64,000 nt of DNA. Source: Malacoraja senta. Taxonomy: Eukaryota. A model generated the notes under the pieces. It was not told where the DNA came from, did no database searches, and saw only the letters and a list, made by a program, of their open reading frames with translations. Of the stretch, positions 1-64,000 are shown in pieces. Position numbers and translations under genes: made by a program. The stretch spans positions 18,538,001 to 18,602,000 of the forward strand of contig CM075987.1 in assembly GCA_038087875.1 (NCBI GenBank), read 5' to 3'. How positions within the stretch are numbered: position 1 is the stretch's first letter; each line of letters begins with the position of its first letter.

Positions 1-3000
1 ACAAACCACTTTTTTTTTTTAAATTAACCAATCCCATCTATGCAGGGATGGAGTTGGTAGAGTGTGGTGATCAGAAGGAAACATGGACTAATAAATAGCA
101 GCCTCTAACAATAGATAGAACTAACTGCTGAGAGAAATTTAACTGCCTCATTTTAAAGAAATGTTAATCATTTTTTTAATAGGAAGCTGTTTACTCCCAT
201 CTGCTGCAGCAGAAAATTGCGCTTTGAATGGGTTTAATCAGTCACCATTCAACGTGGAAATATGACAGCCTATTTGTGAATAGCCAGCTCTCACTGCAAT
301 GTGAAATGACTAAATAATCAGCCTTTTAACAAGTGCCAACTTCCGTTGCACTTTATAGGCATTCTACAAAAACAAGAATCTTTAAGTGAATGGAGAAAAG
401 TGAAGAGGGTTAGCAATATTTCATATCAAAGAAAAATGGGATTCTAGCTAACGGGTCAAGGCACAAGTATAGATTGAATTTGAGAATAGATCATGTGATT
501 AAACAGGTACTGGACACTAACAAGTGGCAACAATTCCGCCAATGGTAGGAACAAAAAAATGAGATTTAAAGACCAGTCAAAATAATCATATGGTCTGCTG
601 GCACTTGTATAGTGGCAGAGCCGGGTGCATGTTTGAAGGATTGCATTTATCTGCAGCTGTAAAGGTAGCATCTAAATCAGAAAGTAGACAAGAATGGCTG
701 CAAGAGTTGGGTGGCAAGAGAAGAACGAAAAACGGCACGAATATATATTTTTTTAAGAAAAGGAAGATTGAGTAAAATAGCTATGCAAAAAGACTAAATC
801 AAACATGGCACGGTAGTGACCAGTGTAGCCCGAGCTTGACTAATCAAGTATCTGTGCAGCTTCGTACATCTGCCTGCATTGTTTCTCAACATGTATATCC
901 TTCTCTATTTCTCCTCTTCCCAATGCTGCAGTCAAGCCATCCACACTCTGCTGTTAATATGAAGAACATTTTTAACCAGATCTGTACATTGAGATCATAT
1001 TAGCCAAGGCAAGTTCCCATTTCAGCTGAAGTCACTCCATTTCCATTAGGCCTCAATGCAGACATTATATAATGACCTCAATACAGACATCACATTGCAC
1101 TACAAAAATAACTAATTTAAACCACATACCACTGGAGTCTGGTCTACACTTGAAACAATCAAGATCGCAAATGGTCACGCCATTTTATTAAACTCCCCCT
1201 ACATTGAATTTAAAGGTTAAAAACCAAGTAGAATATATTTTAAAATAACTTTTCCCAGTTCCAAAACCACCTCCACCAACAATGCAGCTGGCATTGACCA
1301 GGAACACTTGTACATTCTACTTATTTTAATTAAAAGTAAAATTACCACTTCCCCTAAATTCCAAAAAAAGGAACCTCCCCTTAGAAAGATAGTTTACAAA
1401 TACTGAACATTGGAAATCGAATAAAAGCTGGAAAACGCAAAGGTTTACAAACAAAGGCAACTAAAAGTGAAAAGGGGTCAAATTAATTGATCAGCTTTGC
1501 AAAAGCTGCAGATGTACAGCGGATATGTAACATTTCCCTTTATTCTGATTTCATTAGTTAATATTAAACGGGTATGTTCCTGCAAATGGATGCTGCATTC
1601 TCTTGCCAACAATTCACAATAGCATGAAATCTGCACTGTGCAGCGGTAAATGCATGCGGAGGAGAGGACAGAGTACAGTGCGACTCACTACATTTTAAAA
1701 GTTGTATAAAACTGCCAATCAGAAAAAAAATCTTATTTGGTAGAATTCAATTAGAAAGCCTATATATTTACTTTCACTGAATTTTTTTAATACTTCCAGG
1801 AGGTAAATGGTGCCACTGAAATGTCAAATGTTTTGACTTTGCAAGTTACCTCTTCTGAACAATAATGGAATCCATTTTCTGTTTACACAAGACCACTTTT
1901 ATCCAAACAGCACAAACTCAAGTACAGAGAACCCCAGAATTAGGGTGGGGATTGCTAAAATTCTTACTATTCATTGGGCTTGTACACATGAATGATTGTC
2001 ATTTTACTGGGCCACACCAAGGCATTAAGAACCACAGAACTGTACCAAAAGCAATGAATTAACCATGGATGGAGAAGGTACATTTATAACTAGCACATTT
2101 GTTCAAAAAAATCTGGAACATCTAGAGTTGTGAAAATTAAAAAATTAATCAAATTTGTGCAATGACAGCACTTCAGCTCTTGTAGTTACAATCTGGGAAA
2201 GGTTTCTGCATTGCACAAGACTCGAGTAATAGTTTTCCACTCTATTTTAAAATTGCACGAGAGAAGGAGAGCTGTTTTCTGGACAACCAATCTGTTCCAA
2301 ACCACCATGGAGACAGATTAGTTGGTCTGGTTTGTTTTGGGCAATAATGATGAAGAGAAACTTAAAAAGCAGCAGAAAATTAAATCAAGTCAACCATTTA
2401 CCAAAAAGCAGCTGGCAAGTAGCAAGCCTGAAACTTCCCCACTTCGATGCAAATCTTTTGGCAATTCTTTCAGCCAATATAAATACGGAAAAGACTTTTC
2501 ACTCCACTCAATCTCTTCTTTTAAAGCACCGGTAGTCTCAATCTCAAACCACAAACTAAACTTGTTAGTGAATCAGCAGCTCCTGATGGATGGTCTCAGT
2601 ACACTGTCATTTTTAAGAAAGGAGAACACTTATAAAATACAACCAAGTACAATAGGGGAAGAATTGCTTTTGTTTTCATGTCAAGAGATATCAATATGAC
2701 TTCCCAAAGAAACAACCCAATTTTGCTTTACAGCAACCAAAGCACTTCAACTAGGTTTATTTATTTTGAGAGAGTATCAATTGTTGGTTACTGGCAGTAA
2801 AATGTTACTACTTACAGATGTTCTGGCGTATAGATTAACCACAGCAACCAAAACATTTCCTTTTCATAAATAGATAACTATTCCAGCGTTCAAACCACAA
2901 CACCAATCTTAGTTTCTCACCACTGTAACACTAATTTAAAAACAAAACAACTTCATTTGTTCATGGTAATCATCGATTTTATCGGGTGGATTCATCATCG

Positions 3001-3408
3001 TAGGTCACAATGATTATGGTTTAAGATTTTCCTTTGTCCTACAAAGAGGAAATAGGCTGGTGCATGGAAAACTCACAAGTAAAAACTCATCTGTACAAAT
3101 TCTCCAAATAGAGCATTCTATAAAAATCAGTATTTATAGATTTCTTATACACAGCAGTAATGAGCACCAAGGTACCATGTAGTGAGAGACGAGACCATCT
3201 TCCAAAGCTGCAAAAGTAACCAATTAATTGCTTTAAAATATATTCATATAGTAATCAGTGGGAGTATTCTGCACTCTAAAACAGACTTATTTGGCACTGC
3301 GATTATTTTGAACAATGACCTCCTGTTGGTGGATGCGAGGAAAAGTCAAACCTACGTATTAGTAAAAGACGTGATAAGAAAACCCTTACTCAGCTACAAT
3401 TATTACCT

Positions 3409-3414
3409 TTTATT
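3409..3414 (-). terminator. Candidate UBAC1 proximal polyadenylation signal AATAAA
   Basis: First minus-strand AATAAA I found after the stop codon (about 640 nt away), followed by a U/GU-rich tract (GGGTTTTCTTATCACGTCTTTT). Confidence 0.45.
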
Positions 3415-4057
3415 TTCAATATTGCAATCACCTCTGTCTGCAGGACTGCCTCCTTCACTGTACACAACCACTAATTTTGAAGTTTCTATCGAGGACTGAC
3501 AACCTTGATAACAAGAGCAATGCAGCTCTCCACATTAATAGGTCTTTCCAAGTATGTTTTGGTGCATTTCTAATAATAATAATATTGTTCACCAGTTATC
3601 AAAGTTGCTCTATCCCTTTCAAAGAGGTATATATATAGGGTTCAATAACCAAGGCAATCAAATAATAGTAAACATCTATTTAGCGGATCCCAAGCTTTTT
3701 ACCCTTTGTTCTTTGGCTGTTCACAAATGTCCAAATGCCAAACAACATATTAGTTGCCCGTTTCCAAAAATGGGATTACCACTGTCTTTAGCTTTTATAA
3801 GTGTTCTCTTTTGTGTCTTGAAATCTGTGCAATTTACTAATAACCTTTCCTTTAAATTAAAAAACCCTCAGATCAAGGCCTTAAGCACTAGATCCAAAGG
3901 CAACAGTAGTTACGTGGATGTAGTTGCAAGCTTCTCATATTAAGTACAAACAGGCTCCAGTCGTGAACAATCCGCACTTGTTCTTCTCAGGAAATGATAC
4001 CCATCGCTGCAGGCAAGCAGCTGGAAGCACCCGTGTTGGAGGAGAGGGGGGTGTGTC

Positions 4058-4173
4058 CTACGTACGATTCAGAGTCTGGAAAATTCTAGAAATCTGCAGC
4101 ATCACAGGGCCTGTCTCGGGATCATTCATCCACTGAGTGCTGTTCAACGGATTTTCCAGCATATCTTCAAATG
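4058..4173 (-). CDS. UBAC1: UBAC1 exon 10, last coding exon ([38 protein letters not shown])
   Basis: Acceptor TTGCAG|CA; TAG stop at 4058-4060. Confidence 0.96.
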
Positions 4174-7100
4174 CTGCAAGAGGGAACGTAAGGTGGGAGA
4201 GGGGAGGGGTTGGAATGGAGGAAGAGAAAGTGGAAATGAATAACAGGGTAGCATAAACACAAAAGAGGGTATTCTTTAGTGGGTAACATCGTAGATTATT
4301 TTTTTTCATCTATTAAAACAAGATTCCTTAGAAAACTGTCCTAGCCATTACATTTTACATTATGTAATCACTTATGGTATATTAAAATATTTTAAATTAA
4401 TGATTTTGAGCAAAGTATAGAAAATTTAAATTACAAAGTACATTCTTTTAGTACTTAAATATCACGTTAACCATGTAACTCCATCTGCCATTTTTCAGCT
4501 CCTTTCACCAAGACCTCAATAACTCTCTGCAGCCTAAGGACTTCCATGCACACCATTAACATCTACGCCAATTCTGCTGGAAATTCAAGATTCTTTACAA
4601 ACTCATGATGCAAAAATGCAAGCAAGGCGTGATTCACTCAGTCAATCCCTTTCGGACTGGTGCCAAAAACTATTCAGAGAAGAATCGAATGCCATGAGAA
4701 TTAGATGACGTGCACTGCAAAAAAAAATTTGGCCAGGATTTAAAAAAAATATAGTATAAAGTTGTAGATGATAATACTGAAGGAGAAAGTAATTTTCCCT
4801 CTAGTCAGAAAATGTTTGAAAATTTCATTTAACTTTTCTTAGAAGCCCAGATTGAATCTATGTTTGATGCCAGACCCCTCCAGCTCTTGGTTAGACAACT
4901 ATGCAGGTGCCTTGGAAGTGACCATGCAGGGGAAAGAAAAAGCAAGGGAAATCTGCCTTTCTTGGACATATGTGCGGTTATGAAATAGCACTGTTGATCA
5001 AACTAGGACACTTTTGCTGTCCAGATTGAAAGGAAATGCACAAAGTAATGAAAAACAATATTTTTATGAACGGGAGATGCAAACATTATGACATTAAATA
5101 TTATACCACGTATAACAGTATTGGGCATAGCTTTAAGGTGAGAAAGGCAAGGTTTAAAGGAGAAGTGCGGGCAAGTTTTTTTTTACGGTGAGTGTTTGGA
5201 ACATGCTGTAGGCATGTGGCATTTAAGAGACTTTTGGATAGGCATTTTGGATAAAACGTAACCCATTCCTTCTCTCCAGAGATGCTGCCTGTCCAGAGTT
5301 AATCCAGCATTTTGTCTACGGATATGGATACACATGGATTGGAGGGGCTTGGATAATGTACAGGCAGTTAAGAGAGTCTCTTGGCATCGTGGGCCATAGG
5401 GCCTGGTCTTCTGCCGTTCTGTGTTCTATTTTTGTCTTCGATCCAAAAAAAGCAAAAATAAGCTAGGCTGCCCCCAAAAGAATCAGGCAATAAAAGCTGC
5501 CATAGGCAAGTCAATCAGAGCCATTGTTCTATTGCAAAGGAACAGAAGCCCATAGGGAAAGTTATTTTTGCACCACGTAGTTGTTTATGCAGCTTTCCAC
5601 TGAGGTTTTCTCTCTTGCTTGTAAAAATCAGCACTGTTTGCTCAAGGGAAACCACGTCATAACAGTAGCACAGAAGTCACAGATTTCCCAAGGAACACCT
5701 ATGCTTAGCAGCAACACTTGGTTAAAAATGTAATGTTCAGTCAACAAGGTTTAAGGGGCATTTAAACGTTCTTCAATGTACTTAGAACATCCAACTATGT
5801 TATGCTTTGTTACAAAGTAAGGCTATAGCAACAAACAAAGCACTGCACAATAAACAGTTAGCGTATCTCTGAGTCACCAAATTCCAATCTCCAAGTCACT
5901 GAACTTATTGAATGGAAAATATAGTTGTCAACCATCAAATAACAAACCTCTGGATTATTTTCAAATAATGTGTTAACATGCAACTGTTAGTTACACCTAA
6001 TGGTGGGAACTAATCCTTGAACTGTGCAAAACCAACAAGAAGTGACTTGATCAAAACATACAGGGTCTTGACAGTTCAGAAGTGAAAATAATCCTCTCTT
6101 GTAGAAGAACCCAGATCTTGGGATCATTGCTTAAAAATAAGGAATTGCCCATTTAAAGCAGTGGAATTCAATTTTTTCTGTTAGTGTGTCTCAAGTCTTT
6201 GAAACTTTTTCTCAAAAGGGCCATGCAAATAGAGTCTTTGAATGTTTATAAAGCAGAGGTATGCAAGGGAGTGAAAGGATATGTAGAATGTGTGGGAACA
6301 TGTTGAACTTCCAATTTGATCAGCTACAATTTTATTGCATGCAGTGGCAAATTTGAGGGTCAAATGCTCTACCCCTGGACCTAACAAGCACCTAGACTTT
6401 AGGAGCACTGTAGAAATAAACACCTGACGATAGTTAACATATAAAAAAGATGCAGAGTTGCTGAAAGGAAAAATTGTCTGAAAAAAATACAAGGAACAAG
6501 AAAGAAAGCATTTTAAAATTCTAATCTGAGTTCATTGTTTATCATGAGACCAAAGCTTTTTACAAAAAACTTACCAAGCAGTGTTTTAGGATTAATCAGT
6601 CCCAGCTGTACTACAGGGTTGTCCAAAATGGCTTGAAATAACGGGCTTTCGATATCAATACCATTATCCAATTCCTCAGGGGAAGGCTTTCGATCACCCA
6701 GCAGCCACTCACACTGAATGATAAAAATTACTCATTACTGATCATAGAGACACTCAGCACAGAAACAGGCCCTTCGGCCCAACCTTCCCATGCCGACTAA
6801 GATGCCCCATTTACATCAGTCCTACCTGCCCACATTTGGCCCATATCTTTTCTAAACCTTTCTTATCTATGTACCCATGCAAATGTCTTTTAAATATTAT
6901 TTATAGCACCTGTGAAAAGTTTCTCGAAAACCCATTCTCCTTCTGCGCTCCAAAGAATAAAGTCCTAGCCTGATTAGCCTCTCCTTATATCTCAGGTCCT
7001 CGAGTGCTGGCAACATCCTAGTAAATCTTCTCTGCACTTTTTCCAACTTAACAGCATCCTTCCGATAACAGGGTGACCAAACCTGAACACAATACTCTAT

Positions 7101-10100
7101 ACTCAAACTTGAATGCAAGGTCTATACTCAATGCCATGACTGATGAAGGCCAATGTACCAAAAGCATTCTTGACCACCTTATCTATCTGTGATGTCACTT
7201 CCAAGAAATTAATGGGCCTGTCCCACTTAAGCGATTTTTTTGGCAACTACAGGCGACTAGTTTGTCGCCACATGTTCGCCGGTGGTCACCGGGAGTAGTC
7301 TCCTCAGTCGCGCAAAAAGTCATAGCGTCTTTCTGATCGCCGCTAAATTTTCTACATGTTGAACATTTTTCGGCGACAGTGGGTTTGACCAGTGAATCCA
7401 TTAACTATTCCTCAACCCACTTTCCCAGCTGATCAAGGTCCTGCTGTAATTTTTGATAACCATCTTTGTTATCTACGATACCACCCACTTTATTGTCATC
7501 GGCAAACTTACTAACCGTGCCTTCTATATTCTCAACCAAATCGTCGATATAAACCACAAAAAACAACAGGCCTAACCCTTATCCCCGTGGCACACCACCA
7601 GTTAAAAGGTTTCCGGTCCAAAAAATAACCTTCCACCATCACCCTCTTCTCCCTTCCATGAACCCAATCTCTATCCAGTCTGATTCTGAAGAAGGGTTCT
7701 GACCCGAAACGTCACCTAGCCTTTTTCTCCAGAGATGCTGCCTGACCTGCTGAGTTACACCAGCACTTTGTATCTATCTTCCGTATAAACCAGCATCTGC
7801 AGTTCCTTTATACATTCTCTATCTACTCTCTCTCCGATTCCTATGCAATCTAATCTTCCAGAGCAGTCTACCATGCAGAACCTTATTCAAATGCTTTGCT
7901 TCAGTCCAGAAAGACAAGTCTACAGCTTTGCCCTCATCAACATATACCCATCCCAAGCCTCTAGCTTTTCCTGACCAGTGCCTCAATTTCTCTCGTCATC
8001 CAAGCTTCTTTACTCCCACCTGGCTTGCCCTTCACTCTAACAGGAACATGCATGACCTGATCTTTTGTCATCGCACTTTTAAAAGCATCCCAGTTTCCGG
8101 ATGTTCCTTTTGCTCACAAACAACCTACTCCAATCAACTTTAGCAGATTCCTGTCTAATATCTAAGTTGGCCTTGCCCCAATTCAGAATTTTTACTTGTG
8201 GGGCCGCACTGTCTTTATCCATAACTATTTTAAAGTTAATGGAACCAGTGGTCGCTGGACCCAAAAGGCTCATCCATGGACACTTCCATCACTTGCCCTT
8301 CCCAAATTCCTAAGAGCAGGTCAAGCTTTGCCTTCACCCTTGTAAGGCCCTTTACATTTTAGCCCCCGAGCAAATTTCCCTGAATATATGACAAATTCCA
8401 CCTCGTCTAAGCCCGTGGCACGATGAAAGGCCCAGTCTACATTGAGAAAGTTAAAATCCCCTTCTGTGATCAGTTTAAAAAAAAATAATAATAATTTGTG
8501 TCTCGTCTTCGGTTTAAACCAGCATCTGCAGTTCCTTCCTACACAATTGGTGTTGTAACATTAAAATGGCAAATTGAGAAGTGTTTCAATTACAAGACAT
8601 TGTAATGTATTCCACCCTTAATATTAACAAATGACCCAAAATACTTCAAACGTGAAAAAACTTTGCACCGAGTCATATAATTCAGGGTAAATAGAAAATG
8701 TTGCTCAAAAAGATGTAGCATGGAGCCATCTAACACTTGCAGCAGTCTGCTCCACTCACAACTCCTCCCCCTTCTGTCGTGGAGTAGACCGAGACGGACT
8801 CCCCTTCCCAATCTTTGCACATCCCCCAAGCCTTTCCGCTCATCATTTTAATCTCATGTTTCATGTATTTTGTGTTTTTATGACTGTTGGCAGATCAATT
8901 TCCCTCCTGGGATAAATAAAGTTATATCGTATCGTATTGAACAGTTACAGTACGTTGGCAAGAGTGCTTCTCCCTTGCTCCTCCACCCCCACTCACTCTC
9001 TTTCACCCCCGCCCCCTCAGATTCCTACTTCCAGCAACTCTTTTTATCCATCATGCAGAACTGGGAGGATCAGTGTGCAAGTAAAACTATTACACCGGGA
9101 GTGGGTGTGGTAAATCAGACAATTTATTTGAATTTCACACCTGTTAATCTTCCATTGGTCAATTGTTCCTCGAAGACTTTAGCGATATTTACAATGAAAA
9201 AACACAAACTATCATTATAGACCCAGGTGGAAAGGGAAGGCAGAAACAAGCAAGACAGGAAAAGGTAAATGGTGAAAATAAAATTAAAGCATCCAAGCTT
9301 ATATAAAGCTTATGTGGCCCTTGTTGCTAAAGGGATCAGGGGGTATGGAGAGAAGGCAGGTACAGGATACTGAGTTGGATGATCAGCCATGATCATATTG
9401 AATGGCAGTGCAGGCTCGAAGGGCCGAATGGCCTACTCGTACCTATTTTCTATGTTTCTATAACAGGCCAAAATCATAATTCTGCACAAATATTACCTTC
9501 ATGAGCAAGGGGTTGAAATGCTTTAAGAATATAATTTTTTTAAGTTGGCTGAATAATTTAGTTATCCTAACTCACTCTCAATTTCTACATCACCAACATT
9601 TACACAGTTCCACTAGCACCTGTTATGTTTTTGGTTTATAGATCTTTACTAGTTTGACGTCTGTTGCTAATCATAATATTAAAAAGACAGCTTCGATTGT
9701 CTCCTAATATAGCAAAGCAACTTTCAGCGGTTGAGTGGAGACTGCTCAGCAATTTTATTCTACGAGTTATTCAAAAGGGAACAGCCACAAATAACACTTT
9801 ATGTACAAGATCAGAATAGATAAAATGCAACGGCAAATTAATGCATTACCTCCTTAGAAGGATGCAATAATATGCTCCATGCTAACTCAAAGACAATCAT
9901 ATAACCTTTTCTTAAATTTCCACTGACTCATTTTGCACAAACATCCTACATTCCCCACCCCCTTAACAACCTAAACAATATGTTCATGGTTTAGATAAAT
10001 GCAATTAAGAATGCAGTGAATAAAACATCAAACTCAAATGCAATTAGATGCAATTATTTGGAGTCATAGTTGTGCAGATCAGAAACAGGTATTTGACCCA

Positions 10101-13100
10101 TAATGCAATGGCGACTTTTTTATCCATCTACACCAATTCCATTCCCTACACCAATTTCATTGCCTAGTCAAGTGTCCCTCCAAACAGCGATTTGATTCCA
10201 CCACTTCCTCCGCGAGTGTATTCCAGATATCAACCAATCTGTATTTCTAAGACAATATTTTATTTAATAAACTCTTTATGGTACTTACAGCAGCATCTTG
10301 TTGGTTGTTGTTAACTCTCAATGCATCGATTACTTCCTTTTCATCAAATCCCATTTCCATCAGAGCAATCATTGCCTATCAAAGAAAATACAAATTGACC
10401 GACAACTGTATCACCACCTGTACTTCACTTGACACTATATTTAAAATGGTAATTTTCCAAAAATAGCAGATTGCTCATAAAACCTCTCGCAGAGAACAAA
10501 ATCATAACACATGGCAAATGAAATCACGCTTCATTTGAAAAATCTGTCACTTCACATGGCCAGAACAATTCTGCCCTCCATCAATTCTGCTTGCTATCAT
10601 GATAAGGTTTTGTTCCTGATTTCCCCTTACCATTCCCACATATGTATACATAAATGCCCGGAGGCCTGTACGATGAATAGTTACAGCACAGTGGGTACAG
10701 GATTGATGGCAGGGTTAATTAAAAGCTGACTCCAAATTCCAATGAAGTCCTTACACTCTGATTTCACATATTTGGCTTTTAACTCAGCAGTCTGCACAGA
10801 AAACAATCCAACTTCCTAATTTTGACAGCAAGCCCCCCCCCCCCCCCCCCCACACACAAAAAAAAACCCACAGGAGCCGAAATGCAGAGCATTCAACTGG
10901 AGCCAGTTCTTCATGGCCTATGCTACAGCAATTATTTTCATTTTATCCTTTACTCTTTTCCTATCCCGTCAAGCAGATTTAGGAAAAACGATTGCATGTA
11001 ACACAGAAGCCCATTCTTTAGTATTTCATTGAATGCAAACACATTTTGATCCATCAGGAAATTGTGCAATGAGCCATAAAAACCCAAGTCTTTATTCTTT
11101 TTAATGATTGGGATCTTTAGCCAACCGACAAATCACAGCAACATATAATCAATGTTGAAAGCACAAGAGGCTAACATTGAGAAACAAATAATTAACTACT
11201 TGGACTCATCATGGTGCTAACAATTTCTTTGAAAAGTAAAACAGTATTCCAACTGTATTTCCAGCGTGGCACTAAATAAAGTTTGCAGTTAACATATTTC
11301 TTGCTTATCATAGATTTTAATTAGAATTTGAATATGGGGCAAATAAAGGAAGCCTTAAATGATACATACTTCAGTTCTCTCAGCAGCCACAGTATCATTC
11401 ATATCAAATTACTTTACTTTCTAACAAACTGATGTACCACAACGTCTAGTTTGTAATCAATATGGTGCCACAGAGTGAACACCCCAACTTATGTGAAACA
11501 TATTAAATTTAAGAAATATGTCCCGCCGTACAGTATCAGTAATGTGGAAATTCTACTCACTCTGGGTTCTGGTCGAAATTCCCGTTTCCTCCTAATTCTC
11601 TTGAAGATGTCAGTCAGCTCATCTTGCTTGGAAATTTCAGCAACTGCTTCAGGTTTAGCCTCCTCTGCTGCTGCTCTTTTTCCTCCAGGAACAGGCAGCG
11701 GTGCATCGATTGCAGGGTCTTCTGCATGCTCTATTAGCCACTCCATAGCCTGTGTTACAGACATACTGGAGGGGGAAAGGAAGGGGAAACCTGCAATTAT
11801 TGTACATCTGCATACAACAATATTGTGGATATTCAGACCCCAGAATGGGGCCTGCCTCCATCTTGGCTACATTGTGACAAGTCAAGAGTGTTGAATTGTC
11901 CTATGCACTGGCAATGGAGCAATGGAATTCTTACTTGCAACAGTTTAACAGGCCTGTTAATGCAATAATAGAGATAAACTATTTTTTTTTTTAAATCAAG
12001 CATATTAATAACTATGATCAGTGCGAACAAATGGAATCAAAGTGCAATAAAGACATTGTCCTAGAAGATCATAGTTCATGGTAAGATTAAATCACATGTA
12101 AAATTAAAACAAAAGTAAAAATTAAAATTGGCTAAAGATTGATCACTGTGCACAAAACAAAATGTATTATGGTGCTGCACGTATCATTTTGACACAACAT
12201 ACCCATTTATAATACAATTGCCACTGAACATACGTTTAAAGAAGAAGTGGGCTTGGGAATACCGTTTCTGAGAGCATTGAAATAACACTGCACTAAATAA
12301 CACAAAGCACAATCACCTTAGATTAGAATAAGGAATTCTAAGCCTCCAAGCTGGGACTTTTAAACAAATATCTAAGCCTACAGCTGAGCTATCTTCCTCC
12401 ATTATGAAGATTGGGAGTTTAGTTAGAGGCAAATCCTGTGTAAAATAAAATGGTACTCCATTTATGTGTGACAACAAATTTAGAAGGCTTCCTGTTTAAT
12501 AGAATAATACATCCCATGATGGAAAGGTACTGCCTTGATATCCTTCAATACTTAAGGGTCTGTCCCACTTGAGCATCATTTGCGCGCCATTTACGCGGCC
12601 TCGTCATCACGTTGAGATGCCCGGGTAGCGTGTGGGCCGTGCGGGACGGTTGCATGGAGAAGCGTGGAGGGGTATGGAGTTGCGCGTGATATCGCGCGAC
12701 GCTCCAGGATTTTGTAGGGCACAAAATCTTCGCGCGCCTCCGGCGTGATGTATCGCGTACACATGCGGGCGTATTGCAGTCGTACACAGGCGTCCTGACC
12801 TCGTACGTGCAGCGCGTGGTGACGCATAATTACATCACTGTGCGTAACCAATGGCCGCCACGCGCCGCCCATACGCAGTCGGCCACAATGAGAAAATAAT
12901 TACGCCGTAAACATCAATGCTTTCAGAGTAATGCCTTCAGAGTAACACCTTAATAAGTATTTTTGAAACATCCTTAGTTAAGGATGTTTCCAAAGTTAAC
13001 ATCCAGGTAAGGATTTCAGATTTTATATCGTAAAAGAACACTAGTAACCAAATTAGTTGGTTTTTTTAAATAACTACCAACAATTTTACTAACACCATTT

Positions 13101-16100
13101 AAAAAAAAATTCTTAAGCTGGGTTCAAACCCTCAAACTGCTACAATTTTGTGTTTGTTCAGAAGTAATTCAGAAAGTTTAAAAGTAAATGAATTTTTCCA
13201 GCAAACAATAATTTTATCAATGTTTCACTTAACAAATGATGTCAATACGCTGACTCTACTTGCAGAGCAGATAAAATATTTGAAGGCGCATGATGATGCG
13301 CGCGACCGTCGCGCATCAGTCACTACCGGCCTGTCGTGTAAATGACGGACAAGTGGGACAGGCCCTTTAGTGTAAGGAGAAAGTGACAGACTATGTGCCA
13401 CAACAGACTCCTGTATTATTACCTTCAGCTTCCAATGTAATCTTCTAGCTAAAATACTCATTTGCTAAAAATAAATGCTCCACATCAGACTCACTGATTC
13501 AGCCGTAATGCTTTGACTGCTCGACTCTCGGGGAAGCCCATTTCCGTCAGTTGACGTAGAGCTGCCTCATCCACTCGTTCTTCCTCATCCTCATCCAGCA
13601 TGGCTACGTGAAGGAAAAAATACATTAGTAACACTCAGAACAATCAAGTTTATCTTAAAGTTACAATGAAACAAGAAATGAATTCTGAGAAGGGCTTAGA
13701 AAATAATTTTCTTAAAAAGAGCATGATACATGTCCTTTGAACCTTTGAAAATTAATATCTGAAATATCAAGTGCAGGGCAAGTGTTTTCTACAATATCAA
13801 AGTTTTCCAAATCAAATCAGAGGTTTATTCATCAAAATAATTTGATCAAAGTTGTTCAATATAAGAAATTGGCCTGATGCAGAGAAATAGATTCCTTTTC
13901 AATTCTGATAATACGTCATCAACCTGAATGGTTCTCTCTGTTCCATATATCTGTGAACAAGATTGTTGTCTCAAACTCCAATGTGTCAGGCTTCAAAGAG
14001 CTGAATGCAGTAGTTTCATTTTGTAAAACTGCGATACATTTTTTTTTCACTTCTGGGGAAATACAAACCAATCGTAATCCTGCAAAAAAAAACGAATCTC
14101 ATTGGGACATGTCCCCAGCTCTCAAAAGAATGTCAATTTCCCAATGAAAAACGATACTGCTGCAGTAGACAATATTTTTCTGACTTGCTGGCCAAGTACA
14201 GAAACGTACACGATTTCAGGAACTCCCTGATTTCCTCTCAAGCTTTTTTACAAAGTCCTATGATTTACAAGTTCCCATTATCACACTTTCTCTGATGTTC
14301 TCCATTCTAAATATTCTGTCTCACTTCAACATTTCTTCCAAATGAAAAATTCAGATTAAAGAGCAACACCCATAAAACAACCAAATATCCCAATTGTTAA
14401 ATGCAAACAATTCTGACAATGCAGTTCCATAGTCTTCAAAATTATTTTGTCTTTAAATTTGCATTACTTTTAGTTTCTTTGTCCACTCTCAATTTGTGAT
14501 ATCCGATATAAATGAAGATATACCTAAATCGTTAAATCTAATCCAAGGAGATATACTCCTGTGAGATATCTTTACAATACTACTGATATTATTAAATAAT
14601 CTCAACAACTACACCATTACAATTATTCATCAAAGTAGAATTTCCATCAGTTGCTACTGCCGAATGGTTCTCCTTCTAGCCCCAAAGATAATGAATGTAT
14701 TCAAGTGCAACATTCCGTCACTATTCCACCCAGCGACTTGAGAAAAAACATGATTTGTGGATAGAACAAAAATCAGGGCCAAAGAACAGACTGTTGCCTT
14801 GGCATCAACAAAATGCAATCTTACCATTTGCCTTCTTAAACAGTTCAACAGCATCTGGATTTAACGCTAGCAACTTCTGTGCCACTTCTATTAGTGAAAC
14901 AAGTATTTTCCTGAGTTCTGTCTGAAACTAGAAATAAACATTAGCTTACAATTTATTTTCAGTTAAATATCATTGTTTAGCTGAACAAGAATAATTGGTT
15001 AATGCAGATTTTGTATTTTTGCCAACAGCTCTGAATCACATCCTGTTTGCAAAATCTAATCACTTCACATCACTCTCTCTATCACTCCAGCTAAATATTT
15101 GTCAATATACCCAGTCCATCTACTTCTACCCAGTATTCCTCCAGACACATTATTGGCACTAATATCTCATTTTTCAGAACAAAGCACAAAAACATGCTTG
15201 GTCCATGCTCATTGCCATAAGATGTGGTTGCAGTTTGGTTTTGTTTCCTGTGAATCAGCCTCTTGGTAATCATCACTTAGATCACCATTAATCCCTCTAA
15301 CGTCTTCCTGCAGCATTCAGTGGGACTGATTTGAATACTGCTCCCCTGATGGAAATGGGCGAAAAGATTGTGGTCTTAGCTTTCGAGCCTAATGAATAAA
15401 TAGCAAGTACAATCTAGGCCAGGAGTTATGTGTTCTATTTAAAAAACCTATGGACGGATTGATCAGAACGTTCTCTCTGGGCATTACAGGGCAGGTTTAG
15501 ATCACCCTATCCAGACAGCAAGAAACCCCCATTTGGCGGCTTAACAAATGTTAGGAACCATTTCATTTGTCCCAGCGGCATCTGCGATTCTTTGTCAGCA
15601 GCTGCTGCTCATCGACGTTGAGCTGGAACTCCATGCTTCAGGAATTTAAAAACAAGTCATTCATAACTAAGCTGCTGAATTTGAGTTTGAAAACTGAATT
15701 TCCAGCACAGAAATTCACCGCTGATAATTTAAATACAAAAGTGAACTGAAACAATTTTAATTACATGCATCATCCCAACAGCGATTAGGGTTTCACAATC
15801 ACTTAAGGTTTTTTATTTAGATCTTCAATAGCATTGCCCATGTACACTAGATCTACAGTCATGTTCAGTTGTTGAGGGGTTGTAACAGTTAGGAATAAAT
15901 GAACCAAAGTGTTCAAAACAAACTCAACTAACAATTCGTAGGTAATGCCTTATTAACTTTATTGACTTATCAAATTCCAATACTAAGACATTTACTTTGG
16001 AAACACCCCATATAAACTCATCAATTACATCCTCATGCCAGCAGTTGGGTTACAGAGGAATAACATAACAGAAGAGTGCAGAAAAATAATATTTTAAAAA

Positions 16101-19100
16101 TTTATTGTAAAGAAATAAAAACAATTGATTTTAACCACCTCTTTAAAAAAAATGATGTAAAGATAAAGTCACGTACATCTCGCAGGTTGTGTTGGGTAAC
16201 CATGCGATCAACCTGCCGAGCAGCAAGTTGAGCTGTCACCTTCATGATGTCCTCCTTATCTGGAGCCTTTTGCTCTTGTTTTTTCTGATGGAGAAGGGAA
16301 AAGAAAAATGCATTATATTAAAAGATGGCGTGATGAGAATATAAACGACCAATACAATACACAGTCATTGTGAAGGCAAACAAAATTCGACTCTCATTCT
16401 TGGAAAAATCTGAAACCATCATTTATCACTCCAGAAACCCTTTCTTCCCTTTCCACAGGAAATATGGAGAACTACGTAAAAGTATGTACTTCACATTAAG
16501 TGGTCTCTAATCCAAAATGTGAAATGAGAATTAAGTGAGACATAACCACAATAGAAATCTGTGCAATTTTACAAGGAATCCCTGGTGATATAAAACAACT
16601 AGCCATAGATTAGAAGAGTGTTTCCTATACTGTGGAGTTTCCCCAAATGTCAAGAGAGATTGTTTTAAATGAGTAGTTTACCTTTTCTTCTGCAGAAACA
16701 TCAGCCATTTTGGGAGGAGCAGCAGGGGCACGCTTTTTAATTAACAATAAAACATCTAGAATAGAACCAAAGGGGAACATGAGTATGCAACCGAGACAAC
16801 AGCAGATGGCAGATGATCCGAACACGCTACTCAATCTTTTCCCTGTCAGACTAATACAAGCAAAACATGGTCAGGATTAATGTCATTATCCAGTTAAACC
16901 ACAGAAATTACCTACTGCATCTTAAACTATCACACTTGTCCTACAATTATTTTACCTAGACATCTGGGGCTCACCATGGGACTTGGATTTGACAACCAAA
17001 AAAATAATTGCACTGGCTGTAAATCTAAAATGGACAGCCAATTCTGAAGATGCCCATCAATAATTCTATTTCTTTCTCACATTGATCAATCTGATTAGTG
17101 CTTCAAAAGTTTTCTATTTTCATTTTAGTTTTGAAGTCCAGACGTTGATAGTACAATAACAATATTTTTCCAGTCTTGTAATGTTGACTTTAAATTATTT
17201 TCTGCTGGGATACAGTTTGCTAGTACCCCCTCTTAAAGTTGTCCCTGTGGTCTTATTGATGTTAACACAGTGGACAGTAAAACTATCCCCAACTCAACTC
17301 CAGAACAACCCTTACCAGACAGTAATGAATGGGAATGACAGATAATTTTCACTGACTTAGCTCAAGACTGCCGAACACCACTAAAGCTCTAACGTCATCC
17401 CAGAACAACGACCAAAGCTGGGTCCCTCCTACTTAGTGTTGTTTAGCTCTGAGTGAAGGAAATCACTCTGCTACTGTGGATACTTCAGACCACTGCTTTA
17501 ATACTTTCCTCCAAACACGCTGCTCTCAAGATCAGCCATAAATGCACAGCCCAGGTTTAGCAACTTTAAGTCAGAGAGGAATTGCTTGTGTACATGTCAC
17601 ATTATTGTGAGGGATGTTCTGAGGGAACTGAGGGGCATAGGTTAACCTACAGTTAAATCAAGAATCACTTGTAGCCCTCAAGGCTATATATCAAACAACA
17701 CATCACAACCCAGAATTCATTTTAAAGGATCAAAATCTTGGAACTCCCGGCCCAACACTGCAAAATACCAGGCAGCAATGGGTCAAGGACAATCTCAGCA
17801 TCACCACTGAACAAAAGGGGATGGGTAATAAATGTTGGCCTCATACTCTCTGTATATATTTTCTCTATGTATGAATCATTTTACCAGTCTTGTTAACTGC
17901 AGTATTATTTTCCTTTATAATCTTTCAAGTTAGCTTTCAGAACGTCCCACACTAAAATGTCACTAATTGCCTAAGCCTATTTATAACATTCAAAGCTGTC
18001 CAGCCTCAAAAGAAACTAAACTCAAAAACAAGAGAAAATAAGAGAAAAATAGTCTACCACAAGCTGGCAAGACTGCAACATTCCCCATGTTAGGCTGATT
18101 ACATTATTCAGTTGATCTAAACCACGGAAGCACATTAACCACCTTAGTTAGTATTTGTTACTTTCCTTGCATCCCACCCCCAGATACCCACTACTCAAGG
18201 TTATTGAGTAGGATTAAAACTCTCAAATGAACTTCCTTTATCAGTATTTTTTCTTTTAAAATGAGAAATCCCCAAAGACCCCCTCCATTCAAGGAGCAGT
18301 GCTGACACTCACCTTTATCCTGGAGGTTCTCTTCACCTACAGTCTTTGTGTCCGACAGGACCCTCTCTGAAGTAGCGTGAATGAGTTTGTGGTGTGTGAC
18401 TGTCTTTGGATCCTCTAAACCTCCTTGTATGCACTGTAGGATGTACCAAGAAATTACAAATTGATTTTAACCCTTTTAAGGGTACACCACAGTAAATATT
18501 ATGGTACAAACTTGAATTCAGTTCTTTACTTCCTTAATGGCAAAGTACTCAGGCTCATTTACAGTAAAAGTAGCAGGGAGAAGACAAGTACATAAACAAC
18601 ACACTTAAGGGCCTGTCCCACCAGCATGCGACTGCATGCGGCAAGCGCGACCTAACGTGGTCGCTTGAGCCGTACGGCCTCGCTGGGCCGGTCCCACTTC
18701 GATCGCTGGAGCCGTATGGAGTTGTGCAGGCTCCGAAAAACTGACACTGTTCAAAAATTCCGCGCGGCAACGGCATGCCGACCCGCAGCCGCCTCGACGC
18801 CGTACGCACCACCTCGGCTGGCGTGCGCAGCGTCTCGACGCCGAAAATCACGCACGAACTTCCCGCGGACTTCGCTCGAACTTCACGTCACTCACTCGAC
18901 CTCCGCGCGGCCCCCGCTTCCGGTTTGGTCGCGCTCGCCGCATGCAGTCGCATGCTGGTAGGACCGGCCCTGTACGGGGATCACTCGACCTCCGCGCGGC
19001 CCCCGCTTCCGCTTTGGTTGCGCTTGTCGCATGCTCGTGGGACAGGCCCTTAAATCTCACACATTTAAAGCATACTTAAAACAATGCTGTGCTTATATGT

Positions 19101-22100
19101 TTAAAACGTTTGCCATTTTCTCCCGCTCCTAAAACCATTGGTTCTTTATCGAGATGTAGCCCTGCGGGCATAGGCAACATGCTATGTGAGACACCCAGGA
19201 AGAATTATTTCCAAGCCAATAGGAAGCCATTTGATGCAGAGACTGTACATTGGTCTGCACATGGGTACAAACACCCACTCGGACTCTTCTCTCCTTTACC
19301 GGAGTGCTGAGACAACTGATGCCTGAGTGGTGGTTCCAGATACTTGTGGTGAAATTCTCAGACACCCTCACAAGCACTGACTAAATCTTTAGCACAAAAA
19401 TCAAGAGTTCAAGTTCAAAGGTTTAATTCTTTCATTGGAGTTAAAATCTAGTTACAGTTATGGAATTGCAACCAGATAGTTTGTTTTCATTTTTTAAATC
19501 AAAGACTGCCCGGGTGACAGGACATCGACCTTAAAAGTTAACACTGCTTCTCCTTCCAAAGACATTAACCTGCCTAACGTGCTGAGTGCACAAAGTTATT
19601 TTTAACAGCTTAAATCAGGGGTGTCAAACTACCGGCCCACAAAGGGGTCCAATCCGGCCAGGGAGATGATTTGGGGAAATAAAAAGTATATTCACGACCA
19701 TTTATTTTAAGCCTTAAAATGTGTTTTTTTTACTGCAAATTAAAAATACTAATGTCTGTTTGTTACATTGTTTAATAGAGGTAAGTGTCGATCAAAGCAC
19801 TTGCTTGTTAATTTCAATGTTATGTCAATTTCTATGACCTCTGCAGTATGACCAGCAGCCTGTGTTCTTAAAGGGACAGGGATGCCAGATTGCTTCCTCT
19901 TCTTTCGTGTGGCGTGCACAGCCTAAAGTTGTTGGACAACTTGTTCTATTTGATCTTCCGTTTGTGCACGTCGAGTTGATTGCATTAGTCGAAACAGGTT
20001 GCAATCTTCCACCCCCCCAGATTGCTGTGGGATGCTCCATCCATATAATTAGAATCCTTTATACAAGGGTCCACAATAACGAGGACTTTTTAGATGTGAT
20101 CGATAACAAATCAAAAACAAAATCAGCTCTTCCTCTTAAAACTACCTCATCAAACAAGCTGTCCAAATCATCTACTGCAGTCCACTTTCATTTTTTTCAT
20201 TAAGAAATATTTAGTTTAGAACCAACCTGTTCCTGGCACAATACATGTTTAATAAAAGGCAGGGAGCACTTAAAATGTCCAACTAGTTTCCTCCAAACCC
20301 CCCCCCCCCCCCCACCTCCCATATTCCAAACAAAATGATGATTCTCTTTATTTTAAGCACGAGTTCACAACTGAATATTCTCCAGATCAGTGTTGAAAGT
20401 AGCTTCCTGTCCTAGACAGCAGGAAATGTAATTAATCACGTTGCACAGTAAGTGGATGTGTGGTTATATGCTATTTTATCCTTCTGCCCCAGTAAACTGG
20501 TATCCAACATCCCCTTGTGGAAATCTATGTGCGAAAAACAAGCAAAGCAAGATCACATTAGTTTATGAAGTTGCCACAATGTTGACAGTCTGATGATGCA
20601 CGAATGCTCACTTACATGGGACACCAAAGGATAACTGTTTTTTTCTAGTGCTCGGCTCAACAAAATCAGTGACTTGAGAGGTAGAAAAGTAGTTTTCCCC
20701 TCAGCAAATATAATAATCATAAAATACAATACCAGTTTAATCAAGACTTTAGATTGAGAGTCCTGCACAATATAGATCTTAAAGATTCTACAAACAATTT
20801 ACGGGAAAGGCCACTGCCTCCATCTACTATGGAGGGCAATATAATCTTTTTTTCCCAGGAAGCTCACAAACCCAAAAAACAAAAATCTTAACCACCAGTG
20901 ACAGTTCATTTTCCAACCAACCCAAAGCCAAGAATAAATTCCAGCAGCTCTGAATTCCAAGGTTCATTCAGTACGAGCACTTCTACTTCCCAAGAGAATT
21001 CACCTCCATCATCATGAATGGACCCCAAGCATGCCACCCCAAGCAGATGTTCTGCTCGCACTGGAGGTGCTGCAGACCGTGGTTAACAAATACTAGAGAA
21101 CATACGCAGCACCATTCCCATCATAGCCAAGGACTTCAACAAGGCCAGTTTGTACAAGTCACTGTGTAAGAAGGAACTGCCGGTTTAAACCAAAATAGAC
21201 ACAAAATGCTGGAGAGAAGGAATGGGTGACGTTTCGAGACCTTTCTTCAGACTGAAAGTCACGGGAACGGGAAACGAGAGATATAGACGATGATGTAGAG
21301 AGTTATAGAACAAATGAATGAAAGATATGCAAACAAAGTAACAATGATAAAGTAACAGGTCACTGTTAGCTGTAGCTAGGTGAGAACGAAAGCTGCTGAG
21401 ACTTGGGTGGGAGAAGGGATGGAGAGAGGGAATGGAGGGGTTACTTGAAATTAATATTTTTACAATAATGTAAGATGCCCAAGCAAAATATGAGATGCTG
21501 TTCCTCCAATTTGCGTTGAGCCTCACTCCGACAATGGAGGAGGCCTCGGACAGAAAGGTCAGTGTGGGAATGGGAATTAAAGTGTTTAGCAACCAGGAGA
21601 TCAGGTAGGTCCAGGCGGACTGAGCAAAGTGTTCAGCGAAACAATCGCCCAGTGTACATTTGGTTTCGCCGATGTATAAGAGTCCACATCTTGAACAACG
21701 GATACAGTAGATGAGGTTGGAGGAGGTGCAGGTGAACTTCTGCCTAACCTGAAAGTTGCAGGAGAAGGTAGGGGGTAGTTTGGGTGGGAAGGGATGTTAA
21801 CCAGGGAGTTGCGGAGGGAACGGTCTTTGTGGAAGGAGGTGGAAATGGGAAGATGTAACTAGTGATGGGATCCCGTTGAACATGGTGCAAATGTCGGAGG
21901 ATTATGTTTTGTATGGGATGAAAGGCAACTAGAGGACTCTGTCCCTGTTGCGACTAGGGGGAGCAAGGGCGGAGGTGCAGGGTACCGAGGAGACACATGT
22001 GATGGCCTCATCTATGATGGAGGAGGGGAACCCCCGTTCCCAAAGAATAAGGATTTCTCGGAAGTCACTTCCTAACTACCATCAGCATATGTTATGCAGC

Positions 22101-25100
22101 ACCGGTGGATCAAAGACCATCCACCATTGCTATTACACAATCGAAGATGCCTATTGCTTTATCCATCCACTCACTTTGGGAAATCATATTAGCTGTGCTC
22201 CTTCTTCCTGCGTATTGGCTGTGACTGAGGAGCATGGCTCCAGCGGTGAGGAATGCACAGAGCTGGAGAGGCGAGGTAGAGGAACCACTCTGTGACTGTT
22301 TGGAGTCAGTAGACGGGCCTAAATGACTATGTTGCTGTTATTACTGATTTTATAAGGAAAGGTGTGGAGGGGTATGTTTGCACCCAAACCATCTAAGTTT
22401 TCCAAAACCAAAAGTCCCGGATCAACTAAGAGGTCCAAAAAACTCCAACCAGTTGGTCTGCGCATGTTTGAAGAACACAACCTCCCTGAGTTGGAGCATG
22501 AGGGAGAAAGAGTAGCCCATTCCTTCTCCCCAGAGATGCTGCCTGTCCCACTGAGTTACTCCAGCATTTTGTGTCTACATTAGCTTGATGTACTTTTATA
22601 CAGCTTTTTCAATTAAAAAATAATGTACATTGGCTGGCGCGCATTAAACGATGGTCCAGTCAACATGTTTCAAACAAAATTAAAACATTTGCATGGCCAA
22701 CAATAACCACCCACAGCCAGCAACAGGAGCAAAATGGATATGAGGTAAATGCGGCTTCTGTCAACATCACTGGCATGTTATTTATTTTTAAATCACATAG
22801 AATCAGACCATTTGAAGTTGATATCATTAACAATGGAAATGGTCTGGAGCAAATTGAACATCCATTAACGAAGCTCAGAGAAACCCAACAACTAGCCAAA
22901 GGATAGTCAAATACCCAAGTGTCCCTCGATTTATTCTCAAGAAAACTGACACAGCCAGTCAAAGAGTCGCTGATCTCAACACCCTAACTGCAACAGTGGA
23001 AGAGCAAAAAACATACACCTTCAAAAGATGGCGAGATATAAATTATCATTTACAACCTATTCAATAGAAATGATGTATTATACAAAATTTCAACTGGCTC
23101 ATCCAAAAGAAAACAATGTCCTTAGGTCCCAGTGGCTATCTGCCTCTGTTTGGATTCCTATAATTTCCACAACTAACGAGCCAGTACAGATCCCCTGCAT
23201 GCTGTTTAACCCTAAGCATATCCACCAAATTTGAAAACATTATTAGAGAATCTCTCCCAAAATCATAATTCATGCCTTCAACATTCCTGTCAAGCAGAAG
23301 ATGCAAAGCGTTCATGGAGATGAATTCCTGACTTTCCAGGTTACCTTGTTGTGGCCCTTGCATTTTATTTGTATCTACACTTTTGTGATGGCTATAACAC
23401 TATATTCTGCAGTTAATTTTCTCTTTTGCATATCCTGACGTACACATGAATGATATGACTTGCCAAGATAGTTCACAAAACAAAGTCTGTCACTGCATCT
23501 CGGTAGATGTGATTATAAGCCAATGATTCAGAAGACAAGATAAATACAAATTTAAGATTCTTCATTTGTGACTAAGAGTGAACAAGTTGGCAAGCAATCA
23601 GACAGTACAAGGCATCCAAGTGAGTGCGATCATGCTGTCACACGTTTACATACACACCCACTCCTTCCTTCTTGCACACATCACGTCAGAAGTCTCAGGA
23701 GAGCTGAAGTAATCAGGCTAATATCCTCTTTCAAGGGCAGAATGCAAAGACCACTTGTCAAACTTCATCGCAGCCAAGGGGATGAAATCAACATTCTTTA
23801 TCAAAACCATTAGGTTGTACGCCAAGCAGTTGTCTTAATCAGGTAACACCTTGGTACATATTTTTTTAAGCACGTGACGTGAAAGGTTAAAAGTGTACAC
23901 ACAAATTTGTCACTGCAATCTGAATTGCTCTTTCTCTGGGATGTAAGAGCAGTCAGAGTATAAAATAAAATAATTCCATTTGCTTTAAAGTAAACAGCAC
24001 AAGTGGCCATTCAGCCCACCATATCTATACTGATCTGTCTTCATAATTACAATTACTGCAAAACAGTAAGGAATACTTCCATTATTGATAGCAAAACCAA
24101 ATATAACCCAAAATATGTAATGTGAAAGGGACCCTCAAAATAAATCTTACAATTATATCAATTAAGACCAGTCTGAAGAAGAGTCTCGACCTGAAACATC
24201 ACCCATTCCTTCTCTCCAGAGATGCTGCCCGTCCCGCTGAGTTACTCTAGCATTTGGTGTCTACCTTCGATTTAACAAGCATCTGCAGTTCTTTCCTACA
24301 ATTATGTTATTGCACTTCACCCTCGGGAGAAACGGATTATGATTTAACATAAGGAGTGATCTCGCTTTGGTTATGCTGTGAACGGAGTATTTGCAACAGC
24401 TTGTACACTGCACCATGTGCTTGTTTATTTTTGGCACTTAGTAACTGTCAGGGCACAAGTGTAAGAAACCCAAAGAGAAAAATATGACAAGCAAAAAACA
24501 AGATTTTAACCTTGCAGAGTGCAGAACAAGAGTCTGCTGCAACCATAATCCAAAACTGCTGATTAGAAACATTTGGTAATTTAATAGCGCAAAAATACCA
24601 AACAACTAGCTAAAAATAATTTCACCAACGATCAAGGCTTTAAAGAATGATATCAGCTTCTTCAAAGCTGGACACCACTTCTTTTTTTTAAAACATCATC
24701 CTCGATATAATTAATCTAGGTTGCAGTAAACGTCTTCATAAGCGTTGGGACCTCGAGGCAGTTCATGCACAAATGTGCCATTAAATTTTTGATACCATTT
24801 GATAAATTCTTAATAAATCTTACTTTGTGTTTTTCTATGTACTTCAGTTTAAAAAACATAGCTTGCATTTATAAAACCCCTTTCAACTCTGTAGATATTC
24901 TGAAGCACCTTATAGGCAAAGAACAGGGTAACTGGGTTCACTATTGTTACCTAAGCAAACTCTGCAGTAAGCTCATGTCTAGCAAAGTCCCATGAACTAA
25001 AATAAGAATAATTGGCCGGGCTTATTTATAGCCAGCTCTGGAATAATGGCTGGTCAGGAGAACCCCTCCGCTCTTGTGCCATATGTACCAGAACACATGG

Positions 25101-27687
25101 ATTGTATCTTATTTACAAGGCAGCAGTTGCACAACGCAGCACTTCCAAGTTCTGACAAAAACATAGTGCTGGAGGAATGCAACGTGTCAGGCAGTATCTG
25201 TGGAGGGAATGGACAGACAATGTTACGAGTTGGGAGCCTTCCTCAGACTCATCCTGACCCACTGAGTTCCCCCATCACTTCATTTTTTTGCTCAGGATTC
25301 CAGCATCTGCAGTCTCTTGTGTCTTCACTTCGAAGTTCTACACTGAACTGTAGTACAATGTACTACCGGACTGTGCCTGGACCCCTCCGTCAGTGGATCA
25401 CCAACTTCCTGACAGACAGGAAGCAGCATGTGAGGCTGAGAAAGAACATCTCGGACCTGCAGACCCTCAGCATAGGAGCACCGCAAGGCTGCGTACTCTC
25501 TCCTCTCCTTTACTCTCTCTACACCAATGACTTCCCTGTCAAGCTTCTCAAGTTTGCGGACGACACAACCCTGATTGGACAGATCCAGGATGGGGAGGAA
25601 TCTGCCTACAGACAGGAAGTGACACAGCTGGCGTCCTGGTGGCTTTGTAACAACCTGGAGCTCAATGCTCTTAAGACAGTGGAATTGATTGTAGACTTTA
25701 GGAGAACTCTCCCTCCCCTCCCCCCACTCACCATCAACAACACCACAGTCACATCTGTGGAGTCTTTTAAGTTTCTTGGAACCATCATTTCTTAGGACCT
25801 GTAATGGGGAGGGCCACCATCGACTCCACAGTCAAGAAGGCCCAACAGAGGATGTACTTCCTGCGGTAGCTGAGGAAACAATCTGTCACAGGCAATGATG
25901 GTCCAATTCTATACTGCCATCGTAGAGTCTGTCCTCACCTTCTCCATCATGGTCTGGTTTGGCTCAGCCACCAAGCACGACATCCAGAGGTTGCAGCGAA
26001 TCGTGCAATCAGCTGAGAAGGTTGTTGGCTGTGACCTTTCCCCCATTGACGAACTGTACACTGCAAGGGCCAGGAAGCGAGGGGGTAAGATCATCTCTGA
26101 CCCCCCTCACCTTGGCCAAACTCTTTGAAGCACTTCGCTCTAGAAGGCGACTCCGGACTGTCAAAGCCACCACAGCCAGATATAAAAACAGCTTTTTTCC
26201 ACGAGCAGTAGCTCTACTCAATAACCAAAAGTCTGTAGCCTCCTTTTGCACTGGTATTTTATTTCATCCACACGTTTAAACTATAATGCTTTATTATTGT
26301 TTGATGTTTTATGTGTCAATCTTAATTGTTACTGTATGTCGTGTTGTTACTTGCGAGCGGAGCACCAAGGCAAATTCCTTGTATGTGTACATACTTGGCC
26401 AATAAACTTATTCATTCATTCATCTGCAGTTTCTTGTGTCTTCACTTCAAAGCTCTAAACTGAACTGTAGTATTCACATTTCTGGAAAAGGATATGAACC
26501 CACCATCCTCTGAGTCAGAGACTAAACTTAGGCCAAAACTGACAATTAGATCCTTCATCAATCAAGGTAGGTCTTTTTATCATCAAAAAGCACACAAAAA
26601 AAACACAAATTAGCATTCAGCTCTGGACAGATAAATCATTGTGCACTCACAGCATCATTTTCTAAAAGTTCAAACGTACATCAAATCAAAAGGGGAGTAG
26701 GCTGAAAACGAATTTAGTGGCCTAGTGGCGAACAAGTACGTCACTATTAAAAAAGTGACGTACTTTAAAGGTTGCACCATGTTTGCAGTGTGGATGGAAT
26801 GAACACATCCAGTACATTTATTAATGGAATGCAGTCGTACTCAAAGGATAGTGGAAACAAGTAACCTAGCATTATTTCTTAAACATCAAAGATGCTAATG
26901 TACTAAATAAGAATTCATTGGAAACATCGGATACGTCTCAGCAAATTAATAAAAAAGTACTTTGGAAGGAGAGGAGGGGCAACACCAGGCCCCCAGCAAC
27001 AGGAAGCAAAGGCACATCCACAAAGATCACCAGTCCTTCCTTCTCCCACCTACATCAGGGCAGCTCACCCTCTCCCCACACTTGGTCAAACCAGAACCGT
27101 CAAGCCTGATGAAGCTCAGCGTAGCCAACATAAAGGCTCTGTGGAGCACCACTGCAGTCCTTCTGCTGCTGGACATTGAGGATGAGTCCGGTGGGGGCTC
27201 TCTCAAGGGAATGGACATCGCCCTGGGGGGGGGGGGGGCATAAGTGCCAATGCTCTTCCTACAAGTAAAAAGGGAGGTGCTAACACCATTGGGTATAACA
27301 CAAGCAAATGACTGATTGAAAGATACAGCATGGAAACAGGCCCTTTGGTCCACCGCGTTCATGCTGACTATCGATCACCTATTCACACTAGTTCTATGAT
27401 ATTCCATTTTCTCATCCACTCCAGACACACAGGTATTTTTTAGAGACCAATTAACCTACAAACAAACCTGCATGTCTTTGGGATGTGGGGGGGGGGGGAA
27501 CAGGGGCACCCTGAGAAAACCCACGTGGTGACGGAGAATGTTTAAAACTCCACACAGACACACCAAGATCAGGTTTGAATCCAGGTCTCTGGTGTTGAGG
27601 CTGCAGTTCCACCAGCTATCCCACTGTGTGTGCCACCTAATATTGATTCCTTGCAGTGCAGGAGGCTGAGGATTGATCTTAATAGGG

Positions 27688-27728
<41 letters not shown>

Positions 27729-28014
27729 CGCGAGAGCAACAAAGGGCGAATACGCCGAATCTTCCTCACAAAGTAGCGGAATTAGGAACCAAAGGTCCTA
27801 GGTTTAAGGCGAGATGGGGAAATATTTAGTGGGCATGTGAGGGGCAACTTTTGCTGATCTCCGCGGCCTGACCCACCTGCTTGAGGCAGCGCTCCTTGAG
27901 TTTCTCGACGCCCGTGTCCTCGGTCACCTCTTCCACCCACTCGGCTCCCTCCATGGTGCAGATGTGGAGCCGCAGCACCTTCCCCGCGAAGATCTTCTCC
28001 TCCTGCACGAACAT
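4058..28014 (-). CDS. UBAC1: UBAC1/KPC2 (ubiquitin-associated domain-containing protein 1), whole spliced CDS: 10 exons, 1200 nt, 399 aa (UBL, UBA1, UBA2, STI1-like C-terminus)
   Basis: Exon translations match vertebrate UBAC1 from [19 protein letters not shown] to [14 protein letters not shown]. Exon lengths 138+121+74+108+103+109+205+87+139+116 = 1200. All junctions are GT-AG and frame-compatible. Confidence 0.97.
6575..6713 (-). CDS. UBAC1: UBAC1 exon 9 ([46 protein letters not shown])
   Basis: Acceptor ATTCAG|TGT, donor TTG|GTAAGT; 139 nt. Confidence 0.96.
7213..7390 (+). mobile_element. Truncated MITE (left end GGGCCTGTCCCACTT) inserted in a CR1 LINE
   Basis: Same TIR as the 12555 and 18608 elements; CpG-rich. 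Confidence 0.6.
7686..7813 (+). mobile_element. Short PLE terminal-repeat copy beginning with an intact hammerhead core (7686-7713), nested in a CR1 LINE
   Basis: ctgaagaagggttctgacccgaaacgtc...cagcatctgcagttcc. Confidence 0.75.
10289..10375 (-). CDS. UBAC1: UBAC1 exon 8 ([29 protein letters not shown]; UBA2)
   Basis: Acceptor TGATAG|GCA, donor GCT|GTAAGT; 87 nt. Confidence 0.96.
11561..11765 (-). CDS. UBAC1: UBAC1 exon 7 ([17 protein letters not shown]...[21 protein letters not shown])
   Basis: Acceptor CTCCAG|T, donor AGA|GTGAGT; 205 nt. Confidence 0.96.
12555..13366. mobile_element. Non-autonomous DNA transposon (MITE, PIF/Harbinger-like), 812 bp
   Basis: 17-bp TIRs AGGG(T/C)CTGTCCCACTTG; TTA on both flanks (12552-12554, 13367-13369); CpG-rich ends and AT-rich core. 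Confidence 0.75.
13495..13603 (-). CDS. UBAC1: UBAC1 exon 6 ([37 protein letters not shown]; UBA1 with MGF loop)
   Basis: Acceptor ACGTAG|CC, donor TCA|GTGAGT; 109 nt. Confidence 0.96.
14825..14927 (-). CDS. UBAC1: UBAC1 exon 5 ([34 protein letters not shown])
   Basis: Acceptor TTCTAG|TTT, donor ATG|GTAAGA; 103 nt. Confidence 0.96.
16177..16284 (-). CDS. UBAC1: UBAC1 exon 4 ([36 protein letters not shown])
   Basis: Acceptor CATCAG|AAA, donor GAT|GTACGT; 108 nt. Confidence 0.94.
16682..16755 (-). CDS. UBAC1: UBAC1 exon 3 ([25 protein letters not shown])
   Basis: Acceptor TTCTAG|AT, donor AAG|GTAAAC; 74 nt. Confidence 0.95.
18313..18433 (-). CDS. UBAC1: UBAC1 exon 2 ([40 protein letters not shown])
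   Basis: Acceptor CTACAG|TGC, donor AAG|GTGAGT; 121 nt; translated by hand (absent from ORF track). Confidence 0.95.
18608..19050. mobile_element. CpG-rich MITE of the same TIR family with a duplicated right end
   Basis: Left 45 bp (AGGGCCTGTCCCACCAGCATGCGACTGCATGCGGCAAGCGCGACC) is the inverted repeat of 18927-18971; a second right end runs ~18981-19050. Confidence 0.8.
19616..19700 (+). mobile_element. hAT-like DNA transposon left end
   Basis: CAGGGGTGTCAAACT...GGCCC...ATCCGGCC, typical of hAT/Charlie MITE termini; no right end recognised. Confidence 0.45.
20930..22230 (+). mobile_element. Old LINE AP-endonuclease fragment split by the Penelope-like insertion
   Basis: [15 protein letters not shown] then (after the insertion) [28 protein letters not shown]; the frame rejoins across the AAGTCACT TSD. 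Confidence 0.7.
21164..22061 (-). mobile_element. 5'-truncated Penelope-like retroelement: decayed GIY-YIG endonuclease C-terminus plus 3' terminal repeat with a damaged hammerhead motif
   Basis: Minus-strand translation [42 protein letters not shown] (~21630-21755) followed by [17 protein letters not shown]; flanked by AAGTCACT TSD (21156-21163 / 22062-22069). Confidence 0.88.
24165..24300 (+). mobile_element. Short PLE terminal-repeat copy with decayed hammerhead motif
   Basis: gtctgaagaagagtctcgacctgaaacatc...gcatctgcagttctttcctaca; TACAATTAT occurs on both flanks. Confidence 0.75.
25368..26420 (+). mobile_element. 5'-truncated Rex1/L2-group LINE, decayed reverse transcriptase, (ATTC)n tail
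   Basis: [37 protein letters not shown]; stops and frameshifts downstream; AATAAA then ttcattcattca. Confidence 0.9.
27325..27636 (-). mobile_element. HE1/V-SINE-like SINE
   Basis: Reverse complement of the same head/core/tail. Confidence 0.7.
27691..27726. repeat. (TA)18 microsatellite in UBAC1 intron 1
   Basis: Directly visible. Confidence 0.95.
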
Positions 28015-28200
28015 GGCCCCGAGCGAGGGCCCGGCCCGGCCAGCCGCCCCGGACTGTATTTAAGCGGCTGCCCCGGCGCCAGCAGGCAGCGCCCGACCTC
28101 CTCACCGTCCCTCCACTCGGAGACCAGTGCGACCTTTCACCTTTCACCCACTGCGCCTGCGCGTAGAGAGCAACATGCATTCTGGTCCTTGTAGTTCCCA
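27720..28200 (-). promoter_or_regulatory. GC/CpG-rich UBAC1 promoter and first-exon region with NRF1-like (TGCGCCTGCGCG, ~28152-28163), ZNF143/SBS-like (GAACTACAAGGACCAGAATGC, 28177-28197 minus) and CGCG-element-like (TCTCGCGATT, 27726-27735 minus) motifs
   Basis: Local CpG enrichment around the start codon; motifs resemble known housekeeping-promoter consensus sequences. Confidence 0.65.
27877..28014 (-). CDS. UBAC1: UBAC1 exon 1 ([46 protein letters not shown])
   Basis: ATG at 28014; donor CAG|GTGGGT. Confidence 0.96.
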
Positions 28201-28377
28201 TCAGTTGCTGATGGAATTGCAAGCAAGCATTTACTGGTACAGCAGAGAGGAAGATTTATTAGATTTCCCATTCCAGTGCTGGCTTTCGGTTCAATTGGCT
28301 CCACTCCCCTGTAATCTTGAACATTTTCTCCCCTAATTTTGTTCAAAATCCGTCCTACACCCTTTCAGCCAAAATAA

Positions 28378-28690
28378 GGGCAGCACAATGACGCAGCTGG
28401 TAGAGCTCAGAGCTGCAGCCTCAGAGACCAGGATTTGATCCTGACCTCGGATGCTGTCTATGTGGAGTTGACACATTCTCCCTATGACTGCATAGGTTCC
28501 CTCTCGTTGCTCCGGTTTCCTCCCACATCCTAAATTTCTGCGGGTTTGCAGGTTAATTGGCCTCTGTAAATTGCCCTTAGTGTGTAGGGACTGGGTGAGA
28601 AAGTGGGATAACAGAGCTAGTGTGAACGGGCAATCAATGGCATGGACTCGATGGGTCAAGGGGCCGATTTCTGTGCTGTATCTTTCAATC
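28378..28690 (+). mobile_element. tRNA-derived HE1/V-SINE-like SINE with CR1-type tail
   Basis: tRNA-like head (gcagctggtagagct...tttgatcc), core gctccggtttcctcccacatcc, tail gggccgatttctgtgctgtatctttcaatcaa. Confidence 0.8.
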
Positions 28691-29559
28691 AATTTGCTTC
28701 TCATAATTTACCCCTGGGTTTTTTGAAAATCACCTGAAATCTGTCTCCTCTGGATGTGGATGTCACAGGAAACAACAACTGAGTTCACTGTGCTGCAAAA
28801 AAACAAACTATGATTTATGAATATAATTTACAGCACAGAAACAGATTGAGTTAGGGGAGATGAAGTGGAGTGGCAGAGTACTGTGGGTAGCGCATCCAGG
28901 TACACAAACATATCTCTCATCATCTCCCACCCAACCCCCCCCCCCCCCCAAGCCTCCCTTCTCCTTCCCCCCTCCTTATCATACTCATCTTCCCATCATC
29001 GGGTCCTCCATTTCCCTTTTATCCCCCTCTTCTCCCCACTCCCCACCACCCATCCATCCATATCCCTCTCCGACTTTACATTTCACTCATCTTTTATCCT
29101 TATCAGACACCCTTTTAATCTCCTTTTCACTTCCAGCCTTTGTCATTTACTTCACACATCAAACCCTACTACAATCAGTCTGAAGAAGGGCTCGACGCAA
29201 AATTGTGTCTGTCCATCCCCTCCACAGTTGCTGCCTGACCCACTGAATTACTTCAACACTATTTTGGGTATGGTGGGTGGTCATTTGGGAGATGATCCTT
29301 TTTACATTAAACACCACTATTTACATTAAACCATGTTCTCATTGCCATCTAGAATGCCCCATTTTGAGTAGTCATAGACCAAGGACTTCCACAGGTCAGT
29401 ACAAATGCCATGGTTTGCAAGTCATTACATACACATTCTGTAAATCCCTGCCCTTCAGTACATATCTGAGACATGTAATAAATGCAACAAGGTGTTCAGA
29501 GTGATGAATGTCAGATCATCAAAGGTCCTCTTGCATTCTGCCACTGCTCCATAACACTG

Positions 29560-29735
29560 CTCCCCATTCCTATATCAATAATGGTTCAGGACAAGATCCT
29601 GGAAAACACAGGCCTTTCCCCATACCTCAGGAACCACATCTCTGGTAAAGCAGATCTCAATGATGACATTTACCATCATCTTCAGTGCACTAGCACAGCC
29701 TTTGTCAGTTTGAGGAAATGAGAATTCGAAGATCA
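29560..29735 (+). mobile_element. RTE-type LINE fragment; related piece at ~31520-31760 (LLYAAETWT)
   Basis: LENTGLSPYLRNHISGKADLNDDIYHHLQCTSTAFVSLRK resembles the RTE post-RT region. Confidence 0.55.
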
Positions 29736-32382
29736 CGTTTTATATTCATATATAAACTTTATTCATAAAAGGATACGCAAGAAATACAGAAGCAGTGCAC
29801 GGTTTTCTTTACATTTATAATATCGTACAGACAAACTATTCATAGTGTTATTGGACCTATACATTTGTAGTGTTAACATGTTCAATGTACAAAGCACCAT
29901 TGTCACTATGGATAATACATATTTCATGTGTTTGAGAGATTTTTACTCAGGGCTTAACCCCTTAATGTCAAGTGGTGGTTGGATCTTAGAATGCAGTCCT
30001 TCCCCACAAAGCATTGGCCGCATGAAACGTCAGTGCGGCCCTCAACACTTACACCAGTAGCCTGGAATGTGTCAGGTCATGGAGATAGTGTGGAAACAGG
30101 TCCTTCAGCACAACTTGCCCATGCAGACGCGTTTGGCCCATGTCCCTCTAAACCTATCCTATCCTTGTACCTGTCCAAATGTTTTTCGAATGTTGTGATA
30201 GTAATGTGTTGTCAGCATTTCCTTATGGATATCCCTTTGTACTGGAAGACCAATGTTTCAGACAGATCAAACTACATCTTTTACCAAATTCCAGCAGCAT
30301 TTAAAGGTAGGATAACATAATAATAATAATAATAAATTTTATTTGTGGGCGCCTATACCAAAGTCTCAAGGACACCTTACAGAGTTAACAAAGAAACAAA
30401 TAATCGGGATAAAATAAGTTATAAAGACATCACAATTACACAAATGAAAGACAGAATTCAATGCAAAGACACAAAAAAAGAAAATCAGAAACACAATGTG
30501 AGGAGAGAGCAGCGGCAACTAAACCGCGCCAGCATCCACTCTCCCCACCGACCGCCATCTTGGACACAGACTAACATAGACACAACATACAAAAAAATCA
30601 TCCCCCCACAATGGTTTCCACAGTGGGGGAAGGCACAATGTCCAGTCCCCAACCCCAGTTCACCCAAAGTCAGGCCTATTGAGGCCTCCGCTATTGCCTC
30701 TACGGAGGCCCGATGTTCCTGGCCGTTCTCACCGGGTGATGTTGCCCCGGTGTCGGGAGAGTCCTCTAGCGGCTGGGCCACCTGGAACTAGTGTGATCAG
30801 TGGCCGATGTGGACTTGGGGAAAAGGAATAATTTCCATGCTGTATCTCTAAACAAACAAATCTAATTTAGTTTCTATCATATGAATCCCTGACAATGAGT
30901 CATAGATCAGAATCCTCTGTTACACAACTGTCCACAATTAACCTAGACAAGGACCCATTCATTCTTTTCCAGAACTTCTTCGCAAATACACAATCCACAA
31001 ATATCACCCTATCCCCATTGCAGCCCTCTTGGATGGAGCGTGTGTTCTGGGTAAAATGTAAATTGCCCATGAAGGATGCTGATGAGACGCGCCCCCCCCC
31101 TCCCCCCCTCCACCCCTTCACCCCTCATTGCCAGCCAAGTGAAGTCCAGATTCAAGATTCAAGTGAGTTTATTGTCATGTGTCCCTGATAGGACAATGAA
31201 ATTCTTGCTTTGCTTCAGCACAACAGAACATAGGAGGCATGACTACAGAACAGATCAGTGTGGCTCTTCCTGACGTCAGTCTCACCGGTCGTGCCTCGAA
31301 ATCGATTGTACGAGTTTGACTTGATTGTTTTTACGTATAGTATTATCTGTTTCTTTTCAACCAGCATGCAAAAGAAAGTATTTCAGTACATGTGACAGTA
31401 ATAAATCTAAACTGTTTGGTGCCTGCGTGCCTTGGTTCCATGCACAGGTTGATGCAGCCACACACAAAGGTAGCCATGATGTAGACTTCAGAGCAGACAG
31501 AAAGTTCATTTTTCTGAACAATAGCCGCTAGCTACTGTACGCTGCTGAAACGTGGACTACCCTCAGTGGCACCTCAACGTCCTGGTGTGGTGGTACCAGT
31601 CCTGTGTCCACAATGTCCGCACAATCAACAGGTAGGATAAGAAAATTAATGTCAGCATCCTCTCCCTGACCAGCATCCCTAGCATTGAGGCTATAACTGC
31701 ACTCATTTGGTTCCAAAGGGCAGGGCATATCATTCACATTTCTAATACTAAACCGCCCCAATAGTCTTGAGACACAAGGGGCAAGAGATGCTGGAATCCT
31801 GAGCAAAAAAACAAACATGCTGAAGTACCTCAGTGGGTCAGGCAGCATCTGTGGAGGGAAACGAACAGACGACATTTCCGATTGGGACCCAGCGTCACCA
31901 CGAGGATAACAGATCTTTAAAGCCAAGTTAAGACACTACATTGTTCAGAACTTTGAACTTGAAGGAAATAAGATGGCATTGGAAACGTGGTGTCTTTTGT
32001 GTACTGCCTCGGTGTAATCTATTGTTCATACATTCTTCCACTTGGGTATGATTTTGCTTATATATAATAAGATTTTACTGAATTGCGTGCAAATAAATCT
32101 CACAGTGCATGTGACAAAGTACCATTAAGCCATTCAGAAAATTAAAATCTTCAGAGTTCATGAAAGGAAAATGTGTATGTTTCTCGTCTGTTGTTTGTTT
32201 TTAAGAATAAATGAGAAAGCCATTATATAACTCCAGAGTTTTCAGCCATTGGAAGCTGGTTTCAAGATCTCATCTGATGCAGGTGCCTTCCAGACCAGCA
32301 GGGGGCAGTCTTTGCTCAGCCTATTCACACTAGTATCTTTGATTCACACCAACACAAAAAATAAGTTCTGTTTTGTTTCACA

Positions 32383-32578
32383 AAAAGCTGGAGTAACTCA
32401 GCAGGACAGGCTGCATCTCTGGAGAGAAGGAAAGGGTGGCATTTAGGTCGAGACCCTTCTTTGACCCGAAACGTCACCCATTCCTTCTCTCCAGAGATGC
32501 TGCCTGTCCTGCTGAGTTACTCCAGCTTATTGTGTCTATCTTAGGTTTAAACCAGCATCTGCAGTTCCTTCCTCCACA
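32383..32578. mobile_element. Fold-back (palindromic) PLE-derived element with 15-bp TSD
   Basis: CTGTTTTGTTTCACA at 32368-32382 and 32579-32593; inverted arms gctggagtaactcagcagga... / ...tcctgctgagttactccagc. Confidence 0.85.
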
Positions 32579-32711
32579 CTGTTTTGTTTCACATTGCACG
32601 TGATTTGCACAAGGAACCACAATCGCATCCGAGACAAAAATATTAGCTGAAGTAGATGCTGAGCAAGAAGTGGAATCACTGAATGTTAAAGGATGTTAAA
32701 TGTAAAACCCC

Positions 32712-33082
32712 AGTGCCTCAGCTGGTAGAGCTGCTGCCTAACAGTGCCAGAGCCCCAGGTTCAATCCTGGCATTGGGTGGTGTCTGTGTTCAGTTTGCAC
32801 GTTCTCCGTGCGTGACCATATCAGTTTCCTCTAGATGCTCCAGTTTACACCCACATCCCAAAGACTTGCAGGTCAGTAGGTTACTTGACCTCTGTAAATT
32901 GTCCCGAGTTTGTGGGGAATGGGATAACATAGAACTAGTGTGAATGCTCTATGGTCAGGGCCTGTTTCCATGCTGCATCTTTAAACTTTCTAAACTAAAC
33001 TAGTGTGAACAGGCGATCGATGGTCAGCCTGGACTTCAGTGGGCCGATGCGCCTGTTTCCATGCCCTGGATCTAAACTAAAG
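32712..33082 (+). mobile_element. HE1/V-SINE-like SINE with a duplicated tail
   Basis: cagctggtagagctgctgcctaacagtgccagagccccaggttcaatcc; two cctgtttccatg...taaactaaa tails. Confidence 0.75.
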
Positions 33083-34296
33083 TATTCCATAAGTTCAATA
33101 GTTGGCATAGCTGAGTTGTCTACTAAAATGTACTACAGCTTCTCCCCAATCCTTCAGCATCCTTCACCAGCAGTGAAAAAGATAGCAGCTAACTTATCCC
33201 ATCCAATTTACACATCATCTGAACAATGAAGACATTTCCTCATTCCTCCATTGTTACTTGGTCAACGTGCTGGAATTCCCAGCAACAGCAGTGTGGGAGT
33301 CACGTTCACCACATGAACTCTAACAGTTCAAAAGATGGTCCACTTCCACCTTCCCAAGGGAAATAAATGCACGGATTGTCAGTGCAGTTTGCCTGCTGAG
33401 AATGGAATAAGCAAACTTAGGTGATATGTGACATGGTTTCATCAAAATTCTCCTAGCAGGAAATTAAATTAAAAGGTGTTTATCCCCTTCACTCCATAAA
33501 GCGGAGTTTGGTTTCTCTTTTAAGAGCTGCCGGGGCGGTGGTAGAGGCAGATACGATAGTGGCATTTAAGAGACCTTTGGAGAGGCTAATGAAACTGCAG
33601 GGAATGGAGGGATATGCATCATTGTAGAGGCATGTAACAATTGGACTTGGCAGCATGCTCAGCACGGACATTATGGGACCACGACCTGTACCCGTGCTGT
33701 TCTATGTTAAGCGCTGGCAGTGTTGGTAATTCCATGTGCAGAAGGAAGATTAGGCCCAGATAGAGCCACATGAGCAAGGCGTTTTGTGTGATCCAGTTAC
33801 AGTCATCTGATTACTGCATCGTGAATTCAAATCTGATTGTGGTAAGTTGCAATATGTCAGTTGTTGCTCAAAGGTGAAAACTGTCTCTCTGGAATCTGGC
33901 GTTCAATCAAGGGGCGAGCTTGCAGTTCTATGCAAATACTGCTGCACAGTTGCATTTTAAAGGTGCTGTCATTTGATTACGACGATATTCAAAGACTCAA
34001 GTTTGACCTGATTATAATTATATATCGTATTATCTGACCTGATTGGATACCATGCAAAACAAAGCTTTTCACCATACCTCAGTACACTTAACATTAATAA
34101 ACCTAAACCTACAATTGTAACCACATGAAAAACAGGCTTAATGTGTTGTTTGAGACCCCCAGCTCTTAAATTGTGCGTAGGATACAATTCTTATATATTA
34201 TTTTATTTTCTTAATCATGTATGAGAAGAAATCACAAAAATGAATATATAATGAATTATATTTCATGCTATAGATTCAAGATTCCAGCAACTGCAG

Positions 34297-34500
34297 GAAT
34301 GCTGGAGTAACTCAGCAGGACAGGCAGCATCTCTGGAGAGAAGGAATGGGTGACGTTTCGGGTCGAGACCCTTCTTCAGACTCTCGACCCGAAAAGTCAC
34401 CCATTCCTTCTCTCCAGAGAAGCTGCCTGTCCTGCTGAGTTACTCCAGCATTTTGTGCCTACCTTCGATTTAAACCAGCATCTGCAGTTCTTCCCTACAC
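34297..34500. mobile_element. Fold-back PLE-derived element with 16-bp TSD (1 mismatch)
   Basis: ATTCCAGCAACTGCAG 34281-34296 / ATTCTAGCAACTGCAG 34501-34516; ~70-bp inverted arms 34298-34368 and 34382-34452. Confidence 0.85.
34352..34379 (-). ncRNA. Minimal type I hammerhead ribozyme motif (PLE-associated), best-preserved copy: CUGAAGA-A-GGGUC-UC-GACCC-GAAA-CGUC
   Basis: Conserved core CUGANGA, helix II, GAAA, palindromic ACGU in place of helix III, GUC cleavage triplet. Confidence 0.65.
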
Positions 34501-35424
34501 ATTCTAGCAACTGCAGTTCCTTGTTATGAAATATCATTATAGCTAATGGACTTGTAAGCTTCAACTGTTCCTCAATGTGATTTAAAGAATGGACTTGTAA
34601 ACTCTCCTGGGTCTAGGCTGCAGATTACTCAAGTCCCACAAGATGTTGGTTGTCTTTTGCAGGTAAGAACTACATGGAAAACGTATTGGGGCTACTCATG
34701 CACATTAGTGTTGTAGTGATCTTCCAGGTCACTTTATCATCGTGGGGTTTGAAGAAGGGTCCTAACCTGAAACACCATTTGTCCATTTCCCTCCACAGAT
34801 ACTGCCTGACCCCCTGAGTTCCTCCAGCACTTTGTGTTTTGCTCAAGATTCCAACATCTGCAGTTCCTTGTGCCTGCCAAGTCATTTAGTTATGCAAACA
34901 ATTGCTCAAGGAAAACCTTAGTGAGGAAAGAGAGATGAAGATGGAAAAGATAGGCTGATGTAAAAGACTGAGAAAGGGTTGAAGATGAGGTCATAAACAG
35001 CAATGTGTGAGAAAATAGTGGATCTACTGATAATTTAACCATCCTGGCACCAACTCACTAAAGAAGACTGAAGCTCTCCATATTACAGAAATGTTTCAAA
35101 TAAATCTCGATACTTAGACAAGTGGCCCAGTAGCTGAAACCCTCAAAAGCAAGGGCACAGTCTTTTCATCTTACTGAATGAGGTGCAAGAATTGGCCTCA
35201 GCTTCTTTTAAAATTCACCTGTTGCTACCCAGGTCTTCCCACCAACCCCAGTATCTCTGCTGTAAAAGGAAGGAAAGGGAAAAAAAAATCTGTCACAGTT
35301 CTTTCTTTGGTCCCGAACAGCATTTTCTTTTGAGCTTATTGGAGCTGCAGTTATTCCAGAAAAATTGAGATTATTCAAACACATCCCTTGACTGTGGTGA
35401 GATGTTAGTTTAGTTTAGAAATAC

Positions 35425-35670
35425 AGTGCCTACACACACTAGGGACATTTTACACATACACAAAGTATACAAACCCAAGACAATTAACCTAGAAGCCTGC
35501 ACGTCTTTGCAGTGTGGAAGGAAACCAAAGATCTCGGAGAAAACCGACAAGGTCACGGGGAGAACGTACAAACCCCGTACAGACAGTACCCGTAGTCGGG
35601 ATCGAACCCGGGTGTCCGGCACTGCAAGCGCTGTAAGGTAGCTACTCTACCGCTGCGCCACCGTGTCGCC
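35425..35670 (-). mobile_element. Young HE1/V-SINE-like SINE (also at +10053)
   Basis: Intact A/B boxes on minus strand (GGTGGCGCAGCGGTAGAG...GGGTTCGATCCC); CpG-rich. Confidence 0.85.
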
Positions 35671-35771
35671 CTCAGATGGTTTGGGAGAATCAAATAATGA
35701 GTCACTTGCCGCAAGACACGTAGCCTCTTACTGGCTGCTGTAGCCCCAGTATTTATGAGTCCCACAGAACA

Positions 35772-36065
35772 GTAGCGCAGTGGTAGAACTGCTGCCTCAC
35801 AGCGCCAGAGACCCCGGATGGATCCTGACCTTGGCTGCTGTCTGAGTGGAGATTGCACACTCTCCCTGTGACCATATGGGTTTCCTCCGGATGCTCCGGT
35901 TTTCTCCCACATCCCAAAGATATGTAGGTTAATTGGCCTCTGTAAATTGCCTTTAGCATGTCGTGGCACAACTAGTGTGACCATGTGATCGACGGTCGGG
36001 TTGGTGAGATAAAGGGCCTGTTTCCATGCTGTATCTAAAATAAACTGGACAAAACCAAATCAAAC
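35772..36065 (+). mobile_element. HE1/V-SINE-like SINE, diverging from the previous copy (also at +10053)
   Basis: gtagcgcagtggtagaactgctgcctcacagcgccagagacccc. Confidence 0.8.
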
Positions 36066-36159
36066 TGTATCAAAGAGCGAAAGATTCATATTGCACTGGA
36101 AGCCATTTGGCCTGTTGTTATTCATAGCTCTCTGAATGAACTTTCCAATTGGTCCCTTA

Positions 36160-36495
36160 TAACCATATAACCATTACAGCATGGAAACAGGCCATCTCGG
36201 CCCTTCAAGTCCGTGCCGAACATTTTTTTAAATTTTTTTATTTTTTATTTTTTATTTTTTTAATTTAAAATAAATACTTCCCCCTAGTCCCATCTACCTG
36301 CACTCAGACCATGACCCTCCATTCCTTTCCTGTCCATATACCCATCCAATCTATTTTTAAAGGATAAAATCGAACCAGCCTCCACCACTTCCACTGGAAG
36401 CTCATTCCACACAGCTACCACTCTCTGAGTAAAGAAGTTCCCCCTAATGTTCCCCCTAAACTTCTGTCCCTTAATTCTCATGTCATGTCCCCTTA
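36160..36495 (-). mobile_element. CR1 LINE 3' end (also at +10053)
   Basis: RIKGQKFRGNIRGNFFTQRVVAVWNELP. Confidence 0.85.
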
Positions 36496-38682
36496 TCTCC
36501 TACCTCTTCACCACAGCCCAGGATTATTTTACTATTAAGAGTCACAGTTGTGTCAAGTCTACTGACTGTCGGAAAGGTCTCATTACTTATGAGGGATCTA
36601 GGAATACAGGTACATAGTTCCCTGAAAGTGGCATCACAAGTGGACAGGATGGTCAAGAAGTCTTTTGGCCTTCATCAGTCAGGGTATTGAGTATAAAAGT
36701 CGGGATGTTATGTTACAGTTGTACAATACATTGGTGAGGCCACACTTGGAGTACTGTGAATCAAAGATGCAGGTTAACGTATGAACCAAAACAAGACCTG
36801 GGATGTGAACTCCCAAGCAAGATCTGTGCCACAGCAGTGACACAAAATGACAATGAACAAGAGAGGGTCTGACCACCAATCTCTTGATATTGAACATCAA
36901 TATCTTGACCAACATTAACATCCTGAGCAGAGCTCTCTATCGACATGGAACATATGGAGAACCTCAAATAACATTAGCAGTGAGATACATATGTTCTTGA
37001 AGAGAAAAGTTGGTTTGTTTTTTCTGCGAATTGGGCACTGTTTTCCATATTTATTGTGAATAATAAAAATATCACTATACAACGATTGCCGACAAAATGC
37101 CCATTCCTTTATTTTACCTGTTATCTTTTTGGTGGTCATTGGGTGGCCAATGCAGAAGAATTGATGTATCTGGTGGAGGAGTTGATTTCCATGGAGACAA
37201 TGGAATCAAATTTCTGCTGGAAAATTGATCTTGCTTTTAATTTTGGTTTAAGATTGGCTGACACTATGGTGAGCCCATTAAAGCAGCACTCATCCTCCAC
37301 ATCGCAACCTGTGGCTGCATCGTAAGTGTTTACTACACTCCAACTCTTGTTCTAATAGACCCCTTTCCAATGTTAAGATCACATCTCTCATTCTTCCTTC
37401 TTACAGCAAATGAGGTGGTTTAGAATGGGGACAGAGAATGTTGTAGCCTCTCTAGACAGAGAGAAACAAACTCAACATTTTAGGACAATTACTGTTTAAG
37501 AACACTGAAAAGGAAACTGTTTCTTCAGATCAAACCCGCCAAGTCCTCTTATTATATTAAGGACCCTGATCAAAACAATGGGGCCAGGGGGAAGGCATTC
37601 CACTTGGGTTGAATGTGCCTTCCTTTGTATGTTTAACCCCATTGTCACCGGTGCTGGGTCCAACCAGCGCCTCATCACTGTTCACTAATTTCTAGTGTCG
37701 ATGAGAGCCACAGCCACATGGAGCCACAGCATTGAAACTGGCCCTTCAGCTCAATTCATCCCCGCTAACCAAGAGTCTATCTGAGCTAGTCCCATTTTAC
37801 AGCTGTCTGAAGAAGAATCCCCACCTGAAATGTTACCTGTCCATTTCCTCCACAGATGCTGTCTTAGATCCTCCAACATTTTGTGTTTTGCTCAAGATTC
37901 CAGCATCTGTAGTTCCTTGTGTCTTGGTTTCCCCATGTGCCCACATCCCTCTAAACCTTTTCTATCCATGTACCTGTCCAATGGTCTTTTTAATCTTGTA
38001 CCCATCTGCAAACCTTCCTCTGGCAGCTGCTTACAACACTTTAGTATGTTTTTTGCACTACTCCAGAATGCACACCAATCTTTGCGCCATTTTGCTGTTT
38101 TGTATTTGTCATTGTACTTATTATTGTACTTATCATTACCATGTACACTGTTTACTCTGTAAGCTTCATGCGAATAAGGAATTTCACCCTGGCGTATGTG
38201 ACAATAATAGTTGGAATCTGAATCCTCCGAATCCTTTGCCTTATTTTGGCTCAGCCCGCCAAATCATTGTGCACATCAAAATATGAGGCCTTAATCAAAT
38301 AATGAGCAAAAATAAGCAAAAGTGAAAGTTAGATTGAAACAGGGTGCAACAAGACCTGGTATTTTCTGACAATGCTGTGCTTGCTATCTCTCTCTCTAAT
38401 GCCCTCCCACTCTGTTAGTGGAGCACTCAATTATTTATTGATGGGTAGTGATACTGTTTCTGTCACCGAGCTGCCTGAAGCCAGAGAAAGGCGTCAAGGG
38501 AACTGCTCGAACTTCACCGTAATTAATCATTGTGCAAAAAATTTATATGAACTTTTATTGTGGTACCTGTCGCCAGCCGAAACACCAAGCGGTCGAAAGA
38601 CAGTGGACTGGTTCGCCTGCTTCTTTTTTTTCTTCTTTTGCTCCTGTTGGGAAATCCTCAATGCTCTGAGTTTTTTACAGCA

Positions 38683-38751
38683 ATGAAGTTTGCAGAACAT
38701 CTGTCGGCACATCTCACTCCAGAATGGAGGAAGCAGTACATCGCATACGAG
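38683..38751 (+). CDS. XPR1-like: XPR1-family (SPX-EXS phosphate exporter) first coding exon [23 protein letters not shown], copy A
   Basis: Canonical SPX N-terminus (MKF...PEW...YI.Y); 69 nt; donor GAG|GTGAGG. Confidence 0.93.
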
Positions 38752-39401
38752 GTGAGGACTTGCACAAGTTACTTCTCTGTATCTGAACTGTAGGGAACCA
38801 CTGCATTTAGTCCAGAGGGTTTAATTGTCATATGCACCTGAACAATGACATTCTTACTTGCTGCAGCTTAACAGGTCTGTAAACACAATACACACATTGA
38901 TAACATGAACAAAAATGTAATAAATTAACAACCACAATCCTAGTGCAGAAAAAACACACCAAAGTCCTTTGTGCAACCAAGGACAGTCCATAGAATTTCA
39001 TACATAGAGTGCTGGTGTAAATCAACGGGTCAGACAGCAAATCTGGAGGATAGCGATAGGTAACGTTTCAGGTCAGGACTCTTCTTCTGACTGAAGTGAC
39101 CTGAAACATTGCCTATACATGTCCTCCACAAATGCTGCCTGACCCACTGAGTTACTTCCGCACTTTGTGTGGTTTTATTCATTCCAGCATCTGCAGTTTC
39201 TTGTTTCTCCACAGAAGTTTATAGTTGCAGTTAGTGTTGCATTGTATTCAAGAGCCTGATGGTTGTTGGGAAGAAGCTGTTCTTGAACCTGGTGTGAGAG
39301 GTGAGGTTATGGTGGAAGGTGGCTATCGGTGAGAAACTGGCCCCAGTCAAGTTGGGGACCAGTAATGTGGAGAGTCAGTGTGTGGCTGGTGATCTACAAT
39401 C

Positions 39402-39680
39402 GGCACAGTGGCACAGATGGTAGAGCTGCTGCCTCACAGTGCCAGAGACCTGGGTTCGATCTTGAACTCAGGTGCTTTCTGTACAGAGTTTGCTTATTAT
39501 CTCTGTGGGTTTTTTTCGGTTTCCCCCCGAATCTCAAAGGAATGCAGGTTTGTTCAATTGGCCGCAGTAACTTACCCCTTAGTGGTAAGGAGTGGATATG
39601 AAAGTGGGCTAATGTGTGAACAGCTCAGCGTGGACTCGAGGGCTTTTTCCATGCATTATCTTTAAACTAAGCTAAACTTT
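39402..39680 (+). mobile_element. HE1/V-SINE-like SINE (also at +10053)
   Basis: ggcacagtggcacagatggtagagctgctgcctcacagtgccagagacctgggttcgatc. Confidence 0.8.
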
Positions 39681-41009
39681 AAACAAGAGTTATATGAAAT
39701 TATCAATGGCAACAGAATTGTTTTATTCTAAACCACATCCTTGTGTAAGTGTCTTTTAGTATCATCAGAAGAAACAAGAAACTACAGATGTTGGCATCTT
39801 GAGCTAAAAACAATGTCCTGGGGGTACTTGGGGAGTCAGGCAGCATCTGGGGAGAGAAATGGAGAGATGACATTTTGGATCAGAACCAGACTGGTTGAAT
39901 AGGGGGTTGATAGCTGGAAAAGGGAGGAGGGCCAAGACAAAGCCCCCAGTTCTATTTTCAAGAATCATTTATTGACGATGTTTACTAATCTGTGAAATGA
40001 AGCAATTCATCACTACAGTTGGTAATTTTTGCGAGCTAAGGTGAATAGAGTTAACAGTTAGAACTGGATTTGGATCTATCGTGAAGATGTGAGAATCAGA
40101 TGACAGCTCTCACTTTTGTTCCCATTCAGGAGTCCATGTCCAAGGCAATGCGTCCCCCCATTGATTTGATGCATGGTTAGATGTGCTGTTCTTCAGTGAC
40201 AGGGAAGTTAATCAAGTAGACTTTACAGATTAGGCTAAACAGAGCTGGTTAACATGGTGCCTTCAATCAGCAGCCTCTGGAAATAGCTAACCTGTTTCTC
40301 CAATGCAGTTTTAAGGTACTTCAATGTGCGCAAATTGGCTGCTCCGTTTGCCTGCAGATTGCCAGGTGTTGAGGGCAAGGAGGACAGAACCAATTAATGG
40401 ATTGATGTCAGGCATGTTGAAGGTGGGCTGTATTCACACCCATCTTCTTGAGACCGAGATGGACATGCCTCCCTTACAAAGAAATGAGGTCCACATTACT
40501 AAAAGAAACTACAGAAAAAATAACACAAAGCACAGACTCACCATAATGCTGGAGACACCAGGAACTGCAGATTACTTTGAGGAGATTCATCAGTGGAGTC
40601 TGAAGAAGTCGCCTGTCCATTCCCTCCTCAGATGCTGCCTGACCCATTGCGTTCCTTGAGCATTTTGTGTTTTGCTCCCCATAATGCTGGTGGGTTGCAT
40701 CTGCAGACAGCTCCTGTCATGCACACGGTGGCTTTAGCTGTACAGACCCCATCCCCAGCCATTTATGTTGTGAAACTTCCACCGTCAATTTGCTATTTCC
40801 ACTCATTTCACTTATGGGGGTTATGTGAACCATTGAGGTTCGAGTTGTGGCTTGAGTTCTTCAGGTAGTTCAAACAATAATTACAGATTCCTTGCCTCCA
40901 TCCACTACCCCTCAAAGCACAAGACTTGGCACCTCCCCATTTTAATCAGTCAGCTCTTGGAAGACTTGCAAATTGGCAGTTCAATAAACTTTGGAAATAC
41001 CTCCCTAAA

Positions 41010-41105
41010 CCTCCCTGCCTCTCAACCTCCTTGCCTCTCAACCTCCCTGCCTCTCACCCTCCCTGCCTCTCAACCTCCCTGCCTCTCAACCTCCCTGCCT
41101 CTCAA
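41010..41105 (+). repeat. 16-bp minisatellite (CCTCCCTGCCTCTCAA)x6 in XPR intron 1 (also 51063-51158)
   Basis: Six units with two single-base variants. Confidence 0.92.
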
Positions 41106-41369
41106 CTTCTTAAGACTTGGGATTTTGTCAACATCTTTGATTATATAGTATTGCTTGTTGGCAAATTTGCCAGTTTCCCCAATTCTTGTGAAACACCTTG
41201 GAATGTTTTAATCTTTCAAAAGTACCAGGTAAATCTACTTTTGTTTATCTGAAACGGCATCTTAATAAGCATTAAATTGTGAAGGACTTTTGCAAACTTG
41301 CTGGTGGCAGTTCATGAAGTCTCACAATGATCATGGTGGTTTTTAGTCGAGAATTGGTCTTGGTTTTGC

Positions 41370-41990
41370 TACTGGTTTACCAATGTCACTTGGATTGAGA
41401 TACTGTGAAAACGTTTCCTTGTGTGGTATCCAAACAAATCATACCATACATGGGTACAAACTCTTGAGTACAAAGAGAAAAAAAAGTGCAGACTATAGCA
41501 TGACAGAGAAAGCGCAGATAGCAAAAAGTACATAGCTATGACAAGGTAGATTGGGAGATCAATAATGTATTCGAAGCATACAAGTAGCCTGTTCAAGAAC
41601 CTGGCAGCAGCAGGGAAGAGGCTGTCCTTGAATCTGATAGCAATTGCTTTGAAGCTTTTGTGTCTTATGCCTGAAGGGAGAGGGGAACAGAGAGAACGAC
41701 CTGGGTGTGAGTGACCTTTGATTATGTTAACTACTTTCCCAAGGCAGCATGAAGTGCAGATGGAATCGATGGAAGGGTGGGGTGGAGGGAGAGGAGGCTG
41801 GTTTGTGTGTTCGACTGGGCCGTGTCCACAACTCAATGCAAATTTTGTGGCCCTGGCCAAAACAGTTGGCAACCCAAACTGCGATGCATTTGAGTAGGAT
41901 GCTTTCTACAGTGCATCTGTAGAAATTGGTAAGAATCTTTGGAGAAATTCCAAATTTCCTTAGTCTTCTGAAGAAACATGCCAAATTTCC
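41370..41990 (-). mobile_element. Rex1/L2-group LINE 3' fragment (also at 51423-52043)
   Basis: FFRRLRKFGISPKILTNFYRCTVESIL and HPGRSLCSPLPSGIRHKSFK..RFKDSLFPAAARFLN. Confidence 0.8.
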
Positions 41991-43154
41991 TTACAATCAA
42001 AGTTTTGCTCTAACAGAAACTGATGGCTATTGAGACAACTTAACACATGCACATATAACAAATCCACATTTCACCATAAAAAAGCCACAGCATTTTAATT
42101 TAATTATGTAAACGTATATTGAATTTTATCTCATTGCAGACAAGTCTGATGAAAGACTGGATTCCCCCAATCAGAGGGGAATGAAATGGTCATTGATTCT
42201 CCTCTCCTTTTAACTGTCTAATCAGCTTTTCTTGCACTGTACTGTTCTATCCTCCATCTATCTGCTACAATACACAACCAGATTTGAAAGAACTACAGAG
42301 CTTTGACCTGGTTCATGGGTCATGGTGTTGGTTGGCTCTGTCTATAACACACTGCCTCTGCTGCTAAATATAAGTGGAGTTCCATGTTGTGGGTTCAGGT
42401 TGGATTTTCATTCCTCAATGTTCTTGGAACTTCTGGCATTTTGTCCTGCACGCCTCATTGGATCAACATTGGCCAACTGCGCAGACAGTAGTGGCAGAGA
42501 TCACAGATAGTGGGTGAACACAGTGCTGCTGCTAATGCCCGTGAGTGCCATGCATTGAACTTCTAGCACAGCACCAAGTGTTGGAGGAACTCAGTGGATC
42601 AGGCACCATCATTGGAGGGAATGGACAGACAATGTTTCGGGTTGGGAACTTTATTCAGACTGTTTGTAAAGGGGGGGGGGGGTGGGGAGAGAGATACAGC
42701 TGAAAAGAGAGACGGGTATGGAACAAAGCCTGGCAAATGATAGGTGGATACAGGTGAGGCGGGTTAGGATGAGGGTTCTAGATTTGTCCTAAATCTATTC
42801 CATGAGGATGTTGATGTATTCACACAATGGAGGGGGGAACCACTGAATTGGCACGTGAGATGCCCTACATTACTGTCATGAAGAAATACAACTGAATGAA
42901 TCAAATGTCTTCATAATATTCAGCAATTACATTGAAGTTTCCTGCACCAAAGAAAACGCCACAGGGTCCACACATAATGAAAATCCCTCATTGGTGGCAT
43001 CATAAATTCAAAGAGAGAAGCTATTTGGTCTATTATGTTCAACTTGTTTAAAATGAAAGGTTTGTCAACATTATTTCACAACCTACTGCACTTTGGGTGT
43101 ATGAGAGGACATCATCACTAGATGTGAGCCACAAGGACCAACACAAGCAGACAC

Positions 43155-43484
43155 ATAGTATGGAAACAGGCCTTTCAGCCCAATGTGTCCATGACACCCT
43201 TGAACTAATCCCACACTAATCCCATTCTATTCTACGTAAATTCCCATCAACTCTCCCGCATTCTACCACTTACCCACACACCCACAGCAATTTTCAGAGG
43301 TCAATTAAACTACCAACCGTTGCGTCTTTAGGATCTGAGAGGAAACTAGAGTACCTGGAGTAAACCCATGCAGTCACAGGGAGAACATGCAAACTCCACA
43401 CAGACACTACCAGGGGTCAGGATCAAAGCCAGGTTTATGGAGCTGTGAGGCAGTGATTCTGCCAGCTGTGCCACCACACTGCCC
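43155..43484 (-). mobile_element. HE1/V-SINE-like SINE nested in a CR1-type tail (also at +10053)
   Basis: Reverse-complement SINE head at ~43420-43484. Confidence 0.7.
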
Positions 43485-43647
43485 AAAATTATGTATTGAT
43501 GGTCTTCCATCCAAGAGACATGGTAAGGTAGAAAACAGCAGTAGAGTTGGTTTAGTCTCAAGTGCCTCCTGCCTCATATCATGTGGGGTGGAACGACACC
43601 AGGTGCATGCTTACTTATTCTTTCTATTTTTTTTATTTATTGAACAG

Positions 43648-43699
43648 TCTTTGAAGAAGATGCTGTACTTGGCCCAGGAAGAAGCCCCAAACACAGAAG
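43648..43699 (+). CDS. XPR1-like: XPR1-family second coding exon SLKKMLYLAQEEAPNTE, copy A
   Basis: T-rich acceptor ...TTGAACAG|TCT, donor AAG|GTAATA; 52 nt; aligns to XPR1 AFKDMLYSAQDQAPSVE. Confidence 0.88.
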
Positions 43700-43705
43700 G
43701 TAATA

Positions 43706-44131
43706 GGGTATTAGCTACAAGGAGGGGTTGGACAAACTTGGATTGTTTTCTCCAGAACACTGGAGATTGAGGGGAGACCCGAGAGAAGTCTATAAAATTA
43801 TGAGAGGCGTAGATAGGGTTGACAGTCAGAACCTTTATCCCAGGGTCGAAATGTCAAAGACTAGAGGACATAGCTTTAAATTAAGAGGGGCAAAGTTTAA
43901 AGGAGATGTGCATGGCAAGTTCCTACACAGACCCAGATGGGTGCCTGGAACACGCTGCCAGGAGGTGTGGTGGATGCAGTTAAGTTAGGGGTATTTAAGA
44001 GGCGTTTAGATAGGCCCATTGGTGGGATGTGGACCCCATGCAGCAAATGGGACAAGTTTATTTTGGCACAATGCTCGGCCCAGACAATGTGGGCCAAAGC
44101 GCCCATACCTATGCTGTACTTTTCTATGTTC
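43706..44131 (+). mobile_element. CR1 LINE 3' end abutting the XPR exon 2 donor (also 53759-54184)
   Basis: DKLGLFSPEHWRLRGDPREVYKIMRGVDRVD..TRGHSFKLRG. Confidence 0.85.
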
Positions 44132-44216
44132 TGAGTGATGTTACTATGAGATGGAACAGCAGCATCCTCCAGAACAGATGTTGCTTCCACTATCTTGAAT
44201 AGAATATCCTGACTTG

Positions 44217-44416
44217 NNNNNNNNNNNNNNNNNNNNNNNNNNNNNNNNNNNNNNNNNNNNNNNNNNNNNNNNNNNNNNNNNNNNNNNNNNNNNNNNNNNN
44301 NNNNNNNNNNNNNNNNNNNNNNNNNNNNNNNNNNNNNNNNNNNNNNNNNNNNNNNNNNNNNNNNNNNNNNNNNNNNNNNNNNNNNNNNNNNNNNNNNNNN
44401 NNNNNNNNNNNNNNNN
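44217..44416. other. 200-N scaffold gap
   Basis: Run of N. Confidence 1.
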
Positions 44417-47400
44417 CGAGACCCTTCTTCAGACTCTCGACCCGAAAAGTCACCCATTCCTTCTCTCCAGAGAAGCTGCCTGTCCTGCTGAGTTACTCCA
44501 GCATTTTGTGCCTACCTTCGATTTAAACCAGCATCTGCAGTTCTTCCCTACACATTCTAGCAACTGCAGTTCCTTGTTATGAAATATCATTATAGCTAAT
44601 GGACTTGTAAGCTTCAACTGTTCCTCAATGTGATTTAAAGAATGGACTTGTAAACTCTCCTGGGTCTAGGCTGCAGATTACTCAAGTCCCACAAGATGTT
44701 GGTTGTCTTTTGCAGGTAAGAACTACATGGAAAACGTATTGGGGCTACTCATGCACATTAGTGTTGTAGTGATCTTCCAGGTCACTTTATCATCGTGGGG
44801 TTTGAAGAAGGGTCCTAACCTGAAACACCATTTGTCCATTTCCCTCCACAGATACTGCCTGACCCCCTGAGTTCCTCCAGCACTTTGTGTTTTGCTCAAG
44901 ATTCCAACATCTGCAGTTCCTTGTGCCTGCCAAGTCATTTAGTTATGCAAACAATTGCTCAAGGAAAACCTTAGTGAGGAAAGAGAGATGAAGATGGAAA
45001 AGATAGGCTGATGTAAAAGACTGAGAAAGGGTTGAAGATGAGGTCATAAACAGCAATGTGTGAGAAAATAGTGGATCTACTGATAATTTAACCATCCTGG
45101 CACCAACTCACTAAAGAAGACTGAAGCTCTCCATATTACAGAAATGTTTCAAATAAATCTCGATACTTAGACAAGTGGCCCAGTAGCTGAAACCCTCAAA
45201 AGCAAGGGCACAGTCTTTTCATCTTACTGAATGAGGTGCAAGAATTGGCCTCAGCTTCTTTTAAAATTCACCTGTTGCTACCCAGGTCTTCCCACCAACC
45301 CCAGTATCTCTGCTGTAAAAGGAAGGAAAGGGAAAAAAAAATCTGTCACAGTTCTTTCTTTGGTCCCGAACAGCATTTTCTTTTGAGCTTATTGGAGCTG
45401 CAGTTATTCCAGAAAAATTGAGATTATTCAAACACATCCCTTGACTGTGGTGAGATGTTAGTTTAGTTTAGAAATACAGTGCCTACACACACTAGGGACA
45501 TTTTACACATACACAAAGTATACAAACCCAAGACAATTAACCTAGAAGCCTGCACGTCTTTGCAGTGTGGAAGGAAACCAAAGATCTCGGAGAAAACCGA
45601 CAAGGTCACGGGGAGAACGTACAAACCCCGTACAGACAGTACCCGTAGTCGGGATCGAACCCGGGTGTCCGGCACTGCAAGCGCTGTAAGGTAGCTACTC
45701 TACCGCTGCGCCACCGTGTCGCCCTCAGATGGTTTGGGAGAATCAAATAATGAGTCACTTGCCGCAAGACACGTAGCCTCTTACTGGCTGCTGTAGCCCC
45801 AGTATTTATGAGTCCCACAGAACAGTAGCGCAGTGGTAGAACTGCTGCCTCACAGCGCCAGAGACCCCGGATGGATCCTGACCTTGGCTGCTGTCTGAGT
45901 GGAGATTGCACACTCTCCCTGTGACCATATGGGTTTCCTCCGGATGCTCCGGTTTTCTCCCACATCCCAAAGATATGTAGGTTAATTGGCCTCTGTAAAT
46001 TGCCTTTAGCATGTCGTGGCACAACTAGTGTGACCATGTGATCGACGGTCGGGTTGGTGAGATAAAGGGCCTGTTTCCATGCTGTATCTAAAATAAACTG
46101 GACAAAACCAAATCAAACTGTATCAAAGAGCGAAAGATTCATATTGCACTGGAAGCCATTTGGCCTGTTGTTATTCATAGCTCTCTGAATGAACTTTCCA
46201 ATTGGTCCCTTATAACCATATAACCATTACAGCATGGAAACAGGCCATCTCGGCCCTTCAAGTCCGTGCCGAACATTTTTTTAAATTTTTTTATTTTTTA
46301 TTTTTTATTTTTTTAATTTAAAATAAATACTTCCCCCTAGTCCCATCTACCTGCACTCAGACCATGACCCTCCATTCCTTTCCTGTCCATATACCCATCC
46401 AATCTATTTTTAAAGGATAAAATCGAACCAGCCTCCACCACTTCCACTGGAAGCTCATTCCACACAGCTACCACTCTCTGAGTAAAGAAGTTCCCCCTAA
46501 TGTTCCCCCTAAACTTCTGTCCCTTAATTCTCATGTCATGTCCCCTTATCTCCTACCTCTTCACCACAGCCCAGGATTATTTTACTATTAAGAGTCACAG
46601 TTGTGTCAAGTCTACTGACTGTCGGAAAGGTCTCATTACTTATGAGGGATCTAGGAATACAGGTACATAGTTCCCTGAAAGTGGCATCACAAGTGGACAG
46701 GATGGTCAAGAAGTCTTTTGGCCTTCATCAGTCAGGGTATTGAGTATAAAAGTCGGGATGTTATGTTACAGTTGTACAATACATTGGTGAGGCCACACTT
46801 GGAGTACTGTGAATCAAAGATGCAGGTTAACGTATGAACCAAAACAAGACCTGGGATGTGAACTCCCAAGCAAGATCTGTGCCACAGCAGTGACACAAAA
46901 TGACAATGAACAAGAGAGGGTCTGACCACCAATCTCTTGATATTGAACATCAATATCTTGACCAACATTAACATCCTGAGCAGAGCTCTCTATCGACATG
47001 GAACATATGGAGAACCTCAAATAACATTAGCAGTGAGATACATATGTTCTTGAAGAGAAAAGTTGGTTTGTTTTTTCTGCGAATTGGGCACTGTTTTCCA
47101 TATTTATTGTGAATAATAAAAATATCACTATACAACGATTGCCGACAAAATGCCCATTCCTTTATTTTACCTGTTATCTTTTTGGTGGTCATTGGGTGGC
47201 CAATGCAGAAGAATTGATGTATCTGGTGGAGGAGTTGATTTCCATGGAGACAATGGAATCAAATTTCTGCTGGAAAATTGATCTTGCTTTTAATTTTGGT
47301 TTAAGATTGGCTGACACTATGGTGAGCCCATTAAAGCAGCACTCATCCTCCACATCGCAACCTGTGGCTGCATCGTAAGTGTTTACTACACTCCAACTCT

Positions 47401-48735
47401 TGTTCTAATAGACCCCTTTCCAATGTTAAGATCACATCTCTCATTCTTCCTTCTTACAGCAAATGAGGTGGTTTAGAATGGGGACAGAGAATGTTGTAGC
47501 CTCTCTAGACAGAGAGAAACAAACTCAACATTTTAGGACAATTACTGTTTAAGAACACTGAAAAGGAAACTGTTTCTTCAGATCAAACCCGCCAAGTCCT
47601 CTTATTATATTAAGGACCCTGATCAAAACAATGGGGCCAGGGGGAAGGCATTCCACTTGGGTTGAATGTGCCTTCCTTTGTATGTTTAACCCCATTGTCA
47701 CCGGTGCTGGGTCCAACCAGCGCCTCATCACTGTTCACTAATTTCTAGTGTCGATGAGAGCCACAGCCACATGGAGCCACAGCATTGAAACTGGCCCTTC
47801 AGCTCAATTCATCCCCGCTAACCAAGAGTCTATCTGAGCTAGTCCCATTTTACAGCTGTCTGAAGAAGAATCCCCACCTGAAATGTTACCTGTCCATTTC
47901 CTCCACAGATGCTGTCTTAGATCCTCCAACATTTTGTGTTTTGCTCAAGATTCCAGCATCTGTAGTTCCTTGTGTCTTGGTTTCCCCATGTGCCCACATC
48001 CCTCTAAACCTTTTCTATCCATGTACCTGTCCAATGGTCTTTTTAATCTTGTACCCATCTGCAAACCTTCCTCTGGCAGCTGCTTACAACACTTTAGTAT
48101 GTTTTTTGCACTACTCCAGAATGCACACCAATCTTTGCGCCATTTTGCTGTTTTGTATTTGTCATTGTACTTATTATTGTACTTATCATTACCATGTACA
48201 CTGTTTACTCTGTAAGCTTCATGCGAATAAGGAATTTCACCCTGGCGTATGTGACAATAATAGTTGGAATCTGAATCCTCCGAATCCTTTGCCTTATTTT
48301 GGCTCAGCCCGCCAAATCATTGTGCACATCAAAATATGAGGCCTTAATCAAATAATGAGCAAAAATAAGCAAAAGTGAAAGTTAGATTGAAACAGGGTGC
48401 AACAAGACCTGGTATTTTCTGACAATGCTGTGCTTGCTATCTCTCTCTCTAATGCCCTCCCACTCTGTTAGTGGAGCACTCAATTATTTATTGATGGGTA
48501 GTGATACTGTTTCTGTCACCGAGCTGCCTGAAGCCAGAGAAAGGCGTCAAGGGAACTGCTCGAACTTCACCGTAATTAATCATTGTGCAAAAAATTTATA
48601 TGAACTTTTATTGTGGTACCTGTCGCCAGCCGAAACACCAAGCGGTCGAAAGACAGTGGACTGGTTCGCCTGCTTCTTTTTTTTCTTCTTTTGCTCCTGT
48701 TGGGAAATCCTCAATGCTCTGAGTTTTTTACAGCA

Positions 48736-48804
48736 ATGAAGTTTGCAGAACATCTGTCGGCACATCTCACTCCAGAATGGAGGAAGCAGTACATCGCATA
48801 CGAG
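48736..48804 (+). CDS. XPR1-like: XPR1-family first coding exon, copy B (duplicated block)
   Basis: Identical to 38683-38751 at offset +10053. Confidence 0.9.
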
Positions 48805-51800
48805 GTGAGGACTTGCACAAGTTACTTCTCTGTATCTGAACTGTAGGGAACCACTGCATTTAGTCCAGAGGGTTTAATTGTCATATGCACCTGAACAATG
48901 ACATTCTTACTTGCTGCAGCTTAACAGGTCTGTAAACACAATACACACATTGATAACATGAACAAAAATGTAATAAATTAACAACCACAATCCTAGTGCA
49001 GAAAAAACACACCAAAGTCCTTTGTGCAACCAAGGACAGTCCATAGAATTTCATACATAGAGTGCTGGTGTAAATCAACGGGTCAGACAGCAAATCTGGA
49101 GGATAGCGATAGGTAACGTTTCAGGTCAGGACTCTTCTTCTGACTGAAGTGACCTGAAACATTGCCTATACATGTCCTCCACAAATGCTGCCTGACCCAC
49201 TGAGTTACTTCCGCACTTTGTGTGGTTTTATTCATTCCAGCATCTGCAGTTTCTTGTTTCTCCACAGAAGTTTATAGTTGCAGTTAGTGTTGCATTGTAT
49301 TCAAGAGCCTGATGGTTGTTGGGAAGAAGCTGTTCTTGAACCTGGTGTGAGAGGTGAGGTTATGGTGGAAGGTGGCTATCGGTGAGAAACTGGCCCCAGT
49401 CAAGTTGGGGACCAGTAATGTGGAGAGTCAGTGTGTGGCTGGTGATCTACAATCGGCACAGTGGCACAGATGGTAGAGCTGCTGCCTCACAGTGCCAGAG
49501 ACCTGGGTTCGATCTTGAACTCAGGTGCTTTCTGTACAGAGTTTGCTTATTATCTCTGTGGGTTTTTTTCGGTTTCCCCCCGAATCTCAAAGGAATGCAG
49601 GTTTGTTCAATTGGCCGCAGTAACTTACCCCTTAGTGGTAAGGAGTGGATATGAAAGTGGGCTAATGTGTGAACAGCTCAGCGTGGACTCGAGGGCTTTT
49701 TCCATGCATTATCTTTAAACTAAGCTAAACTTTAAACAAGAGTTATATGAAATTATCAATGGCAACAGAATTGTTTTATTCTAAACCACATCCTTGTGTA
49801 AGTGTCTTTTAGTATCATCAGAAGAAACAAGAAACTACAGATGTTGGCATCTTGAGCTAAAAACAATGTCCTGGGGGTACTTGGGGAGTCAGGCAGCATC
49901 TGGGGAGAGAAATGGAGAGATGACATTTTGGATCAGAACCAGACTGGTTGAATAGGGGGTTGATAGCTGGAAAAGGGAGGAGGGCCAAGACAAAGCCCCC
50001 AGTTCTATTTTCAAGAATCATTTATTGACGATGTTTACTAATCTGTGAAATGAAGCAATTCATCACTACAGTTGGTAATTTTTGCGAGCTAAGGTGAATA
50101 GAGTTAACAGTTAGAACTGGATTTGGATCTATCGTGAAGATGTGAGAATCAGATGACAGCTCTCACTTTTGTTCCCATTCAGGAGTCCATGTCCAAGGCA
50201 ATGCGTCCCCCCATTGATTTGATGCATGGTTAGATGTGCTGTTCTTCAGTGACAGGGAAGTTAATCAAGTAGACTTTACAGATTAGGCTAAACAGAGCTG
50301 GTTAACATGGTGCCTTCAATCAGCAGCCTCTGGAAATAGCTAACCTGTTTCTCCAATGCAGTTTTAAGGTACTTCAATGTGCGCAAATTGGCTGCTCCGT
50401 TTGCCTGCAGATTGCCAGGTGTTGAGGGCAAGGAGGACAGAACCAATTAATGGATTGATGTCAGGCATGTTGAAGGTGGGCTGTATTCACACCCATCTTC
50501 TTGAGACCGAGATGGACATGCCTCCCTTACAAAGAAATGAGGTCCACATTACTAAAAGAAACTACAGAAAAAATAACACAAAGCACAGACTCACCATAAT
50601 GCTGGAGACACCAGGAACTGCAGATTACTTTGAGGAGATTCATCAGTGGAGTCTGAAGAAGTCGCCTGTCCATTCCCTCCTCAGATGCTGCCTGACCCAT
50701 TGCGTTCCTTGAGCATTTTGTGTTTTGCTCCCCATAATGCTGGTGGGTTGCATCTGCAGACAGCTCCTGTCATGCACACGGTGGCTTTAGCTGTACAGAC
50801 CCCATCCCCAGCCATTTATGTTGTGAAACTTCCACCGTCAATTTGCTATTTCCACTCATTTCACTTATGGGGGTTATGTGAACCATTGAGGTTCGAGTTG
50901 TGGCTTGAGTTCTTCAGGTAGTTCAAACAATAATTACAGATTCCTTGCCTCCATCCACTACCCCTCAAAGCACAAGACTTGGCACCTCCCCATTTTAATC
51001 AGTCAGCTCTTGGAAGACTTGCAAATTGGCAGTTCAATAAACTTTGGAAATACCTCCCTAAACCTCCCTGCCTCTCAACCTCCTTGCCTCTCAACCTCCC
51101 TGCCTCTCACCCTCCCTGCCTCTCAACCTCCCTGCCTCTCAACCTCCCTGCCTCTCAACTTCTTAAGACTTGGGATTTTGTCAACATCTTTGATTATATA
51201 GTATTGCTTGTTGGCAAATTTGCCAGTTTCCCCAATTCTTGTGAAACACCTTGGAATGTTTTAATCTTTCAAAAGTACCAGGTAAATCTACTTTTGTTTA
51301 TCTGAAACGGCATCTTAATAAGCATTAAATTGTGAAGGACTTTTGCAAACTTGCTGGTGGCAGTTCATGAAGTCTCACAATGATCATGGTGGTTTTTAGT
51401 CGAGAATTGGTCTTGGTTTTGCTACTGGTTTACCAATGTCACTTGGATTGAGATACTGTGAAAACGTTTCCTTGTGTGGTATCCAAACAAATCATACCAT
51501 ACATGGGTACAAACTCTTGAGTACAAAGAGAAAAAAAAGTGCAGACTATAGCATGACAGAGAAAGCGCAGATAGCAAAAAGTACATAGCTATGACAAGGT
51601 AGATTGGGAGATCAATAATGTATTCGAAGCATACAAGTAGCCTGTTCAAGAACCTGGCAGCAGCAGGGAAGAGGCTGTCCTTGAATCTGATAGCAATTGC
51701 TTTGAAGCTTTTGTGTCTTATGCCTGAAGGGAGAGGGGAACAGAGAGAACGACCTGGGTGTGAGTGACCTTTGATTATGTTAACTACTTTCCCAAGGCAG

Positions 51801-53700
51801 CATGAAGTGCAGATGGAATCGATGGAAGGGTGGGGTGGAGGGAGAGGAGGCTGGTTTGTGTGTTCGACTGGGCCGTGTCCACAACTCAATGCAAATTTTG
51901 TGGCCCTGGCCAAAACAGTTGGCAACCCAAACTGCGATGCATTTGAGTAGGATGCTTTCTACAGTGCATCTGTAGAAATTGGTAAGAATCTTTGGAGAAA
52001 TTCCAAATTTCCTTAGTCTTCTGAAGAAACATGCCAAATTTCCTTACAATCAAAGTTTTGCTCTAACAGAAACTGATGGCTATTGAGACAACTTAACACA
52101 TGCACATATAACAAATCCACATTTCACCATAAAAAAGCCACAGCATTTTAATTTAATTATGTAAACGTATATTGAATTTTATCTCATTGCAGACAAGTCT
52201 GATGAAAGACTGGATTCCCCCAATCAGAGGGGAATGAAATGGTCATTGATTCTCCTCTCCTTTTAACTGTCTAATCAGCTTTTCTTGCACTGTACTGTTC
52301 TATCCTCCATCTATCTGCTACAATACACAACCAGATTTGAAAGAACTACAGAGCTTTGACCTGGTTCATGGGTCATGGTGTTGGTTGGCTCTGTCTATAA
52401 CACACTGCCTCTGCTGCTAAATATAAGTGGAGTTCCATGTTGTGGGTTCAGGTTGGATTTTCATTCCTCAATGTTCTTGGAACTTCTGGCATTTTGTCCT
52501 GCACGCCTCATTGGATCAACATTGGCCAACTGCGCAGACAGTAGTGGCAGAGATCACAGATAGTGGGTGAACACAGTGCTGCTGCTAATGCCCGTGAGTG
52601 CCATGCATTGAACTTCTAGCACAGCACCAAGTGTTGGAGGAACTCAGTGGATCAGGCACCATCATTGGAGGGAATGGACAGACAATGTTTCGGGTTGGGA
52701 ACTTTATTCAGACTGTTTGTAAAGGGGGGGGGGGGTGGGGAGAGAGATACAGCTGAAAAGAGAGACGGGTATGGAACAAAGCCTGGCAAATGATAGGTGG
52801 ATACAGGTGAGGCGGGTTAGGATGAGGGTTCTAGATTTGTCCTAAATCTATTCCATGAGGATGTTGATGTATTCACACAATGGAGGGGGGAACCACTGAA
52901 TTGGCACGTGAGATGCCCTACATTACTGTCATGAAGAAATACAACTGAATGAATCAAATGTCTTCATAATATTCAGCAATTACATTGAAGTTTCCTGCAC
53001 CAAAGAAAACGCCACAGGGTCCACACATAATGAAAATCCCTCATTGGTGGCATCATAAATTCAAAGAGAGAAGCTATTTGGTCTATTATGTTCAACTTGT
53101 TTAAAATGAAAGGTTTGTCAACATTATTTCACAACCTACTGCACTTTGGGTGTATGAGAGGACATCATCACTAGATGTGAGCCACAAGGACCAACACAAG
53201 CAGACACATAGTATGGAAACAGGCCTTTCAGCCCAATGTGTCCATGACACCCTTGAACTAATCCCACACTAATCCCATTCTATTCTACGTAAATTCCCAT
53301 CAACTCTCCCGCATTCTACCACTTACCCACACACCCACAGCAATTTTCAGAGGTCAATTAAACTACCAACCGTTGCGTCTTTAGGATCTGAGAGGAAACT
53401 AGAGTACCTGGAGTAAACCCATGCAGTCACAGGGAGAACATGCAAACTCCACACAGACACTACCAGGGGTCAGGATCAAAGCCAGGTTTATGGAGCTGTG
53501 AGGCAGTGATTCTGCCAGCTGTGCCACCACACTGCCCAAAATTATGTATTGATGGTCTTCCATCCAAGAGACATGGTAAGGTAGAAAACAGCAGTAGAGT
53601 TGGTTTAGTCTCAAGTGCCTCCTGCCTCATATCATGTGGGGTGGAACGACACCAGGTGCATGCTTACTTATTCTTTCTATTTTTTTTATTTATTGAACAG

Positions 53701-53752
53701 TCTTTGAAGAAGATGCTGTACTTGGCCCAGGAAGAAGCCCCAAACACAGAAG
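53701..53752 (+). CDS. XPR1-like: XPR1-family second coding exon, copy B; I could not find exon 3 before the window end
   Basis: Identical to 43648-43699 at offset +10053. Confidence 0.87.
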
Positions 53753-55384
53753 GTAATAGGGTATTAGCTACAAGGAGGGGTTGGACAAACTTGGATTGTT
53801 TTCTCCAGAACACTGGAGATTGAGGGGAGACCCGAGAGAAGTCTATAAAATTATGAGAGGCGTAGATAGGGTTGACAGTCAGAACCTTTATCCCAGGGTC
53901 GAAATGTCAAAGACTAGAGGACATAGCTTTAAATTAAGAGGGGCAAAGTTTAAAGGAGATGTGCATGGCAAGTTCCTACACAGACCCAGATGGGTGCCTG
54001 GAACACGCTGCCAGGAGGTGTGGTGGATGCAGTTAAGTTAGGGGTATTTAAGAGGCGTTTAGATAGGCCCATTGGTGGGATGTGGACCCCATGCAGCAAA
54101 TGGGACAAGTTTATTTTGGCACAATGCTCGGCCCAGACAATGTGGGCCAAAGCGCCCATACCTATGCTGTACTTTTCTATGTTCTGAGTGATGTTACTAT
54201 GAGATGGAACAGCAGCATCCTCCAGAACAGATGTTGCTTCCACTATCTTGAATAGAATATCCTGACTTGCACTTGGAATTATGCCACCTTTAGTCAGTAT
54301 CCTGGACATTAATATTTAATGCTGAAATATGATTTAATTTATATATAATGAAAGAGGGCTTAGCTTCAACATTGTTCCAACAGTCAAACAGTGTTTAACA
54401 TTATTCCAAATATTTTTTTGAAGATTTACCGACTAGGATGTTATACTCTGTGCTCATGAATTCTCTCGCCAAAACATTCGATTTTCCTCCCATCTTCAAA
54501 TTAACTTTAACACCTGAGTTGGCTCAGTTAAAATTTGGTCTGATTATGTTCTTGTGAGGGGGAATCGCAATATTTCACAGTGTTAAAGGTGATATAATGT
54601 TAACTGTTCTTGTTCTTTACTTGACTTTCAACTGTGTTGGAAAAAAAACAGGCCATGATGAATAATTAACCTCCTGAATATGTTCCTATCAGGCAAGGGT
54701 GATGCTGAAGGATTTAATTAATAATCATGTCGTGCACAGCTTGAAATATGAAATGATTCTTTCTCGTCAATAATTTATCGAGGCAAAATGTTGTTCCACT
54801 GTTTGTGCTTACACTCCCAATGATATCTGTGCACAGCAGGAGAAAAAGTACTGAACAGTGTGCTGGTCACGAACACTCCCAAGAGGGAGTTTGTAGAAGT
54901 AACATTTTATTAAAATGAAACAATCATTCCTGTTCACCCTTTTTTCACGAGTTTGGAACCCCATTTAATAACAAACTGCTAGGAGGAAATGCAAAACAAT
55001 TGAATGGGGGATCTGCTTCATAGAGATCCGGTGGCAGGCTAAACAGCACAGGAGGTGAATTGACAAGAATGAAGAGGCAAGAGTATTAATTGTCATATGT
55101 ACTGGCATACAGTGAAATTCGTACTTGCTGCAGCTTAACAGGCCTGTTATAATGTAACAACATATAGTTAGTATATAATAGTTAAGTAACAATAAATTAA
55201 TAATCATCATACTAGGTAACCATAATAGTGCAAAAATAAAACCCAAAGCCCATGGTGCAACCAAAGGCACAAACCAGAGGAGATTTCGGCCCGAAACGTT
55301 GCCTATCTCCTTCGCTCCATAGATGCTGCTGCACCCGCTGAGTTTCTCCAGCATTTTTGTGTACCTTCATATTTGCTGAGGTTA

Positions 55385-55861
55385 GTGTAGGAAGGAACTG
55401 CAGATGCTGATTTAAACCAAAGATAGACATAAAAAGCTGGAGTAACTCATAGGGACAGGCAGCATCTCTGGAGAGAAGGAATGGGTGACGTTTCGGGTCA
55501 AGACACTTCTTCAGACTGGTTAGGGATAAGGGAATACAGACGATGATATAGAGATAAAGAACAATGAATGAAAGATATGCAAAAAAGTAATGATGATAAA
55601 GGAAACAGGTCATTGTTAGCTGTTTGTTGGGTGAAAACGAGAAGCTGGTGCGACCTGGGTAGGCGAGAGATAGAGAGAGAGCGAATGCCACAGTTACTTG
55701 AAGTTAGAAAAATCAATATTCATACCAAAATATCAGAAGCGAAATATGAGATGCTGTTCCTCCAATTTGCGTTTAGCCTCACTCTGACAATGGAGGAATC
55801 CTAGGACAGAAAGGTCTGTGTGGGAATGGGAAGGAGAATTAAAGTGTTTAGCAACCGGAAA
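55385..55861 (-). mobile_element. Second Penelope-like 3' fragment with hammerhead motif at 55487-55514
   Basis: Collinear with ~21165-21595; same KLEEQHLIF-encoding segment and same terminus. Confidence 0.85.
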
Positions 55862-58800
55862 GTTAGTGTTGTGAGGTTAGTGTTGTGCAGTGTTCAAGAG
55901 CCTGATGGTTGATGGGAAGAAGTTGTTCTTGAACCTAGAGGTTATGGTTCTCAGACTCCTGTCCCTTCTTCCCAATGGTAATAGTGAAATGAGCACGTGG
56001 TCAGGGTGATGTTGGCCTGTGATGATATTGTCTGCCGTTTATGTGGCTCATAAGTTCATAAGTCATAGGACCAGAAGTAGGCCATTTGGCTTGGAGTCTA
56101 CTCCACCATTCAATCATGGCTGATCTATCTTCCCCCTCTCAACCCCATTCTCCTGCCTTCATCCCGTAACCTTTTACACCCTTACTAATCAAGAACCCGT
56201 CAATCTCTGCCTTAAAATACCCAATGACGGCCTCCACAGCCGTCTGTGGCACTGACTTCCACAGATTCACCACTCACTGACTAAAGAAATTCCTCATCTT
56301 TCTAAAGGTACATCCTTTTATTCTAAAAGATCCTAAAGATCCTTTCCATAGTATGGGGAGGTTAGTACCTGTGATGAACCAAGCAGTGTGTACCACTTCG
56401 TTCCTGGACATAATACTGTCTTCCACTGCTGTTTTGCCTGGTTCTACTCTGGTCATGGTTCAGGTGGTCATTCTGGGGGCCTTCAGATGGCAGCGGTAAG
56501 CTTCCTGTGTGTTCCTCTTGACCCATTTCAACACCATGAAGATTCTCTTCCAGAATCCATTTTCCTTCGGCTGCCTTTGTGATCTGTAAATGAATAGAGA
56601 TTTAATCTTTTGGAAGTATCAGTGGATGGTGAAATAGATTGTTCTTCTACTGCAAGTAATATGTTGAAATTACAAGGAAGGTAAAACCATTACAAAGGCT
56701 GGATGTTCATCACTCCCAGGGAACTGAAGTTTACAGCCTGTGTTCTTTTCTGGAAAATGCTAACAATAACTTCTCAAAACATGCAAGAAATGCTGAGCAA
56801 TAGGCAAAGTGCTGGAGTAACTCAACGGGTCAGGCAGCATCTGGGGAGGGAATATACAGACAACATTCCATTCCATCCCCAGATGCTGCCTGATGCGCTG
56901 AGTTCTTCCAACACTTGGTGCGTTGCTCAAGATTCTAGCATCTACAGCTCCTTGTTTCCCCATATAAGAAATACTGTGGAATTTAGGAAGCTTTGACGGT
57001 ACAAGGAGATGAGGTTTATGTGAATTGAAGCTTCACAGAGTTCAAGAACTTCCAGGAAATTCGCCTGACCAGATACAATTGTCACCAGTGGACTGCAGGT
57101 TTAGAGAGAGGTAGTGCAAGGAGCTGGTTAGTTCAAAGTGTCCAAAGGTTTGGAACATGGAAAGCATAGAACAGGGTTTACATCACTGACTCAACTGTAG
57201 CTGTTGGCAAATATGCTACTTCTTTACAAACACGGAGGTAGAAAATCTTTTATTTGGCTCAATTCTCAAGAGTCAAGAGTGTTTTATTGTCATATGTCCC
57301 AGATGGAACAATTAAATTCTTACTTGCTGCAGCACAACAGAATATGTGAATATGTAAACATAGTACATAACGGGGGAAGAGAAAAACAAAAAATAAAAAG
57401 TTCAATAAATAACAAATAAAGTGCAATAATAATATAGTCTTTTGCAGTTCAGAGCTTATTCGTTGTTGTGTTTAATGGCCTGATGGTTGTAGGGAAGAAG
57501 CTGTTCCTGAACCTGGTCATTACAGTTTCCAGGCTCCTGTACCTTCTTCCTGATGGCAAAGGTGACAAATACTATTTGACTGATTCATTTGCTTCATTGG
57601 CAAACTTTCTGCCCTTAACTCACTGCATATGAAAGAGGCCCATTGCTGGTTTAATATTCCTGTCATTCTGTGAGTCATATGAGGATTATTGTTGCTTTTG
57701 GGGCACACTGTCAAAGCACCCCATAGGGTATCAAGAGGATTTGGGGCTTAATTCACTTTGTCAATAAGAAATGTCGATGCAACAAGAATCCACTGTATCT
57801 GCTCACGCATTGATGAATAGATGTGCCTGTCGATGTTTTACATTGGGACTAGTCTGCTCTCCAACCGATACAGGGAGATGAAAGTATGGAACACTGGAGC
57901 CGGCAATTCATCCGAGTTTGATTAAATTGATTGTTACATCTCTCAGCATGATAGGCAAAGGCTAATATTACTACAAAACAAAGTTAAATTCATAATGGTT
58001 TATTGTTTAGGTTTATTATTGTCATGTGTACCGAGGTACAGTGACAATCTTTTGTTTGTGTGCTATCCAATCAAATCCGATAATATTATACATGAATACA
58101 GTCAAGCCAAACGCAAGTACTATAGGTAGAGCAAAGAGAAAGATACCAGAATGCAGAATATAGTTTGCAGCATTGTAGAGTAACAGTTCCAGGGAAAAAG
58201 TCCTACACTATTGGTTGACTTCAGGACAATTAAGCCTATGGAAGGAGATAAACAGCACCGAGGATAAAAAGTTTTAGCCCAATTCTCCACAACGTCTCCG
58301 CTAATTTTTGTCCCTAAGCCAGATCTTTAAAAAAAAATGGCCGGATTAGCTCATTGCTGTTTGTGTGGTCCAATGCTGCACAATGTGGCCACTACAATCC
58401 CTGCATTCCAGCAGCGGTTACCTATCCAAAATATTTCATTTGCCACAAAAGCACTTCATAAATGAAAGTCTTTTCCTTTCTTTGCCTTTCTTTCTTTCCA
58501 ACTTGTCAAGTCTGGATCAGATAGAACAGTGCTCAACGCAGTTTAATAAATTAAAGGAGATAGGAATACAAGAGTTTAAGGACAAAATGTCACCTCTGAG
58601 AATGGTTGGATTAGTTTGAATGGCAGCTCTACTTACCCTTGCCGCAGCTGGGGAGCGTCCGGAGGTGGGAATGAGATATTGAAGGCTCAAGTAACTTGGC
58701 AGGGGTCACAAAATGTAAAATGTGAACAGGACCTACCTTGTTCACAGCTTGAGACAGCATGTCAGATTTGTAATTCACAGTGAGTATTATTGACAGCGAC

Positions 58801-59994
58801 AATATAATCAATCAAATAATGCTTTCTAGTGATTGCGACCTATTTACATTTATAAAGACGCAGATTTATCAAACTTTGAAGCCCTTGTATTTATTCTGTT
58901 CTACAACATATCAGTGGTGCTGTTACTTATGGGTGCCATGATCATGATTAGGGAAAGCCTTTGTGCTTTAAATAATACACTATGTACTTGGAAAATGGCT
59001 TCATATTCTAAGCACATTTCCTGGATACATTTAAAATGATTTATTTGGATGAATTCAAATGCATTTATCGAAAAGCCAACTTATGGCTTTAATTGTGTTG
59101 TGATGTTCATCCAAACTTCTGAATTTACAGGAAGCATTCATTACTACCTGATCCAATGTCTGCTCTTAATAAATTGCTTTGGAACTTTGAAAGATAACAT
59201 CAATTCTATCAGTTTGATTTTATCAGCCACTGTTCCCCACATACATATTCACTTCCCACACTGAATGCAGGTCATTCATAAAATAATACTGCAGATGCCA
59301 GATATCCGAAATAGTGGAAATACTCACCAGATTAGGCAACATTTGTAGAGCAGGAAACAGAGTTAACATTCTGGGTCAATGAATTTTCATCATAGTTCGT
59401 TCAATGTCTCCATATGTAGGGTTCAGGAGGTGATGGAACAAGATGTTACCTGTATCTTACACTCATCAATCTCATCAAGTAGGAACAAACTGTGTTGCTT
59501 GTTCTGCTTTCCATAATTTTCTTTGATATCAATCACATTTATCAATCTTTATCACAGCAACTCCAGTAAAGTGGACTGTCAAACTTGCCAAATCCAGCCA
59601 GGCCGTTAGGTCCAGCCTGGTGCCTTGCCTCTGTTGTACTTGTCGTGGAGTTTGGGATGGACAATGTTCTAATTGCCTTTTCCAGATTCCACCTACAAGA
59701 CTTCCTAAGTCAGTCGAATACTGTCCTTACATATAACATGGAAGGTGAAAGTCATGGCTTCCACGCTTGCCATGGCTACTGACTGCCATTTTACTGTTAG
59801 TGCTTAGTCAGACCATTATGTCCAGAGGTAGCATGGTGTCAAGTTATTAAGCTTCTCAGCACCCTGATGATACAGGACACAGCAGATCATAACAGCACCG
59901 TAGAGTCACAGAGTCATACGTCATGGAAACAGGCCCTTCAGCCCGACTCAACCATGCCATTCAAGATGCCCAACTAATCCCGTTTGCCCTTGGT

Positions 59995-60258
59995 TGACGC
60001 AGTGATTGAGCTGCTGCCTTGCAGTGCCAGAGATCCTGGTTCGATCCTAACTACAGATGCTGTCTGTACGGAGTTTGTACATTCTCCGTGAGGCTGCATG
60101 GGCTTTCTCCTGGTACTCTGGTTTCCTCCCACATTCCAAAGGCAGGTGAGTATGTAGGTTATAATTGACCTCGGTAAACTGTCCCTAATGTGCAGGATAG
60201 AACTAGTGTACAGGTAATCAATCGTTGGCCAGTTTCCATGCTGTATTTCCAAACTAAA
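59995..60258 (+). mobile_element. HE1/V-SINE-like SINE inserted in a minus-strand CR1 tail
   Basis: gacgcagtgattgagctgctgccttgcagtgccagagatcctggttcgatcc; CR1 tail sequence on both sides (~59900-60350). Confidence 0.75.
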
Positions 60259-62477
60259 TGCATACCCTTCCAAACCTTTCCTATCCATGAACATGTCCAA
60301 ATGTCTTTTTAATTTGTTATTATACTTGAGTCAACTACTTCTTCTGGCAAACTTGGAATTTTGCAGATACTTTGTTAATCATCCTCCACCAGATTCTAGC
60401 CTCTGGGCAGCCACTGTGGAAGCTGCTGAATTTCAGCAGACTTGAGGATCTTTCCACCTGTAGATATTTTATGCAAGGCTTGAAATCTTTTCCAAGGAAT
60501 GAAATGTTGCATGCGCAAAGGAATTCTGAAAACATTGCAGATTCTGAGGAAGGGAAGCAAATACTGGGATGTCAGCCCACCACAGGTTCACTATTCCACT
60601 TTGCAGGGATTTGCTTTTGGCTTTGAATCAGTGGAGGTTTCAGAATCTATCTGGGAACATGGGTGGTAACTGCGAGAACTGCCATCAAGACTGGGGCAGG
60701 GTCTTTGAGCACATACCTTCGCCAGATACCCCCTTCAGGTCAAATTATCTTGAATATTCTTAAAAATCAAATCAAATAAATGGAATAAAATAAGCGTGAA
60801 ACGTCCCAGAGTTTGGATGCAAATCTTAAACTGGATCATTAATAGTTTACATTTTCCAGAACTTCATTTGATATCAATAGCATTCACATTTACCAGTGTT
60901 TCCCATAGCAACTCCAGTAACATTAATTAATCTCAACATTAACTCCCGATGAAGCATAAATTATTGATTTCCTGCCTCAGGTGATAAAGTCATTCCCACA
61001 GCCAAATACTGTGCTTATAATTATTTATGTAACCTGTTTTCAAATGCAGTTACAATAAGTGACTAATAAAATTAAAAGTTGCATTTCTCAAGTCATCAAG
61101 TTGTTAGCAAATGAAGTGCGGATGCGTTTATAATGTATTGATTTAACGATTTGTTCTGAAACTCTGAGTAAACTCAGATAATTTCCTTCAACCGTGTTCA
61201 CATCGTACGTCAGTGAGACCCAACGAGCATTTTAGAAGTTCTTAAATATAATTCACTCCTTAAAGGTGCTAAATATCATGCATCACCGATTAAGCACAAG
61301 GCACATGTAATGGTATAAAACAACCCTAAAAAGCACACACATATTACAATCATATTGCAGGCTGGAGTTCTCATCTTAGATCTTTGCAAATCCAAATGCA
61401 TAAATTGTGAATATTTCTCTTATCCCTTATCAGATCATTCATTTTTGCTTAATGCAGTCTATAAATAGAGACTATTAACTTCTCTGTCCTTTACCAATAA
61501 CTTTAAATTTAATAATATATTTTACCAAGGTTATGATCTAATGAATAGTTCTATTCATATAACCTCCACCACAAAGTAGGGCTTTTAGTTATAAATTCAC
61601 CCTGTGCCACTTTGTACCAATCTTCAGCTTCTCTTAATCCACTGTTATGTATTTCTAAGGTAGATAAAAATGCTGGAGAAACTCAGCAGGTGAGGCAGCA
61701 TCTATGGAGCGAAGGAATAGGTGATGAACTATGTATTTCTAATTCAGTTTACTGAAGTGCACATTATTGCTTTTAGGTCGTGCATTAGTTCATTGTTCAG
61801 GGTAACTTTAATTTCCTGAATCAACAGGCAAAACCCAAAGGTTTCTATTACTAGAGGATAGAGAGAAACTTATAAAGTTAACGATTACAAAGTCTGATTA
61901 AAGCTTTCTTTACAAGCGTTTGACATAATCCACTCCTCCATAAATGCTGCAATCTCATCTCCCTTTCCAGGTTTTCTAAACAGGTTCCAGCCCCATGACC
62001 TTTACTTAACTCCTGCGGTAGTCACGGTGGGTTGCAATTCCACTGACGGCTTGTTCCTCTTCTGAGCAAACATGCAGGCAGATCTTTCCTATGTCTGAAT
62101 CCTCCTTAAGAACAAGAATAAAACAGTGCTAATCAAAAATACTTCACCAATAGTTCTTCGTTTTATACAGTGATAATGTCAGCACAGCACTGACACCTTC
62201 AGTTTTCCTTGTTTAAAGTATGATTTGTGTTGGTATGTCATTAACTCCCCAGGTTGTAGGACAAACATGATGCCAAAATGTTCGGAATAATAACCATTAG
62301 CTCCCCTATTTGTACCGTGTGATTAATGACTTCTATTTATGCAGAGTAATGAATGTTATTGTGCACAACTGATGCCCACCAGAAGTGCTTGATCTACTGT
62401 GTGCCAATATGTGTGTCAGACAAAATGTTCACCAGTTGTTCTATTTGTAGGTTGCAAATTATTGCACAAGTTGAATG

Positions 62478-62995
62478 TGCCCGAGACATTTTCCACCCCG
62501 GTCATTCCTACTTCTCCCCACTTCCTCCAGGCAGAAGATACAGAAGCTTGAAAGTGCGCACCACCAGACTCAGTAACAGTTTCTTCCCCTCTGTTATCGG
62601 GCTCCTGAATGGTCCTTCCATAAGCTAGTGTACTGTCTGTTTCTGGACTTTGGTCAATGGAACCATTGTCTCTGGAACTGTTACCCGACAATGCTGAGAA
62701 CTATATTCTGCACTCTGTATCTTCCCCTTCACTTTACCTATTGAACTTGAGTTTGGCTTGATTGCATTTATGTATAGTATTATCTGAAGAAGGGTCTCGA
62801 CCCAAAACATCACCCATTCCTTCTCTCCAGAGATACTGCCTGTCCTGCTGAGTTACTCCAGCTTTTTGTGTCTATCTTCGGTTTAAACCAGCATCAGCAG
62901 TTCCTTCCTACACGTATTATCTGATATGATTGGACAGCATGCAAGTCAAAGCTTTTCAATGTATCTCAGTACACATGACAATAAAAAACTAAAAC
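62478..62995 (+). mobile_element. Rex1/L2-group LINE 3' fragment
   Basis: HPGHSYFSPLPPGRRYRSLKVRTTRLSNSFFPSVIGLLN plus 3' tail. Confidence 0.8.
62784..62913 (+). mobile_element. Short PLE terminal-repeat copy inserted in a LINE tail, 11-bp TSD
   Basis: GTATTATCTGA at 62777-62787 and 62914-62924; begins at the hammerhead core (GAAA mutated to AAAA). Confidence 0.8.
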
Positions 62996-63228
62996 CCAAA
63001 TGTAATCTCTCATTTGTATAATCTAAAAAAACATTAGTGGATATCACAGGTATACATGAACTGATGTTTGAACAATGAGATGAACGTGGAAAGAGGAACG
63101 GAGATGCTGACTGACCTGCTGAGTATTTCCAGCATTTTTTTAAATGACAGATTTTCAGCATCTGCAGTTTTTTAACTGATTTCCAATAGGATTAATGCAG
63201 CGGGTACAGTCAAGTTACTAACCGAAAC

Positions 63229-63453
63229 AAAACACAAATTGCTGTAGGAGCTCAATGGGTCAGGCAGCAACTGTGGAGAGAATGGAGAGGCAACGTTTCA
63301 GGTCAGGACCCTTATTCAGACTGATTAGTCTGAAGGAACCTGACCCTAAACGTCATCTGTCCCGTCCCTCCACAGATCCTGCCTGACCCACTGAGTTCCT
63401 CCAGCAGTTTGCGTTTTGCTCAAGATTCCAGCATCTGCAGTTCATTGTGTCTC
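63229..63453. mobile_element. Fold-back PLE-derived element of an older subfamily with back-to-back hammerhead-like cores
   Basis: Centre ttcagactgattagtctgaag; arms gggtcaggcagcaactgtggag / ctccacagatcctgcctgaccc. Similar elements at ~25157-25324, 39005-39210 and 56805-56960. Confidence 0.7.
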
Positions 63454-64000
63454 CATTAAATGAAACAGTTTGATGAATGTGGTTAAGTACTATTATAAAG
63501 GCATCACTTGTTTATAGTGTGTTGAATGCCAATTTCTAACATTGGTACCCCTACAATGCAATCCTAATCAGTTTGTAACACATGGATAAATCAGATTTCC
63601 TTTTTATGGAGTGCATGGCAAATCAGTATTCTGCTCAATGTGACAAATGTTAGTTCTTAACTTTGGTGTTTTCAGTGTCTCTTGAATGGGTTTCTGACCA
63701 CATGGTTAACTCTATTACCAGGACAACCCACCTCCGCCTCTGGCCATTATTCTTTGTCTGCTGAAGCTTTCATCCATGCCTGTATTTTCTCCACACTAGA
63801 TGGGTCCTGGCTGGCTTCCCTTCCCACCTTCTACATACATGCACATACGAGCTTATCCATAATCTTGCTGCACACACCAACCATTGCACCATTCTATTGC
63901 TCCTACACTCATTGACTGACATTGCTTCCCATCCATCCAAACCTTCACTTAAAATGTTTCATTTTCAAATTGGCCAAGCCCCTTGGATGATTCCTCAAGT

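What the first reader, a model, noticed from the sequence alone, without database searches (positions are those of the whole stretch)
38683..53752. Probable second XPR gene: an XPR1 ohnolog beside UBAC1, apparently absent in human
Seen: the two exons give [40 protein letters not shown], which differs at about 10 of 40 positions from human XPR1 as I recall it ([40 protein letters not shown]). The inositol-pyrophosphate-binding residues K2, Y22 and K26 are kept and splice sites are intact. Known: human XPR1 lies at 1q25 near ACBD6, LHX4 and QSOX1, while UBAC1 lies at 9q34.3 near NACC2, LHX3 and QSOX2. These regions are paralogous, and human has only one XPR gene. Inference: this is the 9q34-paralogon copy ('XPR2') retained in cartilaginous fish, i.e. 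a little-characterised second InsP-regulated phosphate exporter in animals with heavy tesseral and dermal mineralisation.
Basis: partly seen in the sequence, partly recalled or inferred. Interest (0 to 1): 0.8.

Follow-up and report, generated by a model that had tools for sequence, protein, structure and literature searches.

The report
Skate's second XPR phosphate-exporter gene
The window holds the start of an intact gene for an ancient sister copy of the phosphate exporter XPR1, which cartilaginous fishes, several bony fishes and amphibians keep but no reptile, bird or mammal in the database shows; the apparent doubling of its first two exons is an assembly artefact.

Summary
The two exons and the 40-aa peptide are real: exon 1 at 38683-38751 and exon 2 at 43648-43699, both with intact splice sites. 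Each is printed twice. Window 34364-44216 equals 44417-54269 (9,853 bp, 0 mismatches), and the two copies abut the 200-N gap, so this is an unmerged contig overlap.

The gene continues past the window for 15 coding exons and 684 aa, with no disruption. It is 96.5% identical to the Amblyraja "XPR1 homolog" and about 60% to canonical XPR1.

Rooted ML trees place it in a separate clade B (100/100) holding chimaera, sharks, rays, coelacanth, bichir, bowfin, some teleosts and amphibians. No amniote member was found. A cartilaginous-fish-specific duplication is rejected (p-AU 1e-73). The neighbours CAMSAP1, UBAC1 and a QSOX gene match the human 9q34.3 block.

Canonical XPR1 is undetectable in this assembly, though related skates have it. 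A relative's contigs are spliced at the predicted junctions.

It keeps 33 of 36 tested XPR1 residues. Clade B has altered the auto-inhibitory plug's E622-R472 salt bridge.

The mineralisation link is not.

The parts
38683..38751 (+). XPR-B coding exon 1, copy A (ATG at 38683; donor GT)
   Evidence: It encodes [23 protein letters not shown].
43648..43699 (+). XPR-B coding exon 2, copy A (acceptor AG, donor GT)
   Evidence: It encodes SLKKMLYLAQEEAPNTE plus the first base of the next codon.
34364..44216 (.). Copy A of the duplicated 9,853 bp: the end of the contig left of the gap
   Evidence: It is 100% identical to 44417-54269 and ends exactly at the gap.
44217..44416 (.). 200-N assembly gap inside intron 2, most likely spurious (the flanking contigs overlap)
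   Evidence: Not filled and not looked up.
44417..54269 (.). Copy B of the duplicated 9,853 bp: the start of the contig right of the gap
   Evidence: There are 0 mismatches to copy A, and it starts exactly at the gap.
48736..48804 (+). XPR-B coding exon 1, copy B (identical to copy A)
53701..53752 (+). XPR-B coding exon 2, copy B (identical to copy A)
53753..64000 (+). Start of intron 2, which runs off the window. Exons 3-15 lie at G000:C11:18609389-18631660, which is window coordinate + 18538000 (extended coordinates 71389-93660).
   Evidence: full model with 15 coding exons and 684 aa. All junctions are AG/GT except the GC donor of exon 11.
27829..28059 (-). Open frame holding UBAC1 coding exon 1 ([26 protein letters not shown]...), head-to-head with XPR-B about 10.6 kb away
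   Evidence: (Pfam UBL_UBAC1, E 0.0037, a partial hit below the gathering score)
6516..18466 (-). Further UBAC1 exons, inside the open frames 18194-18466, 16628-16870, 16105-16317, 11492-11866 and 6516-6731
   Evidence: UBA_7, E 1.9e-5; best PDB match 2dai, 'Ubiquitin associated domain containing 1', E 1e-7

Best explanation
The window contains the first two coding exons of a complete, intact gene for a second SPX-EXS (SLC53/XPR-family) protein, called XPR-B here. The gene has 15 coding exons, encodes 684 aa and spans about 45 kb. The exons are printed twice because two overlapping contig ends were joined by a 200-N placeholder instead of being merged.

XPR-B is the orthologue of the RefSeq 'XPR1 homolog' of Amblyraja and Leucoraja. 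It belongs to an ancient jawed-vertebrate paralog clade of XPR1. The gene sits in the CAMSAP1-UBAC1-[XPR-B]-...-QSOX block that corresponds to human 9q34.3. It is most likely a 2R ohnolog of XPR1 (human 1q25) that was lost in the amniote stem.

Shown: sequence, structure, phylogeny, synteny, and spliced contigs in a relative.

Inferred mechanism: like XPR1, it is an inositol-pyrophosphate-gated phosphate export channel or transporter. The SPX lysine clamp (K2, K158, K161, K162, K165 with R308, K364, K369) binds InsP8. The EXS pore (K482, R570, R603, R604, W573 gate, D398, D529, D533, Y483, W528) conducts phosphate.

Inferred difference: the auto-inhibitory C-terminal plug keeps F623 and its aromatic/cation partners. 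However, the E622-R472 salt bridge that latches the plug in human XPR1 is altered at one or both ends in every clade-B protein examined (D472/Q622 here). Plug release, and so basal activity or dependence on KIDINS220/InsP8, is predicted to differ from XPR1.
For: Artefact: 9,853 bp with 0 mismatches, bounded exactly by the gap edges. The 10,053 bp offset equals the copy length plus the 200 N.

Gene: the full ORF is 96.5% identical to P0163 and 95.9% to P0162. EXS Pfam hits cover six exons. One exon aligns to human SLC53A1 residues 444-500 at E 1e-25.

Phylogeny: clade B is supported at 100 SH-aLRT and 100/100, and clade A at 99/96. The window protein is sister to Amblyraja plus Leucoraja at 100/100. 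Holding all cartilaginous-fish A and B sequences together costs 271 lnL, p-AU 1e-73.

Both genes in relatives: Leucoraja, Rhinoraja, Mobula, Hypanus, Narcine, Hemitrygon and sharks all carry a canonical copy.

Synteny: CAMSAP1 at C11:18.45 Mb, UBAC1 in the window, and a QSOX-type exon at C11:18.92 Mb. In bowfin the orthologue is flanked by SURF2 and a BTB+BEN gene.

No amniote clade-B protein ranked above the canonical block.

Expression: in run X25, a relative at 97-98% identity, one contig joins exon 9 to exon 10 at the predicted junction, and others enter exon 8 at its acceptor and leave exon 12 at its donor.

Residues: 33 of 36 tested residues are kept. None of the 15 clade-B proteins keeps both R472 and E622; all 11 clade-A and lamprey rows keep both. 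The residue roles come from 10.1101/2024.12.22.630011.
Against: No transport assay or structure exists for any clade-B protein, so function is inferred from conserved residues only.

Canonical XPR1 cannot be found in this assembly with protein, HMM or cDNA probes. For this individual genome the 'second gene' status is indirect.

Run X25 is only guessed to be RNA and comes from a related species. No RNA run of the window's own species was found.

The WGD (ohnolog) origin is not dated. Lamprey attaches only weakly to clade B (84/69; unresolved). No amphioxus or tunicate outgroup was available. Human map positions are from memory.

The salt-bridge changes might be compensated, for example by a His/Gln622-Asp472 hydrogen bond, leaving regulation unchanged.
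Confidence: 0.85

Rival explanations
1. The 10-kb repeat is a true recent tandem duplication of exons 1-2, giving two alternative first exons or promoters, and not an assembly artefact.
For: The assembly prints it so. Tandem segmental duplications do occur.
Against: There are 0 mismatches in 9,853 bp. The identity begins at the first base after the N run and ends at the last base before it, as expected for overlapping contig ends and very unlikely for a biological duplication. Skate orthologue proteins are single-copy models.
Confidence: 0.04
2. This is simply the species' XPR1 orthologue: the only XPR gene, fast-evolving and moved next to UBAC1.
For: It is the only XPR locus found in the 1.94-Gb assembly by EXS HMM, two canonical proteins, a paralog protein and a canonical cDNA.
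Against: It is 96% identical to the clade-B proteins of Amblyraja and Leucoraja but only about 60% to the canonical protein of Leucoraja. Leucoraja and Rhinoraja have both genes. The tree and the AU test separate the clades. Only one QSOX gene is found too, which fits a missing 1q25-like region in an incomplete assembly.
Confidence: 0.02
3. Clade B arose by a small-scale (non-WGD) duplication before the jawed-vertebrate radiation, so it is a paralog but not an ohnolog.
For: The tree dates the split only as pre-gnathostome-crown. The lamprey position is weak. No invertebrate-chordate outgroup was used.
Against: Several flanking gene families (CAMSAP, QSOX, and NACC in bowfin) have their own paralogs distributed over the same pair of human regions (9q34 and 1q, from memory). 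That is the signature of block duplication.
Confidence: 0.12
4. The gene is a decaying or unexpressed relic (pseudogene in progress).
For: Clade B evolves faster than clade A, e.g. skate vs coelacanth 69.6% against 79.9%. No full-length transcript contig with the exact skate clade-B protein is on record, against 20 for the canonical one.
Against: All 15 exons are open with proper splice sites. 33 of 36 functional residues are kept. The clade's conservation follows the species tree across the jawed vertebrates sampled. A relative has spliced contigs.
Confidence: 0.03

Closest known systems
Human XPR1 / SLC53A1 (cryo-EM structures such as 8x5f, 9dvj, 9j4x)
   Same: It has the same SPX plus EXS architecture and nearly the same length. 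About 60% of residues are identical. The InsP8 clamp, positive pore ring, W573 gate, intracellular entrance residues and F623 of the plug are conserved.
   Different: It belongs to a separate paralog clade. R472 becomes D and E622 becomes Q, so both ends of the auto-inhibitory salt bridge change. Y443 becomes N in rays and skates. C440 of the C415-C440 disulfide is replaced. The C-terminal tail is only about 40% identical. It sits in a different chromosomal neighbourhood.
[quoted passage not shown]
   Same: These are orthologues, 96.5% and 95.9% identical over 683 aa, with the same exon structure including the small terminal exon. They lie on chromosomes of similar size: 31.2 and 28.2 Mb against 28.5 Mb here.
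   Different: They come from other species. Their names do not distinguish them from the canonical gene, which carries the same RefSeq name in the same species.
Teleost xpr1a / xpr1b (zebrafish xpr1b is needed for microglia and osteoclast-lineage macrophages)
   Same: They belong to the same family and are also duplicates.
   Different: xpr1a and xpr1b both fall inside canonical clade A as teleost-specific duplicates. Clade B is a third, older lineage that some teleosts (eel, anchovy, knifefish, cyprinid, mormyrid) carry in addition.
Plant PHO1 and yeast Syg1/SpXpr1 (SPX-EXS phosphate exporters)
   Same: They share the SPX-EXS domain organisation and the presumed function. Syg1 is a weak PDB hit.
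   Different: They are far more distant and are not orthologous to either vertebrate clade.

Membership tests
SLC53 / XPR1-type SPX-EXS phosphate exporters | C-terminal EXS domain (Pfam PF03124) | tested here: met
   Six exon-level hits to PF03124, all above the cut-off and together covering profile positions 2-316 of 330. The orthologue P0163 carries PF03105 and PF03124.
SLC53 / XPR1-type SPX-EXS phosphate exporters | N-terminal SPX domain with the inositol-pyrophosphate-binding residues (K2, Y22, K26, K158, K161, K162, K165) | tested here: met
   All seven are identical in the window protein. The six-frame SPX HMM search itself gave only repeat noise because the exons are short.
SLC53 / XPR1-type SPX-EXS phosphate exporters | Phosphate pore: positive ring K482/R570/R603/R604, W573 gate, and D398/N401/Y483/W528/D529/D533 network | tested here: met
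   All are identical. The residue list comes from 10.1101/2024.12.22.630011.
SLC53 / XPR1-type SPX-EXS phosphate exporters | Auto-inhibitory C-terminal plug: E622-R472 salt bridge plus F623 stacking on F391/F394/R466 | tested here: not met
   F623, F391, F394 and R466 are kept. R472 becomes D and E622 becomes Q. No clade-B protein keeps both R472 and E622. This feature is described for human XPR1, not for the whole family, so it marks a variant rather than exclusion.
SLC53 / XPR1-type SPX-EXS phosphate exporters | InsP8-dependent phosphate efflux activity | not testable with these tools
   This needs an efflux assay in XPR1-knockout cells.
Canonical XPR1 orthologue group (clade A, includes human XPR1 and teleost xpr1a/b) | Groups with tetrapod XPR1 in a rooted tree | tested here: not met
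   It falls in clade B (100/100), outside clade A (99/96).
Vertebrate XPR clade B ('XPR1 homolog' / 'SLC53A1-like' second gene) | Monophyly with the second XPR genes of chimaera, sharks, rays, coelacanth, bichir, bowfin and amphibians | tested here: met
   The AU test rejects the alternative.
Vertebrate XPR clade B ('XPR1 homolog' / 'SLC53A1-like' second gene) | Position in the 9q34.3-type block (CAMSAP1, UBAC1, NACC2, QSOX2 neighbours) | tested here: met
   CAMSAP1, UBAC1 and a QSOX gene lie on the same contig within about 470 kb. Bowfin has SURF2 and a BTB+BEN gene as flanks. NACC2 and LHX3 were not located here (one search was uninformative). The PDB cannot tell QSOX2 from QSOX1.
2R ohnolog pair (XPR1 / XPR-B) | Duplication dated to the vertebrate stem, with both copies in paralogous blocks | tested here: inconclusive
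   The split predates crown gnathostomes and the block is paralogon-like. But the lamprey placement is weak (84/69), there is no invertebrate-chordate outgroup, and the canonical locus is not in this assembly.

The most novel reading that the evidence does not exclude
Non-amniote jawed vertebrates have a second, functionally distinct phosphate exporter. Its auto-inhibitory plug latch (the E622-R472 salt bridge of XPR1) has been remodelled, so it is regulated differently: for example higher basal efflux, or less dependence on KIDINS220 or InsP8. Its loss in the amniote stem left XPR1 as the sole exporter. Separately, this skate species might truly lack canonical XPR1 and rely on XPR-B alone.
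Probability: 0.25. Interest if true: 0.6.

Novelty: new member of a known kind. Interest (0 to 1): 0.42.

Why it matters
XPR1 is routinely described as the only known phosphate exporter of animal cells, for example in the abstract listed. All mechanistic work is on the single human protein.

A conserved second family member in fishes and amphibians gives a natural variant of the auto-inhibitory plug. It can be used to test the current gating model of plug release by KIDINS220 and InsP8.

It also bears on how xpr1 knockouts are read in fish and amphibian models, which may carry a third, overlooked gene. Some teleosts do. I did not check the usual laboratory species.

For genome annotation there are three lessons:
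- Identical RefSeq names hide two different genes in the same species.
- This assembly contains an unmerged contig overlap that duplicates a promoter and two exons.
- The assembly lacks the canonical XPR1 region.

Tried and rejected
- Six-frame search with the SPX Pfam model returned only low-complexity repeat frames on small contigs. SPX exons are too short, so I used protein queries instead.
- The BEN-domain search meant to find NACC2 downstream found only an unrelated multi-BEN gene on contig C3996. It says nothing about NACC2.
- The look-up of the coelacanth clade-B locus found no record.
- Two searches for RNA runs found no run recorded as RNA. Only X25, guessed to be RNA and from a relative, was usable.
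- Two literature searches found no paper describing the paralog. The hits for 'xpr1l' and 'xpr1c' are Cre lines and mouse alleles.
- My first automatic splice-site picker chose a wrong GT donor in exon 11 and gave a 669-aa model. Inspection showed a GC-AG intron with the consensus GCAAGT donor, which restores the junction seen in the skate proteins.
- I did not fold the protein. With 60% identity to solved structures, a model would add little.
- The idea that rays and skates lack canonical XPR1, suggested by the top list, was rejected once the 90% cluster of P0273 was opened.


Full report
OBSERVATION. The two exons exist as described. Exon 1 runs 38683-38751, starting at the ATG and followed by GT. 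Exon 2 runs 43648-43699, preceded by AG and followed by GT. These differ at exactly 10 of 40 positions from mammalian (P0278), shark (P0246) and skate (P0319) canonical XPR1. K2, Y22 and K26 are kept.

ASSEMBLY ARTEFACT. The ORF list showed every ORF recurring at +10,053 bp. Window 34364-44216 is identical to 44417-54269 over 9,853 bp with no mismatch. The identical stretch ends at the last base before the N run and begins at the first base after it. The offset equals the copy length plus the 200-N placeholder. This is what two overlapping contig ends look like when a scaffolder joins them with a gap instead of merging them.

Exons 1 and 2 are therefore printed twice, the second time at 48736-48804 and 53701-53752. 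The gap lies in intron 2, 517 bp after exon 2 of copy A, so no reading frame crosses it. I did not try to read or fill the gap.

GENE MODEL. All EXS-domain hits in the 1.94-Gb assembly lie on the same contig and strand, 16-24 kb beyond the window's end. I fetched the downstream DNA and obtained guide proteins. With these I assembled 15 coding exons from C11:18586736 to 18631660. They give an uninterrupted 684-aa ORF. Every junction is AG/GT except the donor of exon 11. That donor is GCAAGT, a standard GC-AG intron, and it reproduces the junction of the skate proteins.

A read-through of exon 14 would give a 675-aa isoform with the C-terminus seen in the Hypanus model. The protein is 96.5% identical to the Amblyraja 'XPR1 homolog' (P0163) and 95.9% to the Leucoraja one (P0162). 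It is 89.6% and 85.6% identical to the ray proteins, 76.5% to chimaera, 69.3% to the coelacanth 'SLC53A1-like' protein, and only 60-61% to canonical XPR1 of shark, coelacanth, bird or teleost. The window therefore comes from a skate close to, but different from, those two species.

HOW MANY XPR GENES. Five whole-assembly searches found only this locus: the EXS HMM, a clade-B protein, a teleost canonical XPR1, the skate canonical XPR1, and a 4.4-kb canonical skate transcript including its 3'UTR. Exon 1 was reported twice because of the artefact.

Canonical XPR1 nevertheless exists in Leucoraja, Rhinoraja, Mobula, Hypanus, Narcine, Hemitrygon and many sharks, alongside the second gene. Only one QSOX gene is detectable here too; the other Erv1/ALR locus is GFER. 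The simplest reading is that the region carrying XPR1, and perhaps QSOX1, is missing or withheld from this assembly. I cannot exclude a real loss in this species.

PHYLOGENY. A 55-sequence ML tree rooted on protostomes and a 40-sequence careful tree without the long teleost branches agree. Clade A (99/96) holds mammal, bird, turtle, amphibian, coelacanth, chimaera, shark, ray, gar and bowfin XPR1, with teleost xpr1a and xpr1b as internal duplicates.

Clade B (100/100, on a long stem of 0.5) holds the second genes of chimaera, sharks, rays and skates on one side. Coelacanth, amphibians (caecilian, tailed frog, axolotl), bichir and bowfin are on the other, plus fast-evolving teleost members in the larger tree. 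Each clade follows the species tree. The window protein is sister to Amblyraja plus Leucoraja (100/100).

Forcing all cartilaginous-fish sequences into one clade costs 271 log-likelihood units (p-AU 1e-73). Lamprey attaches weakly to clade B (84/69) or is unresolved. The duplication is therefore older than crown jawed vertebrates, but its position relative to cyclostomes is open.

Searching with an amphibian clade-B protein adds newt and further frogs. No reptile, bird or mammal ranks above the canonical block. Clade B evolves faster than clade A, for example skate vs coelacanth 69.6% against 79.9%.

SYNTENY. UBAC1 lies on the minus strand with its first exon near 28050, head-to-head with XPR-B. 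It is supported by Pfam UBL_UBAC1 and UBA hits and a best PDB match to the human UBAC1 UBA domain. CAMSAP1 lies 87 kb before the window's start, at E 3e-42 against 3e-27 for CAMSAP3. A QSOX-type exon lies 290 kb downstream. In bowfin the clade-B gene lies between SURF2 and a 619-aa BTB+BEN (NACC-type) gene.

From my knowledge of the human map, which I did not test here, CAMSAP1, UBAC1, NACC2, LHX3 and QSOX2 are neighbours at 9q34.3 and SURF2 is at 9q34.2. XPR1 lies at 1q25 with ACBD6, LHX4 and QSOX1. That fits a block (2R) duplication followed by loss in amniotes.

EXPRESSION. No run recorded as RNA holds the locus. When laid on exons 8-12, run X25 (a related species, guessed to be RNA) gives three relevant contigs. 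One joins position 2128 to 2932 of the laid stretch, which is the exon 9/exon 10 junction. A 1,078-nt contig enters exon 8 at its acceptor. A third runs off the donor of exon 12. All are 97-98% identical. These are spliced transcripts of the orthologue. Runs X1 and X2 match with no differences through the introns, so they are DNA of the same species, possibly the source.

MECHANISM. The skate protein keeps 33 of them. Kept residues include the whole InsP8 clamp, the positive ring, the W573 gate and the intracellular entrance. Phosphate export gated by inositol pyrophosphate is therefore the most likely function. This is inferred, not shown.

The three changes are informative. Y443 to N is specific to rays and skates. 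The other two are R472 to D (D, N or S across clade B) and E622 to Q (Q or H). In human XPR1, E622 of the auto-inhibitory C-terminal plug forms a salt bridge with R472, and the E622A/F623A mutant is hyperactive. No clade-B protein of 15 keeps both residues; all 11 clade-A and lamprey proteins do. F623 and its partners F391, F394 and R466 are kept. The helix predicted to bind KIDINS220 is moderately conserved. I therefore predict a plug that still docks but is latched differently. This is a hypothesis, at about one chance in three.

KNOWN OR NEW. Orthologues in related skates and many other species are already in RefSeq under uninformative names: 'XPR1 homolog' and 'SLC53A1-like'. Sometimes the same name is used for both genes of one species. 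[quoted passage not shown] The gene is a new member of a known kind. The clade-wide change of the plug salt bridge is, as far as I can tell, a new observation.

The proposed link to mineralised tesserae and denticles has no support. The gene's distribution, which includes amphibians, bichir and bowfin, argues against a role special to cartilaginous fish.

Noticed in passing
whole assembly G000 (searches from the window): Canonical XPR1 (protein, HMM and 4.4-kb cDNA probes) and a second QSOX gene are both undetectable in the 1.94-Gb assembly, although related skates have canonical XPR1. A 1q25-like region may be missing or withheld.
   Followed up: partly
window 34364 (start of the duplicated block), inside 32383-34500: The contig overlap begins inside the stretch that another first-stage note (s1-195622) describes as fold-back Penelope-like element copies. 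A repeat there could explain why the assembler broke and failed to merge the contigs.
   Followed up: no
window 25001-25792 (+), inside UBAC1 intron 1: A 264-aa open frame with reverse-transcriptase-like motifs (…[13 protein letters not shown]…FADDTTLIG…). It is probably a LINE-type retrotransposon fragment.
   Followed up: no
L050 (G000:C11:18617900-18623700) positions 583-1358, 2135-2328 and 5045-5432; similar short ORFs recur throughout the window: The introns hold very high-copy repeats, with contig depth up to millions in four runs from three species. Loose-end consensus CCAGAGACCCGGGTTCGATCC resembles a tRNA-derived SINE head.
   Followed up: no
G000:C11:18622112/18622113 (exon 11 donor; extended window coordinate 84112): A GC-AG intron (donor GCAAGT) in XPR-B. 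The splice position matches the skate protein models.
   Followed up: partly
G000:C11:18627389-18627614 and 18631615-18631660: Two possible C-termini. Exon 14 spliced to a 46-nt terminal exon gives 684 aa, as in Amblyraja and Leucoraja. Read-through to a stop 16 nt past the donor gives 675 aa, with a tail like the Hypanus model.
   Followed up: partly
proteins P0033, P0080, P0141, P0120, P0342 (teleosts): Some teleosts (cutthroat eel, anchovy, knifefish, a leuciscid, mormyrids) carry a third, very fast-evolving XPR gene of clade B besides xpr1a and xpr1b. Several of these models are truncated or odd in composition.
   Followed up: partly
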